Source of the DNA: a virus
Lineage: Duplodnaviria > Caudoviricetes
Direction: 5' to 3' (one strand)
Length of the DNA: 51,976 nt
Virus record (IMG/VR): IMGVR_UViG_3300012909_000006
Span: 1-51,976 of that record
Shown: piece by piece, positions 1 through 51,976 of the stretch
Layout of the letters: each line of letters starts with the position of its first letter
Position numbering within the stretch: position 1 is the stretch's first letter
Notes under the pieces: model-generated
Database searches by the model: none
The model's input: the letters and a program-made list of their open reading frames with translations, nothing else
Told to the model about the DNA's origin: nothing
Translations under genes and position numbers: made by a program

Positions 1-448
1 GCTTGATCAACTTCTCTGCGATCTTCTTGGTGGTCGGCTTTAGTTCGTTGGTGGTCTCATGCTGATGACTGGAATCGATCAGTCGCTTGGTCTTGCCGCG
101 CGCCGAAAGCTTGAGTGTGTATTCGTTCGGCCCGATGTTGACCGACATTGAACTGTCGCCCTTGGTCTCTTGATTCTCGGTATCGGTGCCTGCGGTCTCA
201 TCCTTGCCTTTCTTGGCGCCGGTACCCTGCCGCTTGTCGACGGTCCCGGTGAACGCCAGCTGGCCAGCGATGTAGCATTGGATCTCGGCACCGGCTTTTG
301 CCGCGCGCGCGATCGGTGCCGACGGCATTGCACCAGCAAAGATCGTTACGTTTAACGTCCCGGTCATTTCCTCCTTGCTGCGTTGCAAGGTCATGTCGGT
401 CCAGGTAGTTAGTTCGCTGCCGCCGACCAGGATGACAACCGGCTTCAT
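1..448 (-). CDS. Mu gp44-like baseplate hub/tail protein (runs off the left edge of the window)
   Basis: Read manually: ATG at 448 overlaps the upstream stop (ATGA); MKPVVILVGGSELTTWTDMTLQRSKEEMTG...LSARGKTKRLIDSS; follows the DNA-circularization gene as in Mu. Confidence 0.75.
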   Translation of the reverse strand, partial: MKPVVILVGGSELTTWTDMTLQRSKEEMTGTLNVTIFAGAMPSAPIARAAKAGAEIQCYIAGQLAFTGTVDKRQGTGAKKGKDETAGTDTENQETKGDSSMSVNIGPNEYTLKLSARGKTKRLIDSSHQHETTNELKPTTKKIAEKLIK

Positions 449-1641
449 GATGTCGGCGCGACACCGACTACCAACGGATTGAACCGGCCATTGGCGTCGA
501 CCCTATTACGTTGCTCCAGTTCGCGATGTCGCGTGGCATTGTTGTAAATCACATAAGACGCGACCAGCGGATGCACGCCGCCCATGAAGTCGACCGCGAC
601 CAAACCCGGCAACCGGTAGGCCAGGTCATTCATCATCTGGGTGAACTGAGTGGCGTAGTTTCGAATCTCCAGGAACAGTGCATTGTCGCAAGCGTTGTAA
701 GCGGCCTGTGCCTCATCGGTGAGTACCGCAAGGGTAGCATCCAGCGCTGCCAACGCCTGATCGACGTAGGCATAGGTCCGTGACATTGCCGCTTCCGCCA
801 TCCCGATAGCCGCCAGGACACGATGGCGGCTTAGCACCGCTTCCTCACTTTCGACGGCGGCCCCCGCCGGCAAAGTCGAGGAAGCGGTCGCCGCGTTGGC
901 CAACCGCCTCATAGTACGAAATTCGACATCCGGATCCTCGATGTGAATTGGAATGGTGTAGAAACCATTCGACAACGCACGATCGACATTGGTCGCTATG
1001 CTCGCCAGGCCATCGTCTTGCGCCACCTCATCCATCCGCAAAATATCTCGATGCTCGGAAGCTGGCGCATCCGGTGGCACCACTTGCTTGGTGACGTTGG
1101 CGGTGACCTGCACCAGCCGCTGCGCGGTATCGATGACGTCGCCGCGCCACGGCTGCGACACTAACGCCGGCCGATAGTCGCGAATGAAACTTGCCCGCGA
1201 AGTCGCGTTCAACGCCGATGAAATCATCCCGAACAGCATGCCGCCGATGCCAGATCCGACCGGATTGGCCTCGACAAATTCCATCTCGGCGGTGGTCTCG
1301 CCTTGGGCTTCCTCCAGCTTGTCCGAAACCTTGACGCTGCGACATGCGACCAGGTGCGTACCGCGTGTCGGATGCACCAGCATGCCAGGCTGTGGCGACT
1401 CGCACGCCATGAACAGCGCACTAGCGTCGCCGATGTGATCGTCTTCGCGGAAGTAGGCCGTCAGATGAAAGACGCGGATCTTGCGCCCCAAATCGGCGTA
1501 GGCCGTGGTTTCCGAAAACGGAAATTCTCCCTCAGCACCGCGCCGGCCGCCCTCGATGTCGGCATCGCTGCAGTAAAATTGCACACCTTTGAAGCTGGCC
1601 GGAACGACGTCCTTGCCAATGGCGCAGTTAGTACGGGACAT
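445..1641 (-). CDS. Mu-like DNA circularization protein (gp43/N family)
   Basis: N-terminal PASFKGVQF...GGRR...EFPF...DLGRK...LVHPTRG motif; lies directly after the tape measure. Confidence 0.88.
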   Translation of the reverse strand: MSRTNCAIGKDVVPASFKGVQFYCSDADIEGGRRGAEGEFPFSETTAYADLGRKIRVFHLTAYFREDDHIGDASALFMACESPQPGMLVHPTRGTHLVACRSVKVSDKLEEAQGETTAEMEFVEANPVGSGIGGMLFGMISSALNATSRASFIRDYRPALVSQPWRGDVIDTAQRLVQVTANVTKQVVPPDAPASEHRDILRMDEVAQDDGLASIATNVDRALSNGFYTIPIHIEDPDVEFRTMRRLANAATASSTLPAGAAVESEEAVLSRHRVLAAIGMAEAAMSRTYAYVDQALAALDATLAVLTDEAQAAYNACDNALFLEIRNYATQFTQMMNDLAYRLPGLVAVDFMGGVHPLVASYVIYNNATRHRELEQRNRVDANGRFNPLVVGVAPTS

Positions 1642-4571
1642 TATTTATTGCCGTTGGCGTTATTGATGTTGCCGGTATCGCCGCCACCGCCGCCACCTTT
1701 GACGTTGACGTTGACGTTAACGTTAGCGACCGCGGCCTGGATCGCCGCTGCCGCAGCAGCGCCGTAAGCGGCGCCGGCACTGGCCGCGCCTGACGTGATG
1801 ATACTGGCGGCTTGCTGCCCGCCGCTCGCCATCTGACCTGGCACTGTCGCAAACACCGAACTGAATGCTCCGCTGGCGCTATTAATGCTGGCAGCTGCCT
1901 CAGCCATGCCGCGCCCGGCATTTTCAGTCGCCATCTTTGACATATCCAATGTCTGGGTTGGCGGCGGCATGCTGGAGATACCGGAGGGCTCGGCTTTCCG
2001 CGGATCGGCTATCGGTGTCGGTGTGGTGGTGGTCGGCGGCAAACGGATCGATTTCGGTTCAAGATCTTTCTTGTTGAGTTCATCCATAAAAGATTTTGGC
2101 CCGGCCGGCGTGATCCGCGGCTTCACTTCGGTCGGCGGCTTTTCCTGAATTCGCGCCAGCTCGGTTTTCTTGGCTGCAATGGCCTGATCCAGCCGCGCTG
2201 CCTCACCCTGCCGGTTGATATAATCCTCAACCATGGCCGGCTTCAATTCGCGCTTGCTGGACACTTCCTCGATTGCCGAGATCTTCTGCGCAACCTTGGC
2301 CCGCTGAGCCTCGTATTGGGCAATCTTGCCGCTGGCGGCATCGATCGCGGTCTTTCGTTCGGCATCGAACTTTTTCTGCCGTTCCTGCTGCAACCTTTGA
2401 TTACGCGCGTCCTCTGTTACTGGAGGCATCCAACCGCCACCTGATTTGAGACCCTGTGAAACAGCATTTTCCACTCCGGTCTGAATTTTTTCCGGCAACA
2501 ATTCGTACACGGCAGCTGCAGTGCCAACCACCGGGACTGCCTTGAGAACCTTGCCCAGCATCTTGCGTCCAGCACCGGCCGCCGCTCCGGCCGCCGCACC
2601 GCCAGCCGCCGCCCCGGCCGCGCCAGTGCCGGCCGCAGCCGCGGCTCCCGTGGCCGTGCCGCGCAAGCTCGCCGCCGTAGCACCCCTCATGGCTGCCGCT
2701 GCCGCGGTTTGTGCTGCGGCCGAAGTCGTCATCGCTGCAACCGGCGCGGCAAAGGCGGCAACGACGGCAGTTGTAAGGGTGGCCGCAATCCCGCCGCCAG
2801 CCGCCAGTGCACGCTTTTCCTCCGGCGTAGTCGGTTCACCGCGCAAGACGTTGGTGAGGCCTTGCATAAAATTGGTAACGGCCGGTGCACTCAGCGCGAG
2901 TTCACCAAGTTTGCCGGCCGCGTCACCTGCAGCAGTCTTGAGATTTTCAAAAATGATGGCAGGATTTTCGGCCACCAGTTGACCAGTACCAGCAGCGTCT
3001 GGCTGGACACGCGCTTGCGCTTTTTGCCGTTCCCATTGTTCAGCACCCAGGATCAGTTGGTTGAGCTGGTTTAGCGCGGTTTGCGGCAAGCTAGGTAGGA
3101 TCCGGCCGAGTACACCAACCCGCTCGACCTGCTCGGCCTGCTTTCGGCGAGCTTCTTTTTCTTCCTCGGTACCGGTGGTGCCGCCCGCCGCTTGGATACG
3201 CCGCTGCGTTTCGGGTTTATTGATATGCTTATCGATGTCACCCTGGAATTCATCGCGGATCCGTTGCGATGGATTACTCAGCAACTTAGGCAGGTCAGAG
3301 ACCTTACCGGTAGATGGCTTGACGTTACCCTTAGAGTCGAGATCCTTTGGATCAATGAGAAGAATACCTCGATCTCGAAGCACGTTGTTCAGCTTCTTGT
3401 TATCGACAACGCCCTGCAACGAACGCTGCAGCCGGAACGTCTCATTGCCGACTCGCTGCCCGAGATCACCGGCTTGCACCAGCGTCTGCGCAATCGCTTC
3501 TGAATCCAGCGTGTAACCGGACGTCTTCAATCCGGCCATGGTGGTTCGAACGGTCTCCGGTTTCAATTCGGGATTGACCGCCAAGGCCATCGCCAAACCC
3601 TTGGAAAATCGCTGATAATCCGCGCTGAGTTTACCCGCGTCATCAACAATATCCGTGGTGGAAATATTGGCCGCCTTCACATGCTTTTTGAGTCCCTCAC
3701 GGCCCTGCTCTGGCGTAAAGGTTGGATTGCGCGCCATGATGCCAGGATAGATGTCATTCTGCATATGCCGCGCCACCATCACGGCATTGCGACGCGTCTG
3801 TTCTTGAACTTCTTTTGGGCTCATTCCTGGCTTTGCTTCGGCAGCCACGTCGCCTTGAATTTCATTGACGAACTGATCGAATGCATTCTTTGGCCACGCA
3901 ATCGGGGCACCTTTATAGGATGGCCCTTCTCCCGGTTTTGTTGATTTTTCTATCCTCGCCGACTCAGCCCGCTGCGCTTCCGTGGTCATCGCCTTGGTTT
4001 GCAAATCGGTACGCGAGCGATCGTAACCCGCCTCAGCAACCTTCTTTAGAGCCGCTGCCGCGCCATAAGCCGCCAGCGACAGCGCGCCAAAACTTGTCTC
4101 CAGTCGACTGATGCCAGAAGCACCTGCACCCGCTCCGGCACCAGTGATGATCGCGCCGCCCGGCGTTCGACCACCACGGCGCCGGGGCGGGACCGCGCCA
4201 CCGGCCGGCGTCACCGGTACCGGACGCGGTGCGCGTACAGCACCAGCAGCGCCACCACGAACATTGACATTGATCGGCGCCCGCGCTGCCGCGCGTAACG
4301 CCGCAATGTCACGCCGCGCCTTGGCAAGGCCAGCATCATTGACCGTCAGAGATAGCCGCTGGCCGCGCAACACCGCGATATTGCGTGCCAAGGTATTGAG
4401 TTGCTTGTTGGCTGCGGTCAGCCCGCGGGCGTCGACATTGAGACTGACCCTGGTCGACTTCAAAGACCGCGCAGTCGCGAACAGTTTTTTCAACGCAGCA
4501 TTGATCTTGTTGATCTGCGCTGTGCTCTGGTCGTTGACCCGGAGCGTTGCCTGTTCGACGTAGGATGCCAT
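1641..4571 (-). CDS. Tail tape measure protein
   Basis: 976 aa, Ala/Gly-rich and helical; between chaperone and DNA-circularization genes. Confidence 0.88.
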   Translation of the reverse strand: MASYVEQATLRVNDQSTAQINKINAALKKLFATARSLKSTRVSLNVDARGLTAANKQLNTLARNIAVLRGQRLSLTVNDAGLAKARRDIAALRAAARAPINVNVRGGAAGAVRAPRPVPVTPAGGAVPPRRRGGRTPGGAIITGAGAGAGASGISRLETSFGALSLAAYGAAAALKKVAEAGYDRSRTDLQTKAMTTEAQRAESARIEKSTKPGEGPSYKGAPIAWPKNAFDQFVNEIQGDVAAEAKPGMSPKEVQEQTRRNAVMVARHMQNDIYPGIMARNPTFTPEQGREGLKKHVKAANISTTDIVDDAGKLSADYQRFSKGLAMALAVNPELKPETVRTTMAGLKTSGYTLDSEAIAQTLVQAGDLGQRVGNETFRLQRSLQGVVDNKKLNNVLRDRGILLIDPKDLDSKGNVKPSTGKVSDLPKLLSNPSQRIRDEFQGDIDKHINKPETQRRIQAAGGTTGTEEEKEARRKQAEQVERVGVLGRILPSLPQTALNQLNQLILGAEQWERQKAQARVQPDAAGTGQLVAENPAIIFENLKTAAGDAAGKLGELALSAPAVTNFMQGLTNVLRGEPTTPEEKRALAAGGGIAATLTTAVVAAFAAPVAAMTTSAAAQTAAAAAMRGATAASLRGTATGAAAAAGTGAAGAAAGGAAAGAAAGAGRKMLGKVLKAVPVVGTAAAVYELLPEKIQTGVENAVSQGLKSGGGWMPPVTEDARNQRLQQERQKKFDAERKTAIDAASGKIAQYEAQRAKVAQKISAIEEVSSKRELKPAMVEDYINRQGEAARLDQAIAAKKTELARIQEKPPTEVKPRITPAGPKSFMDELNKKDLEPKSIRLPPTTTTPTPIADPRKAEPSGISSMPPPTQTLDMSKMATENAGRGMAEAAASINSASGAFSSVFATVPGQMASGGQQAASIITSGAASAGAAYGAAAAAAIQAAVANVNVNVNVKGGGGGGDTGNINNANGNK

Positions 4572-4755
4572 TTATTTTGGTTTTCCCCCGGCCAGGATCA
4601 TTCGGTTTTTCATTTCCACCGCGTGAACGCGCTGGAAATTTAGAATGCGAAACGTCAATTGTCTGATGGTAAGCGGCCTGATGTCGCCAGCCGATGCCGA
4701 GTAATAGCGATAGTGCTCGACAGCTTCCGCTACTCGTCTGGCGACCCCAGAAAAC
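4572..4755 (-). CDS. Tail assembly chaperone -1 frameshift extension (gpGT/E'-like)
   Basis: The -1 frame is open from CGT TTT C (about 4750-4756) to TAA at 4572, abutting the tape-measure ATG; no own start; reads ...VARRVAEAVEHYRYYSASAGDIRPLTIRQLTFRILNFQRVHAVEMKNRMILAGGKPK. Confidence 0.7.
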
Positions 4756-5362
4756 GCGGCAGGATCTCATTCATGATGAACACGCCATCAGAAATCGTGA
4801 TGACATCGATCGCCCATGACGGCAGCGCCGTCAGCGAAGTGCCGAGCGGCTTGCCAAGCTTCTTGATCATCATGACGGTTTGCAGCACGCCATTGTCGGC
4901 CGCCATGATGTCCTCGACGTCACCATAGGTCGAGGCATGAAACTCCAGCTCGGTAATCGCCGGCTTGCCGGCGCCGGTCGGAATGGGCGTGCCGAGTTCG
5001 TAAGTGATCGCCTTGTCCATCCCGTCGCCGTCGCGGACAATCTTGCCGGCCGGCGCCTCATCCGCGTCAAGCCGTGCAATGATGCTGCGCGCATCGATGA
5101 TCGACAGCTTCGGGATGTCCATGATCCCGACCGGCATCACGGTGCCGTTGATATAATACTGCACCTGCTTGGCCATCCGCACCCGCCGCATGCGGGCCAG
5201 CCAGGCCTCGGGCTCTTTCATGCCTTGAGCTTCGGTGACGATATTGGAGAACGCCTGAAACGTCATCGGCCGCACCACCGCGCCGTCGATGACGTTTTCG
5301 CCAAGCTGGAATGAGATCGGAATCTTCTCCAGCTTGGTCCCGTTTACTTTCCCCTCTGCCAT
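4730..5362 (-). CDS. Tail assembly chaperone
   Basis: Between tube and tape measure; GGGAG RBS before ATG 5362; ends PRFLGSPDE. Confidence 0.75.
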   Translation of the reverse strand: MAEGKVNGTKLEKIPISFQLGENVIDGAVVRPMTFQAFSNIVTEAQGMKEPEAWLARMRRVRMAKQVQYYINGTVMPVGIMDIPKLSIIDARSIIARLDADEAPAGKIVRDGDGMDKAITYELGTPIPTGAGKPAITELEFHASTYGDVEDIMAADNGVLQTVMMIKKLGKPLGTSLTALPSWAIDVITISDGVFIMNEILPRFLGSPDE

Positions 5363-5372
5363 GACGTGCTCC

Positions 5373-5819
5373 CTATGCCGCCACCGCGAATGTCGGCGTG
5401 ATCGGATTCGCCGTCGACTCCAGCGTACCGTTCGGCAGCATTTCATCGATCTCCTTGAACGAGACCGTCATCGTCACTTCATGGGTGTCGGATTTTTCGT
5501 CACCGGTACCGGTGCCCTTGACCCCGGAGTAGACCAGCCCGTTGTAATATTCGACCTGCAGATTGACGTCACTACAGCCCTGATACATCGCGAGCGGGAT
5601 CCGGATGTCCCGGATGACTTTGATCTCGACCTCCGGATTGGTCGGCTGCCGTTTGACATAGCCTTGCGGCAGCGGATCATTGTTGTAAGGGCAAAGCCGC
5701 CAGGTCGGCAGATCTTCCGAGCTGAGCTTGTGCGCGATCGGCCCATAGACGGCGTCGGTGTCGCAGTCCTTGAAGGTAAGCAGGATGTTTTTGACGCCGA
5801 CTTGATTTTCACAGGTCAT
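5373..5819 (-). CDS. Tail tube protein
   Basis: 148 aa directly after the sheath; strong AAAGGAG RBS. Confidence 0.75.
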   Translation of the reverse strand: MTCENQVGVKNILLTFKDCDTDAVYGPIAHKLSSEDLPTWRLCPYNNDPLPQGYVKRQPTNPEVEIKVIRDIRIPLAMYQGCSDVNLQVEYYNGLVYSGVKGTGTGDEKSDTHEVTMTVSFKEIDEMLPNGTLESTANPITPTFAVAA

Positions 5820-5846
5820 TTGACTTCTCCTTTCTATGGTTCGGCG

Positions 5847-7364
5847 TCAGCAGTTGCTGAGCATGGCCGGTTGCGCGTTGATGGTGATGTTGGAGATCCG
5901 GACCGGCGGTCGATAAACGAAATCGATCCACAGTTTGCCGGGAATGCCCTGGCATTTCGGCGCCCGCTCGAAATCGGTCAGCAGTTTGATGTCCTGATCG
6001 ATGTCATCGAACTCCGAGAACAGCACCCCGATGTTCGACTTGGCCCAGGCACGGAACTGACCAAGGATCAGTTTCGGATTGGTGCCGCGGATGCCGGCAG
6101 GGATCGTGGTGTTCTTGGTGAACAATCCCAGACCAACCACCTGGTTGAGCGCAATCGCCGCCGCGTCGGCCGTGGCCGCTGCAAGCCGCCGCGAATTCAC
6201 ATTCCACCAGGTCGAGTTCAGGCGACCATTCTCATCGTAACGGTTGTTGGTGATGTCGTTGACGATCATCGGCGCCGTCATTGCACCGGTACCGCCACTA
6301 AGCGGAACGGTGACGACGAACCCCGTAGCCTGCATCACCTGCTGTTCCTCGAACGTAAAGCACTGGAAACAGCTTTCCGGAATGCGCAAGCAAGACAGCA
6401 CGCCGAAGTTCGGGCCCTGAATGCTCATCTCCGGATTGTCGACCGTCAAGCAGCAGCTCTGCGCGGCGTAGGCCGCCACCTTGAGCCAGCCAAATGACGG
6501 ATCTTCGCAGCAATGCGCCAGCCGCGACACTTCCGCCGAGTTGGTGAAGTTCGAAATGATCTGACCGAAGGTGCCGGAATTGTAGGTGTAGCCATGGCCA
6601 AAGCACTGCGGCTTCATGCAGCTCCAGGCATCAGCGATGTAGGCGATCATCGCATCCTGCCACTTCGGCGAGTCGTACAGCATGCCGATGCAGCAATAGC
6701 AGCACTCACCCAGGATCGAAGCATAATCCGGTGGCGGGATGTCGACGTTGACGCCTTCTGTCAGCTGTACGAACTCCATAGTGACGCCTTGCGGCGCATA
6801 GTCGCGACGTTCATGCCAATTGTAGATGGCATTGACACAATTGCCGACGGTGCCGCCGTTCTTTGCCGTCAGGGTGATCACAGCACCAGCCGCTACCGAG
6901 TCGAACGGGAAGCCGGGCTCCAGCGCCAGGTATTCGTTGACCTGGGTGGCGATCTCGTCGGCCGTCATGCCCTCGGTAACACGAACGCTGGAATTCCAGC
7001 GACCGTCACCGATAAAGATGTCGACCCGACCATCGCTGGTTGCCGGCCCGGTGAAAGTCATCTCGTAAGATGCTTTCTGCTGCGCGCCGACACTGAGATC
7101 CTTGTGCGGGAGCGCGTAGAATTCCATCGCGCCATTGGCACAACAGCCGAACGCGGTCTTCATCGACTCCGCCAGCACGCTGCCATAACCGAACAGCGTA
7201 TCGATGTCGCGCAGCGACGGGATCTTGATCAAAGCGCCGTCGATCGCGGTGCCGCTGTCGAGCATCTGGCCTTCCATCAGGATACGGCACTTGTTCGGAT
7301 AGGCGTTCAGCGCATCCGAGAAACAGATCCGGATCGCACCGGACCGCAGGCTGTCAATCGACAT
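5847..7364 (-). CDS. Mu-like tail sheath protein, Cys-rich
   Basis: FGYGSVLAES and ITLTAKNGGTVGN motifs typical of Mu gpL-type sheaths; 505 aa. Confidence 0.85.
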   Translation of the reverse strand: MSIDSLRSGAIRICFSDALNAYPNKCRILMEGQMLDSGTAIDGALIKIPSLRDIDTLFGYGSVLAESMKTAFGCCANGAMEFYALPHKDLSVGAQQKASYEMTFTGPATSDGRVDIFIGDGRWNSSVRVTEGMTADEIATQVNEYLALEPGFPFDSVAAGAVITLTAKNGGTVGNCVNAIYNWHERRDYAPQGVTMEFVQLTEGVNVDIPPPDYASILGECCYCCIGMLYDSPKWQDAMIAYIADAWSCMKPQCFGHGYTYNSGTFGQIISNFTNSAEVSRLAHCCEDPSFGWLKVAAYAAQSCCLTVDNPEMSIQGPNFGVLSCLRIPESCFQCFTFEEQQVMQATGFVVTVPLSGGTGAMTAPMIVNDITNNRYDENGRLNSTWWNVNSRRLAAATADAAAIALNQVVGLGLFTKNTTIPAGIRGTNPKLILGQFRAWAKSNIGVLFSEFDDIDQDIKLLTDFERAPKCQGIPGKLWIDFVYRPPVRISNITINAQPAMLSNC

Positions 7365-7397
7365 CAGGTCTCTCCTTTTGAGCGGTTGGTGGTGGGA

Positions 7398-7682
7398 TCA
7401 GGATTTCGGATAAGGCGCACCAGTTCCTGGTGCGGGATCTTCCGCGGCTTGCGTGGTGTTCTTGGCCGTCGGAATCGGACGCGTCTCCGAAATCGGACGC
7501 GGCTCTTTCGTTTTCGGTCCGCCAGTTGGCAGGTCGCCCTGCACTTCCAAATCATCCCAGCGATTGATGAGACCGCGGATGTAGGGAATGTCAGCGACCG
7601 GGACGAACCGATCCTGCGGGAGCATGTTGCCTTCGTAGGGGATGCTACGGCCCGGACGGGCCTTGACATAGATCATGGCCAT
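7398..7682 (-). CDS. Small pre-sheath protein (Mu gp38/DUF2635-like)
   Basis: MIYVKARPGR...YIRGLINRWDDL; AAAGGAGG RBS; sits just before the sheath. Confidence 0.65.
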   Translation of the reverse strand: MAMIYVKARPGRSIPYEGNMLPQDRFVPVADIPYIRGLINRWDDLEVQGDLPTGGPKTKEPRPISETRPIPTAKNTTQAAEDPAPGTGAPYPKS

Positions 7683-7717
7683 CTCGGGCCTCCTTTGCGG
7701 TTGCACGGTAGTAAAAC

Positions 7718-8341
7718 TCATGGACACGGCTGACATTCGTCCTGCGGCTCCGGACACTCAGGCTCGGGAATGCAAGACTCCGGGATGCACATCCGGAATC
7801 CGATGTCGCTGATCAGATCCATCACAACTTGTTCGTCTTTCATGCACCATTGGAACGTTGCGACGAACGTAAAGGTCAGCCGCGCCGCCAACGGATCGGC
7901 CTCGACCTGCAGACGGCGATAAGCAACATGCTCGCCGTTCGGACCTTTGAACTTCGAAAAGCCTTTGATCAGTCGATTGCGGATGAACTCATACGGATAG
8001 TAATTCCAGTACGGCGTGTCCTTGCCGGTGGCCTTGCTCTTGATCCGCATCGGCTGCAGCCAGAAATCGACCACGAACGTATCAGTGAGCTTGAATTCTT
8101 CGCTCGACGAACGCAGCAATTGCTCGCCGGTCGAGTTGGTGAACGCGACCAGCACCAGCGGCAACGTCGGAATATTTTCCATTGTGATGTCGACGTCGCT
8201 GACCGCCACTGATCGCGGCGGCGCGTTTAGATCAAGCGGATCGTGCAGCATCGGATAAAACCAGTCGGCAATCGCAGCTGCCACCGCCGGCAAAAATCGC
8301 TTTTCCTCGTTCTGTTCGGACTCCGGTGTTCTGGCGTCCAT
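7718..8341 (-). CDS. Putative tail terminator/completion protein with Cys-Pro-rich C-terminus
   Basis: Neck-module synteny; ends CIPESCIPEPECPEPQDECQPCP. Confidence 0.55.
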   Translation of the reverse strand: MDARTPESEQNEEKRFLPAVAAAIADWFYPMLHDPLDLNAPPRSVAVSDVDITMENIPTLPLVLVAFTNSTGEQLLRSSSEEFKLTDTFVVDFWLQPMRIKSKATGKDTPYWNYYPYEFIRNRLIKGFSKFKGPNGEHVAYRRLQVEADPLAARLTFTFVATFQWCMKDEQVVMDLISDIGFRMCIPESCIPEPECPEPQDECQPCP

Positions 8342-8733
8342 TACAGCCTCGACCATTCAACCCAGCGTCCGAGATGGCTGCCTTGCATGCCTTCCTTGAG
8401 CGCTTCCTTGCTCATCTTGCGGCCGGTATCGGCAAGCCAGGATGAATAGTGGAAGCTGCTGTTCTTTCCCGATCGTTTGCCATCGCTGCTGATCGTCATC
8501 GTATTCGCCGTGACCCTGGTCTTGATTGTGCCGAGCAAATTGCCGCTACGTCGCATCGGCCATTCACCAGGTGACGATCCCTTGGCATCACCACCTGGCC
8601 ATTGCCGGCTGGCACCAGAACGGAATGCCGCCTCGGACGCGTTCGCGACTCGGTGCAGCCAGTTCTGAATTTCGGCATTGTTCTTTCGTGCGTGGAATGG
8701 ACTCCACGGCACGAATTCGAGGGTCAGGCTCAT
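8341..8733 (-). CDS. Putative neck protein (HK97 gp10-like)
   Basis: SSPGEWPMRRSGNLLGTI resembles the S.PGE.P...TG.L..SI motif; synteny. Confidence 0.6.
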   Translation of the reverse strand: MSLTLEFVPWSPFHARKNNAEIQNWLHRVANASEAAFRSGASRQWPGGDAKGSSPGEWPMRRSGNLLGTIKTRVTANTMTISSDGKRSGKNSSFHYSSWLADTGRKMSKEALKEGMQGSHLGRWVEWSRL

Positions 8734-8735
8734 GG

Positions 8736-9158
8736 CTAGATTTGCCTGTCTTCCGCAGACAGCAGATTGCGCGGCGGCGTGACTTCGGTCGACTTCTCGA
8801 CCAGGTGCGCATGCAACACGATCCACGGCGTGTTGTCGTAAAATCCCATCACCTTGTACCAACGCGGCGGTGACTTGCGCCTGACCTCGTACACCCATGC
8901 TGCCGACGTGAAGTCGAGATCGACCTTGTAACGCATCGTGATCCGGTGCGTGACCCGGTTCTGACTTTCCTTGACGGCGTAACCATAGGGCGAAATGAAC
9001 GAAGGCAGATTTGGCAGCGCGTAGATCTTGGCCCAGATGGTGGCGACGGGCTCGCGTGTCAGTGACATGGTCGCGGAATTCTCGACCACATCGTGCATCG
9101 TGCAGAGCGACACCCGATGACTGAATTCCGTCAACCGTGGTTGGATGACGTCAGGCAT
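8736..9158 (-). CDS. Head closure / head-tail adaptor (SPP1 gp16-like)
   Basis: HRVSL...TIWAKI...THRITMRY pattern; synteny. Confidence 0.7.
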   Translation of the reverse strand: MPDVIQPRLTEFSHRVSLCTMHDVVENSATMSLTREPVATIWAKIYALPNLPSFISPYGYAVKESQNRVTHRITMRYKVDLDFTSAAWVYEVRRKSPPRWYKVMGFYDNTPWIVLHAHLVEKSTEVTPPRNLLSAEDRQI

Positions 9159-9862
9159 CAGATCGCACTGTCATCGTAAAGCCGCCAGGTCTCCAGTGCG
9201 CCGGAGACCATAGCGATGTTGTTGGATCCGGAGACGCCGCCGATCTTGGTTGAATTGTCCTTTCGATTGCGCTGGGTAAGCAGCTCATCACCGGGATGCT
9301 CGACAACCCAGGCGAGATACTGCAGACAACCGAGCACGATTCCGGCCGGCACTGAATTCGGATCCTTATAGCCCGCCTTGTAAGCCACCATCATGCCGCC
9401 GTTGAGATGCCAGCTGGCGCACGGATCACAGCAGTTCGACAGATCGATGAAATCCTTGACGATCGGCACCTGAATGACACGCGTCCCGATCGGAACATGA
9501 AAGGTGCGATTGTCGCTCGGATGCGAGCCGCCATACAAATAGACGTAACCATCGGCGACCGGATATTTCAGTTCGTGACGATAGGTGACCCGCCCCGGCC
9601 GCGGATGCGCCGGTCCCTCAATTGGTTCGGTGACCGTGCGCTGGCAGGCCAGCAATTGCCCGGTATACATCTCGGCCGATTCCAGTGCCGCGGCCCGATA
9701 CAATTCCAGTTGCGCATCGGTGACCGCTGGAATGTCATCGGTCTTGGTGTGGCTGCGGATAACGTCGATCGACAGCCGTTCCGACCAGTCAAACTTCTCC
9801 AGCCTCTGGTCAGGCTCGAACGGTGGCCGTTCGCGCGGTCGCGGGGGCACCATCCTCAGCAT
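9158..9862 (-). CDS. Head-tail connector (HK97 gp6-like)
   Basis: AALESAEMYTG and YKAGY...VPAGIVLGCLQYLAW motifs. Confidence 0.75.
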   Translation of the reverse strand: MLRMVPPRPRERPPFEPDQRLEKFDWSERLSIDVIRSHTKTDDIPAVTDAQLELYRAAALESAEMYTGQLLACQRTVTEPIEGPAHPRPGRVTYRHELKYPVADGYVYLYGGSHPSDNRTFHVPIGTRVIQVPIVKDFIDLSNCCDPCASWHLNGGMMVAYKAGYKDPNSVPAGIVLGCLQYLAWVVEHPGDELLTQRNRKDNSTKIGGVSGSNNIAMVSGALETWRLYDDSAI

Positions 9863-10554
9863 TTGGCGATCCCGATATCAAAACAGTCGGTGCGGGTGTA
9901 GCAGATGCATTCGCAATCGAGCGCGGCCTGCAGCACCGTCAGGCGCCAGACCTCGCACAGCTGCGCGGCAGGTGACACCGTGACCGGGAATGAAACAATG
10001 AAGTAGCGCTGATCGACCGTCGCGGGCCCAACCGAAATGTGCGGCGTCTCAGCCATGCTGACTGGATCGATGCCGACAGCAATCATCACTTCAAAGATCG
10101 CGGTGTTGACGCCATCAGACGCCGACACATAGAAGCGTTCCTCGCCGACATAATTGGTCGACGGCATATAGGCAAAGGTACCGGCAGCATCGAGCACCAG
10201 CTTGCCGTGCTTGGCTCCGTACAGCGTCAGCAGCTTGAACGTCAGCGCCGTCAGCTCCGGATCCTTGATCATGTTGGTGAGATCGTTTTCGAGCAGCGCG
10301 TTCATCGGCGTCGAAAACTTCACCTCGGACGTCGCAGCCGGCGGCATGTTGCTGCCGACCGGTGCCGGACAGGTCTCCATCGGCTCGATCATGAATTGCG
10401 GCGTGCAGTGCAGCTCGCCGATCGGCACTGCCCAAGGGGCGTAACCGACGCTGACCTTGGTGGTGGTGCCCGGCTTCAACGCCATCTTCTGACAGCAACA
10501 GGTAAAGCAGCCAGCGTTCGCGGCTTCAATATTCTCGACGGTGAAATGATACAT
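9856..10554 (-). CDS. Cys-rich virion accessory protein with Ig/cadherin-like (Big_9-type) domain
   Basis: HGKLVLDAAGTFAYMPSTNYVGEERFYVSASDG Ig-like signature; 12 Cys clustered mainly near the termini. Confidence 0.65.
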   Translation of the reverse strand: MYHFTVENIEAANAGCFTCCCQKMALKPGTTTKVSVGYAPWAVPIGELHCTPQFMIEPMETCPAPVGSNMPPAATSEVKFSTPMNALLENDLTNMIKDPELTALTFKLLTLYGAKHGKLVLDAAGTFAYMPSTNYVGEERFYVSASDGVNTAIFEVMIAVGIDPVSMAETPHISVGPATVDQRYFIVSFPVTVSPAAQLCEVWRLTVLQAALDCECICYTRTDCFDIGIAKC

Positions 10555-10580
10555 GGCTGCAGCGCTCCGTTGAAAGGAGA

Positions 10581-10606
10581 CCGACGCCGGGGTTAACCGG
10601 CGTCGG
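10581..10606. promoter_or_regulatory. Intergenic GC-rich hairpin (mRNA stabiliser or attenuator)
   Basis: CCGACGCCGG-ggttaa-CCGGCGTCGG perfect 10-bp stem; no U-tail. Confidence 0.5.
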
Positions 10607-10619
10607 GATTCGCGGTCTA

Positions 10620-11243
10620 CTACTTCTTTGGTGCCGCGGTAGGCGGCAGTCCCTGGTCAGGCTTGTCTGGAGCGCCGCCCGGCAGTTCATTGCCCGGCGT
10701 GGCAGGCTGCTGCGGCTTCTGCGCCCAAGCCCAGACCAGTGCGCCTTGCACACTGACCAGCACCCAGGCGCCTTCCTCGGCGTTGACCTTCTCCGGCGGT
10801 GCGGTCGCAATAGCAGTGCCGTGCGGCGTTGCACCGGGAACGATCGGTTGACCGGTGCCATAGTCAGGCCGGCCAGGCAGCGAGTTGTCGATGCCCGGTT
10901 GCGAGCCCGGCAAACCCTGATCGGGACGGAGTCCCCAATTCGGCGGCAGACCCTGCCCTGGCATCGGCGGCAAGCCCGAACCCGGCGGACGGTTACCAGG
11001 ATGGCCACCGCCACCCGGCAGGCCCTGATCCGGTCGGCCGCCCCACGATCCCGGCACCCAGTTGCCCGGATGACCGTAGCCAGGGAGACCCTGATCCGGA
11101 TGACCGTAACCCGGCAGACCCTGATCAGGATGACCGTAGCCCGGCAAACCCTGATCGGGACGGCCGTAACCCGGCAAACCTTGATCGGGTCGGCCGCCAT
11201 AAACCGGCAGCGGATAGCCTTGAACAATAACCCACATTAGCAC
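10620..11243 (-). CDS. Pro/Gly-rich tandem-repeat protein (PDQGLP repeats)
   Basis: AAAGGAG RBS; seven PDQGLP copies, four of them as a 30-bp tandem repeat. Confidence 0.75.
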   Translation of the reverse strand: MLMWVIVQGYPLPVYGGRPDQGLPGYGRPDQGLPGYGHPDQGLPGYGHPDQGLPGYGHPGNWVPGSWGGRPDQGLPGGGGHPGNRPPGSGLPPMPGQGLPPNWGLRPDQGLPGSQPGIDNSLPGRPDYGTGQPIVPGATPHGTAIATAPPEKVNAEEGAWVLVSVQGALVWAWAQKPQQPATPGNELPGGAPDKPDQGLPPTAAPKK

Positions 11244-11407
11244 TCACTCCTTTGTCAGTTGAAATTTTGTCGCGAAAGCCCAGGGGATCCGAAATCATTC
11301 GGGAGGTGATTAGTGATCCGCGCTGAAACAATTTCGAATCCCCCAAGCCTTCAACCAGCGCCGTCGACACAGAGGGGGCCGGGTTTACGGCGCTGGAAGC
11401 CGCTTAC

Positions 11408-11503
11408 CTACGGCGCCGCAGGCGGGCATTGGAAGCAAGGCGGCGTCGCAAGTGTGGTCGCAGCATTGCTGGTGCACCGATTAGTGCATCGGACAACAAT
11501 CAT
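11408..11503 (-). CDS. 31-aa Cys-rich micropeptide (not in the ORF track)
   Basis: AAAGGAGAG RBS; ATGA overlap with upstream stop; MIVVRCTNRCTSNAATTLATPPCFQCPPAAP. Confidence 0.65.
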   Translation of the reverse strand: MIVVRCTNRCTSNAATTLATPPCFQCPPAAP

Positions 11504-11808
11504 GATCTCTCTCCTTTGGATTTACGGTGTTCTTCCTTCGGCTCGAACTGCTTGTTGTAAGCAGTCACCTCGGAAGCCTTCATCGGCCTGGCGTAGCCCT
11601 TGTTGATCAGGTAATTGGCAACGTCAGCCTGCAACACGGCTTGCATGGTTTCTTTTTCCCATTCGATCTTGAAGCTCTCGCTAAAAAATCCGGGACGATA
11701 TTCGAACCATTTGATTTCATCGTTCTGGCCACTGCTGACCAGCATGACAACGCCGATGCCATGATCGGAAATCGGTCTGCCATCATCACCGATAATCAGT
11801 TGATCCAT
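11500..11808 (-). CDS. Hypothetical head-module protein
   Basis: GGAG RBS; overlaps neighbours in the operon. Confidence 0.65.
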   Translation of the reverse strand: MDQLIIGDDGRPISDHGIGVVMLVSSGQNDEIKWFEYRPGFFSESFKIEWEKETMQAVLQADVANYLINKGYARPMKASEVTAYNKQFEPKEEHRKSKGERS

Positions 11809-12194
11809 GCCCGCACTCCGCTAAGTCGGCGCAGCATGCGATCTTTCCAAGCGAGATGCGGACAGACCGTTCGCTTCAATTTCACCACGACTTTCGGGTC
11901 ACCTTTATCGATCTCTTGCATGACACGAATGTAACCGTCGATGTCGGCGGTGAAACTGATCTCGCCTTGCTGTCGAAATACATCGAGCCGCAGCATCATC
12001 GGCGATAGCATTTGCGGCATATCGCCGACCGCCATCTTCTCGCGCACGTTGGCAACATAGGGCGAGTAATCGGCCTCACCCTCCTTGGCAAACACGAACA
12101 GTCGACCAAGTTTTGCCTGTGCCGGTAGCTGGCCCCGGATCACGACTTCATCACCGGGGCCAACACGTAGCGCTCTGCCGATCGCGACGCGCAT
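11796..12194 (-). CDS. Hypothetical head-module protein
   Basis: Tight operon packing. Confidence 0.65.
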   Translation of the reverse strand: MRVAIGRALRVGPGDEVVIRGQLPAQAKLGRLFVFAKEGEADYSPYVANVREKMAVGDMPQMLSPMMLRLDVFRQQGEISFTADIDGYIRVMQEIDKGDPKVVVKLKRTVCPHLAWKDRMLRRLSGVRAWIN

Positions 12195-12196
12195 GC

Positions 12197-12613
12197 TTAC
12201 TTTGGCCCGCCAAGGATCACGACAACTTCAACCTTGCCGGTGTCGCCGGAGACAGGCTCGACCTGGATAAAGGCGTCGGGCTTGCACGGCAGCGTGGCTG
12301 TGCAGACCGAGCCAGCTTTGGTACCGGCCGGAATAACGATCTGCGATTCCGGATTCGGCACGGTGCCCCACGGCGCGCGACAGGTCAGCACTTCCTCGAC
12401 CGGATGCTGTGCGCCGGGCAGGCACGGATCGGCATCGCTCGGCGGTGCCGCGACGACTTCAAAAATCGCGTCGGCCACAATATCCGCAACGACGTGAAAG
12501 CTGAATCCGAAGTGGTTGTGATAACGGATGTCAACCGGAGGATTGAGGTTGACCGCCGTGATCGCTCGCCACGCCAGAACGCCCTGGTTCTGAGAAGCAA
12601 CGTTGATGTTCAT
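12197..12613 (-). CDS. Putative capsid decoration protein
   Basis: Beta-rich 138 aa with 4 Cys, two genes after the capsid; GGAG RBS before ATG 12613. Confidence 0.5.
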   Translation of the reverse strand: MNINVASQNQGVLAWRAITAVNLNPPVDIRYHNHFGFSFHVVADIVADAIFEVVAAPPSDADPCLPGAQHPVEEVLTCRAPWGTVPNPESQIVIPAGTKAGSVCTATLPCKPDAFIQVEPVSGDTGKVEVVVILGGPK

Positions 12614-12653
12614 TTCTATAACTCCATTGATGAAGCTTGATGGATGGATGGCC

Positions 12654-12896
12654 CTATTCGGCCTTGGCCGGTTCAGGCTGTGGCTCGGGCTCGGGCTCAT
12701 CCGATGTCTGAGTGAATTCGCCGGTTCGCATCATCCGGCGAAAATCCTCCTGATCGATGAGCCAGTTGTCCGTCGCAGAATGTGCAAAGCGCTTTTCACG
12801 CTCTTGCCGACGCTCTTGCTGGCGCTCCAGACGCTCCTGGCGCTCCTGCTGAAACCGCTCCTGACGGTCCTTGGTATCCTGGTCGGTGTCGGTCAT
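12654..12896 (-). CDS. Small Glu/Gln/Arg-rich hypothetical protein
   Basis: GGGAGG RBS; QERFQQERQERLERQQE low-complexity coil. Confidence 0.6.
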   Translation of the reverse strand: MTDTDQDTKDRQERFQQERQERLERQQERRQEREKRFAHSATDNWLIDQEDFRRMMRTGEFTQTSDEPEPEPQPEPAKAE

Positions 12897-12925
12897 GCTG
12901 ACCTCCCGCTGGTTTGAGGTTGCGA

Positions 12926-14344
12926 CTACGGACCGACGGTGAGGATGCGCGCCGCCGGGCAACACCCGACAAAGCCGCCGTCCTCAGCGCCGAATACGTA
13001 CTGCACGCACCACGCGGTCGAGCCGCCTTCCCACTGCTCCATCCACAGCGGACGCTTGTTGACGGCATAGTAGGCCGCCTTCCAATTTCCGACCGCGACC
13101 AGGAAATCGCCAGTCGTGAACGGTACGCCATTGGAGCCCTTGGTCAGGCCCTCGGTGGCGTCCGGCAGACAGTTCGAGATCCGGATGTTCTCGCGGACGT
13201 CATTCGGCGAGTAGGTCATCAGACCATCGCCGAACAGGAAGCGACCGTTGCCATCGACCATCGCCGCCAGGTAGGCGAACATGTTCTGATGCATCACCGC
13301 CACCACCGGACCGTATTCGACCGGAGCTGACGCATAGAACAGCCGGAAGTCGATGTGGTTGAACGCAGTAGAGGGGGTCTTCATGATCGGGAAGCAACCG
13401 GCATTCATCCAACCGGCCGGTCCATCGACGCCGCCACCGACCATCAGCGAACGGTTGCGGTTGATGCGATAGGAACGCGCCACCGCATTGTTCATGAAGC
13501 CGAGCAGATCGTAATTGGCTTCGGTGAGCACTTTGCGATTGAAGCAAAACACGCCGCGCCAATCGTAGGTCTGGCCGTTCTTGAACTGGATATTGCCTTC
13601 CGGACCATACTCGGCGTCGCACTTGGCATCGCAGGTGTATTGGCCGATCGCGCCGTAATCCAGGATCTGCGGATACATGAACGATGATTTCGAGACCGTG
13701 ACCGAGTTGTAAAGGTCCAGCAGCTCGGCACATTCGACGATGCAGTTGACTTCGATGCCGAGCATTTCCGGCGCAAACATCGCCGAGTCGAGGCTTCCGG
13801 CTTCGAACGCCTTGCGCTCCATCTCAGTGAAAGAGCGGATGATCTTCTGCTTTGACTCGATGCCGGTCTTCATCAGCTTGCGCACGGCAGAACGATACTG
13901 GGTGCAGTCGACCAGATTGTCCATGTCGGGGACAAAGTCGTCGTGATCACCACCCTTGTGCAGGAAGGCGCGGCGCTGCAGCTCGATTGCCGCCTTGGTG
14001 TCGCTTTCCTTGAGCACGTCACCGCCGCGCACATACGGCGCGTCGATTTCTTTTTTGACCTGGTCGAGCGCCTGTTCAAGCATCTGCTGCTTGGTGGTCA
14101 GCGCGGCATACTCGGCGGCGTGCTTGGCAACTTCGGCACGAATGGTGTCGCTGTCGGCCTTGACGCCGGAGTAGTGGGTGGTGAGATCCTTGAACTGAAC
14201 GTCGATCGCGGCGCGGTTGCTCTCGATGGCGCCGACGATATCGCCGAACTCCTTGCTCAATACTGCCAGTGCGGCATCAGCCGTAACGCGATCGGCCGGC
14301 GCTTCCTTGGTCAGGAACGCGCCTTTCTGGATATGCGTATTCAT
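12926..14344 (-). CDS. Major capsid protein, HK97 fold
   Basis: N-terminal coiled coil (delta-like), MVDGNGRFLF motif; follows the protease. Confidence 0.9.
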   Translation of the reverse strand: MNTHIQKGAFLTKEAPADRVTADAALAVLSKEFGDIVGAIESNRAAIDVQFKDLTTHYSGVKADSDTIRAEVAKHAAEYAALTTKQQMLEQALDQVKKEIDAPYVRGGDVLKESDTKAAIELQRRAFLHKGGDHDDFVPDMDNLVDCTQYRSAVRKLMKTGIESKQKIIRSFTEMERKAFEAGSLDSAMFAPEMLGIEVNCIVECAELLDLYNSVTVSKSSFMYPQILDYGAIGQYTCDAKCDAEYGPEGNIQFKNGQTYDWRGVFCFNRKVLTEANYDLLGFMNNAVARSYRINRNRSLMVGGGVDGPAGWMNAGCFPIMKTPSTAFNHIDFRLFYASAPVEYGPVVAVMHQNMFAYLAAMVDGNGRFLFGDGLMTYSPNDVRENIRISNCLPDATEGLTKGSNGVPFTTGDFLVAVGNWKAAYYAVNKRPLWMEQWEGGSTAWCVQYVFGAEDGGFVGCCPAARILTVGP

Positions 14345-14370
14345 GATGATTTTCCTTGATGGGTTGGGGA

Positions 14371-15114
14371 TCAGCGCAACGCGCGCATGGCGCGTTCCTT
14401 GAGATCCGTGCAGGCCTTTAACTGTTGGGCAACATCCACCAAGGGATGGTCGGCTTGGCCGATTTGCCGCGCACCAGGCGCCAGCTCATCGAGGAACAGG
14501 TGCTCGTTGGCCTTGAGATAACGGGCCAATTTCTGCGCCTCATTCCTACTCCGACAGAACTCGCCGGCCACCAGGGCCTTTTCGAGTTCTGACAGTGTTT
14601 CGTGTGATTTGATGAAATCCATGGTGGCTTCCGGCTGCGCCGGGAAGGTGACGACGCTGACCTCGATGAGGTTGCCCTGCTTGATCACCAGATATTCGCC
14701 ATCCTTGGACTTGTCGCCGTCGACAAAGGTGAATTCCTCCAGCTCAAAACCGACGGAAAAATTCAGGCCGCCGACTTTCTTGGCGACGATGTAGAGATCC
14801 TTGACGTAGGAGACGTCGAGAAACAGCTGGCCCTCGATGCGCAACTCGTCACCGATCGTCTTCAATGATTCGATATTGCCGGCAACCTGGCGGGTGTTGT
14901 GATGGTTGAGCAGTTTGATGCCGCCCGGACCATTGAGGCCATTGCGCTTGATCGACTTGTCGAACGCGCCGGCCAGCACCTTGTGGCCCATCAGGTCAGT
15001 CTTCGGCGTTGACGCGGTGCCTTTGATGTAGCCGTCTTCCAAAATGTCCGCTGACAGCGTTGCGATATCGAATTCACATTCGACGCGATCACCGGGCTTG
15101 AAGTGCTTGGTCAT
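14371..15114 (-). CDS. Prohead maturation protease (HK97 family)
   Basis: GAFDKSI, LLNHH, FSVGF and EVSVVTFPAQP motifs. Confidence 0.92.
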   Translation of the reverse strand: MTKHFKPGDRVECEFDIATLSADILEDGYIKGTASTPKTDLMGHKVLAGAFDKSIKRNGLNGPGGIKLLNHHNTRQVAGNIESLKTIGDELRIEGQLFLDVSYVKDLYIVAKKVGGLNFSVGFELEEFTFVDGDKSKDGEYLVIKQGNLIEVSVVTFPAQPEATMDFIKSHETLSELEKALVAGEFCRSRNEAQKLARYLKANEHLFLDELAPGARQIGQADHPLVDVAQQLKACTDLKERAMRALR

Positions 15115-16463
15115 GACACAACCCTCATCTTGGCGTCCTTGTCGGCGGGTTTCGGTTTTGGTTCGGCTACGGGCACCTCGGGCGGTGCATCGACCGGCTC
15201 GCCATCGCTGGTCACTGCGGTGCCAGACGACAGCATCACTTGCGGGATATCGGCATTCGGTTCGAAGCCAAGGATCTCGCGCTTCTCATCCGACGTCAGG
15301 AAGTTCACACGGCTCAAGGTCTCGCCGAGCTTGGCGCGGTCTTCCCACATCGCCGGAATGGCATCGTAATCGAAGTTGACCCGCGCACCTGGCGGGCAGA
15401 TCGCTGCCGTCATACCGGCCGCGATCGGGATCAGGTAACAAGGCGCCACGGTGTCCTGCCAGAAGCTGCGGCGGCTTTCCTGGTAATTGCTGGCGTATTT
15501 GGCGCTATCTGCAGATCCCAATCCCAACAAGGCAATTGGCACGCCAAATACGCCAGCAATCTGCCGGGTCATGTCGTCGAGTGGCAGCTTGGTGTGGATG
15601 TCCTTGAGATCGTTGTCGAGCTTATGGACGGTGACGGACGTATTGTAGAGAAACAGCACGCTGCCTGAATAATCTTCGCCAGGCGTGGCGTCCTCCAGAT
15701 GTTTTTTCAGCGCTTCCATCTGCGTTTTCGTCAACGTCTTCTCGGCAGTGACGACGTATTTGACGTTGGGATGTCCGCTGGCGGTGTCGAGCGCGCGCTG
15801 CATCAGTGCATCGATAATGGCGATCGGCTTGGCGATGCTTTCGATCGCAGCCGGCGCCTTGTTATATTCGATCAAACCCGTCAACGACGGGAATGAGATC
15901 TCGGCGCCGTAGGATTCGTTGCGCCCGCGCCGCTCTGCCACGCGGCGCGTAGGCAATGTAATTTTGTCGGCGGTGCTGGTGCCGTATTCATAAGCCTCGA
16001 CGCCGCCGCGATTGTTAAGGATGCCCTTGGTGTATTTGGCAGCGAGCGGATAGATGCCGGTCGGCGTGCCGGTCGAGCCGACGCCGACCTTGAAGTGCGC
16101 ACGGCCATAGAGCATCAGGTTGAGCGAGATCCAGTATTCGAGCTGCTGACTGGTGAAATTTTCATTGGGCGATTTGAGCAGTTCGTTGATCGGCTTCAAA
16201 TTGGCGGGACCGGCCTGATCGGTCTTGTTCTTGAGCGTCGGATCCGCTTCGCAGAACCACGGCACCGCCTGAACAGATGACGCCACGAAATTGGTGATGC
16301 GATACAGCTGCGGATTCTTGCGCTGCGCGGTTTCGGCGGTGACGATCGCGGCTTGCGACAGGAAGCGCACCGGCTGCCCGCCCATCATGACAATAGGCGA
16401 GATCGGTTCATCACTGTCTGCCCGATCTGGTTTCTTTTTCAGGAACAGATCGCGCAGCTGCAT
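15111..16463 (-). CDS. Portal protein (HK97 family)
   Basis: LLKSPNE, LMLYGRAH, IAGVFGVP and LTSDEKREILG motifs. Confidence 0.92.
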   Translation of the reverse strand: MQLRDLFLKKKPDRADSDEPISPIVMMGGQPVRFLSQAAIVTAETAQRKNPQLYRITNFVASSVQAVPWFCEADPTLKNKTDQAGPANLKPINELLKSPNENFTSQQLEYWISLNLMLYGRAHFKVGVGSTGTPTGIYPLAAKYTKGILNNRGGVEAYEYGTSTADKITLPTRRVAERRGRNESYGAEISFPSLTGLIEYNKAPAAIESIAKPIAIIDALMQRALDTASGHPNVKYVVTAEKTLTKTQMEALKKHLEDATPGEDYSGSVLFLYNTSVTVHKLDNDLKDIHTKLPLDDMTRQIAGVFGVPIALLGLGSADSAKYASNYQESRRSFWQDTVAPCYLIPIAAGMTAAICPPGARVNFDYDAIPAMWEDRAKLGETLSRVNFLTSDEKREILGFEPNADIPQVMLSSGTAVTSDGEPVDAPPEVPVAEPKPKPADKDAKMRVVS

Positions 16464-16477
16464 GTCAGCATGTCACC

Positions 16478-16576
16478 TTAGTTATAGAACACTGCAAAAA
16501 ACAGAATGACGATGATGAAAACGCCGAACAGCAGCCACGGCACGTCACGGCGATCCATCGGTGTTCTCGGATTCAT
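16478..16576 (-). CDS. 32-aa single-pass membrane peptide (not in the ORF track)
   Basis: MNPRTPMDRRDVPWLLFGVFIIVILFFAVFYN; ATG abuts the upstream TAG. Confidence 0.45.
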   Translation of the reverse strand: MNPRTPMDRRDVPWLLFGVFIIVILFFAVFYN

Positions 16577-16780
16577 CTAGACCTGGCGGCGGTTGACGCC
16601 CGCGGTCGCCATGCGTTGCGAAGAAAGGGAGGCCGAACGCACAATGCGCGGCTGGTTGGCGGTGACGCCGTGCGACGCCGGCGCCGCCATGCGGGTTGCC
16701 GGCGCATGACTGCCGGGCTGCCGCGTCGGCATCGCTACTGAACTTTTCCTGAACTTGTTTCCACCGCAACCACAACCCAT
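16577..16780 (-). CDS. Small basic protein with N-terminal MGCGCGG
   Basis: AAAGGA RBS; between terL and portal. Confidence 0.6.
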   Translation of the reverse strand: MGCGCGGNKFRKSSVAMPTRQPGSHAPATRMAAPASHGVTANQPRIVRSASLSSQRMATAGVNRRQV

Positions 16781-16795
16781 GACCGATTCCTTTGA

Positions 16796-18079
16796 TTACC
16801 ATTTGCGAAATAATTTGAAGACGCCGCCGTGCGGATCGAACGACGCGTCGCCGCCCTCCAGGCTGAGATCTTCGACCGCATACCGGGTGGCATCCCAACC
16901 GTGGTTGTTGGCGTCGACCGGTATCGGCAGAATCTTGCCACTCAGCCGTTCCATCTGCCAGCTGTAGAGCCGGGCTTCATCGCGCAGCTTTTCGCAGGAT
17001 GGATCGATGACGATGTCATAGCTCTGCAGAAAGTTGATGCCGGACTTGATCGAACCCGGCCCTTTCTTGGCGCCTTCGACGTTCAGACCGCGACGACGCA
17101 GGAATTCGATGGTGCCAGGCTGGCTGGAGTCCGCCTTGACCAGATCGCGGTCATGATCGACGACGCTGCGCACCAGTAGCGGCAGATCATCCATCGGCAC
17201 CCGGCCGCAGGCTTCACGCGCGATGTAGATTTGCTTGCGGTCCTCGTTGACGAACATCTTGATGACAAATGACGGATCGTTGCCAAAACCGAAATCCATG
17301 CCGTAGCGCGGCGGGATAATATCGGGATCAACCTGGAGCTGGCCGATACGCACGCCAGGAAACACCTTGCTCTCATGCCGGAGATCGTAAGCGCCTTCCC
17401 AGACGTGATTGAAACGCGCCGGGTTGCCGCGCCGCAACGTCTCCATTTCACCGACCAGCTCGGTGCCATGAAAGAACGGGTTGTCCTTGTAGTTGACCTC
17501 GGTGACGATCGATCGCGGCGGCGGCCCTTGCGGCCCGCGGAAGTAGCGATCGACCGGATCATCCGGCAGCTCCGGATTCCAGGTCCAGATAATTTCGGAG
17601 CCGGCCTTGCGGACGGTCGGCAGCAGGATCTCCATCGACTTGGTGTTGGTGGTGCGGGCTTCCTCCACCCAGACGTAGTCGGCACCCTCCAGCGAGCGGA
17701 TGCTTTCCACATTGCGCTCCAGGCCGATGAACAGAAACTCCGAACCGTTGACGTGAGTGATGCTGCGATCGGTGACGGTGAACTGCGACGACAGATTAAG
17801 ATCCTTGATCCGCTTTTCGATCAGCTCCTTTGACGAATCGCGAATCGAATTCTGAAACTGCCGGCAACAGACGATGCGCTTGCGCATCTTGCAGGCTTCG
17901 ATCACCAGCCAGGTGGCGACCGACCAGGACTTGCCGCTTCCGCGTCCGCCGAACAGCGCCTTGTGCCGGGCTGGCGTGAACAGCGTGCGGGTAAACTTCT
18001 CGCCAAAGAACACATCGACGGCGCGCGCCTTTGGCGGCTCGGTCTGCCCGGCAATCGGTGGCGCCTGATGCTGGTTCAT
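16796..18079 (-). CDS. terL: Terminase large subunit (PBSX/Terminase_3 type)
   Basis: Walker A GGRGSGKS, WVEEA Walker B, GMDFG...DP nuclease motif, NNHGWDATRYA. Confidence 0.95.
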   Translation of the reverse strand: MNQHQAPPIAGQTEPPKARAVDVFFGEKFTRTLFTPARHKALFGGRGSGKSWSVATWLVIEACKMRKRIVCCRQFQNSIRDSSKELIEKRIKDLNLSSQFTVTDRSITHVNGSEFLFIGLERNVESIRSLEGADYVWVEEARTTNTKSMEILLPTVRKAGSEIIWTWNPELPDDPVDRYFRGPQGPPPRSIVTEVNYKDNPFFHGTELVGEMETLRRGNPARFNHVWEGAYDLRHESKVFPGVRIGQLQVDPDIIPPRYGMDFGFGNDPSFVIKMFVNEDRKQIYIAREACGRVPMDDLPLLVRSVVDHDRDLVKADSSQPGTIEFLRRRGLNVEGAKKGPGSIKSGINFLQSYDIVIDPSCEKLRDEARLYSWQMERLSGKILPIPVDANNHGWDATRYAVEDLSLEGGDASFDPHGGVFKLFRKW

Positions 18080-18369
18080 CAGCTTGTCAGGGCTGCGATC
18101 GTGATGCCGATGGCGACGGCAATGGCTGATGCGGCCCAACCGATCACGACGCCGATGAATAGCCCTCGAAACAACAGGCAGCACGGGCAGTCGGTGAACA
18201 GATATTGCGTGACGACAGCAGTCCAGTGGTCCTCAGACTGGCACCAGGCCGGCGCAAATCGGTGGCTGGCCCAGGCCAGCGTGTTGCTGAGTGAATTGTC
18301 GGTCCACTCGACCGGGCTGTCTTCCTCGCTCGGATCAGCCTGGGGAAGATCGCCAGGACGGAACTTCAT
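18079..18369 (-). CDS. Small membrane protein with CPCC motif
   Basis: TDCPCC followed by a C-terminal hydrophobic helix; stop overlaps the terL start. Confidence 0.6.
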   Translation of the reverse strand: MKFRPGDLPQADPSEEDSPVEWTDNSLSNTLAWASHRFAPAWCQSEDHWTAVVTQYLFTDCPCCLLFRGLFIGVVIGWAASAIAVAIGITIAALTS

Positions 18370-18444
18370 ATGGTGGATTTCCCCGTATTTTCCCGGTATT
18401 TCCAGCTATTTTGCAGCATTTCCCAAATTTTTTTGATATTCGGA

Positions 18445-18473
18445 TTGACTATGCGGTACGGATCTCGTATTAC
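18445..18473 (+). promoter_or_regulatory. Sigma70-type promoter of the moron
   Basis: TTGACT-17 nt-TATTAC. Confidence 0.65.
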
Positions 18474-18559
18474 GTACAAATGCCGGGACGATTAATGTTG
18501 CCGGAAACCCAAAGGAAACCCATTGTGAAAGCGCTCATCTTAACCTTGACGGCCAGGTC

Positions 18560-19582
18560 ATGACCGTCATCGCCCTCAATCCGCCGTCGCCAAAGAAGTG
18601 GGATCGCGTTCGCGCCAATCCCAAAACACTGGCGATTGCCGTCATCATCGAGCTGATCATCATTGCTGCAGTGATCTTCGCCGCGTTCCAATTCGCGTAT
18701 CGCTATTCCGGTGGCGACAATCTGCAATGGTGGATGGCGATCATCTGCGGCGTGGTTTATGCCGCGGTTGAATGCGCCCGCGTGCCGCTGGCCGTTGTTG
18801 CTGCCACCCATCGGCGCTGGCATGCGCGCTGGCTGGCAATTTTCATGCTGGTGTTCGCTGTCATCATCACCACCAAGAGCCTTTCCCAGGTCGGTGAGCA
18901 GATGTTTTCGCAGCGTCTGGTCGAAGTGATCAGGGCCGATACCGCCTTAAAGACTGCTGAGGCCAATAATGCCGGCACGATTGCCGACCATGCCGCCAAG
19001 ATCGAACGGATCGAAGCGCTCGATGCCGAGATCGCCTCGTTCGGCAACGGCCTGAAAGAATTCGGCAAGGTGCCGGAAGCGAAACAGGTCTGCAGCGTCA
19101 GCTACACCCGTCACGGCCAGAACCGCAGCTGCCGGATGGTGACGCCACCTTGGGCCGGCGCCACGATGCAGCAGCAGCTGGTCGACAGCCGCGCCAAGCG
19201 CAACGCGATGGACGCCGAGATGGCCGCCGCCAGCAAGGCACGCGATGCTGCCACCGCAGCGATTGCCAAAGCGAGAGGCGATCACAACGTCGCGGTGATG
19301 GACAGTCAGCTGCACTCCTTTGCCGGCATGGTGTTCATGAAACCGTCAGCGGACGTCACTGACGGCGAGATCGGCACCATCAAACTGTTCTTTGTGCTGA
19401 TCGGCGCATTGGCCGGAGCGATGACCGCTACGGGCCTGGCCTATTGCAGCTTCACCCGTCACCCCGAACCGAAACCGGCGAAAATCGTGCAGCCCAAGCC
19501 GGTGATTCCGGCCGCCACCATCCTGCCGGCATTGCGTGAACTCGCCACCGAACTCAAACTGGAGAAACGAAATGTCGGATAG
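18560..19582 (+). CDS. Multi-TM membrane protein with periplasmic coiled coil
   Basis: Three N-terminal hydrophobic helices, a long Ala-rich coil, a C-terminal helix. Confidence 0.75.
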   Translation: MTVIALNPPSPKKWDRVRANPKTLAIAVIIELIIIAAVIFAAFQFAYRYSGGDNLQWWMAIICGVVYAAVECARVPLAVVAATHRRWHARWLAIFMLVFAVIITTKSLSQVGEQMFSQRLVEVIRADTALKTAEANNAGTIADHAAKIERIEALDAEIASFGNGLKEFGKVPEAKQVCSVSYTRHGQNRSCRMVTPPWAGATMQQQLVDSRAKRNAMDAEMAAASKARDAATAAIAKARGDHNVAVMDSQLHSFAGMVFMKPSADVTDGEIGTIKLFFVLIGALAGAMTATGLAYCSFTRHPEPKPAKIVQPKPVIPAATILPALRELATELKLEKRNVG

Positions 19583-20174
19583 TCCCCTGCATGAACGCGA
19601 CATCGTCGCAACAGACGAAATGATCAAGACCTTGAAGGCCTCGACCTTCCGCAAATACGCCTTCGGATCCGCTGCCGTGCTGGCGGTGGTGTTCGCCGGC
19701 ACCGCGGCGGTGATCTGGTCTGCCAAGTCCGGCAACGATCCGGAGCACTTGAAGGAAGCGCTGCGGCACATGCCGCCGCTGGAGGTGGTGGTCAAGCTCG
19801 ACCCGAACGCGACGGTCAAGCTGGCTGATGGCGCCACGGTGACGATCGCCAACCCACCGCTGTTCAATCAGGCGCAGACCAAAGGCGGCGGTAGCGGTCG
19901 CAACAACAACGATCCGGCGATCGGCACCACGGTCACCGTGTTCAAGAACGTCGAGTATGGCGACGGCGTGATCTACACCGGCTGGAATTTTGCCAACGGT
20001 GCCGCCACCTCGCCGCACGAACAGTTTTGCTATTACAGCCAGTCGCTCAGCACCGGCAATTCGGTGCGGCAGAGCATCGGCCTGAACGGCGTGATCGAAC
20101 CGACGCCGATCGGCGTCAAAGATCAGGCCGAACGTTTTTCGAGATGCCAGTGGTGGAACGGAAGCCTCGGATGA
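19572..20174 (+). CDS. Single-pass membrane/periplasmic protein
   Basis: GGAG RBS; TM segment AAVLAVVFAGTAAVIW; two C-terminal Cys. Confidence 0.7.
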   Translation: MSDSPLHERDIVATDEMIKTLKASTFRKYAFGSAAVLAVVFAGTAAVIWSAKSGNDPEHLKEALRHMPPLEVVVKLDPNATVKLADGATVTIANPPLFNQAQTKGGGSGRNNNDPAIGTTVTVFKNVEYGDGVIYTGWNFANGAATSPHEQFCYYSQSLSTGNSVRQSIGLNGVIEPTPIGVKDQAERFSRCQWWNGSLG

Positions 20175-20425
20175 CCCGAACCAAGGAGATCAAATTGATA
20201 CGTCGTCGACTCGTCGTCATCGCTGCCGCATTGGCCGCGCTGACCGTCTCAATCCCGACCGCGGAAGCCTATTCCGGCCAGCACTACCGCCGCGGTTACA
20301 CCCGCGGGGTGCTGAACCATCACGCCTTCAAGCACCACGCCTATGTGCATCGCCGCTACAAGCCGCGGCCTTACACCCACCACCACCGGCACTGGCACGC
20401 CGGCAAGCGGCAGAGGGCGCACTGA
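20171..20425 (+). CDS. Secreted His/Arg-rich small protein
   Basis: Signal peptide ending AEA, then a His/Arg/Tyr-rich tail; overlaps both neighbours. Confidence 0.6.
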   Translation: MTRTKEIKLIRRRLVVIAAALAALTVSIPTAEAYSGQHYRRGYTRGVLNHHAFKHHAYVHRRYKPRPYTHHHRHWHAGKRQRAH

Positions 20426-20871
20426 TGCAACGGAAACTGCTCACCCTCCGGTTGGTGTTGCTGCTGCTCGGCGTGATCGCGCTGGCCACCGTGGCCAGTG
20501 CCGATGACGTCCAGGTCACTGACCAGGTTAGCGACCGGATCCGCGTGGTCGACGGCGACACCATCGAGCTGAACGGCATGCCGATCAGGATTCAGGCGAT
20601 CGACACCCCGGAAACCTGGAAACCGCGCTGCCCGAATGAATACCGGCTCGGCCTGTTGGCCAAGCAACGGATGCAGCAGCTGATGGACGGCGGCGCGATG
20701 ACCTACACCGTGACCGGCTTTGATCGGTTCGGCCGGATCCTGGCGAACGTCCAGGCCGGCGGCACCGATGTCGGCGAAACCTTGCTGAGGGAGGGCCACG
20801 CCCTGCCCTACGTAGCTGGCCCGGTCGACAAGGCCCGCCGGCTGGCGGTGTGGTGCCCGGCCGATCGCTAA
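20425..20871 (+). CDS. Secreted thermonuclease (SNase family)
   Basis: Signal peptide; RVVDGDT, IRIQAIDTPE, DRFGRILA and LLREGHA motifs. Confidence 0.9.
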   Translation: MQRKLLTLRLVLLLLGVIALATVASADDVQVTDQVSDRIRVVDGDTIELNGMPIRIQAIDTPETWKPRCPNEYRLGLLAKQRMQQLMDGGAMTYTVTGFDRFGRILANVQAGGTDVGETLLREGHALPYVAGPVDKARRLAVWCPADR

Positions 20872-20896
20872 GCATTCCAGCAAAACCTCGACCATC

Positions 20897-20924
20897 AAAG
20901 CCCGCCGCAGTGGCGGGCTTTTTT
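20897..20924 (+). terminator. Rho-independent terminator, probably bidirectional
   Basis: AAAGCCCGCC-gcagt-GGCGGGCTTTTTT. Confidence 0.8.
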
Positions 20925-21064
20925 GCGTCAGCGTACCCAGCGGCTGAAATGCCTGCCCTGGCGTTTCTTGCCGCTGCGGCGGCGCGCAGCCGCCTTCCTG
21001 GCGGCCTGTTTCACCGCGGCACTGGCGCGCGATCCGCGAAGTTGAGGTATTGCGTACCCGGCCT

Positions 21065-21262
21065 TCACGATCGCACCTTGGCGCGGGCCCACAGCACGCC
21101 GTTGACCTCGCGGTAGTCGTACTCATCCTCCATCGTTGGACCAGGACACGGGCAGACGCTGTAATCGACGCCGCACACCGGGCAATTACCATCGGTGTCA
21201 CACTCGGCGGCAAAGACCACCCGCTGCCAGGCGCCATGGCTGTTGATGATGCGCTGCACCAT
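21065..21262 (-). CDS. Small Cys-rich, putatively Zn-binding protein
   Basis: CDTDGNCPVCGVDYSVCPCPGP. Confidence 0.55.
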   Translation of the reverse strand: MVQRIINSHGAWQRVVFAAECDTDGNCPVCGVDYSVCPCPGPTMEDEYDYREVNGVLWARAKVRS

Positions 21263-21375
21263 GTGGAATTTCCGTGAAAAATTCTGACAAATCCGGGAGT
21301 TTTTAGGCGGGTTGCGAGAAAACCCACCTTATTGTTGCAGTGCACCATTCGGAATTTGGCGGGCTTGGGAGGATA

Positions 21376-21800
21376 CCCCCCCCCCGGCCGCCGTTTTGGA
21401 ACCGGCTCGGAGGTGAAACCCCCTCCCCCCCCCCTATTCATTCCAGCCAAAACCGGCCGCGCAGACCTAGCGCGCGCGCTCCGTTCGTTCGTTTGATCCG
21501 GCCGCGGACTTGTGAGGACTGAAACGAAACGCGCTCCAGCGCGCTCCTATTGGCTCTTGCGGCGTTGCGGAACTTAAAAGTTAGGCAACGGTTTGCAGAT
21601 CTCGCAATATCAATGGCTTAGCTGTGGCGGAACAACGGTGTTAAACTAAGTTCCATTTGTCGCTGGCTTGTCGCTGTTCCGCTTGATTGTTCCAGCTCGA
21701 TTGTTCCAGCTCGATTATATTTGTTCCCAAAATGGAACCGATGCCGTTAGGCCTTGGAACCGACGGATTAAAACCCGGCTCTTAATCCTGGGAACTTTTG
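21376..21800. repeat. Poly-C tracts, GGAAC/GTTCC pentamer cluster and IHF-consensus site; candidate packaging/terminus site
   Basis: C-runs at about 21376-21385 and 21419-21434; about 10 GGAAC/GTTCC in 21567-21797; TATCAATGGCTTA at 21608-21620. Confidence 0.5.
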
Positions 21801-22264
21801 CCGTTTAGATCCGCGGAATTATTTTCCTGTTCTGGCGCGGCCTCATCCTGTTCTGACGCGGCCTCATGCTCGATTGCCAGCTGTGGCGCCAGTCGCGCGA
21901 TATCGTCCGGGCTTAGGTAATGGTCGACGGGAACCGATATCACGTTAACGGTTCCAATGAATTGCCCTACGTTGCCGGTCACCTGCATTGGGAGAATCTT
22001 TCCCAGCAGTCCCGCAAACGCCTTGGGATGCTTGCCGGCAAGGTGGAAAAGGTAACCGGTCAAACCGTCCTTTCCCTTTCCGTCGGCGCCGTAGGCTTCT
22101 GCAGCGTCGATTATGCCGCGCTTTAAGTCGCGGGTTAGCCGGTTGTGGATTCCCGCGGTCCGCGTCACCGCCGGCTTATGGCCCGGCAAAAACGTTCCGG
22201 GCTTGCGTTCCAGATCTTGCGTCGTGGCGCGCTTGTCGCGGCGTTCAATGCCAAGTTCCGTCAA
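21782..22264 (-). CDS. Putative terminase small subunit
   Basis: NRLTRDLKRGIIDAAE...GLTGYL...HPKAFAGLLGKILP pattern, which I recognise from small-terminase-like phage proteins. Confidence 0.55.
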   Translation of the reverse strand: MTELGIERRDKRATTQDLERKPGTFLPGHKPAVTRTAGIHNRLTRDLKRGIIDAAEAYGADGKGKDGLTGYLFHLAGKHPKAFAGLLGKILPMQVTGNVGQFIGTVNVISVPVDHYLSPDDIARLAPQLAIEHEAASEQDEAAPEQENNSADLNGKSSQD

Positions 22265-22326
22265 TCCCTTAAACTCCGCTAGTCTAGAGGAACCGTTCCG
22301 CGTTACATGCCAGATATTAAAGCACG

Positions 22327-22351
22327 AAAAAACCCGCCATTACAGCGGGTT
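22327..22351 (-). terminator. Terminator closing cassette 8
   Basis: AACCCGC-7 nt-GCGGGTT stem with a U-run on the minus strand. Confidence 0.7.
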
Positions 22352-22390
22352 ATTCCACATTGCCTATCGCACGGTAAAACTTTGTTCCTG

Positions 22391-22708
22391 TCAACCCCCT
22401 ATTTTGAGGACATTGAGCAATTCGCGGCTTTCGACCAATGCGGCCTCAATGGCCTTAGAGCGCAGCGCGATCACCGCGCGATCGTTCCGACCGTTGCGGA
22501 CGTCACGACGGTCCGAACGGGTGACAATCGTTGCCCGGTCAACCCGGACCGCTTGCGGCTTGTCGCCGTTGAAAAGCACGCCGAGATTCACGCTAGGCCA
22601 TACCATGATCATGGCGCCCGAATTGTTCGTTGCCAGCGCGCTTTCCAGCTCCGCAATGTTGGACTCAATGGTTGCGGTCAAATCGGCTTTTAGGTTGATT
22701 GCGTTCAT
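22391..22708 (-). CDS. Hypothetical protein, cassette 8
   Basis: AAAGGA RBS downstream of the repeat promoter. Confidence 0.7.
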   Translation of the reverse strand: MNAINLKADLTATIESNIAELESALATNNSGAMIMVWPSVNLGVLFNGDKPQAVRVDRATIVTRSDRRDVRNGRNDRAVIALRSKAIEAALVESRELLNVLKIGG

Positions 22709-22740
22709 GGTCCGGTTCCTTTGGTGTGGCGCCGCGGCGC

Positions 22741-22839
22741 CGTTTCGATAAACCAAATCTAGTATGATATACGTATCACGTCAAGCCCGGAACCAAATTT
22801 ATTTTGGCAACAAAAAAGCCCGGCTCAATTGCCGGGCTT
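22741..22839 (-). promoter_or_regulatory. Cassette junction: terminator (22812-22839) plus promoter P8 (divergent copy)
   Basis: Minus strand: GCCCGGC hairpin with T6, then TTGACG-17 nt-TAGATT. Confidence 0.8.
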
Positions 22840-22842
22840 GCT

Positions 22843-23055
22843 TCACTTCTCAACTACATATTTTTGGTTCAAACATTCCGGGCGGTTTTTATGTTGCTGG
22901 CAAAATTGATATCGCGGATAACCGATAAAGTAAGCGCGCGACCATTCTTCCGCATATGACATTCCCGGAACTCTTTCCGGCGCCCGTTGTCCGCCGGCAA
23001 AACCGAACGCCGCAAGAATGAAGCAAACCGCAATAGCGTGAAGCGAAATTTTCAT
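22843..23055 (-). CDS. Small signal-peptide protein, cassette 7
   Basis: MKISLHAIAVCFILAAFGFAG; ATGA overlap. Confidence 0.55.
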   Translation of the reverse strand: MKISLHAIAVCFILAAFGFAGGQRAPERVPGMSYAEEWSRAYFIGYPRYQFCQQHKNRPECLNQKYVVEK

Positions 23056-23273
23056 TTTCCTATTTCCTTTCCCGGCAACCGATAGGCCTGCAATCCCTCA
23101 TGACCCCATGCCGGATCATTCCGCAACGCGTGCAAGCATGAATGCCCGTTCCAGATCCGCGCATCGTACCAATAGATACAAGCAAGGCGATCTTTCCATT
23201 CCCGCCCGTGCTTATAGGCAAAAGCCTGCAACGCCGCGGTTTCATCAGCTGTCAATTCCCGGATCTTAGCCAT
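23052..23273 (-). CDS. Hypothetical protein, cassette 7
   Basis: GGAG RBS; ALQAFAYKHGREWKDRL...LHALRN. Confidence 0.7.
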   Translation of the reverse strand: MAKIRELTADETAALQAFAYKHGREWKDRLACIYWYDARIWNGHSCLHALRNDPAWGHEGLQAYRLPGKEIGK

Positions 23274-23351
23274 TAGCGCGCTCCGCCGTCACAAAAGTTC
23301 CGGACCAGTGCATTCAGGATTGCGTTAATCAGTTTCATTTGCTGTTCCCTT

Positions 23352-23450
23352 CGTTTCGATATCCATTAGTTAGTACGTATCGCGTAACATGTCAAGCGCA
23401 ACCGGGAAACATTTTCAAATAAAAAAAGCCCGGCTAACTTGCCGGGCTTT
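23352..23450 (-). promoter_or_regulatory. Cassette junction: terminator plus repeat promoter P7
   Basis: Core GATATCCATTAGTTAGTACGT 23358-23378; GTCAAG 23391-23396; hairpin 23421-23450. Confidence 0.85.
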
Positions 23451-23453
23451 CGT

Positions 23454-23987
23454 TTACGCTGGCGTCAGATCAAATTTTTCGCCTAGCCATTTAACAAACG
23501 CTTTCGGTTCCTCACCGAGTTCAAACGCTTGCGCCGTTCGTTCCTCATGATCCGTTACCAGATCCGAATAGCACCATTGCCGGCTTGCCTGCATCCTGCA
23601 ATCGTTTTGGAATTCATTGAATAGGTGGCGCCGCGCGACCAATGACGCCACAGCATGCGGCGCCGGCAATTCAATTCCGCCGATTGTTTGCGCGCCGTCA
23701 ACCGGGACATAATCCAAAATCATTGGAATCACTTCCCAGTCATAGGAAATGCCGTCAAAAAAATCCCGGTCATGTTTGGTGCAAATATCGTAAACACTAA
23801 GCGCCCATTGCCCCAATTCAATCGACCAATGGCGCAACTCCGCGGATCCGGTATTTTTTCGCAACGCTTCCCAGTCCGCGCGCGTTGTCGCTCCGCCTAC
23901 GCCTAGCGTCTTATCGTTGATCCATTCCCAGACGCAAAGCGCGGCCTCAACTTCAAGATAGGAAAATTTTGTTTCTTCCGTTTTCAT
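23454..23987 (-). CDS. Hypothetical protein, cassette 6
   Basis: GAGGG RBS before ATG 23987; fills the space from promoter to terminator. Confidence 0.75.
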   Translation of the reverse strand: MKTEETKFSYLEVEAALCVWEWINDKTLGVGGATTRADWEALRKNTGSAELRHWSIELGQWALSVYDICTKHDRDFFDGISYDWEVIPMILDYVPVDGAQTIGGIELPAPHAVASLVARRHLFNEFQNDCRMQASRQWCYSDLVTDHEERTAQAFELGEEPKAFVKWLGEKFDLTPA

Positions 23988-24002
23988 GGTCTCGTTTCCC
24001 TC

Positions 24003-24100
24003 ATTTCGATATCCATTAGTTAGTACGTCTTGCATATCACGTCAAGCCCGGATCCGAAACTTTTGCAAATAAAAAAGCCCGGCTAATTTTGCCGGGCTCT
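24003..24100 (-). promoter_or_regulatory. Cassette junction: terminator plus repeat promoter P6
   Basis: Core 24008-24028; GTCAAG 24041-24046; hairpin 24071-24098. Confidence 0.85.
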
Positions 24101-24109
24101 TTTGCCTCA

Positions 24110-25000
24110 TCATGCCGCTAGCGCTTGCGGCGTTTCGTCCGCGGCCAATACCGCGGATCTCAGATAGTCCGCGGCTTTTTGCGCCGCGCTTGCCGCGGTC
24201 ATGAAAGCCCTTTCATCATCTTTCAAAAGCGAAATCCAGTTAGCGACATAACCGGCATGACGTAATTCGCCGTCAATATTGAACTCCGCGCAAAGGAAAG
24301 CCGCGGCCAATTCCGCGACCAATTCCTCCGCCGCATACGCCTTGTCACCAAACCGCTTTCCGAATTCGCGATTCAAACGATGCTTTGCACCCGTCCAATG
24401 CGCCAGCTCATGAAAGCCGGTTGCGTAGTAATTCGCGGCGCCGTTGAAAGCTTCAAATGCCGGCATGGCAATGAAGTCAGTAGAAGGCGAATAATAAGCC
24501 CGGTCACCGCCGACGTCCGCGCGAAAATCGGCGCCGGTTGCCGCAATGAATTCATCTATGGTCGCGTCCCGTTCATCATCATGCCGCGGCTTGACCGGAT
24601 CCGGATTAACAATCGTTGCCGGCAAGTTTTCGCATTGATCAACGTTGAAAACGGTATAGGCGCGCAGCATGGTAAAGCCCTTACCGGTTTCGCCGGTTTC
24701 CTCATTTTTCTTGCCGGCAATCGGCTTGACGAAATAGACCGTAAAACCATGCTCCCCTTTCCTGACGTTGCCACCCAAGCCTTGCGCTTGCTTGAACGTC
24801 ATAAACCGCGGCGTTGCGAAACGGCCCTGAGATAGCCAAAGCAGCACGACGTTGCAGCCTGAATACGGCCGGCCGGTTGCGGCGTTGTGCGGTATGTTGC
24901 GGCCAGGAGTCGCCGACCATGGCTTGACCCATGGCGCCGTTCCAGTTTCCAGCTCCGCCAAAATTCGCGCCGTCACGTTCTGGTAAAGATTGTTTGCCAT
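24110..25000 (-). CDS. ardC: ArdC-family antirestriction protein (ssDNA-binding N-domain plus zincin-like domain)
   Basis: LYQNVTARILAELETGTAPWVKPW, YSGCN, TFKQA, VRKGE, VFNVDQ, HELAHWTG and YAAEELVAEL motifs. Confidence 0.92.
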   Translation of the reverse strand: MANNLYQNVTARILAELETGTAPWVKPWSATPGRNIPHNAATGRPYSGCNVVLLWLSQGRFATPRFMTFKQAQGLGGNVRKGEHGFTVYFVKPIAGKKNEETGETGKGFTMLRAYTVFNVDQCENLPATIVNPDPVKPRHDDERDATIDEFIAATGADFRADVGGDRAYYSPSTDFIAMPAFEAFNGAANYYATGFHELAHWTGAKHRLNREFGKRFGDKAYAAEELVAELAAAFLCAEFNIDGELRHAGYVANWISLLKDDERAFMTAASAAQKAADYLRSAVLAADETPQALAA

Positions 25001-25020
25001 TTGCAAAACCCTCGTTTGCT

Positions 25021-25130
25021 TGTTTCGATATCCATTAGTTAGTACGTATAGCGTAACACGTCAAGCGCAAACCGGACTGGAACCGGAATTATTTTCAGGC
25101 ATAAAAAAAACCCGGCTAAGCCGGGCTCTT
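25021..25130 (-). promoter_or_regulatory. Cassette junction: terminator plus repeat promoter P5
   Basis: Core 25027-25047; GTCAAG 25060-25065; hairpin 25103-25125. Confidence 0.85.
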
Positions 25131-25136
25131 TTCAGA

Positions 25137-25550
25137 TCATGCCGCTAACGGCATTGCTTCGCGCCAGCGTTCCAGCTCTTGCGCTTCGCGCTTGCGCTTG
25201 TCTGCCATTGCCGCGTCATACAATCGGCGCCACTCCGCCGGCTTGCGCGCGCGTCGCTCCGCGCTAGGCGCCGCTAGCAACGCCGCGCGCTGCTTTGCCT
25301 GCATTGCCTTGTGAATTGCGGCGCCGTCATTGTGATTTGTCCCGCTAGCGCAGCTGCAATTATGCGAAGTGAAAACGCGTTGCAGCTCCGCGCGCTGCTT
25401 TGCCCTAATAGCGGTTTCAACGGCCAAGCCATAGGCCTGACGTTCCGCGCGCGGCATAGCAGATAAGCCATTGCGCGCGGCCTTGCGATGCTTTGCCATG
25501 CCGGCCAGCTCCGGATAAACCGGGCCAAATTGTTCCGGTGCCATTTTCAT
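25137..25550 (-). CDS. Basic hypothetical protein, cassette 4
   Basis: ATGA overlap with the upstream gene; ends just before the terminator. Confidence 0.6.
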   Translation of the reverse strand: MKMAPEQFGPVYPELAGMAKHRKAARNGLSAMPRAERQAYGLAVETAIRAKQRAELQRVFTSHNCSCASGTNHNDGAAIHKAMQAKQRAALLAAPSAERRARKPAEWRRLYDAAMADKRKREAQELERWREAMPLAA

Positions 25551-25909
25551 TTGGTATATTCCAAAACTTTCGGAAACTTTGCCATGGCAAGCTTGCACGT
25601 CATGCTCGGATCTTTTTTGTATTCCACTTCGAATTCCATCTGACTCGACATGAACGTGATAGTCGGGGCATTGACGGTTTCGACGTCGACGCCCAATGTT
25701 TTCAGCGATGAAAGCACAACCTTTAGCGCGCTAGGCTGAATCGTCAGATTGTCACACTTGCGCATAGCGGCAACAACTGTTCCCATGTTTTCAATAGCCT
25801 CAGTTTTTTGACTATTGCTAAGATCATTCTTTCCGCCGGCATTTGCCATGCAAATACCGGAACCGAAAAAACCCGCAACCACGATAGCAGTAAGACAAGC
25901 GCGTTTCAT
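25547..25909 (-). CDS. Secreted small protein, cassette 4
   Basis: GGAG RBS; signal peptide ending ANA; two Cys in the mature part. Confidence 0.7.
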   Translation of the reverse strand: MKRACLTAIVVAGFFGSGICMANAGGKNDLSNSQKTEAIENMGTVVAAMRKCDNLTIQPSALKVVLSSLKTLGVDVETVNAPTITFMSSQMEFEVEYKKDPSMTCKLAMAKFPKVLEYTK

Positions 25910-25941
25910 TTTTCATTCTCCGATTAGGTGCGGCCTCGCCG

Positions 25942-26046
25942 CGTTTCGATATCCATTAGTTAGTACGTATCCTGTACTAAGTCAAGCGCAATCGGGAAAT
26001 AAAAAAGCCCGGCTAAGCCGGGCTTTCGGATCCGGCTAAGCCGGGC
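25942..26046 (-). promoter_or_regulatory. Cassette junction: double hairpin/terminator plus repeat promoter P4
   Basis: Core 25948-25968; GTCAAG 25981-25986; CCGGCTAAGCCGG occurs twice. Confidence 0.85.
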
Positions 26047-26047
26047 T

Positions 26048-26575
26048 CTATGCGTTTGCGCGCCTATCCTCCGCCATACGTTGATAGCTTGCATCATTCG
26101 GAACGCCGCGGATCATTCGCGCAGAATTATTCGGGCAAACCTGATTCTCCAGTTCATACGTAAAATATTTTCCGTTCCGGCTAACCCGCAATAGCAGCGC
26201 GTCAGCATGCAAACCAGCGTCCGCAATATAACCGTTTGTGTGATAGTCCGGATGAAAGCAGAACGCAATTTCATCGCCAGCGCGAAGTGTTTTCAGAATG
26301 CTTGAAACCGGCGTATGTTGATCATGATAAATCGAAACCAATTCAAAGCATGACGCGGCGCCGCGCTCCAGCGCGTCACGTCCGCGCGTCGTTTCCAGTC
26401 GCGTCTCGCAATTTTCCAGCTTATACTCTTGATCCGTTTCAAATGGCGCCGCGTTGTATTTCTTGCGCTTGATAAGCGCAACCCGGCCGGCCGGATAAGC
26501 CGGCGTATTGAGATGGATGGAAATTTGATCCGCCTTGCGAATAGCGGCAATGTCCGTTTTGGTAAGAGCAGGCAT
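26048..26575 (-). CDS. Hypothetical protein, cassette 3
   Basis: GAGGG RBS before ATG 26575. Confidence 0.75.
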   Translation of the reverse strand: MPALTKTDIAAIRKADQISIHLNTPAYPAGRVALIKRKKYNAAPFETDQEYKLENCETRLETTRGRDALERGAASCFELVSIYHDQHTPVSSILKTLRAGDEIAFCFHPDYHTNGYIADAGLHADALLLRVSRNGKYFTYELENQVCPNNSARMIRGVPNDASYQRMAEDRRANA

Positions 26576-26604
26576 TTTGAATTCCCTCGTTAGCGCCGCG
26601 GCGC

Positions 26605-26689
26605 CGTTTCTGATATCCATTAGTTAGTACGTCATGCATATCATGTCAAGCGCGACAGAACAAAATAAAACCCGCGTTAGCGGGTTTTT
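26605..26689 (-). promoter_or_regulatory. Cassette junction: terminator plus repeat promoter P3
   Basis: Core 26612-26632; GTCAAG 26645-26650; AAAACCCGC-gtta-GCGGGTTTT. Confidence 0.85.
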
Positions 26690-26832
26690 GTTTTCGGTTG
26701 ATACGGCTCAAAATAGTGTTGGCCTATTTCCTCGCCTAGCGTCTTGCCGGCATACCTGACGCTAGGCCTGTCTCCTGCAATCAACGCGCCGCAAACGATG
26801 CAAATAGCAATTAGATGGATAATGGCTTTCAT
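26677..26832 (-). CDS. Small signal-peptide protein, cassette 2
   Basis: MKAIIHLIAICIVCGALIAG; ATGA overlap; resembles 22843-23055. Confidence 0.5.
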   Translation of the reverse strand: MKAIIHLIAICIVCGALIAGDRPSVRYAGKTLGEEIGQHYFEPYQPKTKTR

Positions 26833-27059
26833 TTCGGAAAGCCTTTCGACGCGGCGAATTCCCAAGCCTCAGCCTCCGATTCAAAAACCGGAAATTTCAT
26901 TTCGACCAATTCACCCGCGGCATTGTAGAACGAACGTTGCCCCATGACTGCCGCGCGCGACGCTGGCGCCTCCGTTCCCAATTCACCGGGAATAGATCCG
27001 ACAAAGCCAAACTTGCCGGACGGAAACTTGATAACGTGCAATCCCATCTTGCCGAACAT
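26829..27059 (-). CDS. Hypothetical protein, cassette 2
   Basis: Tight packing; KFPSGKFGFVGSIP...FESEAEA. Confidence 0.65.
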   Translation of the reverse strand: MFGKMGLHVIKFPSGKFGFVGSIPGELGTEAPASRAAVMGQRSFYNAAGELVEMKFPVFESEAEAWEFAASKGFPK

Positions 27060-27060
27060 G

Positions 27061-27717
27061 TTAAAACCTTTCGCCGTTTTCTATGAATTCGTATTGGTTT
27101 GCCTCGATTGTTTCCGCAACCTGTTCATCGCTGTTCTGGTAATTGTATTCCGCCTCCAGCGCGCGATAAATCCAGTCCGCGAAACCGCGCAACGTGTCAC
27201 GCAATGCGGTTTCATCCTCTTGCGTCACTTCCCTGTCATCGCCGTCCGCGTCAACCGCGCTAGCGTCAACCTGCATCATGCCGCTATGGCTGTAATTGCC
27301 ACGATGCAAACTGACCGTTGCCGCTAGGCGCCGGTCATACTTGACCTGCAATGCATCCAGCTCCGCCGCAATAGCGTGCAAGCCCTCATCCGTCGGCGCA
27401 TACGCTTTGACACGTTCCAGCGCGGATCCGGTTTCGAACGAAACCAAATTTCCCTCAAAACTGGCGCCGTCACCTTGCGACCAAAACCCGGACCAATTGA
27501 TAGCCGGGACTTGCCGGACCTTGCCGCTAACGGTTTTAACGTCCCGTTGTTTGATCTCGATTCCCAGGAGTCCGGCAATCCGCTCCGCGTCCTCAATGAC
27601 GAATTCCGAAAACGAATTGTCACCCGCGTCCGCTTCGCGGTACCAATCGCGCGCTTTGACTTTCGCCGCGTCGCTCAACTCGCCGTATTGATAAACTTTG
27701 GTTTCAACGACTCTCAT
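27061..27717 (-). CDS. Acidic protein of a family seen in ICE/plasmid leading regions (often annotated 'antitoxin of toxin-antitoxin stability system')
   Basis: VYQYGELSDAAKVKARDWY, WSGFWSQGDGASF, ADWIYRALEAEY and IEANQYEF motifs. Confidence 0.7.
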   Translation of the reverse strand: MRVVETKVYQYGELSDAAKVKARDWYREADAGDNSFSEFVIEDAERIAGLLGIEIKQRDVKTVSGKVRQVPAINWSGFWSQGDGASFEGNLVSFETGSALERVKAYAPTDEGLHAIAAELDALQVKYDRRLAATVSLHRGNYSHSGMMQVDASAVDADGDDREVTQEDETALRDTLRGFADWIYRALEAEYNYQNSDEQVAETIEANQYEFIENGERF

Positions 27718-28031
27718 CGGTCCGACTCCCTCGCAATTTTTTCGCAGGCATACCAGACCATAAGATTCTTGAATTGATCCAGCCCGGAAAGCATATCCGC
27801 GCGACCGAAACCGCTAATCATTTCGGCAACGTTTTTGCAGCCCATTTCTTCCGCGTCCTCGACTGCCATATCCCAAATTTCATCGCCGAACGCGTCAAAA
27901 ATTTCGACCGTATCGCGAGTGTAAGTAATATGCGGATAACCCGCGTCCGCACCATGCCGCGCAATGTCCCGCGCGTTTTCGTCCAAATTGGCTTTGAACC
28001 AAGCCTTGAACGTTGTTTCTGTGATAGCCAT
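27714..28031 (-). CDS. Small acidic protein, possible DNA mimic
   Basis: DIARHGADAGYPHITY...FKNLMVWYACE; Asp/Glu-rich. Confidence 0.7.
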   Translation of the reverse strand: MAITETTFKAWFKANLDENARDIARHGADAGYPHITYTRDTVEIFDAFGDEIWDMAVEDAEEMGCKNVAEMISGFGRADMLSGLDQFKNLMVWYACEKIARESDR

Positions 28032-28050
28032 AACCAAAGCCTCGTTTCGT

Positions 28051-28147
28051 TGTTTCGATATCCATTAGTTAGTACGTCTTGCGTAACAAGTCAAGCGCAA
28101 TCGTTGCCAACATTCAAAAGAAAAAAGCCCGATCTAAACCGGGCTTT
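28051..28147 (-). promoter_or_regulatory. Cassette junction: terminator plus repeat promoter P2
   Basis: Core 28057-28077; GTCAAG 28090-28095; hairpin 28121-28147. Confidence 0.85.
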
Positions 28148-28376
28148 CAATCAATGCGGTATAGGTCGAACAATCCGCGGCCAATACGCCAAACTGCCGC
28201 GCGTCATGCCAGCTCATAAAACCAGCGTCCTCGCAATCTACAATCGATCCGCCTAACCATTTCGCGAATTGATCCGCCGCGGCGATTTCAGAATCTTCCA
28301 TGCCGCTACTATCGCCGTTGATGAAATAGGACGCCCAATAACTCGGCGCCGTTCCAGTGATAGATTCCAAAGCCAT
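28134..28376 (-). CDS. Small acidic protein, cassette 1
   Basis: AAGGAG RBS; PSYWASYFINGDSSGM motif. Confidence 0.7.
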   Translation of the reverse strand: MALESITGTAPSYWASYFINGDSSGMEDSEIAAADQFAKWLGGSIVDCEDAGFMSWHDARQFGVLAADCSTYTALIESPV

Positions 28377-28389
28377 TTTGTTTCGCTCC

Positions 28390-28782
28390 TTAATCGCCGA
28401 TATAGGCATACCATTTGCCGTCATCGCCCTTATAGAGCGATCCGGAAACGCTACCCTGTTCTGCAGCTGCCAAATATTTCTCATCGGAGTCGAAACGTTC
28501 CATTTGCCGGATCCAACTCGCAACCTCTTGCGTTACCAGCGCGTTCAATTCCAGATCCGACCATGCCGCTATCTCATCTGCGGACCATGCGCCAAATCCC
28601 TTGAAATAACGCCGCGCATTGTCGCGCATTGTGTCATCCGTCAAAAGCAAATGCTCCGCGGCATAGGCTTTCGAATTGTTCCAAGTAATTTTAGCGGCGT
28701 CCGGACCTAGCTCCGCCTGACTTCCTGACATAATCGGACAATCGTCCGCGTCATCGATCATATGTGTAACGTCAAGTTCCAT
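28390..28782 (-). CDS. Acidic hypothetical protein, cassette 1
   Basis: AGGA RBS; SGSQAELG...TWNNS...FGAWSADEI. Confidence 0.75.
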   Translation of the reverse strand: MELDVTHMIDDADDCPIMSGSQAELGPDAAKITWNNSKAYAAEHLLLTDDTMRDNARRYFKGFGAWSADEIAAWSDLELNALVTQEVASWIRQMERFDSDEKYLAAAEQGSVSGSLYKGDDGKWYAYIGD

Positions 28783-28800
28783 TGTCCTGTTTCCCTTGTT

Positions 28801-28865
28801 TTGATAGGCCTGAGTTAGTACGCCTAATGTACTAAGTCAAGCGCAATCGTCAAAATTATTTTTGC
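28801..28865 (-). promoter_or_regulatory. Repeat promoter P1, first of the array
   Basis: Minus strand TTGACT-17 nt-TAACTC containing TTAGTAC-N7-GTACTAA. Confidence 0.8.
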
Positions 28866-29165
28866 CCTTTCGAATCTTTTCTCTTGACCTGTTACGTATG
28901 GCGTACTAGAACAGATCCAACGCCGCGGGAAATGGTTTCCGCCGACAAGTCGAAAGGCTCCAAATGATAACCAAAACTTTTGAACCGCTCCGACCATTGG
29001 TCGCGCCAGACAACGGCTCCGCCTTCTATCATGTTGGAGTTTTCGGCCAGCAGCGCGTCCACTACGGTGAAAGCCATTGGCCAAGCCGCAGCTACTGGCT
29101 AGTTCCCGGATCCGGGGACTAGCACCGGCCCCCGCGGCCCACCGCCCGGCGGCGGTCCCGCTCGA

Positions 29166-29306
29166 CCGATGGGCTCCGGGGTACGTGGGCTCCGGGGTAC
29201 GCGCACGCTCCGGGATACCGATGGGCTCCGGGGTACGCACGCTCCGGGGTACCGATGGGCTCCGGGGTACCGATGGGCTCCGGGGTACGGCTGCGCTCCA
29301 GGGTAC
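29166..29306. repeat. Tandem array A: 8 x GCTCCGGGGTAC, period 16-18 bp
   Basis: Copies at 29173, 29189, 29207, 29225, 29241, 29259, 29277, 29295 (two have one mismatch). Confidence 0.9.
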
Positions 29307-29589
29307 ACCGCTGTCACGGCGCCGCGTCTGGATCGCTACGCAGATCTTCACTAACCTCAAACAAATCCGCTTGTCGCGCCTCACGCACAATCTCAATCTG
29401 CCACTGATGCCTGGCGCAATATTCCCACACCCGCAGCCTGGACCAGCCTTTCAAGAAACGCAGGATCGGCGCGGTCTCCCGCACTACGTCATTGATCATC
29501 ACAATGCCAGCCGCAAACTTTCGATTGCGGATCTGAACCAGGGTCTCGCTCGCATTGATTTCCTGCATCCAAATTTTTTCAGATCAGGG

Positions 29590-29748
29590 TACCACCTGGG
29601 TTTCGAGGGGGTGTCACCCTGGTTTCGGGGGTGTCACCTGGGTTTCGGGGTGTCACCCTGGTTTCGGGGGTGTCGCCTGGGTTTCGGCATGTCACCTTGG
29701 TTTCGGGGGTGTCGCCTGGGTTTCAGCCAGGGGTATCACCTGGGATTT
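29590..29748. repeat. Tandem array B: about 7-8 x CRCCYKGGTTTCGGGG(G)TGT, period about 20 bp
   Basis: Read directly at 29593-29748. Confidence 0.9.
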
Positions 29749-30312
29749 TGCCCTCGATGCCGGTTGCGATGATGTCGGTTGCGATTTTGCCTTTGGTTTC
29801 GAACTCCACCATCCGACAAGCGTCTGTAATCCATTACGCAACGCATCCAATTCATCAACACCGATCGCCGCCTGATCCTGCTCGCACACCGCCCGCACCA
29901 TCCGCTCCGCCGCCGCACCCGTCAGCTGCAGCGCACGCCGCGCGCCAACATAATCATCGATCACCCGCGCATGCCGGCGCGCTTCCCTCAACCCCTTGAT
30001 GCTGTCCGGATCCGGCGCCGTGCCACCGCTCGGATCCAGCCGCGCCGTCTGCGGCAACTTTGGTCCGTGACACGCCGCGCTGTACTCACTGACCAACGTC
30101 GCCCAGCGCTTGCCCGCCGAATACTGCAGCGGCGAAATTTTTTCATCCATGTGCAGCCGCCCCAACATCGTCCCCCACTCCGCCGGCCGGCACCCTGCCA
30201 GCACCAGATCGCGCACCCGCCGCGTCTCCGACGGTGGCGGCAACGCCACATGCGTCTTGATGCTGATCCGCCCGGAAGGCTTGCGCATCGCCATAGGTTT
30301 GCGTCGTGACAT
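29692..30312 (-). CDS. Conserved alphaproteobacterial phage protein, possible late-gene regulator
   Basis: RKPSGRIS...WGTMLGRLH...ISPLQYSAGKRW; last gene of the replication operon; AGGAG RBS. Confidence 0.55.
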   Translation of the reverse strand: MSRRKPMAMRKPSGRISIKTHVALPPPSETRRVRDLVLAGCRPAEWGTMLGRLHMDEKISPLQYSAGKRWATLVSEYSAACHGPKLPQTARLDPSGGTAPDPDSIKGLREARRHARVIDDYVGARRALQLTGAAAERMVRAVCEQDQAAIGVDELDALRNGLQTLVGWWSSKPKAKSQPTSSQPASRAKSQVIPLAETQATPPKPR

Positions 30313-30316
30313 GATT

Positions 30317-30805
30317 TCAACTCCTGACAATTTCGGCGCCAGGGAAACGCTGCCTGACTTCGCCGATGGTCCGTAGTGCTTCGATCTGTCCAAACAATGC
30401 CGCGATCTCATCCGGCGTGATGTGAATGACCTTGTCGCCGTAAGCCTCACGCGCCCGCTCACCCGCCGCCTTCTGCGCGCCGATCGCCACCACGATCCCA
30501 CTGCGCGGATCTCGCCCCACCTGGTACGCCTCATCTGGAACGTCAGCCGCCTCCAGCGCCGCAGCCGCCGCCACATAGCCACGGACCATCGCCGCGCCCT
30601 GCCGGTCTACATCGATCCGCGCCCCCCTGATCACCGCCTCAACCCACAGGTTCCGTTGATCCGCCAGCCGCGCCGCCAGGTCGGCGTCGACCCGCTGCAG
30701 CGTCAACATCGTCCACCGCATTTCGAATGCCTGTGCCGCCTCCGAAATCCGTTGCAACCAAAGCGAGACGCTATCAGAAACCGACAGGGTGACTTCCCTA
30801 ACCAT
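30317..30805 (-). CDS. Hypothetical protein
   Basis: ORF track; ends VRQRFPGAEIV; start uncertain. Confidence 0.6.
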   Translation of the reverse strand: MVREVTLSVSDSVSLWLQRISEAAQAFEMRWTMLTLQRVDADLAARLADQRNLWVEAVIRGARIDVDRQGAAMVRGYVAAAAALEAADVPDEAYQVGRDPRSGIVVAIGAQKAAGERAREAYGDKVIHITPDEIAALFGQIEALRTIGEVRQRFPGAEIVRS

Positions 30806-30899
30806 CACCAGCTCCGATCTGCGCGCATGAGTGGCGACGGATCGAAGGCCGCTCCGGCGTGACGGCTTCCCCCGGCCGACCCCATTCTGCTCCACACCC

Positions 30900-31140
30900 T
30901 GTATCTCTCACGACCCTTCTCCCTTTGTTCTCTTTTCTGTTCATTCTCTTCGTAAGCTCTGATTCTCTCTTTCTAACTGTCACTACCTGTCACTAAAACA
31001 AAGGATCCTTAGAGATATCAATGCGCTGCCCCTCAGTGTCAGGTTCGGTGACAGCGTCAGTGACGGTTTTTTCCGATGCGTGTCGGTCACCTTTTTCGTG
31101 ACTGCCGTGACGGTTAGATTTTCCCGATCCTGTCACCGAT
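30900..31140. other. Candidate replication origin (GTGAC/GTCAC iterons plus pyrimidine tract)
   Basis: GTCAC/GTGAC near 30979, 30988, 31048, 31060, 31086, 31098, 31107, 31132; CT-rich tract 30900-30975. Confidence 0.45.
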
Positions 31141-33935
31141 TTTTCATGCGCTACACGCATAGCTAAAATGGAAGACTTACTGTCCCAAATCGATGGAATT
31201 GGCTGGTTCGGGTTCTCATCCGCGGCGCTGGTCGATGCCGTCTTACTTTGATAAACGAACGCCGACGACGTCACCGTATTGCGCCAGTGCCGCTTGCCTT
31301 CGGCGTTCAGACTGATGCCGGCATAGTAGCGCCGAGCATTGCTGCGCAACTCCTTGGCGTCAGCTGCGATTCGCTCATCGGCCAGGGCCCGGATCGCCAG
31401 GCCGATCTTCTCGCTGGCCGGGGCTCCGCCGCGGTTGTCGCTCTTGTGCTCGGACCACCACGACGTATGCGCCGCCACAAAGTCCGGCACCGACACCATG
31501 CCGTTCGGATTGAACGTCACACATTCCTGGATAAATTCAGCGACCATGTTGCTGTTCAACCGCACCTGCTCAGCAGCAGCCCTGGACTCCGTCGGCAGCA
31601 CGAACACGCCGCGGGCCAGGACACGGCGCAAGCCCTCGATTGCCCAGGCCAGGATGCCTTCTGCCTCAGTGGCCAGCACCAGCGCCGATGGCTTGCTATA
31701 ACCACGCGCCCGCGCCTCGACCGCGGCGCCAACCGGGTTGTCCTCATCGAACTTGCGCCGGCAATCGATCACCACGATCCGGTTGACAATCGCGTCAGTC
31801 GCTTCTCTGAACTGCGGTGGTGAGTTGGAGCCCCAAAAAATCGGCGCGGTGAACTCCGCGTCGAACATCTTGCCGCCCTTCATGTTGATCGGGATCGGCT
31901 CACCGGAGATGATCGCTTTGACGATCGACGACAGATGCCACTTGCCGGAATCAAACGCCTCATGCAGCACCCAGGGCTCGCGCTTCACGAATGAAATCGT
32001 CTTGTGCGGATTGTCACCGCTCAGCGTATCCAGCGACGTGGCGTTGACGCGTGACCCGAACAGGCCGGCCATCACATTGATCAGCCCGCTCTTGCCGTAG
32101 TTGGATCCGCCGACAAATATCAGCGCGCGCGACAGCGCCTTGTCCTTGGCGTCGATCAGGCCGAGCCCCAGAATTTCCTGCAGCAGCTGGACGTGCATGG
32201 CCCGGCTCTCCGGAGTGCGATCGGCAAATGCGTCCTCCAGCATCTGCAGCCACCACGGACATGCGGCTTGCGGATTGAAGGCGTGCTCGATGCGCCAGGT
32301 GGTGAAGTGCTCCGGCTCCGGCGGGATCACCTCACCGGTTACCGGATGGATCAGCCCGGAGCGCGTCGGCACCATGCCGTGCCGGTTGAATGGCACCTGG
32401 CGCCGCTGCAGCTCCGGCGAGCGCAGAATATAGGCCCGCGCCTCACCGACCAGCTTCATCGTGCTCTCAATTTTGAGGCCGCGGGCGGCTTCCTCGATGT
32501 TGCTGTTGAGCCAGGCCGTCAGCGCCTTGTCGCCCTCGACCACGCGCCACAGCCCATCCTGGTAGTGATAGTCGCCGACCTCGGTGAACATCACCTGCTG
32601 GCCGCGCTGATCCATCACAGCCAGCACCGCGTCCGCCAGGATGATGTGCAGCGCGGTCGGCTTCGGCTTGCGCTTGAGCCTGGCCTTGGCACCGTCCTGG
32701 ATACCGACGACATTGTCAGGCCCGGCTCCGCTGCTGCCGTCCGGTGCGGCCGGCGCGGCATTGCCGCTGCCGGCGCCGGTTGACAAATCGGCCTGATTTT
32801 CGGATCCGGTTGCGGAACTGTCCTCAGCTCCGGATCCGTCGCTAAGTGTTTCATGTGAAACAACGTTTTGTTGATTTTGCTCAGGAATTTTCCCAAATTC
32901 CTTTGGAGTTGCCGATTCCCTTGGAACTTTGGGCGGGTATTTGACCAGCGCCGACGCCGTCAGATCGCGGATCTTCTTTTCCTCGATGTGCCATTTCCAC
33001 TTGGCGCCGATCGCCCCCACCGCCTCCCGCGTCGCCTCCATCAATAGCTCGACCACCTCATCCGGATCGTGGCCGGCCTTGATCAGCGACGCCGAGACGT
33101 CGCGTTGGGTGACGTGAACGTTGCCCGGCGCCATCGCGGCCAGCATCGCCTCGACATCGATCGCCGGCCGGAAGCCCCATTTCTTGCCGAACGCCATGAA
33201 CGGGTTGACCGGCTCCGGTTCGCTAACGCGAGCTGGACCCTGCACAGCCTTTGCACCGGGCGGCTTGCGGGTCAGGATCGGTGTCGCTTCCGCCAGCCAG
33301 GCCTCCAGATCGTCCAGTTCATAGCGTGGGCCGTTCAGGAATTCACACACCACCTCGCGGACGTCGCCGTATTTGCTGTTGTGCGTGCCTGGCAGCCGCA
33401 TCAGGCGCGATACTTCGCAGACACTGGGATCTCCGCCCGTCACCTCCGCCAGCCGCCTCAGCGCGTCCTCCAGGCGTTCCAGATTGGCCTGGGTGTCGAT
33501 GCCTTCCTTGAATAGCCAATAGCTGTGCAGGCCGCCGCCGCTGCGCACCCGGATGGTGGGCGGGCAGCCAAGCCGTTCCAGCAAGCCATAAATCGTTGGC
33601 ACGTCCTCGACGATGTCCTTGTAGTCGAGATCGTTGAACAAGCCGGGCGTCTCGCGCACCGTCTCCTTGTTCCGGGTGGCGGACCCCTCCGCCAGCGTCG
33701 AGGTGCAGAAAAACATGCCGCGCCGGTTGCGATCGTGCTTGGCAATAAAACTCAGCAGCCGATCGCCCTCGCGGGTCAGCAGCTGGCGCTTGATCGGCGC
33801 CTCATCGGGATCGCCCTTGTCATTGGCCAGCGTCTGGAAAAACACCGGGCATGACGTCGAGGCCCCGAACATCGCCGTGATGAATTCGAGTGCTTTCAAG
33901 GTAACCGGTTCGTTCTGGCTTGCGGCTTGCGCCAT
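30993..33935 (-). CDS. DNA primase-helicase (RepB-like primase N-domain plus D5/SF3 helicase)
   Basis: DLD, SGGGLHSYW and RLMRLPGTHN primase motifs; Walker A GGSNYGKS; SN..P...NRIVVI helicase motifs. Confidence 0.88.
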   Translation of the reverse strand: MAQAASQNEPVTLKALEFITAMFGASTSCPVFFQTLANDKGDPDEAPIKRQLLTREGDRLLSFIAKHDRNRRGMFFCTSTLAEGSATRNKETVRETPGLFNDLDYKDIVEDVPTIYGLLERLGCPPTIRVRSGGGLHSYWLFKEGIDTQANLERLEDALRRLAEVTGGDPSVCEVSRLMRLPGTHNSKYGDVREVVCEFLNGPRYELDDLEAWLAEATPILTRKPPGAKAVQGPARVSEPEPVNPFMAFGKKWGFRPAIDVEAMLAAMAPGNVHVTQRDVSASLIKAGHDPDEVVELLMEATREAVGAIGAKWKWHIEEKKIRDLTASALVKYPPKVPRESATPKEFGKIPEQNQQNVVSHETLSDGSGAEDSSATGSENQADLSTGAGSGNAAPAAPDGSSGAGPDNVVGIQDGAKARLKRKPKPTALHIILADAVLAVMDQRGQQVMFTEVGDYHYQDGLWRVVEGDKALTAWLNSNIEEAARGLKIESTMKLVGEARAYILRSPELQRRQVPFNRHGMVPTRSGLIHPVTGEVIPPEPEHFTTWRIEHAFNPQAACPWWLQMLEDAFADRTPESRAMHVQLLQEILGLGLIDAKDKALSRALIFVGGSNYGKSGLINVMAGLFGSRVNATSLDTLSGDNPHKTISFVKREPWVLHEAFDSGKWHLSSIVKAIISGEPIPINMKGGKMFDAEFTAPIFWGSNSPPQFREATDAIVNRIVVIDCRRKFDEDNPVGAAVEARARGYSKPSALVLATEAEGILAWAIEGLRRVLARGVFVLPTESRAAAEQVRLNSNMVAEFIQECVTFNPNGMVSVPDFVAAHTSWWSEHKSDNRGGAPASEKIGLAIRALADERIAADAKELRSNARRYYAGISLNAEGKRHWRNTVTSSAFVYQSKTASTSAADENPNQPIPSIWDSKSSILAMRVAHEKSVTGSGKSNRHGSHEKGDRHASEKTVTDAVTEPDTEGQRIDISKDPLF

Positions 33936-34021
33936 TGCTGACTTGTGTTCCGATCATGGCCGTCCGCTAAAAAAAGGACCGGCGCGCAAGCCATCAGCCT
34001 ACGCGCCAGTGCGTCCTTGAC

Positions 34022-34825
34022 TTAGAACCGCGGCTTGGTCGCACCACCTGCCGCGCTGGCCGCCGCTGCCGGCTGCGGCGTCACCGGCTTGGCGGGTGCC
34101 GGCTGCGGCTGCGGCTGCGGTTGCTTGGACGGCTCGGGTTGCGTTGCCGGCTTGTCCGGTGCCGGTGCTGGCGCCGGCTTATCATCAGGCTCGTCGCCAC
34201 CTGTCACCTCACCGTCGGCAAACACGCCCTTGGTTTCCCAACCGACAATCTTGAGCACCGGCACTTTGATGCGACCGAATTCCTTGTTCGGGTGGTTGTA
34301 AGCGCCGACGCCCAGCTCGATGATCGGATACTCATCCGGGTGCTGCGCCATCACCTTGCCGTAGGCCTTGCACAGATCGCCGATCGCATTGAGGCCGCCT
34401 TTGGATGACGACGCGAACGTGTAGAGTTCGGAATCATCGACGCCCCAGAACAAAAGATAGTTCGAGAACTGCCAGGGATCTTTCTCCTTGCCCTGGTTAT
34501 CGACCTCCCACATCGTCTTGTCGGTATCGCCGAGTTCATTGCGGCGCGGCGGCTGATAATTGTCGACGACGCGGCCCATGATGTGATCGGTCGGCTTGTT
34601 GTTTTCCCACCGGATCCAGCCGACCATCAGCTCATCCATGTTGACGACATACTTGGTGCCGGCGGCGACTTCCTCATCTTCCTGGCCGGCGAGATAGTCA
34701 CCCTTGGTAAAGCGCAACAAGGTGCCGACGATCTGCTTTTGCGAAGCCTGCTCACCATAGCTGGTGAACACGTTCTTGGATCCGCTCGCAACTTCGGTAT
34801 TCTGCCTCTGTGCTGGGATACTCAT
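34022..34825 (-). CDS. Putative ssDNA-binding/annealing protein
   Basis: LLRFTKGDY...GWIRW...YNHPNKEFGRIKVPVLKIVGW with a Pro-rich tail ending in F; between nuclease and primase. Confidence 0.6.
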   Translation of the reverse strand: MSIPAQRQNTEVASGSKNVFTSYGEQASQKQIVGTLLRFTKGDYLAGQEDEEVAAGTKYVVNMDELMVGWIRWENNKPTDHIMGRVVDNYQPPRRNELGDTDKTMWEVDNQGKEKDPWQFSNYLLFWGVDDSELYTFASSSKGGLNAIGDLCKAYGKVMAQHPDEYPIIELGVGAYNHPNKEFGRIKVPVLKIVGWETKGVFADGEVTGGDEPDDKPAPAPAPDKPATQPEPSKQPQPQPQPAPAKPVTPQPAAAASAAGGATKPRF

Positions 34826-34884
34826 TACATTTTCCCGTTTCTAGTTGCTGGTTTACAATTGGACACGGCGATTGCCGGGCCCCA

Positions 34885-35952
34885 TCAGGCCGCCTTTGTC
34901 TTGGATGACGACCCGACCTGGATCGTGAGCCGTTCACCTGGCTCACCCGTTGTCTCGAATTGCGTGACGTCGATGCCGGCGGCAATCGCCGCTTCCTTGA
35001 GCGCCTTGTTGTCGATGCCGGCGCGGCCCTTGACCGAACTCCAACTGATGACGCCAGGAATTTTGCGGACGCCTTTCTCGCGTAGCCGCGTCTTGATCGC
35101 GTCCTGCAGCTCGCGCACTTGTGCATCCTTGGCGTCGCGCACCGCCTCTGCGGCCTTGACCTCCAGCGCCATGTCGGTGATCTCGGCGGCGAATTGCGGC
35201 TCGACCGGCAGATCGGCAAACGGCAGGTTGCGTCGCTGCACGCCGCAGGCCCGCGTGAACGGGCAATAATTGCATTCACTGCCGCCAGCGATCCAACCCT
35301 CCGGCTTGAGCTGGTCGATGTTCTGCGCTGTCATGATCAGCGCGGCGCGGTCCTTGCCGATCTCGTACAGCCGCGGCTCAAACGCGATCACGAATTCCTT
35401 GACCTCATTCCAGAATGACGCGTCGGTGTAGCTCAGCAGCGAATGCGTCGGTTTGAATTCAGTCTGCTCGCGCACCAGGCCCATCTGGATCTGCACCTGG
35501 TAAAGGTTGGTCGACTTCGGGTCGGTCAGATTGGTGCGTGGATCCGCGGTCTTGCATTCGGCCATGATGCAGTCGGCGTCGGTGCCGAGTTCTTTTTTCT
35601 CACCCGGCGTCAAGTCGACGATCAATCCGTCCGGGGTTGCCGAGATGAAATTGTCAATGAAGGTGCGCTGATTCTTGCCGGCGAATTTCAGCCGATCGCC
35701 GAACCGCTCGCGCATGGCCGGCTCCCAAAAGAAATTCTCAAAGATGGTGCCGCGCGCTCGCGCGCCCCAGCTGTCGACGAAATCATTGTCACGCACCACG
35801 CCATAGACCGGATCGTTTTCGTTCTTGATCCAGAACGTCTTGCGGATGCACTGGCCGATCTCGGATGCGCCGACCGTGTTCATGCGATCGGTCTCAAACA
35901 CCCGGTTGGATGTGACGGCGTATTGATCAAGTGCTGATTTGACCAGGCTCAT
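34885..35952 (-). CDS. Cas4-like PD-(D/E)XK exonuclease with coiled-coil C-terminus
   Basis: ASEIGQC, TPDG, ECKT, QVQIQM motifs and ECNYCPFTRAC (4-Cys Fe-S pattern). Confidence 0.8.
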   Translation of the reverse strand: MSLVKSALDQYAVTSNRVFETDRMNTVGASEIGQCIRKTFWIKNENDPVYGVVRDNDFVDSWGARARGTIFENFFWEPAMRERFGDRLKFAGKNQRTFIDNFISATPDGLIVDLTPGEKKELGTDADCIMAECKTADPRTNLTDPKSTNLYQVQIQMGLVREQTEFKPTHSLLSYTDASFWNEVKEFVIAFEPRLYEIGKDRAALIMTAQNIDQLKPEGWIAGGSECNYCPFTRACGVQRRNLPFADLPVEPQFAAEITDMALEVKAAEAVRDAKDAQVRELQDAIKTRLREKGVRKIPGVISWSSVKGRAGIDNKALKEAAIAAGIDVTQFETTGEPGERLTIQVGSSSKTKAA

Positions 35953-35956
35953 GGCT

Positions 35957-36184
35957 TCACCTTTTTCCGAACGGCACTTGCTTGTGAATTTTCTCGATAC
36001 CTTTCCTGCAGATCTGCTGAACACGGGCATCACTGATGCCGTGCTCTTTAGCGAGTTGATTGAAAGTGACGTCGGCGGCGTAGTGCAGCGCCAACATCAC
36101 AGCCATCCGCTCCGGAAGCATGTTCAAAAGTTGTTTGACAAACACCGTGTCATCGAGATCGCTGCAACGTCGAAGGAGACTCAT
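35957..36184 (-). CDS. Standalone sigma70 region-4-like HTH protein
   Basis: LPERMAVMLALHY...TFNQLAKEHGISDARVQQICRKGIEKI. Confidence 0.75.
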   Translation of the reverse strand: MSLLRRCSDLDDTVFVKQLLNMLPERMAVMLALHYAADVTFNQLAKEHGISDARVQQICRKGIEKIHKQVPFGKR

Positions 36185-36339
36185 GACGCCTCCTTTAACT
36201 GCAGGCTGCGACCGTCGAGATAAGCTTTGACGATCTTGCGAATGATTTGGGTGCGCGTGACCTTGTTGATCTTCGCAAGCATGACGAGTTGTTCGAAATC
36301 GTGTTGGTCGAATGTCGTGGCGATCTTGGTGCTGTTCAT
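36181..36339 (-). CDS. 52-aa ribbon-helix-helix-like protein (not in the ORF track)
   Basis: MNSTKIATTFDQHDFEQLVMLAKINKVTRTQIIRKIVKAYL; ATGA overlaps on both sides. Confidence 0.65.
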   Translation of the reverse strand: MNSTKIATTFDQHDFEQLVMLAKINKVTRTQIIRKIVKAYLDGRSLQLKEAS

Positions 36340-36845
36340 GCTGTCATCACCCTCAGTTCACTACGGATGATTTCGAAAACCGTCGGCGGTTCATCGAAGA
36401 TTGAATCGTCCATCGGCGAGTAGCCGTTGCGGATCCGCAAATTGATGATGGCGCCGCCGATCACGCTGACCGCCATCTCGCGGGAATGCCGGTCCGAATC
36501 CAAAAGCCATTCCTGCTCGCGGATGTAGGCCACCAGGGCGTCACCATCCTCGATGGTCATCTGCTTCAAGTGCTGCAGTAGCGCGCGCCAGTGCTCGCCG
36601 TCGCGACCGTCCAGCATCGCCTGAACTTCGGCGCGCTTGGCCTTGGCATAGGCCCGAAATTGTTTTGATGAATCCTCCATCGCCTGTTCCAGCGGCGACA
36701 GTTTCATCGGCGCGTCCTTTTCGGACTGCACGATCTTGACCTGGCGGTTACGCTCGCGCGTCTCCGCGGCCTTGTGCTTGGCCTTGGTGGCGGCGACCAT
36801 CTGCGTTTGTGCGAAGCGTTCGAAGCTGTTGCTCACGGAGTGCAT
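36336..36845 (-). CDS. Hypothetical protein
   Basis: ORF track; operon packing; start uncertain. Confidence 0.65.
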   Translation of the reverse strand: MHSVSNSFERFAQTQMVAATKAKHKAAETRERNRQVKIVQSEKDAPMKLSPLEQAMEDSSKQFRAYAKAKRAEVQAMLDGRDGEHWRALLQHLKQMTIEDGDALVAYIREQEWLLDSDRHSREMAVSVIGGAIINLRIRNGYSPMDDSIFDEPPTVFEIIRSELRVMTA

Positions 36846-36852
36846 CCCTTGC

Positions 36853-37080
36853 TCATCGCCGCTTCCTCCGCGCCGCGGCTTTGCCGGCTTCAACCTTGCC
36901 CTTCTTGAAACCGCGCTTGAACGATTCACGGGCGATGCGCACCTGCTCTAGTGTCATCCCGTGCTTGCGGGCGATGGTGGCATCTTTCAACTTGGCAAAG
37001 CCAAGGTCATAGACGAGCTGGCCGAGCGGCGTTCGGCCGTACAGAATTTGCTCATCGTCTGACTTACGGCGGATCGGCAT
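36853..37080 (-). CDS. Small basic HTH-like protein
   Basis: DATIARKHGMTLEQVR; GAGGA RBS. Confidence 0.55.
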   Translation of the reverse strand: MPIRRKSDDEQILYGRTPLGQLVYDLGFAKLKDATIARKHGMTLEQVRIARESFKRGFKKGKVEAGKAAARRKRR

Positions 37081-37298
37081 CAGTCCTCTCCCGCGGCTTT
37101 GGCGTAGAGAAAGTCCTGGCTCATCTCGACCAGGATCAGGGTCTGCCTTCGCGACGTCACGATTTCGCAGATCGGCCGGTGATCCTCCGTAAAGGCAACG
37201 ATGTGCAGACCGCATTTCGGGTCATCGCAGAACGCCGCTTCGAAATGATGGGCCCGTGGCGTTTCCGGACCTGGCCGCCAGTTGTCATCGCGGTTCAT
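37080..37298 (-). CDS. Hypothetical protein
   Basis: FCDDPKCGLH; overlapping start/stop. Confidence 0.55.
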   Translation of the reverse strand: MNRDDNWRPGPETPRAHHFEAAFCDDPKCGLHIVAFTEDHRPICEIVTSRRQTLILVEMSQDFLYAKAAGED

Positions 37299-37870
37299 AG
37301 CCGGCCCGCCAGCACGGCGCGCTCGACCTCGGTCAGATCCCAGGCCGCGACGACGTACCAAAGATCCGATTTGTCACTCAGCCGCTTCAATAGAAACGGA
37401 TCGATCGGCGGCGCCTTGGTCCAGTCGGCTTCGAACAGGATGTGGTATGCCTCCAGCGCCCGCCGCGGTCGCAAGCTCAATGGGATCAGCGGCACGATTG
37501 CCTCGGCGCTGCGCCAGTCGGCTTTTCCTGAAAACGTCTTGGCCGGGAATTCAAACCAGCACGATTGAATGCGCCGGCCGTTGCGCCGCCGGCCGCCCGG
37601 CGACATCGTGGCGGCGCCGTTGCCGTGCATCGACAGATGACAAAGTTTCTGATCGGCGCGGGAGATCGCCAGCTTTGGTAAGCCCATTTCGTCAACACCG
37701 GCGGTCGCGATCGACTCCAGTGCCTTGATCACCAGGCCGCCCTTTTCAATGTGACGATAGGTGCGGATGATGTCGGCATCGGCCGGCGTCGAGTAATGCA
37801 GGTTCTTGAGATAAGCCTTGCGGTGCAGCGCGGCTTCCTCGGGTGATAATTTCAGCGGCACATGGTGCAT
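37295..37870 (-). CDS. Conserved phage hypothetical protein
   Basis: AGGAG RBS; DPFLLKR...AAWDLTEVERAVL. Confidence 0.7.
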   Translation of the reverse strand: MHHVPLKLSPEEAALHRKAYLKNLHYSTPADADIIRTYRHIEKGGLVIKALESIATAGVDEMGLPKLAISRADQKLCHLSMHGNGAATMSPGGRRRNGRRIQSCWFEFPAKTFSGKADWRSAEAIVPLIPLSLRPRRALEAYHILFEADWTKAPPIDPFLLKRLSDKSDLWYVVAAWDLTEVERAVLAGRL

Positions 37871-37871
37871 G

Positions 37872-38270
37872 TCATGCTCCTATCGTGACGGACGGTTTCA
37901 GCACGCCCCACCCAATCAGGATGGCGACGGCGTCGTGAAGTGTGTGGGCGACGGCGTAGGAATGACCGAGCCGTTTGCATTTGGCGGCGAAACCAAGCTG
38001 CGCATCCGAGACCCGGCCGCCTTTGCGTTTCTTCATTTCCAGCCAGAACGTGACGGCGTCCGGCATCAGGATCGCGAGATCCGGCGCACCCTTTGTCAGG
38101 CCTTCGGCCTTCATCGCCTTGCCGGTTTTCCAGGATCGCTTGCCGGCGTTCGGTATCGCGATCACCGTGATGTCCGGGTGCGCCTTGCCGACCTCGATGA
38201 TGCCGAGCAGCTTGACCTGCAGCGAATGTTCACTCGGGTTGCGCGGATCGGCATCAACAAAGGCAATCAT
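37872..38270 (-). CDS. VRR-NUC domain nuclease
   Basis: SEHSLQ, AIPNAG, GAPDL, LEMK and SDAQ motifs. Confidence 0.85.
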   Translation of the reverse strand: MIAFVDADPRNPSEHSLQVKLLGIIEVGKAHPDITVIAIPNAGKRSWKTGKAMKAEGLTKGAPDLAILMPDAVTFWLEMKKRKGGRVSDAQLGFAAKCKRLGHSYAVAHTLHDAVAILIGWGVLKPSVTIGA

Positions 38271-38737
38271 TGTGTAAGTGAAGGCCCAGGCGAACGGGGA
38301 GCGGGCGTAGGTGGATAGGACAGCAGACCCCATTTACCTTCCGCATGCTCGCGATAGACGTTGGGAGATTTTTTGAATCCGGTGATCACCTGCTTCAAAG
38401 CGATTTCATTATTGGTTGCCAGACGAGAACCCTGTTCCCTCAATGGCTCAATCAGATCTTTCGGGAGTTGAGGGCCGAATTCGACCAGCCTCCTAAGATG
38501 AGATCCGAAAGAAACATTCATGATATTTTTTGGCAGCGTGCCGCGTTTCCGCCGGGCTGGCTCCGCTGCTACCGGCTCCGATGTCGTGGCCGATGCGGGC
38601 TCGGCGATTGGCGTTGCCGGCGCATTGCCGTACATCACGGATACAATCTTGGCTAACTTCAATCCGTCTTCCGGAGTCAATTTTAGCTTGCTGATGGCAC
38701 TGATAGCTTCACCGAGTGGATCGAATTCGGTAGTCAT
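38267..38737 (-). CDS. Hypothetical protein, possible winged-helix C-terminus
   Basis: GGGAG RBS; ATGA overlaps. Confidence 0.55.
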   Translation of the reverse strand: MTTEFDPLGEAISAISKLKLTPEDGLKLAKIVSVMYGNAPATPIAEPASATTSEPVAAEPARRKRGTLPKNIMNVSFGSHLRRLVEFGPQLPKDLIEPLREQGSRLATNNEIALKQVITGFKKSPNVYREHAEGKWGLLSYPPTPAPRSPGPSLTQ

Positions 38738-39039
38738 GACGTCTCTCCCTTGGTTGCGAAATGAACGTCGGCGTTGCAGCCGGATCGGGTCTTGCGCTTG
38801 GTGCCGGTGGTGATCAGCCAACCTTTTTTCTTCATGTCGGAGAATCTTGCCGAGCAGGTTTGATGCTTCATGCCGAGAATCCGTTCGGCCTCATCGCAGG
38901 TCAGCCCAAGTGTCGGCCGCTTGCGCAACACCGCCAGGATCCTGGCGTAGTCTGCATTCTTGTTGGGCGTGGTCGCTTCATGCGCCTCGATGCTGCGCGC
39001 GTTGCCACCGTGATAGTCGGCGGTGATGTCGTCGCTCAT
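38734..39039 (-). CDS. Winged-helix DNA-binding protein
   Basis: GLTCDEAERILGMKHQTCSARFSDM...G.KRKTRSG. Confidence 0.7.
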   Translation of the reverse strand: MSDDITADYHGGNARSIEAHEATTPNKNADYARILAVLRKRPTLGLTCDEAERILGMKHQTCSARFSDMKKKGWLITTGTKRKTRSGCNADVHFATKGETS

Positions 39040-39350
39040 GCCGCTTTCCTCGCAGCTTTTTTCGCGCTGTTGACGACGTGATAGCTGGACCAAATGCCGA
39101 ATTTCTGGCTCTTGATTTTCACATGCGTGCCGGCCAGCAATTCGTTGATCTGGAAAATGTGCTGCTGCACGCGATGGGTATTGCCGCGCCGATCGTCCTC
39201 GATGTTGGCGGCGATGCCTTCGGCGGTGATGCCAGGAAAGCGTTGAATGGTGTCGAAGATCGCTGCCTTGCGTGCTGGCAAATAGATGCCGCCGCGCTCT
39301 TGTGGCGGTAACGGTTGTCGACAGTGTCGGCAGAGTTCGATCTGGCTCAT
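39036..39350 (-). CDS. Zn-ribbon plus winged-helix protein
   Basis: CRHC; IFDTIQRFPGIT...VQQHIFQIN. Confidence 0.65.
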   Translation of the reverse strand: MSQIELCRHCRQPLPPQERGGIYLPARKAAIFDTIQRFPGITAEGIAANIEDDRRGNTHRVQQHIFQINELLAGTHVKIKSQKFGIWSSYHVVNSAKKAARKAA

Positions 39351-39664
39351 GCCGCCATCTCCGTCAGCCGGTCGATGACGGCGCCGCCTATGCTTTGGGC
39401 ATGGCCCTGGCTGTCGCGGGTCAGCGCGTGCTGAATGGTCTGCAGCTGCACGCCATGCTGCAGCGCCAGTGACAGCACGATGGCGAAGTCACGGGCAATC
39501 GCCTGGATCTGCTCGCCGCTCTTGCCGCCGGTAATGAAAACCTCGCCGATCGACCCGTCGTCATAGAAACCGACATCGACGACGTGGTTGCCAGCTAGGC
39601 CACCGAACGATATTTCGAAACGTTCACAGCCACGGCGATCGGGTAACGCACAACGTGCTGTCAT
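39347..39664 (-). CDS. TSCPD-domain protein (class II RNR C-terminal-like)
   Basis: LPDRR...GFYDDGSIGEVFI..GKSG...AIVLSLALQHGV. Confidence 0.8.
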   Translation of the reverse strand: MTARCALPDRRGCERFEISFGGLAGNHVVDVGFYDDGSIGEVFITGGKSGEQIQAIARDFAIVLSLALQHGVQLQTIQHALTRDSQGHAQSIGGAVIDRLTEMAA

Positions 39665-40185
39665 TGCCGTACCTTTCGTGACAGATGGAAATGCCCCAGG
39701 CAGTAGCGTGAGCCTTCGATCTGCGGCCGGCCGCAGAATTGATATGGGTACTCGCCGTCGCACGGGAATCGGCACTCACCCTTGCGCAACGCCAGCACCG
39801 GCAGGTTGGCAACGCGCAAAGCGTGCCGCGGCAGTTCTGACTTCGGCAGCAATGGGGTGATCGGTGTCGTCCGCAGCAACAGCGGCAACGGCTTTGAAAA
39901 CTTCGGCGCGAAGCGATCGTAACCGATGCGCTCATGCGCCGGCTTAGCGCGACTCTTGCGCGGCTTGCGCGGCATCGGCTCGGTCGGCTTGCGTCGCGGC
40001 AACGCCAGGCGCCGCGCTTTGCCGATGCATTGATTCTTGGTCAGCTTGATACGGAATTCATCGGCGAGCGTTCGCGCGATTACGGTGTAGCCGTGGCCGC
40101 TCTGATGGAGTTCGGTCAGGCGTTCCGTCAAACCCGATTTGCTGAACCAGACCGCATTGCGTGAATTATGTTCGGAGTGAACCAT
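39661..40185 (-). CDS. gcrA: GcrA-family cell-cycle regulator homolog
   Basis: L..L...G.....IA..L...TKNQCIGKARRL N-domain; CRFP...FCG.P...SRYC..H C-domain. Confidence 0.88.
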   Translation of the reverse strand: MVHSEHNSRNAVWFSKSGLTERLTELHQSGHGYTVIARTLADEFRIKLTKNQCIGKARRLALPRRKPTEPMPRKPRKSRAKPAHERIGYDRFAPKFSKPLPLLLRTTPITPLLPKSELPRHALRVANLPVLALRKGECRFPCDGEYPYQFCGRPQIEGSRYCLGHFHLSRKVRQ

Positions 40186-40341
40186 ACGGCGTCTCCTTTT
40201 TATTTTGGTATTGGGCCAGCCGGGTTCGTTCCCGCCGGAAGGATCCCGGCTGGCCGTCGTCTTCCGCGGGTACGCGAAACCAAAATCCCGCAGAAATTTT
40301 TATGTCGCTAAGATATCGATCCGTAGTTGCGGGCCGTGCTG

Positions 40342-40590
40342 TTACGCGGCGCGTCGTTTAGAAGGCTTCTGAAAACCACGCATTTTCCATAGGTGCGGCG
40401 GCGCGGTGTATCCGCGCTTGGCCAATTCCTTGATCATCAGGGCGTAGGTATTTGCCGGAAACGCTTCGAACGAATGTAGCCAGTTCCATACCGCGGGATC
40501 TTTAGCCTCGGTCAGCTCCCCGACCTTTTCGGGACCGCCCAAAACTTCAATAATTTCCGCGGCCTTTGTCAGGCTTGTCAGTTTTTTCAT
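40342..40590 (-). CDS. Cro-like regulator
   Basis: IIEVLGGPEKVGELT....AVWNW....FP; divergent from the XRE repressor. Confidence 0.75.
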   Translation of the reverse strand: MKKLTSLTKAAEIIEVLGGPEKVGELTEAKDPAVWNWLHSFEAFPANTYALMIKELAKRGYTAPPHLWKMRGFQKPSKRRAA

Positions 40591-40619
40591 CACACGGTTA
40601 CCCTGGTGAGGACAACCAT

Positions 40620-40810
40620 CGTGCTCCAAAATTCCTTTGGAAGTCAAGCCTACCTAATAAGCCAGCTCAAAAATTTCTTTGGAACGAATTATGAACGTCA
40701 ATCAACATTACCGTGACAGGACTCTAAGTTTGAGTTAGCGACTAGCCTTCAAAATAATTTTGGAAAACGCCAATTTGGCGTTGACCAAATCAGAATTTTT
40801 ATGCAATTTT
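40620..40810. promoter_or_regulatory. Lysis-lysogeny switch: divergent promoters and three operators
   Basis: YCAAA-N5-TTTGG at 40626-40640, 40668-40682 and 40749-40763; TTGACT on minus at 40647-40642; TTGACC on plus at 40781. Confidence 0.75.
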
Positions 40811-40816
40811 CGGTTT

Positions 40817-41113
40817 ATGGCTGACGAACTTCTCATTACTGAAAACGAACTTGAAGCGATCCGTCGCAGGCTTATCGCAATTCGCAGATTCGTGACTGGT
40901 GACAATCAGTCTGAGTTCGCGCGAAAGCTCGAAATTCATCCCAACCGCTGGAATAACATCGAGCGCGGTTCACCGCTCACCCTGCGGTTGGCAATGCAGA
41001 TTGAAAAGCAAACTGGTTTGCCGATCGAATATACGATCTTCGGGCAGACTATTCGGCTGACGCCAGCCAAGCGGCGTCAGCTGGCAGAGCTTGAGCGTTC
41101 CTGGAATAAGTGA
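40817..41113 (+). CDS. CI-like XRE repressor without a peptidase domain
   Basis: NQSEFARKLEIHPNRWNNIERG HTH; only 98 aa. Confidence 0.8.
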   Translation: MADELLITENELEAIRRRLIAIRRFVTGDNQSEFARKLEIHPNRWNNIERGSPLTLRLAMQIEKQTGLPIEYTIFGQTIRLTPAKRRQLAELERSWNK

Positions 41114-41446
41114 TTGCTGGCGAACCAGATCAGCTCATCGAGCATGACCAGCGCGTCATGGTCGGAAACACCGGTCGCGAAAAGATCAGATCGTCGGCCG
41201 GCGCGGATGCCTGACCGTTCATATTCCAGGTGTGCTAAACACTTTTCTTGATTTGGTTCCAGATCCGGGACGATTGCGTAAGCGCCCATGCGAAGCGCCA
41301 GTTCCTGTTCCGTCATTTCACTCCCCTGTGGCGCTTCTGATATAGACCTCCACATATCCGATTGATCAGTTGGCGCCAGTAAAGTTACGCTGACGACTGC
41401 TACCGTCAAGGGCAATGTCCGGTACCAGACAAAATATATTGGCACT

Positions 41447-41490
41447 TCCCAAATTCCTTTGACTACCAAACTTTTTTGGGTATAGGCTGA
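41447..41490 (+). promoter_or_regulatory. Early promoter overlapped by operator-like sites
   Basis: TTGACT 41459-41464, TATAGGCT 41481-41488; operator-like 41448-41462 and 41465-41479. Confidence 0.65.
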
Positions 41491-41520
41491 CCTCCGACAC
41501 ACCATCGGAGGCCGCGTATC

Positions 41521-41826
41521 ATGGCCGATCGTGCACATCTCCAGCGTCTGGCGCGTGAATTCTCTCAGCAGCATCGGCCGCTTGAAGCGGGGTGGATCAG
41601 CTTCCGCCTGGCATGCGACCTTGAAGATGCTCCCGATCAACAGCTCGAAGACATGCGCAACTCGTTTTTTGCCGGCGCGCGCTATCTGTTGACCGCTATC
41701 GTCGAACTGGAGATGAGCGACAACGAATCCGATTTCGGTCGCGGCATGGAGATGTACGAGCGCGAGCTGCGCGAATTCATCCGCGATTTCAGTTCTCGCA
41801 ACATACCGACGGTAGGATCCGCCTGA
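41521..41826 (+). CDS. Hypothetical protein
   Basis: GGAGG RBS; QLEDMRNSFFAGA. Confidence 0.7.
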   Translation: MADRAHLQRLAREFSQQHRPLEAGWISFRLACDLEDAPDQQLEDMRNSFFAGARYLLTAIVELEMSDNESDFGRGMEMYERELREFIRDFSSRNIPTVGSA

Positions 41827-41969
41827 TGGGAGTACGTCATGTCTCCATTCTGGATCGGATTGCTGATCGGTTTGTTCAGCGGCGGCTCGTTGGGCGCGCT
41901 GATTATGGCAGCCGTGGTGCTGGCCAAGGATGCGGATCGCGCGGCTGGAATAAAGGATGAGGGGGAGCG

Positions 41970-42377
41970 ATGATCATGCAGTTGGAAGCGCCGCCACTGG
42001 CGATCACCGTCGTGCTCGCCTCATCCCTGGCTGCGATCGGCATCGTTGCGGCTACGGCTTCGCGCAGCGCGCCACCGGCCATTGCACAGTTCGCTGCGTT
42101 GATCCCGCCGCCGGCCTATTTCGATGAACGCTGGTGGATCGGGGATGATGATAATCCAGTCCTGCTCAAGGCCGACCGGGCGCCGCTGGCGCCGATCATG
42201 AATCGAACCGAGCGTCGTGAGGCGGCGTTGGTTGGGATGGCGACGCCACGAATTGACGTGGCTCAAACTGTCGGGGCGACTGTAAGCGCCCGTCGCCATC
42301 ACAGTTTCTGTGACCGCAACCCAACGAAAAAAAGGAAAGTCTGGATATCGAGTACGCGGTGGACTTGCCGAAAATGA
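41970..42377 (+). CDS. Hypothetical membrane-anchored protein
   Basis: N-terminal hydrophobic helix; GGGAG RBS. Confidence 0.55.
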   Translation: MIMQLEAPPLAITVVLASSLAAIGIVAATASRSAPPAIAQFAALIPPPAYFDERWWIGDDDNPVLLKADRAPLAPIMNRTERREAALVGMATPRIDVAQTVGATVSARRHHSFCDRNPTKKRKVWISSTRWTCRK

Positions 42378-42769
42378 TCAAACCCTGGAGCGAAGTCACG
42401 CCGCACATCTACATGCCGGATTACCAGGCAATGGGTGACTGTCGGGTCTGCGGTCACGCCGAAAATCAACCATGGCATCTATACGGTATGGGAACCAATT
42501 CGACCGGCTGCACAGAATGGGAACGCGACTATGACCCGGTCACCGAACAACCAATCGAGGAACCGGCCATGACCGCAATCGATATGTCTCGCCTGGATCT
42601 GCAGAAGAAAGAATTTGATACGCTGGTCGCACTGACCAAGGCCTACAATGCCTTACCGCCGGTTGTCGATGACGACTATCCCGAGATGCGCTTTCGTTAC
42701 GAAACCGCTTTGCGCGACTTCATATATGCGTTGGAAGATAACGGCCGACTGATCAGGGTGCCCAAATGA
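42374..42769 (+). CDS. Hypothetical protein (may start later, near 42569)
   Basis: ATGA overlaps; second GAGGA RBS before MTAID. Confidence 0.55.
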   Translation: MIKPWSEVTPHIYMPDYQAMGDCRVCGHAENQPWHLYGMGTNSTGCTEWERDYDPVTEQPIEEPAMTAIDMSRLDLQKKEFDTLVALTKAYNALPPVVDDDYPEMRFRYETALRDFIYALEDNGRLIRVPK

Positions 42770-42978
42770 TGATCGTCAAGGTGCAGATCCCGATTGTGAG
42801 CAACGACCCGGCGCGGCCGGCGCTGGTCTATGCCGAGCGACACAAAAATCAGGTGCAGCAGTCGCTCGATGCGGCGACGGTTGCTCAGATGGGCGACGAC
42901 CTCAAAGGATACTTCGAAGCTGAATTCAAGAATGGCCGGTGGATCATCGGCAAGCGCGTCGCCGACAGGAAGTGGTGA
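42766..42978 (+). CDS. Hypothetical protein
   Basis: Overlapping start/stop; IVKVQIP...KGYFEA. Confidence 0.65.
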   Translation: MMIVKVQIPIVSNDPARPALVYAERHKNQVQQSLDAATVAQMGDDLKGYFEAEFKNGRWIIGKRVADRKW

Positions 42979-43184
42979 TGTCACTCTACACGGTTTACCG
43001 CGTCGAGCATGATGGTTTCGAGGGTATCGCGATCGGCAGCTACATCACGCTAGAAGGCAAGGAGGGCGTGGTGCTGCAGCAGATCAATACCCGCGTGGTT
43101 CACGTTTATTCCCGGCGCTGGTTGGCGCCAACCGAATTCGAATATGACGCGGACAGTCGCCGCGTCGCAAGGAAGACCGGATGA
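42978..43184 (+). CDS. Hypothetical protein
   Basis: TGATG overlap; GKEGVVLQQINTRVVHVY. Confidence 0.6.
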   Translation: MSLYTVYRVEHDGFEGIAIGSYITLEGKEGVVLQQINTRVVHVYSRRWLAPTEFEYDADSRRVARKTG

Positions 43185-43353
43185 CGACCCCGACTTACGA
43201 TGCGGCCTGCTACGCGCTAGCAGAACATTTTCTACAGGACGATGCGCTCGACGACATCGAGCTGCACGAAATGCTGTGCTGCGACCTGGCACGCGAGATC
43301 CAGCAAGCGATTGAAGGTTGGCTGTTCATTCACGTCATGGCGGAGCGCTCGAC

Positions 43354-43995
43354 ATGCTGAACGCGGCAATCAAAGACATCCCCCTGCCCGTGCGCATGAC
43401 CCGCCGGCCGGTGTCGTCACGCGGATTCCCGGTGCCGTGGTTTGTTTCGTTCCGGGATGGCGATTGGGATTTTGTCAACCTGGATCCGCGCAAGATCGTC
43501 GATGCCTATCATCAGCAGATCTGCTGGTTGTGCGGCGAGAAGCTTGGCCAGTTCAAATCATTTTGCATTGGACCGATGTGTAGTATTAACCGGGCGACTA
43601 GCGAGCCTGCACAACACAAGGAATGCAGCGAATACGCGGTGCGCGCCTGTCCGTTCCTCGCGAGGCCGGGCATGAGACGCAACGACAAGGCGACGCTGGC
43701 GCCCGGAAACATTGCCGGCATCCACCTCGACCACAATCCTGGTGCTTGCGCGATCTGGACCACTAAATCCTACAAGCCGATGCAGGTTGGCGACGGCGTA
43801 CTGTTCGAACTTGGCGACCCGGTCAGCGTCAGCTGGTGGGCGCACGGTCGCAAGGCAACCCGTGCCGAGATCGACGCCGCGATTGCCAAGGGCTTGCCAA
43901 AACTGCACCAGGCCGCGGCCCTAGAAGGCAAGGACGCCATGCGTGACCTGGATCGCTATTTAGCGCGTGCCGAAAAACTGTTGCCGGCGGAGTAG
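43354..43995 (+). CDS. Conserved phage protein, putative Zn-binding
   Basis: GFPVPWF, CWLCG and EP..HKEC..YA..ACPFL motifs. Confidence 0.7.
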   Translation: MLNAAIKDIPLPVRMTRRPVSSRGFPVPWFVSFRDGDWDFVNLDPRKIVDAYHQQICWLCGEKLGQFKSFCIGPMCSINRATSEPAQHKECSEYAVRACPFLARPGMRRNDKATLAPGNIAGIHLDHNPGACAIWTTKSYKPMQVGDGVLFELGDPVSVSWWAHGRKATRAEIDAAIAKGLPKLHQAAALEGKDAMRDLDRYLARAEKLLPAE

Positions 43996-44177
43996 ATCAT
44001 GACAACCGAGAAGCCAACCGAGAAACGATTTGTTCTCCATTACTGGGAAGGCGGACCGTTGACCGAGGACGGTTGCTCGACGACATGTATGCTGCCGCAC
44101 GATCATGAAGGCCCGCATCAGTGGACGCGCGATGACAAGATTGAAATCTCGTTCCCGGTTAGAGCGGCGGAGTGAGC

Positions 44178-44384
44178 ATGAAATTGGTAGTCGAATTCGA
44201 GAGGCCGACAGGTGCCAGCATCGACGACGTCGCCGACTTCGTTCACTCGGCGCTGTCGTCCTGGGGCGGCGGTCTGCATCCGGAAGACCCGATGTTTCAT
44301 TCGCTGCGTGACCGGATGCAATACATCACGGTTCACGGCAAGAAGTACCTGGTGGTCAAGGATGGATTGGTGGTCTGCAAATGA
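44178..44384 (+). CDS. Hypothetical protein
   Basis: GGAG RBS; WGGGLHPEDPMF. Confidence 0.6.
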   Translation: MKLVVEFERPTGASIDDVADFVHSALSSWGGGLHPEDPMFHSLRDRMQYITVHGKKYLVVKDGLVVCK

Positions 44385-44809
44385 AAAAATTTGATCACGC
44401 TACCCATGACGAAATCGTTTCTGGTCAGAAGTTCGATCTCGAACGTACCGTCATGATGTTTTCGATCGGTGAGTATCCGCGGCTGTATAGCAAGGCGCTG
44501 GCGACCGCTGTGATGTCGTGGCGCGCGCTCAAGATCAAGCCATCGACTGCGATCATCATTCATCTTGGTGGTTACGATAACGATCCGCGCGAGTTGTGGG
44601 ATATTCCACAGGCCCGCGAATTCATTCGTAAGTTTGCCGAGAGGACCGGCGCACACAAACATCCCGCCATCGATCCGACCTCGCGTGCGCTGTTGCTGGC
44701 GTGCGGCGCCGATCCGGAATTGAAGGTTAAGGTCGACATGATCACCGCTGAGGAAGCTACCGAACGTGATCTGGAATTTTTCAAGTCACGGCTCAAGGAA
44801 GTGCCATGA
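44381..44809 (+). CDS. Hypothetical protein
   Basis: ATGA overlaps; GYDNDPRELWDIP. Confidence 0.65.
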   Translation: MKKFDHATHDEIVSGQKFDLERTVMMFSIGEYPRLYSKALATAVMSWRALKIKPSTAIIIHLGGYDNDPRELWDIPQAREFIRKFAERTGAHKHPAIDPTSRALLLACGADPELKVKVDMITAEEATERDLEFFKSRLKEVP

Positions 44810-45102
44810 CAGAGGCAGAGCTGATCGATTTCACCAAGCTTGTAACCGAACGAACCCGCAAGGCATTCATGACGGTGGGGCAATTGATTGAGGACGACAC
44901 CGTGCGCGGGGCGATGTTGCTGGGAGTCGCTGCCGATTTCGTTCGCGGTGCTGCCGAGACGCTGCGGGATATAAAGCCTGAAATCACCGAAGACTTGGCG
45001 CTGAAAACCACCATCGCTCAGCTGATGCAGGTGCTTGAGATCATCGAGTTCGGCCCTGACGGAGCGAGGTTGAGAAAGGTCGCAAGCGGAGAACACAAGT
45101 GA
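44806..45102 (+). CDS. Hypothetical protein
   Basis: AAGGA RBS; overlaps neighbours. Confidence 0.6.
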   Translation: MTEAELIDFTKLVTERTRKAFMTVGQLIEDDTVRGAMLLGVAADFVRGAAETLRDIKPEITEDLALKTTIAQLMQVLEIIEFGPDGARLRKVASGEHK

Positions 45103-45351
45103 AGTGGGAGCGATCGAGAGCCTGGGAACGATCGGCCGCACTTCGCGCCATGAGTATCGACTATCGCTATCGAACCTCGATGCCGATCCGCGACATGCAC
45201 AACGATGGTCGCATTGTATTCTGGGTCGACATCTATGGCTGGACCGGCAGCGATGTCTGCATCATTCCGGGCGGCGACGAACCGACGATGAAAGCTGTGC
45301 TGCGGCTTGGGCTCGACCCGAACCGGTATCAAGCCATGATTTGGGATGCCG

Positions 45352-45636
45352 ATGTCACATCTAACCAAACTGCCAGGCGTACCAGATCGCGATAGCGTCA
45401 AGCCCGGCATGGCGCACTACGCCGGCTCCGGGCCCTACGGCAAAACCTGCGGGTCATGCAAATGGCGCGGCTATTTTCGCAAAGGCAAGGACAAGGTCAA
45501 CCCGCGCACGCATATGATTGAAAGCAAGCGGGTCAAGACCATGGGCTGCCGGGAATTTTTGAGACTGACGCATCGCCACGGTCCGGCAGTGTTCAGTGAA
45601 TGGCCGGCGTGTAAATTCTATAGCGAGGCAGAGTGA
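45352..45636 (+). CDS. Small Cys-containing hypothetical protein
   Basis: GMAHYAGSGPYGKTCGSC...ACKFY. Confidence 0.65.
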   Translation: MSHLTKLPGVPDRDSVKPGMAHYAGSGPYGKTCGSCKWRGYFRKGKDKVNPRTHMIESKRVKTMGCREFLRLTHRHGPAVFSEWPACKFYSEAE

Positions 45637-45827
45637 TGACAACTTTGAAGGTCAACGATCGCGTGATCGTCAAGGTGCCGTTCTCCGGCAGGGATGCCCG
45701 GCCGTTCACCGGCACCATTGTCGGCGAGGCCCGCGACGGCCACGCCTGGCAGATCGTCAAGGATGGCACCAAGTGGCCAAAGGGTATTCATAAAAGCTTT
45801 GTGGAGCCGGCCCATGAGCAAACGTAA
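45636..45827 (+). CDS. Small SH3/KOW-like hypothetical protein
   Basis: LKVNDRVIV...FTGTIV. Confidence 0.5.
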   Translation: MTTLKVNDRVIVKVPFSGRDARPFTGTIVGEARDGHAWQIVKDGTKWPKGIHKSFVEPAHEQT

Positions 45828-46140
45828 TCCATATGACAGCGACGGCTTCCGTCGTTGGGCCGATGACATGCGCAAGCGGCTGATCCCGCAGATGCGCGGA
45901 TCCGAACACGTCCTGATGATCGCGCCGAACATGGACGCGAAGTTCGATATCGAGTTTGCGGTGCAGATCGGTGCCGCCATCCTGCTGGAGAAGCCGCTGA
46001 TCCTGGTTGTGCATGCCGGACGTGTGGTGCCGCCCAAGCTGCTGGCGATTGCCGACAAGATCATTGAAGCGGATCTCAACGATGAGGCTGGGATCCAGGA
46101 ACAGATTCGAAAAGCCATGAATGATCTAGGACCGCAGTGA
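45814..46140 (+). CDS. Hypothetical protein (nucleoside deoxyribosyltransferase-like fold possible)
   Basis: VQIGAAILLEKPLILV motif. Confidence 0.6.
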   Translation: MSKRNPYDSDGFRRWADDMRKRLIPQMRGSEHVLMIAPNMDAKFDIEFAVQIGAAILLEKPLILVVHAGRVVPPKLLAIADKIIEADLNDEAGIQEQIRKAMNDLGPQ

Positions 46141-46397
46141 TGGGCGAGGACTGGGAACGGGACTATGTCGAGATGATCGAAGCACCCTGGACCGATGAGC
46201 AGGTCGAAAACCTGAACCGCTGGCAGCAATGCGGCTATGTGCATCCGTTTACTTGCGCCAACCATCATGAAGGCTCGCGCGATCTGATCGCACGCAACGA
46301 TGGCTGGCATTGCCCGACATGCCCTTACACTCAAACGTGGGCGCATGAGAGCATGATGCAGGGACCGCCGCCAAATCCTTTTGACAGGAGTCCATGA
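46140..46397 (+). CDS. Putative Zn-finger protein
   Basis: HPFTC...GWHCPTCPYTQTWAH. Confidence 0.65.
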   Translation: MGEDWERDYVEMIEAPWTDEQVENLNRWQQCGYVHPFTCANHHEGSRDLIARNDGWHCPTCPYTQTWAHESMMQGPPPNPFDRSP

Positions 46398-46690
46398 TGC
46401 ATACCAAGGACAAGCTCGCCGATGCATTGGCCGCAATCGGCCTCACCGAGATGGCCGAACAGGCGCGCACCGGATATTACCACGACTTCCTTTCGCCGCT
46501 GCCGTTGCCGGAGATCCAGCTGGCGGAAGATCTGCTGCAGGCCTCGATGATCAAGCCGGACATCCGGGATGATATCCTTGAGCTGCGCGAGCGTGTGATC
46601 TGCGGCGACTTTGATGCCTCGACGGAGGAATCTGAGGAATGGGCGGCCAGCGCTGAGGGCCAGGAAACGTTCAGGAAGTTGGTTAAGTAG
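46394..46690 (+). CDS. Hypothetical protein
   Basis: AGGAG RBS; ARTGYYHDFLS...GDFDA..EES.EWA. Confidence 0.7.
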   Translation: MMHTKDKLADALAAIGLTEMAEQARTGYYHDFLSPLPLPEIQLAEDLLQASMIKPDIRDDILELRERVICGDFDASTEESEEWAASAEGQETFRKLVK

Positions 46691-46894
46691 TTGAGCGGGC
46701 CAGTGATCAAGGACGATGTCGAACGCGCCCTACGTTTTGTGGCGCATCTCATCGTAGATCGCGGCATGGTTGAATATCTGCCATTACTGGAACGGATAGA
46801 ACGAGACTATCGCAAATTCGAAACGGGAGAAATGCGCGATCCTATTGCAAAGGCTCGCGCTGTTCTCGATGCACTGGATCAGAAGGCAAGTTGA
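46691..46894 (+). CDS. Hypothetical protein at the excisionase position
   Basis: Last gene of the operon, converging on the integrase. Confidence 0.45.
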   Translation: MSGPVIKDDVERALRFVAHLIVDRGMVEYLPLLERIERDYRKFETGEMRDPIAKARAVLDALDQKAS

Positions 46895-48222
46895 TTCATG
46901 ACCGGCAAGGTGAAATCAACATCTTTGAATCCATAGTCTTCCTTTTTAGGATTGTGCCCCATCAGGTAATCGATGGTTTCCTGATGCGTGCCTTTGGTGC
47001 GCAGCAAGCGGTCCTTGAAGGTGTGCCGCAGGCAATACAGTGTTTTCTTTTCTTCATCCGGCACATCCGGCTGCAGGCCACGCAGCCAGTTATTGATTTG
47101 CAGCCGAACATATTCGTGGTTCTCGCGGAATTGCGGGAAGCCATTTGGATTGCGCTTCATCGCTTCAAGCGCGACACCAACCAACGGGATCTTACGTTCT
47201 GAGAATTTGTTCTTGATTGCCCGACCGTTGCCGGCGCGGATATCCAGATAGGGAATGTCCGTATCGATGTGAACGTCATCGTTTGGCGTGCGGATGATTT
47301 CTGATGGACGTGCGCCCGTGTCGATGCAAACCAGCACAAGGTCATGGATTTTTGAATCAAGATCGTTCGGCTTTGCCAGCATTCGCTGGCGCACAAAGTC
47401 GATAGCAAACGGCATGCGCTTGCCTTGTGCCTGATCAAATGGATTTTTGCGGTGGTACAGCTGAATCGGTTTGCCATCTGGTCGCATCAATTGACGTTCG
47501 TCGACAACGTCGCGCACCATTTTAGTCAGGAAGGCGAATTGCTGGCGCGCTGTTTCCATGCCCTTGCCTTCTTCCTCAATGTACTCCATGCAATCGTCAA
47601 CGAACTGGCGACCGTCGGCCGAAGTCAACGTTGCAATGTCTTTGTCGCCAATCGATGTGATTAGCCGAGCGACCGCAAGGTTGCGGACTTGTCGCCAGCG
47701 GGCGAGTTCAGGTTTACCTTTCTTGTCCGCAGTCAATGTTTTTCGTATCTGGGGGATGACCTCAAAAGCCTCTCGCAGTTCTGACAACAAAACCGTCTTC
47801 TCGGGTGGGGGGTCGCCACCGAGTGCACCGCGGATATCATCTATGTTGGTTGGGTCACCCTTCGGCTGTTCCGCAGCCAGGACATTGATGCGAGGATAAA
47901 ACTGCGCATCGGGCAGCTTCATAACATCCTCTCGCGACAGATACTGGAGACCCATCCTCATGGCGGCCTTTATGCCTGCCTGCAAATCCCGATAGGCGTC
48001 GGCGGTGGTCCGGCCACGCAATAGATCTGCCCAGTAGTGATTTTGTTCTTGGTCAATACGCGCAGCGATACGGCCGGCCCGCCTACCGTGTTCGTCATCG
48101 TCAACCATGATTTTGGTGGTCCGGCGAACGATGCCTCTCTTGTCGAGATGGGCAACGTCGGTGGGGACTCGACGGTTGTAATACCACCAGCCGCTGAGCT
48201 GGATCAGATGATTGCGGGCCAT
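46879..48222 (-). CDS. int: Tyrosine integrase
   Basis: TGARPSEI (R), IKN (K), YCLRH, LMGH, DYG (Y); N-terminal YYNRRVP arm-binding-type domain; GGAAGG RBS before ATG 48222. Confidence 0.92.
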   Translation of the reverse strand: MARNHLIQLSGWWYYNRRVPTDVAHLDKRGIVRRTTKIMVDDDEHGRRAGRIAARIDQEQNHYWADLLRGRTTADAYRDLQAGIKAAMRMGLQYLSREDVMKLPDAQFYPRINVLAAEQPKGDPTNIDDIRGALGGDPPPEKTVLLSELREAFEVIPQIRKTLTADKKGKPELARWRQVRNLAVARLITSIGDKDIATLTSADGRQFVDDCMEYIEEEGKGMETARQQFAFLTKMVRDVVDERQLMRPDGKPIQLYHRKNPFDQAQGKRMPFAIDFVRQRMLAKPNDLDSKIHDLVLVCIDTGARPSEIIRTPNDDVHIDTDIPYLDIRAGNGRAIKNKFSERKIPLVGVALEAMKRNPNGFPQFRENHEYVRLQINNWLRGLQPDVPDEEKKTLYCLRHTFKDRLLRTKGTHQETIDYLMGHNPKKEDYGFKDVDFTLPVMNQLAF

Positions 48223-48294
48223 TGACCTTCCGTTTTCAAAATTATTTTGAAACCAGAACATGGCAGCGAATCGTCGAAATCACAAGAGGTTTGG

Positions 48295-48500
48295 ATAAAG
48301 AAATGTGTGCAGATGTGTGTGAGGCATATTGTTGATAACACTACACATTATTGATTTTATTGAAGAAATTGCCAGGTTCTCACGCCACCTTCTGTGGCAC
48401 CGGCCGCTTTTTTCAAACCGTTTTTTCCTTTATTTTCAGTCACTTATTAGATTGCCTCGATGACTGTGTGTGCAGAATTGTGTTTGGATCTGTGTGTAAA
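48295..48500. other. Candidate intact attP
   Basis: AT-rich non-coding stretch next to int; TGTGTGCAGA and TGTGTGT repeats on both sides (about 48304-48320 and 48465-48497) of a short GC-richer core near 48384-48402. Confidence 0.55.
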
Positions 48501-48579
48501 AATTCTTTTGATTTTTCTTCTGCTTTGAGGCTGTCATTGAATTGAACGGGGGTGCATGCGCAAGAGGGAGAATCGGTCA

Positions 48580-48912
48580 ATGGCCACCGATAACACCGCC
48601 CAGATGTTCATCGACGGCGCCATGATGCAGCTCAGCGAGACGCCGGAACAAAACCCATGGGCCCGCATCAGCGAGATCGCTGCCCAGCTCGGCGTCAGGC
48701 CGGCCCAGCCGGGCAAGGCGACCATCCTGGCGCCCGGCGCTGACGGTGAGGCCTATGACGTCTGGGAAGTCTGTAGCGCCTTCCTGGCGCGGATGGACCT
48801 GGTAGCCCGCCTCGACCGGGTGGACGCCGCCCTGGCCGGCCAGCTCAGTCGGTCGATGACCGAGAATGCCCGGCTCAAGATCGAGCTGGCCAAAACACGT
48901 CAATCTACTTGA
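48580..48912 (+). CDS. Hypothetical protein
   Basis: GGGAG RBS; coding-like codon usage. Confidence 0.6.
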   Translation: MATDNTAQMFIDGAMMQLSETPEQNPWARISEIAAQLGVRPAQPGKATILAPGADGEAYDVWEVCSAFLARMDLVARLDRVDAALAGQLSRSMTENARLKIELAKTRQST

Positions 48913-49312
48913 CCTTATAGATCTTCCCGAGCGCGAGACCGGCCGTCACGATCGCCTTGCGGATATTTTTGTACTGCCGAGATTTCAGGCGCGCGGCGAT
49001 GTAATCCGTGTTGCGTGCATAGCGACGGTGGCGCGGCTCAGCGAGGATCCCGACATTGCACAGCGTTCTGACCGCCCGGCGGACGTTGGTCGGCGGGATG
49101 CCTGTTTCTTTGGCTATCTCGTTGACTGGTTTTGGATTGAGCATCGAATCCTCGCGCCACAGCACAAAGGCGACGATCAGCTGCTCGTACACGGCACCGG
49201 GGTGCTTATTCTTATCACCATAGTCTTCGTGCATGTTTTTTATCACCGTCAGCATCATTGTTGAAACAATAACCGATTGCTGAATGAGGTCGTTCAACTC
49301 TTTAGCTGGCAT
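48905..49312 (-). CDS. Winged-HTH regulator
   Basis: VNEIAKETGIPPTNVRRAVRTL...G; GGAGG RBS. Confidence 0.7.
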   Translation of the reverse strand: MPAKELNDLIQQSVIVSTMMLTVIKNMHEDYGDKNKHPGAVYEQLIVAFVLWREDSMLNPKPVNEIAKETGIPPTNVRRAVRTLCNVGILAEPRHRRYARNTDYIAARLKSRQYKNIRKAIVTAGLALGKIYKVK

Positions 49313-49530
49313 TCCATCCTCCCGACGCGCGTTTGATCTACGCGTTGCATTCACGATCACTTCACGATGGGATAACGCTGTTCATTTTCGCCGGCTTATG
49401 TTCGGTTGCCGACTTTTCCTTGTCCCTGTCAGGTTACCAGCTACCAAAATTATTTTGAAGTCGAGCAACCTTCATGGTACTCATTACGTTGATCATACCT
49501 TCTCCTGGTGTCTGATCTAAATCAAAACCT

Positions 49531-49863
49531 TTGGGGAGAATTGCGCCGGTGGCCTCGTCATCCCCAAAGAAAGCGGGCCATGCCCGTTCGCGGACGCTTG
49601 AGTTCGACAAGGTTGTAGGCGCCAGGCTGCGCGCCTACCGGAAAGAACTCGGTCTGTCGCAGCCCAAGTTCGCCATCAAGCTGGCGATCAGTCCGCAGCA
49701 GCTACAAAAGTATGAGACCGGCGTTAACAAACTCTCATTCGGCCGGGCCATCGAGGTGGCTGATTTGTTGGGTATCAGCCTGGCTGAACTCGGCGGCCTG
49801 GGTGAGATGCCGCGATCGACGAATGGCAAACCGGTCCGGATGTCGAAGCGGCCGACCAATTAG
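49531..49863 (+). CDS. XRE-family regulator
   Basis: VGARLRAYRKELGLSQ...ISPQQLQKYETGVN; start uncertain. Confidence 0.8.
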   Translation: MGRIAPVASSSPKKAGHARSRTLEFDKVVGARLRAYRKELGLSQPKFAIKLAISPQQLQKYETGVNKLSFGRAIEVADLLGISLAELGGLGEMPRSTNGKPVRMSKRPTN

Positions 49864-49880
49864 GTCTGGCATACTGCCCC

Positions 49881-49909
49881 TTGACGTAATACGTATCATG
49901 CTCTATATT
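49881..49909 (+). promoter_or_regulatory. Sigma70 promoter related to the cassette promoters
   Basis: TTGACG-17 nt-TATATT; first 16 nt match P8 at 15 of 16 positions. Confidence 0.7.
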
Positions 49910-49950
49910 CCCTCACAGCATTCAAGCTTTTGAAAAGGAAGATATTTACC

Positions 49951-50256
49951 ATGGCTAGAAGTCGAAGCGACCATCCCGGCAAGGTACTGCTGGAAGATTA
50001 CATGACCCCGTTCAACCTGTCGGCCAACGCCCTGGCACGGGAACTGGGAGTGCCGCCCAACCGAATCAGTTCAATCGTCAACGGCTCCCGTTCGATCACC
50101 GCCGACAGCGCGCTGCGCCTGGCGCGGTACTTCCGGACCACGCCGGAATTCTGGCTGCACATGCAGAACGATTACGAGCTGGCGGTGGCGCGTGCCGAAG
50201 CCGGCAAGCAGATCACCGCCGACGTCCGGCCGTCCAAGGAAGTCGAAGCGGCGTAG
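49951..50256 (+). CDS. higA: HigA-family antitoxin/regulator (orphan)
   Basis: HPGKVLLEDY...SANALARELGVPPNRISSIVNG.RSITADSALRLARYF.TTPEFWL.MQ..Y. Confidence 0.9.
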   Translation: MARSRSDHPGKVLLEDYMTPFNLSANALARELGVPPNRISSIVNGSRSITADSALRLARYFRTTPEFWLHMQNDYELAVARAEAGKQITADVRPSKEVEAA

Positions 50257-50325
50257 TTGGCGCCTCACCTGCGCGACGACAAAGACCCCAGCCCCCTTGT
50301 AGTGGTGCGGGGAGGCTGACCAGAA

Positions 50326-50366
50326 GGGCCACGCTCTTGAATGGAGCGTGGTCCTTTTGGTTTTTT
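50326..50366. terminator. Terminator between convergent genes
   Basis: CCACGCTC-7 nt-GAGCGTGG followed by T-rich sequence. Confidence 0.6.
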
Positions 50367-50769
50367 AAGCGCCCAGTGAGCGCGCCAGGGCCAGCACGGC
50401 CTTGGCTTCGGGCGGCTGCAATTTCATCATCGCCTCGATAATCGCGAGTCCGTCATGCGTTGCCAGATAGGCCGAGACCTTTGATAGTTGCGGTGCCTTG
50501 CCGTTGCCGTTGTCCAGGTCACCCATGAAATATTCCATGTCGGTTTTCAGGATGCCGCAGATCTGATGTAGCCGGGCGGCGCCGACCCGGTTGACGCCCT
50601 TCTCATACTTCTGAACCTGCTGAAAACTGACGCCGAGTTCCTTGCCGAGCACATCCTGGCTGATGTGCATTTCCATGCGTTTAGTGCGGATTCGGTGCCC
50701 GATCAGGGTATCGATCTGGGTTGTCCCGCGCTTAGTTTTGAGTGTGACTGCTTTCTTGCGTGGCGCCAT
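50365..50769 (-). CDS. XRE regulator, PraR/PhrR-like
   Basis: IDTLIGHRIR..R....ISQ..LG..LGVSFQQVQKYEKGVNRVGAARL. Confidence 0.85.
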   Translation of the reverse strand: MAPRKKAVTLKTKRGTTQIDTLIGHRIRTKRMEMHISQDVLGKELGVSFQQVQKYEKGVNRVGAARLHQICGILKTDMEYFMGDLDNGNGKAPQLSKVSAYLATHDGLAIIEAMMKLQPPEAKAVLALARSLGA

Positions 50770-50774
50770 TTGAT

Positions 50775-51158
50775 TCACTTCTCCCAACTTTTTCCGGTCC
50801 ATTTTCGTCTGGTATTCGGCTTGCTATGGCCATTGGATTTCTTAGTTGGCTTGTTTGCTTTCGCTTCTTCTTGACGCTTTTCCAGCCATGCTCTGCCGGA
50901 CTTGCGTTCCTTTTCGACATCGATCGCGTGATCTTTGACAAATTCTTCCTTGTAACCCAGCGACGTGATGACCGCCGCGATGGTGGCGTGCTGTGGCGAG
51001 CGTGTCTTTCCGTTGAACCAATTGTCCAAAGTTGTTGTCGAAACGCCGCTGATTTCATGGACGATGCCGAGCTTCTTTATGAGGCCTTCGTCCTGAACAA
51101 GCGTGCGGACTTTGTCGATGACCGGATTCTTATCGATCATATTGTAGGTGCGGTACAT
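50775..51158 (-). CDS. XRE-like HTH protein with basic tail
   Basis: ISGVSTTTLDNWFNGKTRSPQHATI. Confidence 0.7.
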   Translation of the reverse strand: MYRTYNMIDKNPVIDKVRTLVQDEGLIKKLGIVHEISGVSTTTLDNWFNGKTRSPQHATIAAVITSLGYKEEFVKDHAIDVEKERKSGRAWLEKRQEEAKANKPTKKSNGHSKPNTRRKWTGKSWEK

Positions 51159-51171
51159 CCGCAGCACGCCC

Positions 51172-51843
51172 CTAACCATTGGCTGCTGCCTCCGGTGCTG
51201 TTTCGATCTTCATGCCTTTGGCAGTCAACTCGTAACCGGCGCCGTTCTTTCTGATGAGGGCTGCCTTGCGGGCGCGATCAAGCACGCCGGAGATCGACTT
51301 CGGTGACATGCCTTTTTCAGCCATGTGATTGCGCAATTCGATTGGCGCCTTCGGACCGTCGGCCAACAGCTCGCGCAATACGATGTTGCCGGATCCAGGA
51401 ACGGCGCGTCCCTTCGGAGCGGACTTGCCCTTGGCCGCCTTTGCTGGCTTCGCTGGTGCCGGCAATGCCAGGGTGGCGCCGAACTGTGCGCGCGCCTTGG
51501 ATGTCAGTTGCCAGACACCCTTACTGCTGCCGCGCTCGACCACGCCCTCCTTGCTCAGCTTGCTGGTCGCCGTATAGAAACTGGATTTCTTGCCGCCGAT
51601 CGTCGCGGCCAGTTCGTTGAGATGCTTCGGCCCGTTCATCAACATCTTGACGACTTGCTGCGCCTGGGTGCCCCGATCGGATTTGGCCGCGGCATCTTCA
51701 AGTTGCTTGCGGCCGGCGCCAAGGCCACCTTCACCGAGATCCAGCTTGAAATCAACCACACCGGGCATGTCATTGATTCTACGCACGCATGTTCCGAGCG
51801 CGAGTTCTTCCACCTTGATGATGATTGTGAAAAAGTTTGGCAT
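51172..51843 (-). CDS. Double winged-helix DNA-binding protein
   Basis: Two repeats of L..GPK...EL....G.......L...G.......G.(W/Y).LT.K joined by a Lys/Ala linker. Confidence 0.65.
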   Translation of the reverse strand: MPNFFTIIIKVEELALGTCVRRINDMPGVVDFKLDLGEGGLGAGRKQLEDAAAKSDRGTQAQQVVKMLMNGPKHLNELAATIGGKKSSFYTATSKLSKEGVVERGSSKGVWQLTSKARAQFGATLALPAPAKPAKAAKGKSAPKGRAVPGSGNIVLRELLADGPKAPIELRNHMAEKGMSPKSISGVLDRARKAALIRKNGAGYELTAKGMKIETAPEAAANG

Positions 51844-51976
51844 TACGCGAGCCCTCTATCTACAGGTCATAGAAGGCTAGTTGACACTTTTGCGGTTGTA
51901 TAGGGTCTAAGTGCACCTATAACAAAATTATTTTGGGATGCTCAAAACAAATTTGCCACATTGTCCCAAAAGGCAA

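Follow-up and report, generated by a model that had tools for sequence, protein, structure and literature searches.

Phage Milano carries a virion-wide network of disulfide bonds, shown by cryo-EM, mass spectrometry and DTT tests (PMC10491603, PMC10811340), and DTT abolishes the resistance of its particles to sonication and to heat at 60 C (PMC10491603). In the tail sheath, the inter-subunit bond C47-C182 must break for the tail to contract, and contraction in vitro needs DTT (PMC10811340); the authors left open what triggers such a disulfide-locked tail in vivo. They link the network to Agrobacterium as the host (PMC10491603, PMC10811340). The published protein identity between Milano and 7-7-1 (genus Schmittlotzvirus, with OLIVR4) is about 89%; structures of this group include PDB 9HZ7 and 9HZ8 besides those named below (PMC12796354). 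Disulfide-linked wedge and receptor-binding proteins in the baseplate and flagellotropic infection are further traits of such phages.

Judged by its sequence, the stretch of viral DNA analysed here (51,976 nucleotides, hereafter the window) holds the operon for head, neck and tail of a contractile-tailed phage of the Milano/7-7-1 type. The correspondence is gene for gene: orthology and synteny with Milano hold for 17 of the 20 window ORFs tested, the order from terminase to baseplate hub is identical, and the syntenic operon includes the beta-rich collar (gp13), the minor capsid protein (gp10) and the linker LP2 (gp128). PDB matches of the window proteins are to Milano, 7-7-1 and, weakly, Mu only. 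Protein identity to Milano is 28-54% (sheath 47%, major capsid 54%, tube 47%), which on this protein comparison falls short of genus-level likeness to Schmittlotzvirus. The IMG/VR record is about 74% complete, and the window breaks off within the hub gene, with the baseplate wedge and receptor-binding genes beyond it; no tRNA genes were found in the window. The features are as follows.

445-1641, minus strand: baseplate centrepiece, Mu N-like, gp25 orthologue; 5 Cys in 398 aa
1641-4571, minus strand: tape measure; 976 aa, 0 Cys, an internal control
4730-5362, minus strand: tail assembly chaperone, gp22 orthologue; 210 aa, 0 Cys
5373-5819, minus strand: tail tube, Milano gp21 orthologue; 148 aa, 4 Cys
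5847-7364, minus strand: tail sheath, Milano gp20 orthologue; 505 aa, 20 Cys assignable to 10 pairs
7718-8356, minus strand: tail terminator, Milano gp18 orthologue; C171 equals Milano C156, which bonds to tube C3
8736-9158, minus strand: neck 2 (head completion protein), gp15 orthologue; 1 Cys in 140 aa, not enriched
9158-9862, minus strand: neck 1 (head-tail adaptor), gp14 orthologue; 5 Cys in 234 aa
9856-10554, minus strand: collar, Milano gp13 orthologue; 12 Cys in 232 aa; PDB 8FWC, E=2.5e-26
11408-11503, minus strand: 31-aa capsid linking protein, Milano LP2 (gp128) orthologue; Cys 6, 10, 23 and 26 as in Milano
12197-12613, minus strand: minor capsid (decoration) protein, Milano gp10 orthologue; 4 Cys, 4/4 Milano Cys kept
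12926-14344, minus strand: major capsid, HK97 fold, Milano gp9 orthologue; 472 aa, 11 Cys
14371-15114, minus strand: prohead protease, not Cys-enriched
15111-16463, minus strand: portal; 3 Cys in 450 aa, not Cys-enriched

The LP2 assignment combines a weak match to LP2 in PDB 8FWG (E=0.03) with an equivalent operon position and a Shine-Dalgarno-like AGGAG upstream. This protein and the minor capsid protein are network members that an earlier note on this DNA overlooked, although both lie in the region it described. For the Ig-bearing linker LP1 (gp16), blastp and motif searches of the window's first 20 kb were negative, the record being incomplete, and among 16 loci only Milano and 7-7-1 have the LP1 gene. 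Between the LP2 and collar genes lies a gene with PDQGLPG repeats, for whose product the ESM Atlas returned no usable match. A longer chaperone ORF, from 5446, would bring 2 Cys; the start at 5362 is supported because four relatives (64-89% identity) have ORFs of 210-211 aa.

Cysteine enrichment was what had first drawn attention to this locus, and our recount agrees with the earlier note for the sheath, including its five CC pairs (74/75, 221/222, 224/225, 285/286 and 304/305), the collar (there called an Ig-like protein), the major capsid and the tube. It also agrees for neck 1 with its NCCDPC motif, for the terminator (6 Cys in 212 aa, all at residues 171-211), and for the tape measure and the chaperone (counted from the ATG at 5362), which have none. 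Eleven virion proteins together hold 75 Cys in 2960 aa (2.53%), as against 70 in 7085 aa (0.99%) in 30 other ORFs hand-picked as likely real genes (Fisher p=1.9e-8). Tested singly against 0.99%, the excess is clear for the sheath (p=3e-7), the collar (p=4e-6) and the major capsid (p=0.008), with p=0.06 for the tube and p=0.08 for neck 1. A genome-wide bias is ruled out by the background value. The enrichment does not extend to every structural protein: the portal, neck 2 and the centrepiece are without it. The comparison with homologous sheaths that the note had called for points the same way: five distant Mu-like sheaths (491-500 aa) have 1-4 Cys against 20 here. The Cys-free proteins are one that must be ejected, the tape measure, and one that is not in the particle, the chaperone. 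Zero Cys in the tape measure would have a chance of 6e-5 at the 0.99% background, and Cys is likewise absent from all 12 related ORFs (several partial) and from Milano gp24 (0/778).

Overlaying the published Milano bonds on the window proteins provides a more specific comparison. Taking the bonds for which both proteins lie in the window (27, from PMC10811340 Table 1 and Table S4, an MS bond and PMC10491603 Table 2), 24 keep both cysteines, 4 of these after a shift of 1-3 residues, and three are broken: sheath 47-182, sheath 26-303 and collar-neck 1. Because the outer proteins keep Milano's cysteine positions, we consider it very likely that the particle is disulfide-linked from capsid to tail in Milano's published architecture, with a sheath that lacks the C47-C182 latch. 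The disulfide-stapled particle proposed earlier thus stands as very likely but not as new, since it is published for Milano and 7-7-1; with the core idea established there by cryo-EM, it will not surprise a specialist, and we rejected novelty for a disulfide-networked virion. The bonds would probably form once lysis has brought the particles into contact with air, and the cross-linked virion is likely to withstand shear and heat better. A search for thiol oxidase or reductase families gave no Pfam match in 56 ORFs and, among 30, no PHROG name of that kind; it covered the larger ORFs of the roughly three quarters of the genome that the record contains.

The conserved positions run from capsid to tail. 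The major capsid keeps 10/10 Milano Cys and adds C147, and all four Cys of the minor capsid protein are present in 12/12 loci. Tube C3, C19, C43 and C82 lie at the positions of Milano bonds C3-C19 and C43-C82, and all four occur in 13/13 full-length relatives (three in one truncated copy). Centrepiece C6 aligns with Milano C5, which bonds to tube C19, and C318, whose Milano partner is C3 of the wedge protein BW2, is also kept. The window lacks the wedge genes; in the close relatives L005, L006 and L015, BW2 has 24 Cys with C3 kept and BW3 has 20-25, some of these ORFs being partly cut. In neck 1, C145-x-x-C148 aligns with Milano C117-x-x-C120, which bonds to the major capsid, although the register of the pairwise alignment is ambiguous; Milano C136, which bonds to the collar, is D167. 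The collar keeps 7/7 Milano Cys and has five extra (50, 62, 200, 216 and 218), common to 8/8 close loci, two of which are one contig. The terminator has a Cys-rich C-terminal extension whose cysteines Milano lacks.

The sheath has a Milano-type fold. Its AlphaFold model (pLDDT 80.9) aligns to the Milano sheath (8FOY/8FQC/8FOP) with TM 0.87 (Foldseek E 2e-60 to 8FOY), and the next family is Mu, at TM 0.78. Five of its pairs are Milano bonds (14-249, 221-332, 471-505, 222-254 and 75-305), a sixth, 74-325, corresponds to Milano 73-320 with an offset of one, and four are predicted from co-variation (26-224, 225-304, 285-335 and 176-286). The co-variation was read from 221 full-length homologous sheaths, drawn from the best 120 of 309 matches in one search and the best 120 of 244 in a second, and thus not the whole family; the second search was word-based, started from a Milano-side relative and added sequence diversity. 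Among these listed sheaths, 192 of 221 have an even Cys count, compared with 105-120 for seven other residue types. C176 and C286 are both present in 48, both absent in 173 and never discordant (10/10 independent pairs in a tree-aware test, p=0.002). The corresponding counts are 149, 72 and 0 for C285/C335 (8/8, p=0.008) and 183, 37 and 1 for C225/C304 (about 11.5 of 12, p ~0.0005). Milano's solved bond C73-C320 is picked up by this test too (9/10, p=0.004), and six unrelated control column pairs change jointly in 0.2-1.4 of 8-12 pairs.

Some caveats apply to this analysis. With 23 pairs examined, the 285/335 sign test alone would fail Bonferroni correction, and 26-(224 or 308) does not reach significance in the tree-aware test (p=0.25). 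The pairings 26-224 and 74-325 were selected post hoc, as was the decision to treat two neighbouring alignment columns as one for C176; the arrangement suggested by the raw table, 74-224 with 26-325, was rejected, having 3 and 4 discordant sheaths compared with 0 and 1 for 74-325 and 26-224, again a post hoc choice. Co-variation is also blind to whether a bond lies within or between subunits.

Because the extra sheath cysteines appear and disappear strictly two at a time (C176/C286, C285/C335 and C225/C304), the sequences favour disulfides over metal. Zn or Fe might still be bound by some clusters, namely the terminator tail (C190-C211), the collar CECIC and sheath 26/74/224/225/304/325. Closely spaced, CxxC-like motifs in the terminator tail, neck 1 and collar fit that idea, as does the lack of counterparts to the terminator tail and the five collar Cys in the solved Milano structures. 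However, the sheath cysteines change in mutually independent twos, not in threes or fours. The pairing scheme is concordant in 220/221 listed sheaths, the exception keeping unpaired C224 and C304 with no His replacement. Moreover, the homologues of capsid CDAKC, neck 1 CxxC and collar CxxCCC are modelled as disulfides in the Milano and 7-7-1 cryo-EM maps (PMC10491603 Table 2; PMC12796354). We regard metal binding as improbable, and the metal stapling offered earlier as an option is disfavoured for the sheath. Cysteines that arose through chance in composition, or that persist as functionless inherited baggage, would agree with the unenriched portal, neck 2 and centrepiece, but this explanation is contradicted by the invariance of cysteines across listed sheaths 45-60% identical, by paired gain and loss, by the even counts and by a background of 1.0% in the same genome; we give it almost no credence.

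A difference between the window and Milano sheaths is the contraction latch, both partners of which are absent here (K47 and R186). C47-C182 occurs in 9/221 listed sheaths, all of one clade, at least 70% identical to Milano and explained by one tree change. The two bonds that survive contraction are kept in 221/221, with C14, C249, C221 and C332 invariant. Because C47 and C182 are absent and the retained inter-subunit bonds are intact in the contracted Milano sheath, the window sheath could probably contract without reducing a sheath bond. The four extra pairs would most likely stiffen each subunit from within, and a redox trigger, if any, would sit in the baseplate. Redox-gated sheath contraction, as the earlier note had suggested, is therefore unsupported at the level of the sheath, although the baseplate or another bond could still gate.

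An alternative is that the network is real and the sheath is still redox-locked, with C176 in the extension domain bonding to C286 in the body domain of a neighbouring subunit in place of C182-C47. This pair would join the same two domains as the Milano latch (domain limits mapped from PMC10811340), it co-varies perfectly over 17 tree changes, it is never found together with C47/C182 (0/221), and nearly all extension-domain Cys in the listed sheaths sit at the C176 and C182 sites. Yet clade structure by itself would lead one to expect mutual exclusion, and in the model's secondary structure C286 comes after a core strand while C176 sits in the conserved loop close to the extension domain's base, a placement that, on our reading of sheath topology, fits a bond within one subunit. 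Because 164/221 listed sheaths have neither pair, neither pair is needed in the family. We consider this lock unlikely and favour the intra-subunit reading. Similarly doubtful is the broader proposal that sheath redox locking is a switchable trait in a large Milano-like phage family, set on an unchanging mesh of contraction-compatible disulfides (221/221), with the Milano clade having gained C47-C182 once and a Bradyrhizobium-associated branch toggling C176-C286 at least 17 times. If C176-C286 were inter-subunit, near-identical phages with and without the lock would form a natural experiment on triggering in vivo.

The distribution of the latch bears on a question in the Milano review file, where locks arose and whether they are general, to which the authors gave no answer: in our sample of listed sheaths the contraction-blocking bond belongs to one small clade, and the contraction-surviving bonds are invariant. 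Network sheaths number more than 200 distinct sequences among the matches listed, down to about 45% identity, and their sources include Bradyrhizobium genomes, a Beijerinckiaceae bin and two phages deposited as Synechococcus phages. The network is not Agrobacterium-specific, because the closest named relatives of the window phage are located in Bradyrhizobium genomes. Given these relatives and an integrase gene in the window, the phage is likely temperate, on a host other than Milano's. One query for this integrase in the genome behind relative L015 found no match. The integrated state of L015 rests on its 303-kb bacterial contig. Inducible Bradyrhizobium prophages, such as the related ones in the B. 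lablabi and B. elkanii records, are potential latch-free controls. We found no survey of the wider Milano-like family in listings of literature outside subscription journals.

Taken together, the window resembles Milano in having orthologues of the portal, protease, major and minor capsid, LP2, collar, neck 1 and 2, terminator, sheath, tube, chaperone, tape measure and centrepiece, in a Cys-free tape measure, and in a structural-protein Cys content of about 2.5% (published for Milano, 2.1-2.4%). It differs in a sheath with 20 Cys rather than 16, lacking C303 and the C47-C182 latch and having four other predicted pairs, in five more collar Cys, in a neck 1 without C136, in the PDQGLPG-repeat gene and in the LP1 gene, not found here. 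Among other phages, Jabs reportedly cross-links its virion proteins by disulfides for stability. Disulfide cross-linking of the siphophage tail tube gp39 stabilises the virion, a likeness by description to a non-contractile or different phage, and Bacteroides phage PD491P1 is cited as having disulfide-cross-linked virion proteins (both in PMC13576161). Cyanophage Pam3, a myophage with baseplate disulfides, loses fibres and contracts with DTT, and redox-dependent contraction has been proposed for it; again by description, and as far as the accessible part of PMC9942802 goes, its bonds lie in the wedge and fibres rather than in a capsid-to-tail network. By analogy, the cases of gp39, Jabs and PD491P1 show that the strategy of disulfide cross-linking in the virion recurs in different phages.

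The cysteine counts reported in the earlier note were all confirmed by a recount, including the absence of cysteine from the tape measure and the tail assembly chaperone.

Cysteine content of tail, neck and capsid proteins
5847-7364, minus strand: tail sheath, 20 Cys in 505 residues, five CC pairs
9158-9862, minus strand: neck 1, 5 in 234
9856-10554, minus strand: collar (Ig-like protein), 12 in 232
Major capsid, 11 in 472
Terminator, 6 in 212
Tail tube, 4 in 148
Tape measure, 0 in 976
Tail assembly chaperone, 0 in 210 (from its likely start at 5362)

Together, eleven virion proteins hold 75 Cys in 2960 residues (2.53%), against 70 in 7085 (0.99%) in 30 other ORFs that we picked as likely genes (Fisher p = 1.9e-8), so the enrichment is, as claimed, not a genome-wide bias. 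The portal, neck 2 and baseplate centrepiece show no enrichment in a per-protein comparison. Among annotated phages, the best sheath matches are Yong-L2-223 and Ssp-JY38 (59% identity) and the Agrobacterium phages OLIVR4, Milano and 7-7-1 (45-47%), with the remaining 34 of 40 records below 30%; five of those 34, all Mu-like, have 1-4 cysteines against the 20 found here (SfV 2, phiAP1 4, PBb001 1, phiNP 1, EPP-1 2).

The phenomenon is already described and has been shown experimentally in direct orthologues. Cryo-EM of Agrobacterium phage Milano shows disulfides cross-linking its capsid, neck, collar, tube, sheath and baseplate, some of them confirmed by mass spectrometry (PMC10811340, PMC10491603), and DTT abolishes resistance to sonication and heat (PMC10491603). 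Milano counterparts were found for 17 of the 20 window ORFs tested, in identical gene order. The Ig-like protein corresponds to gp13, the collar of Milano (PDB 8FWC, E = 2.5e-26), and the putative terminator to gp18; the sheath, modelled with AlphaFold (pLDDT 80.9), matches the Milano sheath structures with a TM-score of 0.87. Two further Milano counterparts were absent from the earlier list:

11408-11503: 31-aa ORF matching the capsid linking protein LP2, with Cys 6, 10, 23 and 26 matching
12197-12613: minor capsid protein

We tallied the 27 published Milano bonds for which the window encodes both partner proteins; three bonds of the linking protein LP1 and all wedge and fibre bonds fall outside this tally. 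Both cysteines are retained for 24 bonds, four of which fit only after the register is moved by 1-3 residues (sheath C74 for C73, centrepiece C6 for C5, and neck 1 C145 and C148 for C117 and C120). Retained in full are the bonds within the tube (2/2), collar (2/2) and major capsid (3/3), those joining capsid to minor capsid protein, minor capsid protein to LP2, collar to sheath and neck 1 to capsid (2/2 each), and the single tube-centrepiece, LP2-LP2 and terminator-tube bonds. The sheath keeps 467-501 (Milano numbering), two of three inter-subunit bonds and three of four intra-chain bonds, having lost both partners of the latch C47-C182 (K47, R186) and one of 26-303 (V308). The only collar-neck 1 bond is also lost (0/1), with D167 at the position of Milano C136, where several close relatives retain cysteine. 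Neck 1 C73, found in none of 13 related loci, might replace this link to the collar, because both positions flank an inserted beta-sandwich domain.

Two further features lie among these genes:

7718-7790, minus strand: acidic, Pro- and Cys-rich C-terminal extension of the terminator (residues 190-212)
10620-11243, minus strand: Cys-free 207-aa protein with PDQGLPG-type repeats, between the LP2 and collar genes

Eleven close loci share the extension, and Yong-L2-223 and related locus L014 have a looser version of it; the locus comparison found none in Milano, 7-7-1 or OLIVR4. It could tie the terminator to the collar's five additional cysteines or bind metal, and we regard metal binding there or at the collar cysteines as very improbable. 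The repeat protein recurs with 88% identity at the same location in one related locus; looser relatives occur in three others, in one of which (L012) the gene directly follows the sheath gene. It has no match in Pfam, PHROG or the ESM Atlas and no counterpart in the Milano locus, and may be an accessory protein that is mobile, disordered or fibrous.

Sheath homologues were pooled from the best 120 of 309 matches to the window sheath, the best 120 of 244 to a Milano-side relative, and four named phages, leaving 221 after removal of one duplicate locus and five sequences below 495 aa; Yong-L2-223 and P0084, another sheath in the pool, are probably redundant. The cysteine count is even in 192 of the 221, versus 105-120 for W, H, Y, F, M, K and Q, with kinship inflating the nominal p. 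C14, C249, C221 and C332 are present in 221/221. The Milano pairs 471-505, 75-305, 222-254 and 47-182 co-occur perfectly, with too few independent changes for significance on a tree.

We examined 23 pairs on a FastTree tree built with Cys columns excluded. For the solved Milano bond 73-320, nine of ten independent pairs changed jointly (p = 0.004); for six control column pairs the figure was 0.2-1.4 of 8-12.

Candidate sheath pairs on the tree
176/286 (two adjacent alignment columns merged for 176): 10/10, p = 0.002; both 48, neither 173, discordant 0
285/335: 8/8, p = 0.008; both 149, neither 72, discordant 0
225/304: about 11.5/12, p about 0.0005; both 183, neither 37, discordant 1

The last four cysteines are best read, by post hoc choice, as 74-325, with no discordant sequence, and 26-224, with one; for the latter the tree gives no significance (p = 0.25). 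Of the 221 sheaths, 220 agree with the complete scheme, in part because the scheme was fitted to them. Homologues P0160 and P0180 have six cysteines each, exactly 14/249, 221/332 and 471/505, and these three pairs thus form the network core.

A particle stapled by disulfides or metal had been proposed. The disulfide half gains from the match to Milano bonds, but metal is disfavoured for the sheath, where cysteines change in independent twos. Our results are orthology to Milano, cysteine conservation and paired cysteine change; in Milano, the conserved pairs are reported as disulfides giving shear and heat resistance (PMC10811340, PMC10491603). The scan of 56 ORFs of this incomplete genome found no thiol oxidase. 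Because the cytoplasm is reducing, and given that scan, the bonds would probably form after lysis, in air.

Milano contraction required guanidine plus DTT, and of the three inter-subunit bonds of its sheath, C14-C244 and C216-C327 are described as intact after contraction and the latch as broken (PMC10811340). The latch occurs in 9 of 221 sheaths, each sharing 70% or more identity with Milano, as one change on an unrooted tree; gain seems likelier than loss. The window sheath appears to have only contraction-compatible inter-subunit bonds, and so would probably itself contract without reduction. Its extra pairs likely brace each subunit and would stiffen it. The leading alternative makes C176-C286, a pair connecting the two domains that Milano's latch connects, a substitute latch between subunits; we consider this unlikely and prefer the brace. 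Redox-gated contraction, as first suggested, thus loses its sheath latch, but a baseplate trigger could persist: centrepiece C318 is retained, and in three close relatives the wedge proteins are very rich in Cys, C3 of the wedge protein BW2 included.

The record is linear, with an estimated completeness of 74% and its first base inside the baseplate hub gene. Its nearest named relatives lie in Bradyrhizobium genomes (69-81%). Together with an encoded integrase and GcrA-family protein, they make it likely that the phage is temperate and infects Bradyrhizobium or one of its relatives. The genes listed next would also fit a temperate phage of Alphaproteobacteria:

39347-40185 and 46879-50802: stand-alone TSCPD-domain ORF, GcrA-family regulator, tyrosine integrase, three HTH_3 regulators

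Two relatives with sheaths 59% identical to the window's (OM868081.1, PP438428.1) are deposited as Synechococcus phages. These labels stand out among otherwise Alphaproteobacteria-derived named members of the sheath family and may be worth checking. Two other regions were noted:

22000-30000: lower GC (about 53% vs 59%), many short ORFs; contains an ArdC-like anti-restriction gene at 24110-25006
29555-29720: short tandem repeats, no clear gene, repetitive translations in overlapping ORFs; downstream of primase-region genes

The Milano authors tie the network to an Agrobacterium clade and, in the review file, had no results on the origin or release of the lock (PMC10811340). We found no survey of the wider Milano-like family in the literature covered, to which most subscription papers do not belong. 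Compared with Milano, the window is without the latch, has four other predicted sheath pairs and extra collar and terminator cysteines, and probably has a Bradyrhizobium host; its contribution is a rewired variant of the Milano network.

What the first reader, a model, noticed from the sequence alone, without database searches (positions are those of the whole stretch)
22327..28865. Eight-cassette array of co-regulated promoter-gene-terminator units carrying anti-defence-type genes: a plasmid-style establishment regulon inside a temperate phage
Seen: the 21-mer GATATCCATTAGTTAGTACGT occurs identically six times (23358, 24008, 25027, 25948, 26612, 28057), always exactly 12 nt before GTCAAG. Two degenerate copies keep the same spacing (22747, 28803). 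On the minus strand each reads TTGAC(A/G/T)-17 nt-TAACTA (or a variant), then an RBS, 1-4 short genes and an intrinsic terminator just before the next promoter. Cargo includes ArdC, an ICE/plasmid leading-region-type acidic protein and several small acidic proteins. Established: conjugative plasmids use repeated upstream elements for zygotic induction of anti-restriction genes (IncN pKM101 CUP repeats with ArdK/ArdR, Bacillus pLS20 EGeRS), and SPO1 has a multi-promoter host-takeover module. Inference: this is a phage immediate-early anti-defence regulon, and the uncharacterised cargo genes are candidate new defence inhibitors. The repeats may also allow cassette exchange by recombination.
Basis: partly seen in the sequence, partly recalled or inferred. 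Interest (0 to 1): 0.92.

Follow-up and report, generated by a model that had tools for sequence, protein, structure and literature searches.

The report
Antitoxin-repressed phage early-gene cassette array
A temperate phage, likely of Bradyrhizobium, places nine small gene cassettes behind copies of a promoter-operator that also sits in front of bacterial higBA toxin-antitoxin operons, and its own toxin-less HigA antitoxin likely represses them all, which would give a brief burst of mostly unknown, possibly anti-defence proteins (one is ArdC) when the phage enters a new cell.

Summary
All nine promoters hold a 19-bp palindrome, TAGTAC-N7-GTACTA, directly behind TTGACN. Scanning metagenomes with it gave relatives with the same array (11+1 and 10+1 promoters, shuffled cargo, ArdA in one fragment). 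Of the 64 other loci, 38 were higBA toxin-antitoxin promoters. The phage encodes an orphan HigA (49951-50256, no HigB) behind a weak copy of the box; so does the complete relative, which has no match to this phage's CI. Five near-complete relatives lack both HigA and boxes. Most likely a domesticated antitoxin is the master repressor, giving a transient burst on infection, like plasmid p576 Reg576. Binding and timing are untested, two other HTH genes co-occur equally well, and only ArdC/ArdA are known anti-defence families. The design is known (PeSL, Reg576; this scan noted similar arrays in three other phages). I found no paper on an antitoxin-derived repressor with an amplified TA promoter.

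The parts
28812..28840 (-). Promoter P1: TTGACT-17-TAACTC, with perfect operator TAGTAC-N7-GTACTA (28816-28834)
28390..28782 (-). c1a, 130-aa acidic protein (pI 4.3); in all three full arrays; confident model, no Foldseek PDB match
28134..28376 (-). c1b, 80-aa acidic protein (weak DUF6926)
28123..28148 (-). Intrinsic-terminator-like hairpin T1
28066..28094 (-). Promoter P2 with operator (28070-28088)
27714..28031 (-). c2a, 105-aa acidic DUF7222 protein
27061..27717 (-). c2b, 218-aa acidic protein; large family (1283 hits); one relative is labelled 'antitoxin of toxin-antitoxin stability system' by NCBI; no solved fold found
26829..27059 (-). c2c, 76 aa, unknown
26677..26865 (-). c2d, 51-62 aa, hydrophobic N-terminus; related to c7c
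26667..26688 (-). Terminator-like hairpin T2
26621..26649 (-). Promoter P3 with operator (26625-26643)
26048..26575 (-). c3, 175 aa, unknown; 94-96% identical in relatives that have it, absent from k87
26003..26027 (-). Terminator-like hairpin T3
25957..25985 (-). Promoter P4 with perfect operator (25961-25979)
25547..25909 (-). c4a, 120 aa, signal-peptide-like N-terminus; not in the other two full arrays
25137..25550 (-). c4b, 137-aa basic protein; directly ahead of ardC in all six loci that hold both
25105..25130 (-). Terminator-like hairpin T4
   Evidence: (listed on +)
25036..25064 (-). Promoter P5 with operator (25040-25058)
24110..25000 (-). ArdC anti-restriction family protein (ArdcN + MPTase-PolyVal), 296 aa
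24070..24100 (-). Terminator-like hairpin T5
   Evidence: (listed on +)
24017..24045 (-). Promoter P6 with operator (24021-24039)
23454..23987 (-). c6, 177-aa acidic protein; sits at a different place in the k87 array
23424..23451 (-). Terminator-like hairpin T6
23367..23395 (-). Promoter P7 with operator (23371-23389)
22843..23338 (-). c7a (21 aa), c7b (73 aa, 23052-23273) and c7c (70 aa, 22843-23055)
22816..22839 (-). Terminator-like hairpin T7
22756..22784 (-). Promoter P8: TTGACG-17-TAGATT with operator (22760-22778)
22391..22708 (-). c8, 105 aa, unknown
22331..22394 (-). Separate promoter-plus-terminator element (TTGACA-17-TGCGAT, then hairpin) ahead of the terS-like gene; no box; kept in array-less G004; inferred late-promoter/terminator pair that also ends cassette 8
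28884..28912 (+). Ninth, divergent promoter P9: TTGACC-17-TAGAAC with operator (28890-28908); present in all three full arrays
28964..29122 (+). 52-aa ORF behind P9; conserved in G001, replaced by another gene in k87
49881..49909 (+). higA promoter TTGACG-17-TATATT with a weak box (TAATAC-N7-GCTCTA) in the same register
49951..50256 (+). Orphan HigA-family antitoxin, 101 aa (TIGR02607, 104 bits vs cut-off 47.7); no HigB in the record; proposed master repressor
18445..18473 (+). Further box (18454-18472) inside TTGACT-17-TATTAC, ahead of a 340-aa membrane protein; box at the same place in G001 and k87
28851..28864 (.). CI-type palindrome variant (CAAAATTATTTTTG) between P1 and P9; possible second layer of control in this phage only

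Best explanation
The region is an accessory array of nine promoter-gene-terminator cassettes whose promoters carry the palindromic operator found at a subfamily of bacterial higBA promoters, and the phage's orphan HigA antitoxin likely binds these boxes as master repressor, so that the cargo would be expressed in a short burst when the DNA enters a cell that lacks this HigA and would be shut off once HigA accumulates. Shown: the nine promoters, the shared palindrome over spacer and -10, its occurrence ahead of higBA operons, an orphan higA behind a weak copy of the box in both phages where that region is held, the place of the phage HigA inside a clade of box-linked HigAs, the joint absence of HigA and boxes in five near-complete relatives, and cargo shuffling. 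Inferred: that host sigma-70 polymerase fires the promoters without any phage factor; that HigA binds and represses; that its weaker own box sets the repressor level and the length of the burst; that the lysogen keeps the array silent independently of CI; that recombination between the roughly 100-bp terminator-promoter repeats swaps cassettes; and that the unknown cargo counters host defence or conditions the host, as ArdC and ArdA are known to.
For: Operator: nine sites score 16.8-21.1 bits, next best 12.2; leave-one-out 16.1-20.5. Unbiased link to HigA: a metagenome scan with the array motif gave 77 distinct loci, 13 from array phages and 64 others; 31 of 64 have a HigA match downstream on the same strand against 0 upstream, and 38 of 64 are higBA starts (20 distinct HigB at under 80% identity); 19 of 20 first ORFs tested hit PF05015, 17 above the cut-off. 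Orphan HigA. Box in register ahead of higA in the window and in G001. Tree: phage HigAs form a 100/99 clade nested in a 97/91 clade with five box-linked higBA HigAs; the helix SANxLA..VPPNRI is shared. Co-occurrence: 0 of 5 near-complete capsid relatives have HigA or box promoters. CI is not the common factor: G001 has the same boxes but no match to the window's cI and no CI-type palindrome. Cargo variation and ArdA. Dispensable: provirus G004 keeps both flanks and a remnant of c7b but not the array. Precedent for the logic: Reg576 (PMC6294495, passages).
Against: No binding or expression data. The window's own higA box is weak (4.8 bits against 16.4-25.5 for array boxes, and not among the top six sites outside the array on the operator matrix; G001 14.1). 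In the reverse test only 2 of 12 plasmid HigA loci picked by protein similarity had a significant box. 26 of 64 motif loci are not higBA, and several precede XRE or PadR regulators, so the palindrome is not HigA-exclusive; 0 of the 37 unrelated viral loci had HigA. HTH 50365-50770 and winged-HTH 51172-51843 co-occur with the array exactly as HigA does. The HigA-positive cases are two related phages, not independent events, and the higA region of k87 was out of reach. Only 1 of 16 window genes is a known anti-defence family, and the array shows no depletion of palindromic hexamers (O/E 1.18 vs 0.98).
Confidence: 0.65

Rival explanations
1. Same burst-on-entry logic, but the repressor is another phage HTH protein from the regulator island (50365-50770 or 51172-51843), and the likeness to higBA operators is convergent.
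For: Both genes are conserved in G001 (62% and 69%) and absent from the box-less relatives. The motif also precedes XRE and PadR genes in some loci. The window's higA box is weak.
Against: No box precedes these genes, whereas higA has one in both phages. 38 of 64 motif loci are higBA. The third neighbour, HTH 50775-51179, has homologs in box-less G007 and G009.
Confidence: 0.13
2. The boxes are read mainly by a host HigA/HigBA, so the array reports the host's toxin-antitoxin state or stress, while the phage HigA serves chiefly as a counter-defence that neutralises HigB or silences host higBA.
For: The box is a bacterial higBA operator. Orphan antitoxins are proposed anti-addiction or counter-defence factors (PMC7354431 and PMC11541004, passages; PMC11825919, listing only). 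The closest named HigAs lie in Bradyrhizobium genomes.
Against: Array and phage HigA come and go together. The Bradyrhizobium HigAs fall inside the phage clade and may be prophage genes (their context could not be fetched). A phage that depends on a patchily distributed host TA pair would be unregulated in most hosts (inference). The counter-defence role can coexist with the best explanation.
Confidence: 0.1
3. An ordinary lytic early or host-takeover module (SPO1- or phiC31-like) held off by the immunity repressor CI and switched on at both infection and induction.
For: A CI-type palindrome variant lies between P1 and P9, and exact copies are dispersed at 40750, 48237, 49445 and 51923.
Against: Seven internal promoters sit behind terminators and have no such palindrome. 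The array box is absent from the cro/cI region. G001 keeps the boxes with an unrelated immunity region.
Confidence: 0.06
4. A stack of morons expressed in the lysogen (superinfection exclusion, host conversion); the palindrome is a by-product of promoter duplication or an activator site.
For: The array lies between a putative late regulator and the late promoter-terminator, a usual moron site (recalled). Some cargo has membrane or signal-peptide-like N-termini (c2d, c7c, c4a; read). GC3 is low (0.52-0.63 vs 0.76-0.78).
Against: The palindrome overlaps spacer and -10, a repressor position, and its symmetry is kept in 32 sites whose central 5 nt vary freely. ArdC and ArdA serve incoming DNA (established family knowledge, recalled). 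A provirus relative has lost the array.
Confidence: 0.06

Closest known systems
Reg576 establishment regulon of plasmid p576 and EGeRS regulons of the pLS20 family (PMC6294495, passages; PMC8708921, abstract)
   Same: Several separate transcription units with ardC and variable unknown genes; one element-encoded repressor that also represses its own promoter less tightly; transient expression after entry.
   Different: Conjugative plasmid versus tailed temperate phage; RHH repressor on direct repeats versus a predicted HTH antitoxin on an inverted repeat; shown by experiment there, predicted here.
PeSL terminator-promoter cassettes of T4-like phages (PMC2839356, passages; PMC4122927, abstract)
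   Same: About 100-bp terminator-plus-sigma70-promoter repeats flanking non-essential ORFans, with shuffling of the genes between relatives.
   Different: Lytic T4-like phages; the words repressor and operator do not occur in the main text of PMC2839356. Mini-circles were shown there and not tested here.
HigBA/GraTA type II toxin-antitoxin autoregulation (Rts1 HigA, PMC12266136; P. aeruginosa HigA, PMC6987408; passages)
   Same: HigA-family HTH protein; palindromic operator over the promoter. Rts1 HigA contacts TGTA, and the array half-site contains CGTA. P. aeruginosa HigA also represses genes outside its operon (mvfR).
   Different: No toxin gene; the promoter-operator is present in 9-12 copies driving foreign cargo 21 kb from the antitoxin; the P. 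aeruginosa palindrome differs (TTAACGTTAA).
Plasmid leading-region anti-defence islands (PMC11541004, passages) and pKM101 CUP/ArdK/ArdR (reference title seen; mechanism recalled)
   Same: Clustered anti-restriction and uncharacterised genes; orphan antitoxins are over-represented there.
   Different: No oriT or Frpo single-strand promoters are involved; there orphan antitoxins are read as counter-defence, not as the regulator.
phiC31 early region and SPO1 host-takeover module (recalled; phiC31 also named in note e1-6001747)
   Same: Phage early genes in many short units behind repeated promoters.
   Different: Control by the immunity repressor (phiC31) or no lysogeny (SPO1); here the operator is distinct from the CI-type site.

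Membership tests
HigA antitoxin family (TIGR02607) | Sequence above the curated cut-off | tested here: met
   104.1 bits vs 47.7; PDB relatives VapI, PaHigA and GraA
HigBA toxin-antitoxin module | Cognate higB gene directly upstream | tested here: not met
   PF05015 not found in G000 (74% complete) or in complete G001; the promoter lies directly ahead of higA
HigBA toxin-antitoxin module | Antitoxin operator overlapping its own promoter | tested here: inconclusive
   Box in register but weak: 4.8 bits in the window, 14.1 in G001; binding untested
Reg576-type establishment regulon | Several units sharing one operator, with an ard gene among the cargo | tested here: met
Reg576-type establishment regulon | RHH repressor binding dual TTATCCC direct repeats on a conjugative plasmid | tested here: not met
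   The operator is an inverted repeat, the candidate repressor is an HTH, and the element is a phage
Reg576-type establishment regulon | Transient derepression after entry | not testable with these tools
   No RNA holder listed
PeSL cassettes | Composite terminator-plus-promoter repeat of about 100 bp flanking ORFans | tested here: met
   Repeat family D2, 105 nt in 5 copies; hairpins
PeSL cassettes | Gene gain, loss or reordering at the repeats between relatives | tested here: met
   some swaps replace single genes inside a cassette, so not every exchange is at a repeat
PeSL cassettes | Located in hyperplastic regions of a T4-like myovirus | tested here: not met
   HK97-type head, Mu-like tail genes, integrase, about 70-75 kb
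PeSL cassettes | Mini-circle formation | not testable with these tools
   Only assembled contigs were available
ArdC | ArdcN plus zincin-like MPTase domain | tested here: met
   phrog_7245 E 5e-90
ArdC | Anti-restriction or host-range activity | not testable with these tools
   needs an assay
CI-controlled early regulon (phiC31- or P1-like) | Array operator equals the immunity-region operator | tested here: not met
   Different palindromes; boxes kept in G001 without this cI
pKM101 CUP / ArdK-ArdR | CUP repeat sequence and ArdK/ArdR homologs | not tested
   No CUP or ArdK/ArdR sequence was compared; no such family name appeared or 21
DNA-mimic inhibitors (Ocr/ArdA-like), for c1a and c2b | Fold or surface mimicking B-DNA | tested here: inconclusive
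   Acidic (pI 4.3 and 4.5); no PDB match by Foldseek; best VIA Z 5.5, rmsd 3.9, 101 aligned for c2b

The most novel reading that the evidence does not exclude
A phage lineage captured the control circuit of a higBA toxin-antitoxin operon, discarded the toxin, multiplied the HigA promoter-operator into 9-14 copies and turned the labile antitoxin into a second, CI-independent repressor that times a shuffled library of counter-defence genes on entry. The same protein could also silence or neutralise host higBA, so orphan antitoxins on mobile elements may often be establishment timers, and their boxes a way to mine anti-defence genes.
Probability: 0.5. Interest if true: 0.87.

Novelty: new variant of a known kind. 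Interest (0 to 1): 0.74.

Why it matters
Orphan antitoxins are common on phages and in plasmid leading regions and are usually read as debris or as toxin neutralisers. This case gives a third, directly testable role: the timer of an entry regulon built from an amplified toxin-antitoxin promoter. It also gives a defined set of about 26 cargo families, ArdC and ArdA among them, that share one regulatory signal and are therefore good candidates for new defence inhibitors in Alphaproteobacteria; two have confident models without a clear PDB match. One purified 101-aa protein and a 19-bp site are enough to test the central claim.

Tried and rejected
Exact 20-mer in viral contigs: 0 hits. INPHARED phages hold no close relative (primase 21-23%; only short DNA pieces). 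The search for related loci with ORF 29695 and with c1a found nothing, although relatives exist, so that tool misses here. The genome-contig scan with an array-specific pattern gave 1 unrelated hit: no GTDB representative holds that exact form, and the host was not placed directly. HigA searches of viral contigs gave G001, two higBA pairs without arrays and one unrelated HTH, so wider use of the design in other phage families was not shown. Seventeen single-hit loci checked for looser arrays showed none. No other TTGAC-anchored repeat array was seen in the HigA-less relatives (this test would miss non-TTGAC repeats). Restriction-site avoidance: none. No RNA holder listed; this is not evidence. 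The eight joints in run X4 fall near promoter or terminator junctions but have sides of only 25-62 letters at 80% likeness and were not counted. Fold searches for c2b and c1a found no clear PDB match; this does not show new folds, and the wide structural search was not run for c1a. ESM Atlas: no usable hit for c6, and only leads under 0.85 for c3. PADLOC: 0 of 15 cargo and moron proteins. Weak family hits taken as noise: AlkZ-like for c1a (below cut-off), and a 42-residue PHROG hit at E 0.002 labelled Shiga toxin A for a G001 cargo gene. The profile search over cluster representatives never ran. The Rts1 operator sequence was not in the main texts searched and its supplement could not be read, so no base-by-base comparison with a validated HigA operator was made.

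Full report
Context. The window is one 52-kb virus record (G000, linear, 74% complete). It holds a temperate myovirus: HK97-type portal, protease and capsid, terminase, tail sheath and baseplate hub on the left; primase, exonuclease, GcrA, a cro/cI-like switch (40342-41113) and an integrase (46879-48261) on the right. The host is likely Bradyrhizobium or a close relative: the best named homologs of HigA (72%, 66%), c2b (52%) and c1a (55%) are from that genus. It was not placed directly. The array lies between ORF 29692-30312 and a terS-like gene (21782-22264; the terS label is my inference from position and recalled motif, since PHROGs gives unknown function).

Observation. The -10 element lacks T at -7, which the abstract of PMC8407463 describes as usual for alphaproteobacterial sigma-70 promoters; that explains why the consensus scanner missed them. 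Array genes have GC3 of 0.52-0.63 against 0.76-0.78 for primase, terL and capsid, and 0.79 for higA.

The operator. Aligning the junctions shows a palindrome starting directly after TTGACN: TAGTAC-N7-GTACTA, perfect in P1 and P4. A ninth copy points the other way at 28884 and drives a 52-aa ORF conserved in a relative. The nine sites stand clear of the rest of the window (16.8-21.1 bits, next 12.2). With the -35 included, the best site outside the array is 49880(+), directly ahead of a HigA-family gene. A different palindrome, CAAAATWATTTTG, marks the cro/cI region and several dispersed sites.

Relatives. A degenerate pattern found a complete 75-kb phage, G001, with 11 leftward promoters plus the divergent one at the same genomic place, and three more box promoters elsewhere. 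One of these precedes its HigA (61% identical), one a serine resolvase, and one two small ORFs. The metagenome scan added contig k87-115675 (10+1 promoters) and nine fragments, several of them near-identical to G001. Across the three full arrays about 26 cargo families occur and 7 are in all three; c6 has moved, whole cassettes are gained or lost, and single genes are also swapped inside cassettes (one misframed ORF call in k87 was corrected by its tblastn match before counting). Fragment L094 has ArdA behind a box promoter (E 4.6e-33). Provirus G004, close in its replication genes (exonuclease 83%, primase 61%), runs from ORF 29695 through a 3' remnant of c7b straight into the promoter-terminator ahead of terS: the array has been deleted.

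Link to HigA. The metagenome pattern was built from array promoters only. Of 83 reported stretches (77 distinct loci), 13 were array phages. Of the other 64, 31 had a HigA match downstream on the same strand and none upstream. Counting truncated ones, 38 were higBA starts, with the HigB-like ORF mostly beginning 9-18 nt after the box. I gave 20 of these first ORFs to Pfam: 19 hit HigB. The remaining 26 loci include XRE and PadR regulators, unknown genes and contig ends. In the viral scan none of the 37 unrelated loci held a HigA. The box-linked HigAs share the helix pattern SANxLA..VP[PA][NT]R with the phage protein, and a tree nests the phage clade among them. Neither phage encodes HigB. Among 19 capsid relatives given to the search (19 of 33 loci, mainly the longer records), none had HigA, and one had a single 2-mismatch pattern hit at control level; 5 of them are at least 90% complete. 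G001 has no match to the window's cI and no CI-type palindrome, yet it keeps the boxes.

Results against. In the reverse test, 12 of the 30 listed plasmid HigA hits were fetched (chosen across taxa). Two had a strong box (Rhodovastum, Methylobacterium; 0 of 200 shuffles), both with the SAN..VP[PA]NR helix. Ten did not, although one has a TAAC/GTTA variant at the same offset. The box therefore marks a HigA subfamily, not the family. The window's own higA box is weak (4.8 bits). That fits the Reg576 model, in which the repressor's own promoter must be less tightly held (PMC6294495, passages), but it is also what decay or chance could give. Two other HTH genes co-occur with the array equally well. 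The positive cases are kin.

Cargo. ArdC is the only window gene of known anti-defence family. c1a, c1b, c2a, c2b and c6 are acidic (pI 4.05-4.7), as is the tail sheath (4.8), so acidity alone says little. c2b belongs to a large family (1283 hits); NCBI labels one member 'antitoxin of toxin-antitoxin stability system', an unverified name. Models of c2b (pLDDT 94.6) and c1a (95.3) had no clear PDB match; c2b matched only uncharacterised phage proteins.

Mechanism. Shown: anatomy, operator, higBA link, orphan higA, co-occurrence, shuffling, dispensability. Inferred: on entry into a cell without this HigA, host polymerase fires all promoters at once; terminators keep the units short and insulated; higA is transcribed from its own near-consensus promoter; HigA dimers then cover spacer and -10 and shut the array, and the lysogen keeps it shut. 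Antitoxins are generally labile (PMC12266136, passage), so proteolysis or genome replication could reopen the array. The position just upstream of terS would put the array near the end of the virion DNA that is packaged last and enters first, if packaging starts at terS (recalled rule, untested).

Comparison and novelty. It works like the Reg576 establishment regulon and is built like PeSL cassettes, but fails membership of both, and of HigBA modules. This scan noted arrays of the same design in three other phages, with other operators and regulators; none of my look-ups by sequence or place found this one. Searches for an orphan or co-opted HigA acting as a phage repressor (top 2-20 listings seen) showed no such paper, but the library lacks most subscription journals. 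Papers seen: passages of PMC12266136, 10.1101/2021.03.04.434028, PMC6294495, PMC11541004, PMC7354431, PMC6987408 and PMC2839356; abstracts of PMC8708921, PMC4122927 and PMC8407463; listing only of PMC11825919. pKM101, SPO1, phiC31 and the functions of ArdC and ArdA are recalled. The supplement of PMC12266136, which may hold the validated Rts1 operator sequence, could not be read.

Verdict. Real feature; new variant of a known kind; interest 0.74; best explanation 0.65.

Noticed in passing
window 18445-18473 (+) and 18560-19582: A tenth good box lies in a TTGACT-17-TATTAC promoter ahead of a 340-aa membrane/coiled-coil protein in the moron block between terS and terL. A box sits at the same place in G001 (72269) and k87, so the regulon may extend beyond the array.
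   Followed up: partly
window 40627, 40668, 40750, 48237, 49445, 51923, 51943, 28851: Second palindrome CAAAATWATTTTG at the cro/cI switch, in the 5' end of int, and on both sides of the likely att region; probably the CI operator, dispersed over the genome. Absent from G001.
   Followed up: partly
window 48556-51843: Island of six HTH-type or HTH-like regulator genes beyond the integrase; four (higA, 50365, 50775, 51172) are conserved in G001.
   Followed up: partly
window 29134-29324 and 29586-29747: Two tandem repeat tracts (18-nt unit; alternating 19/20-nt unit) upstream of the array; G001 has a similar tract by its ORF translations. Possibly replication-origin iterons or packaging signals.
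   Followed up: no
G001:C1:35651-36337 (-): A serine resolvase-like gene sits behind a strong box promoter in the relative; a recombinase under the same control could bear on cassette exchange.
   Followed up: no
window 22331-22394 (-): Promoter followed closely by a terminator ahead of terS, kept in G004; resembles a lambdoid late promoter needing antitermination, with basic ORF 29692-30312 a candidate regulator (analogy recalled).
   Followed up: partly
metagenome loci L047-L123: In the higBA loci the HigB start lies about 10 nt after the box, implying leaderless mRNAs; several array promoters have ATC(A/G)A at a similar place, perhaps a trace of the higB start.
   Followed up: no
L200 (Azotobacter plasmid pAcX50c): A HigA with no annotated toxin lies next to a zincin-like metallopeptidase (ArdC-type domain) gene on a conjugative plasmid; no box found.
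   Followed up: partly
window 39661-40185 (-): Phage-encoded GcrA cell-cycle regulator homolog (E 3.5e-12), also in G001.
   Followed up: no
window 28892-29077 (-): A 61-aa frame antisense to the 52-aa gene behind P9; its conservation probably reflects the + strand gene.
   Followed up: partly
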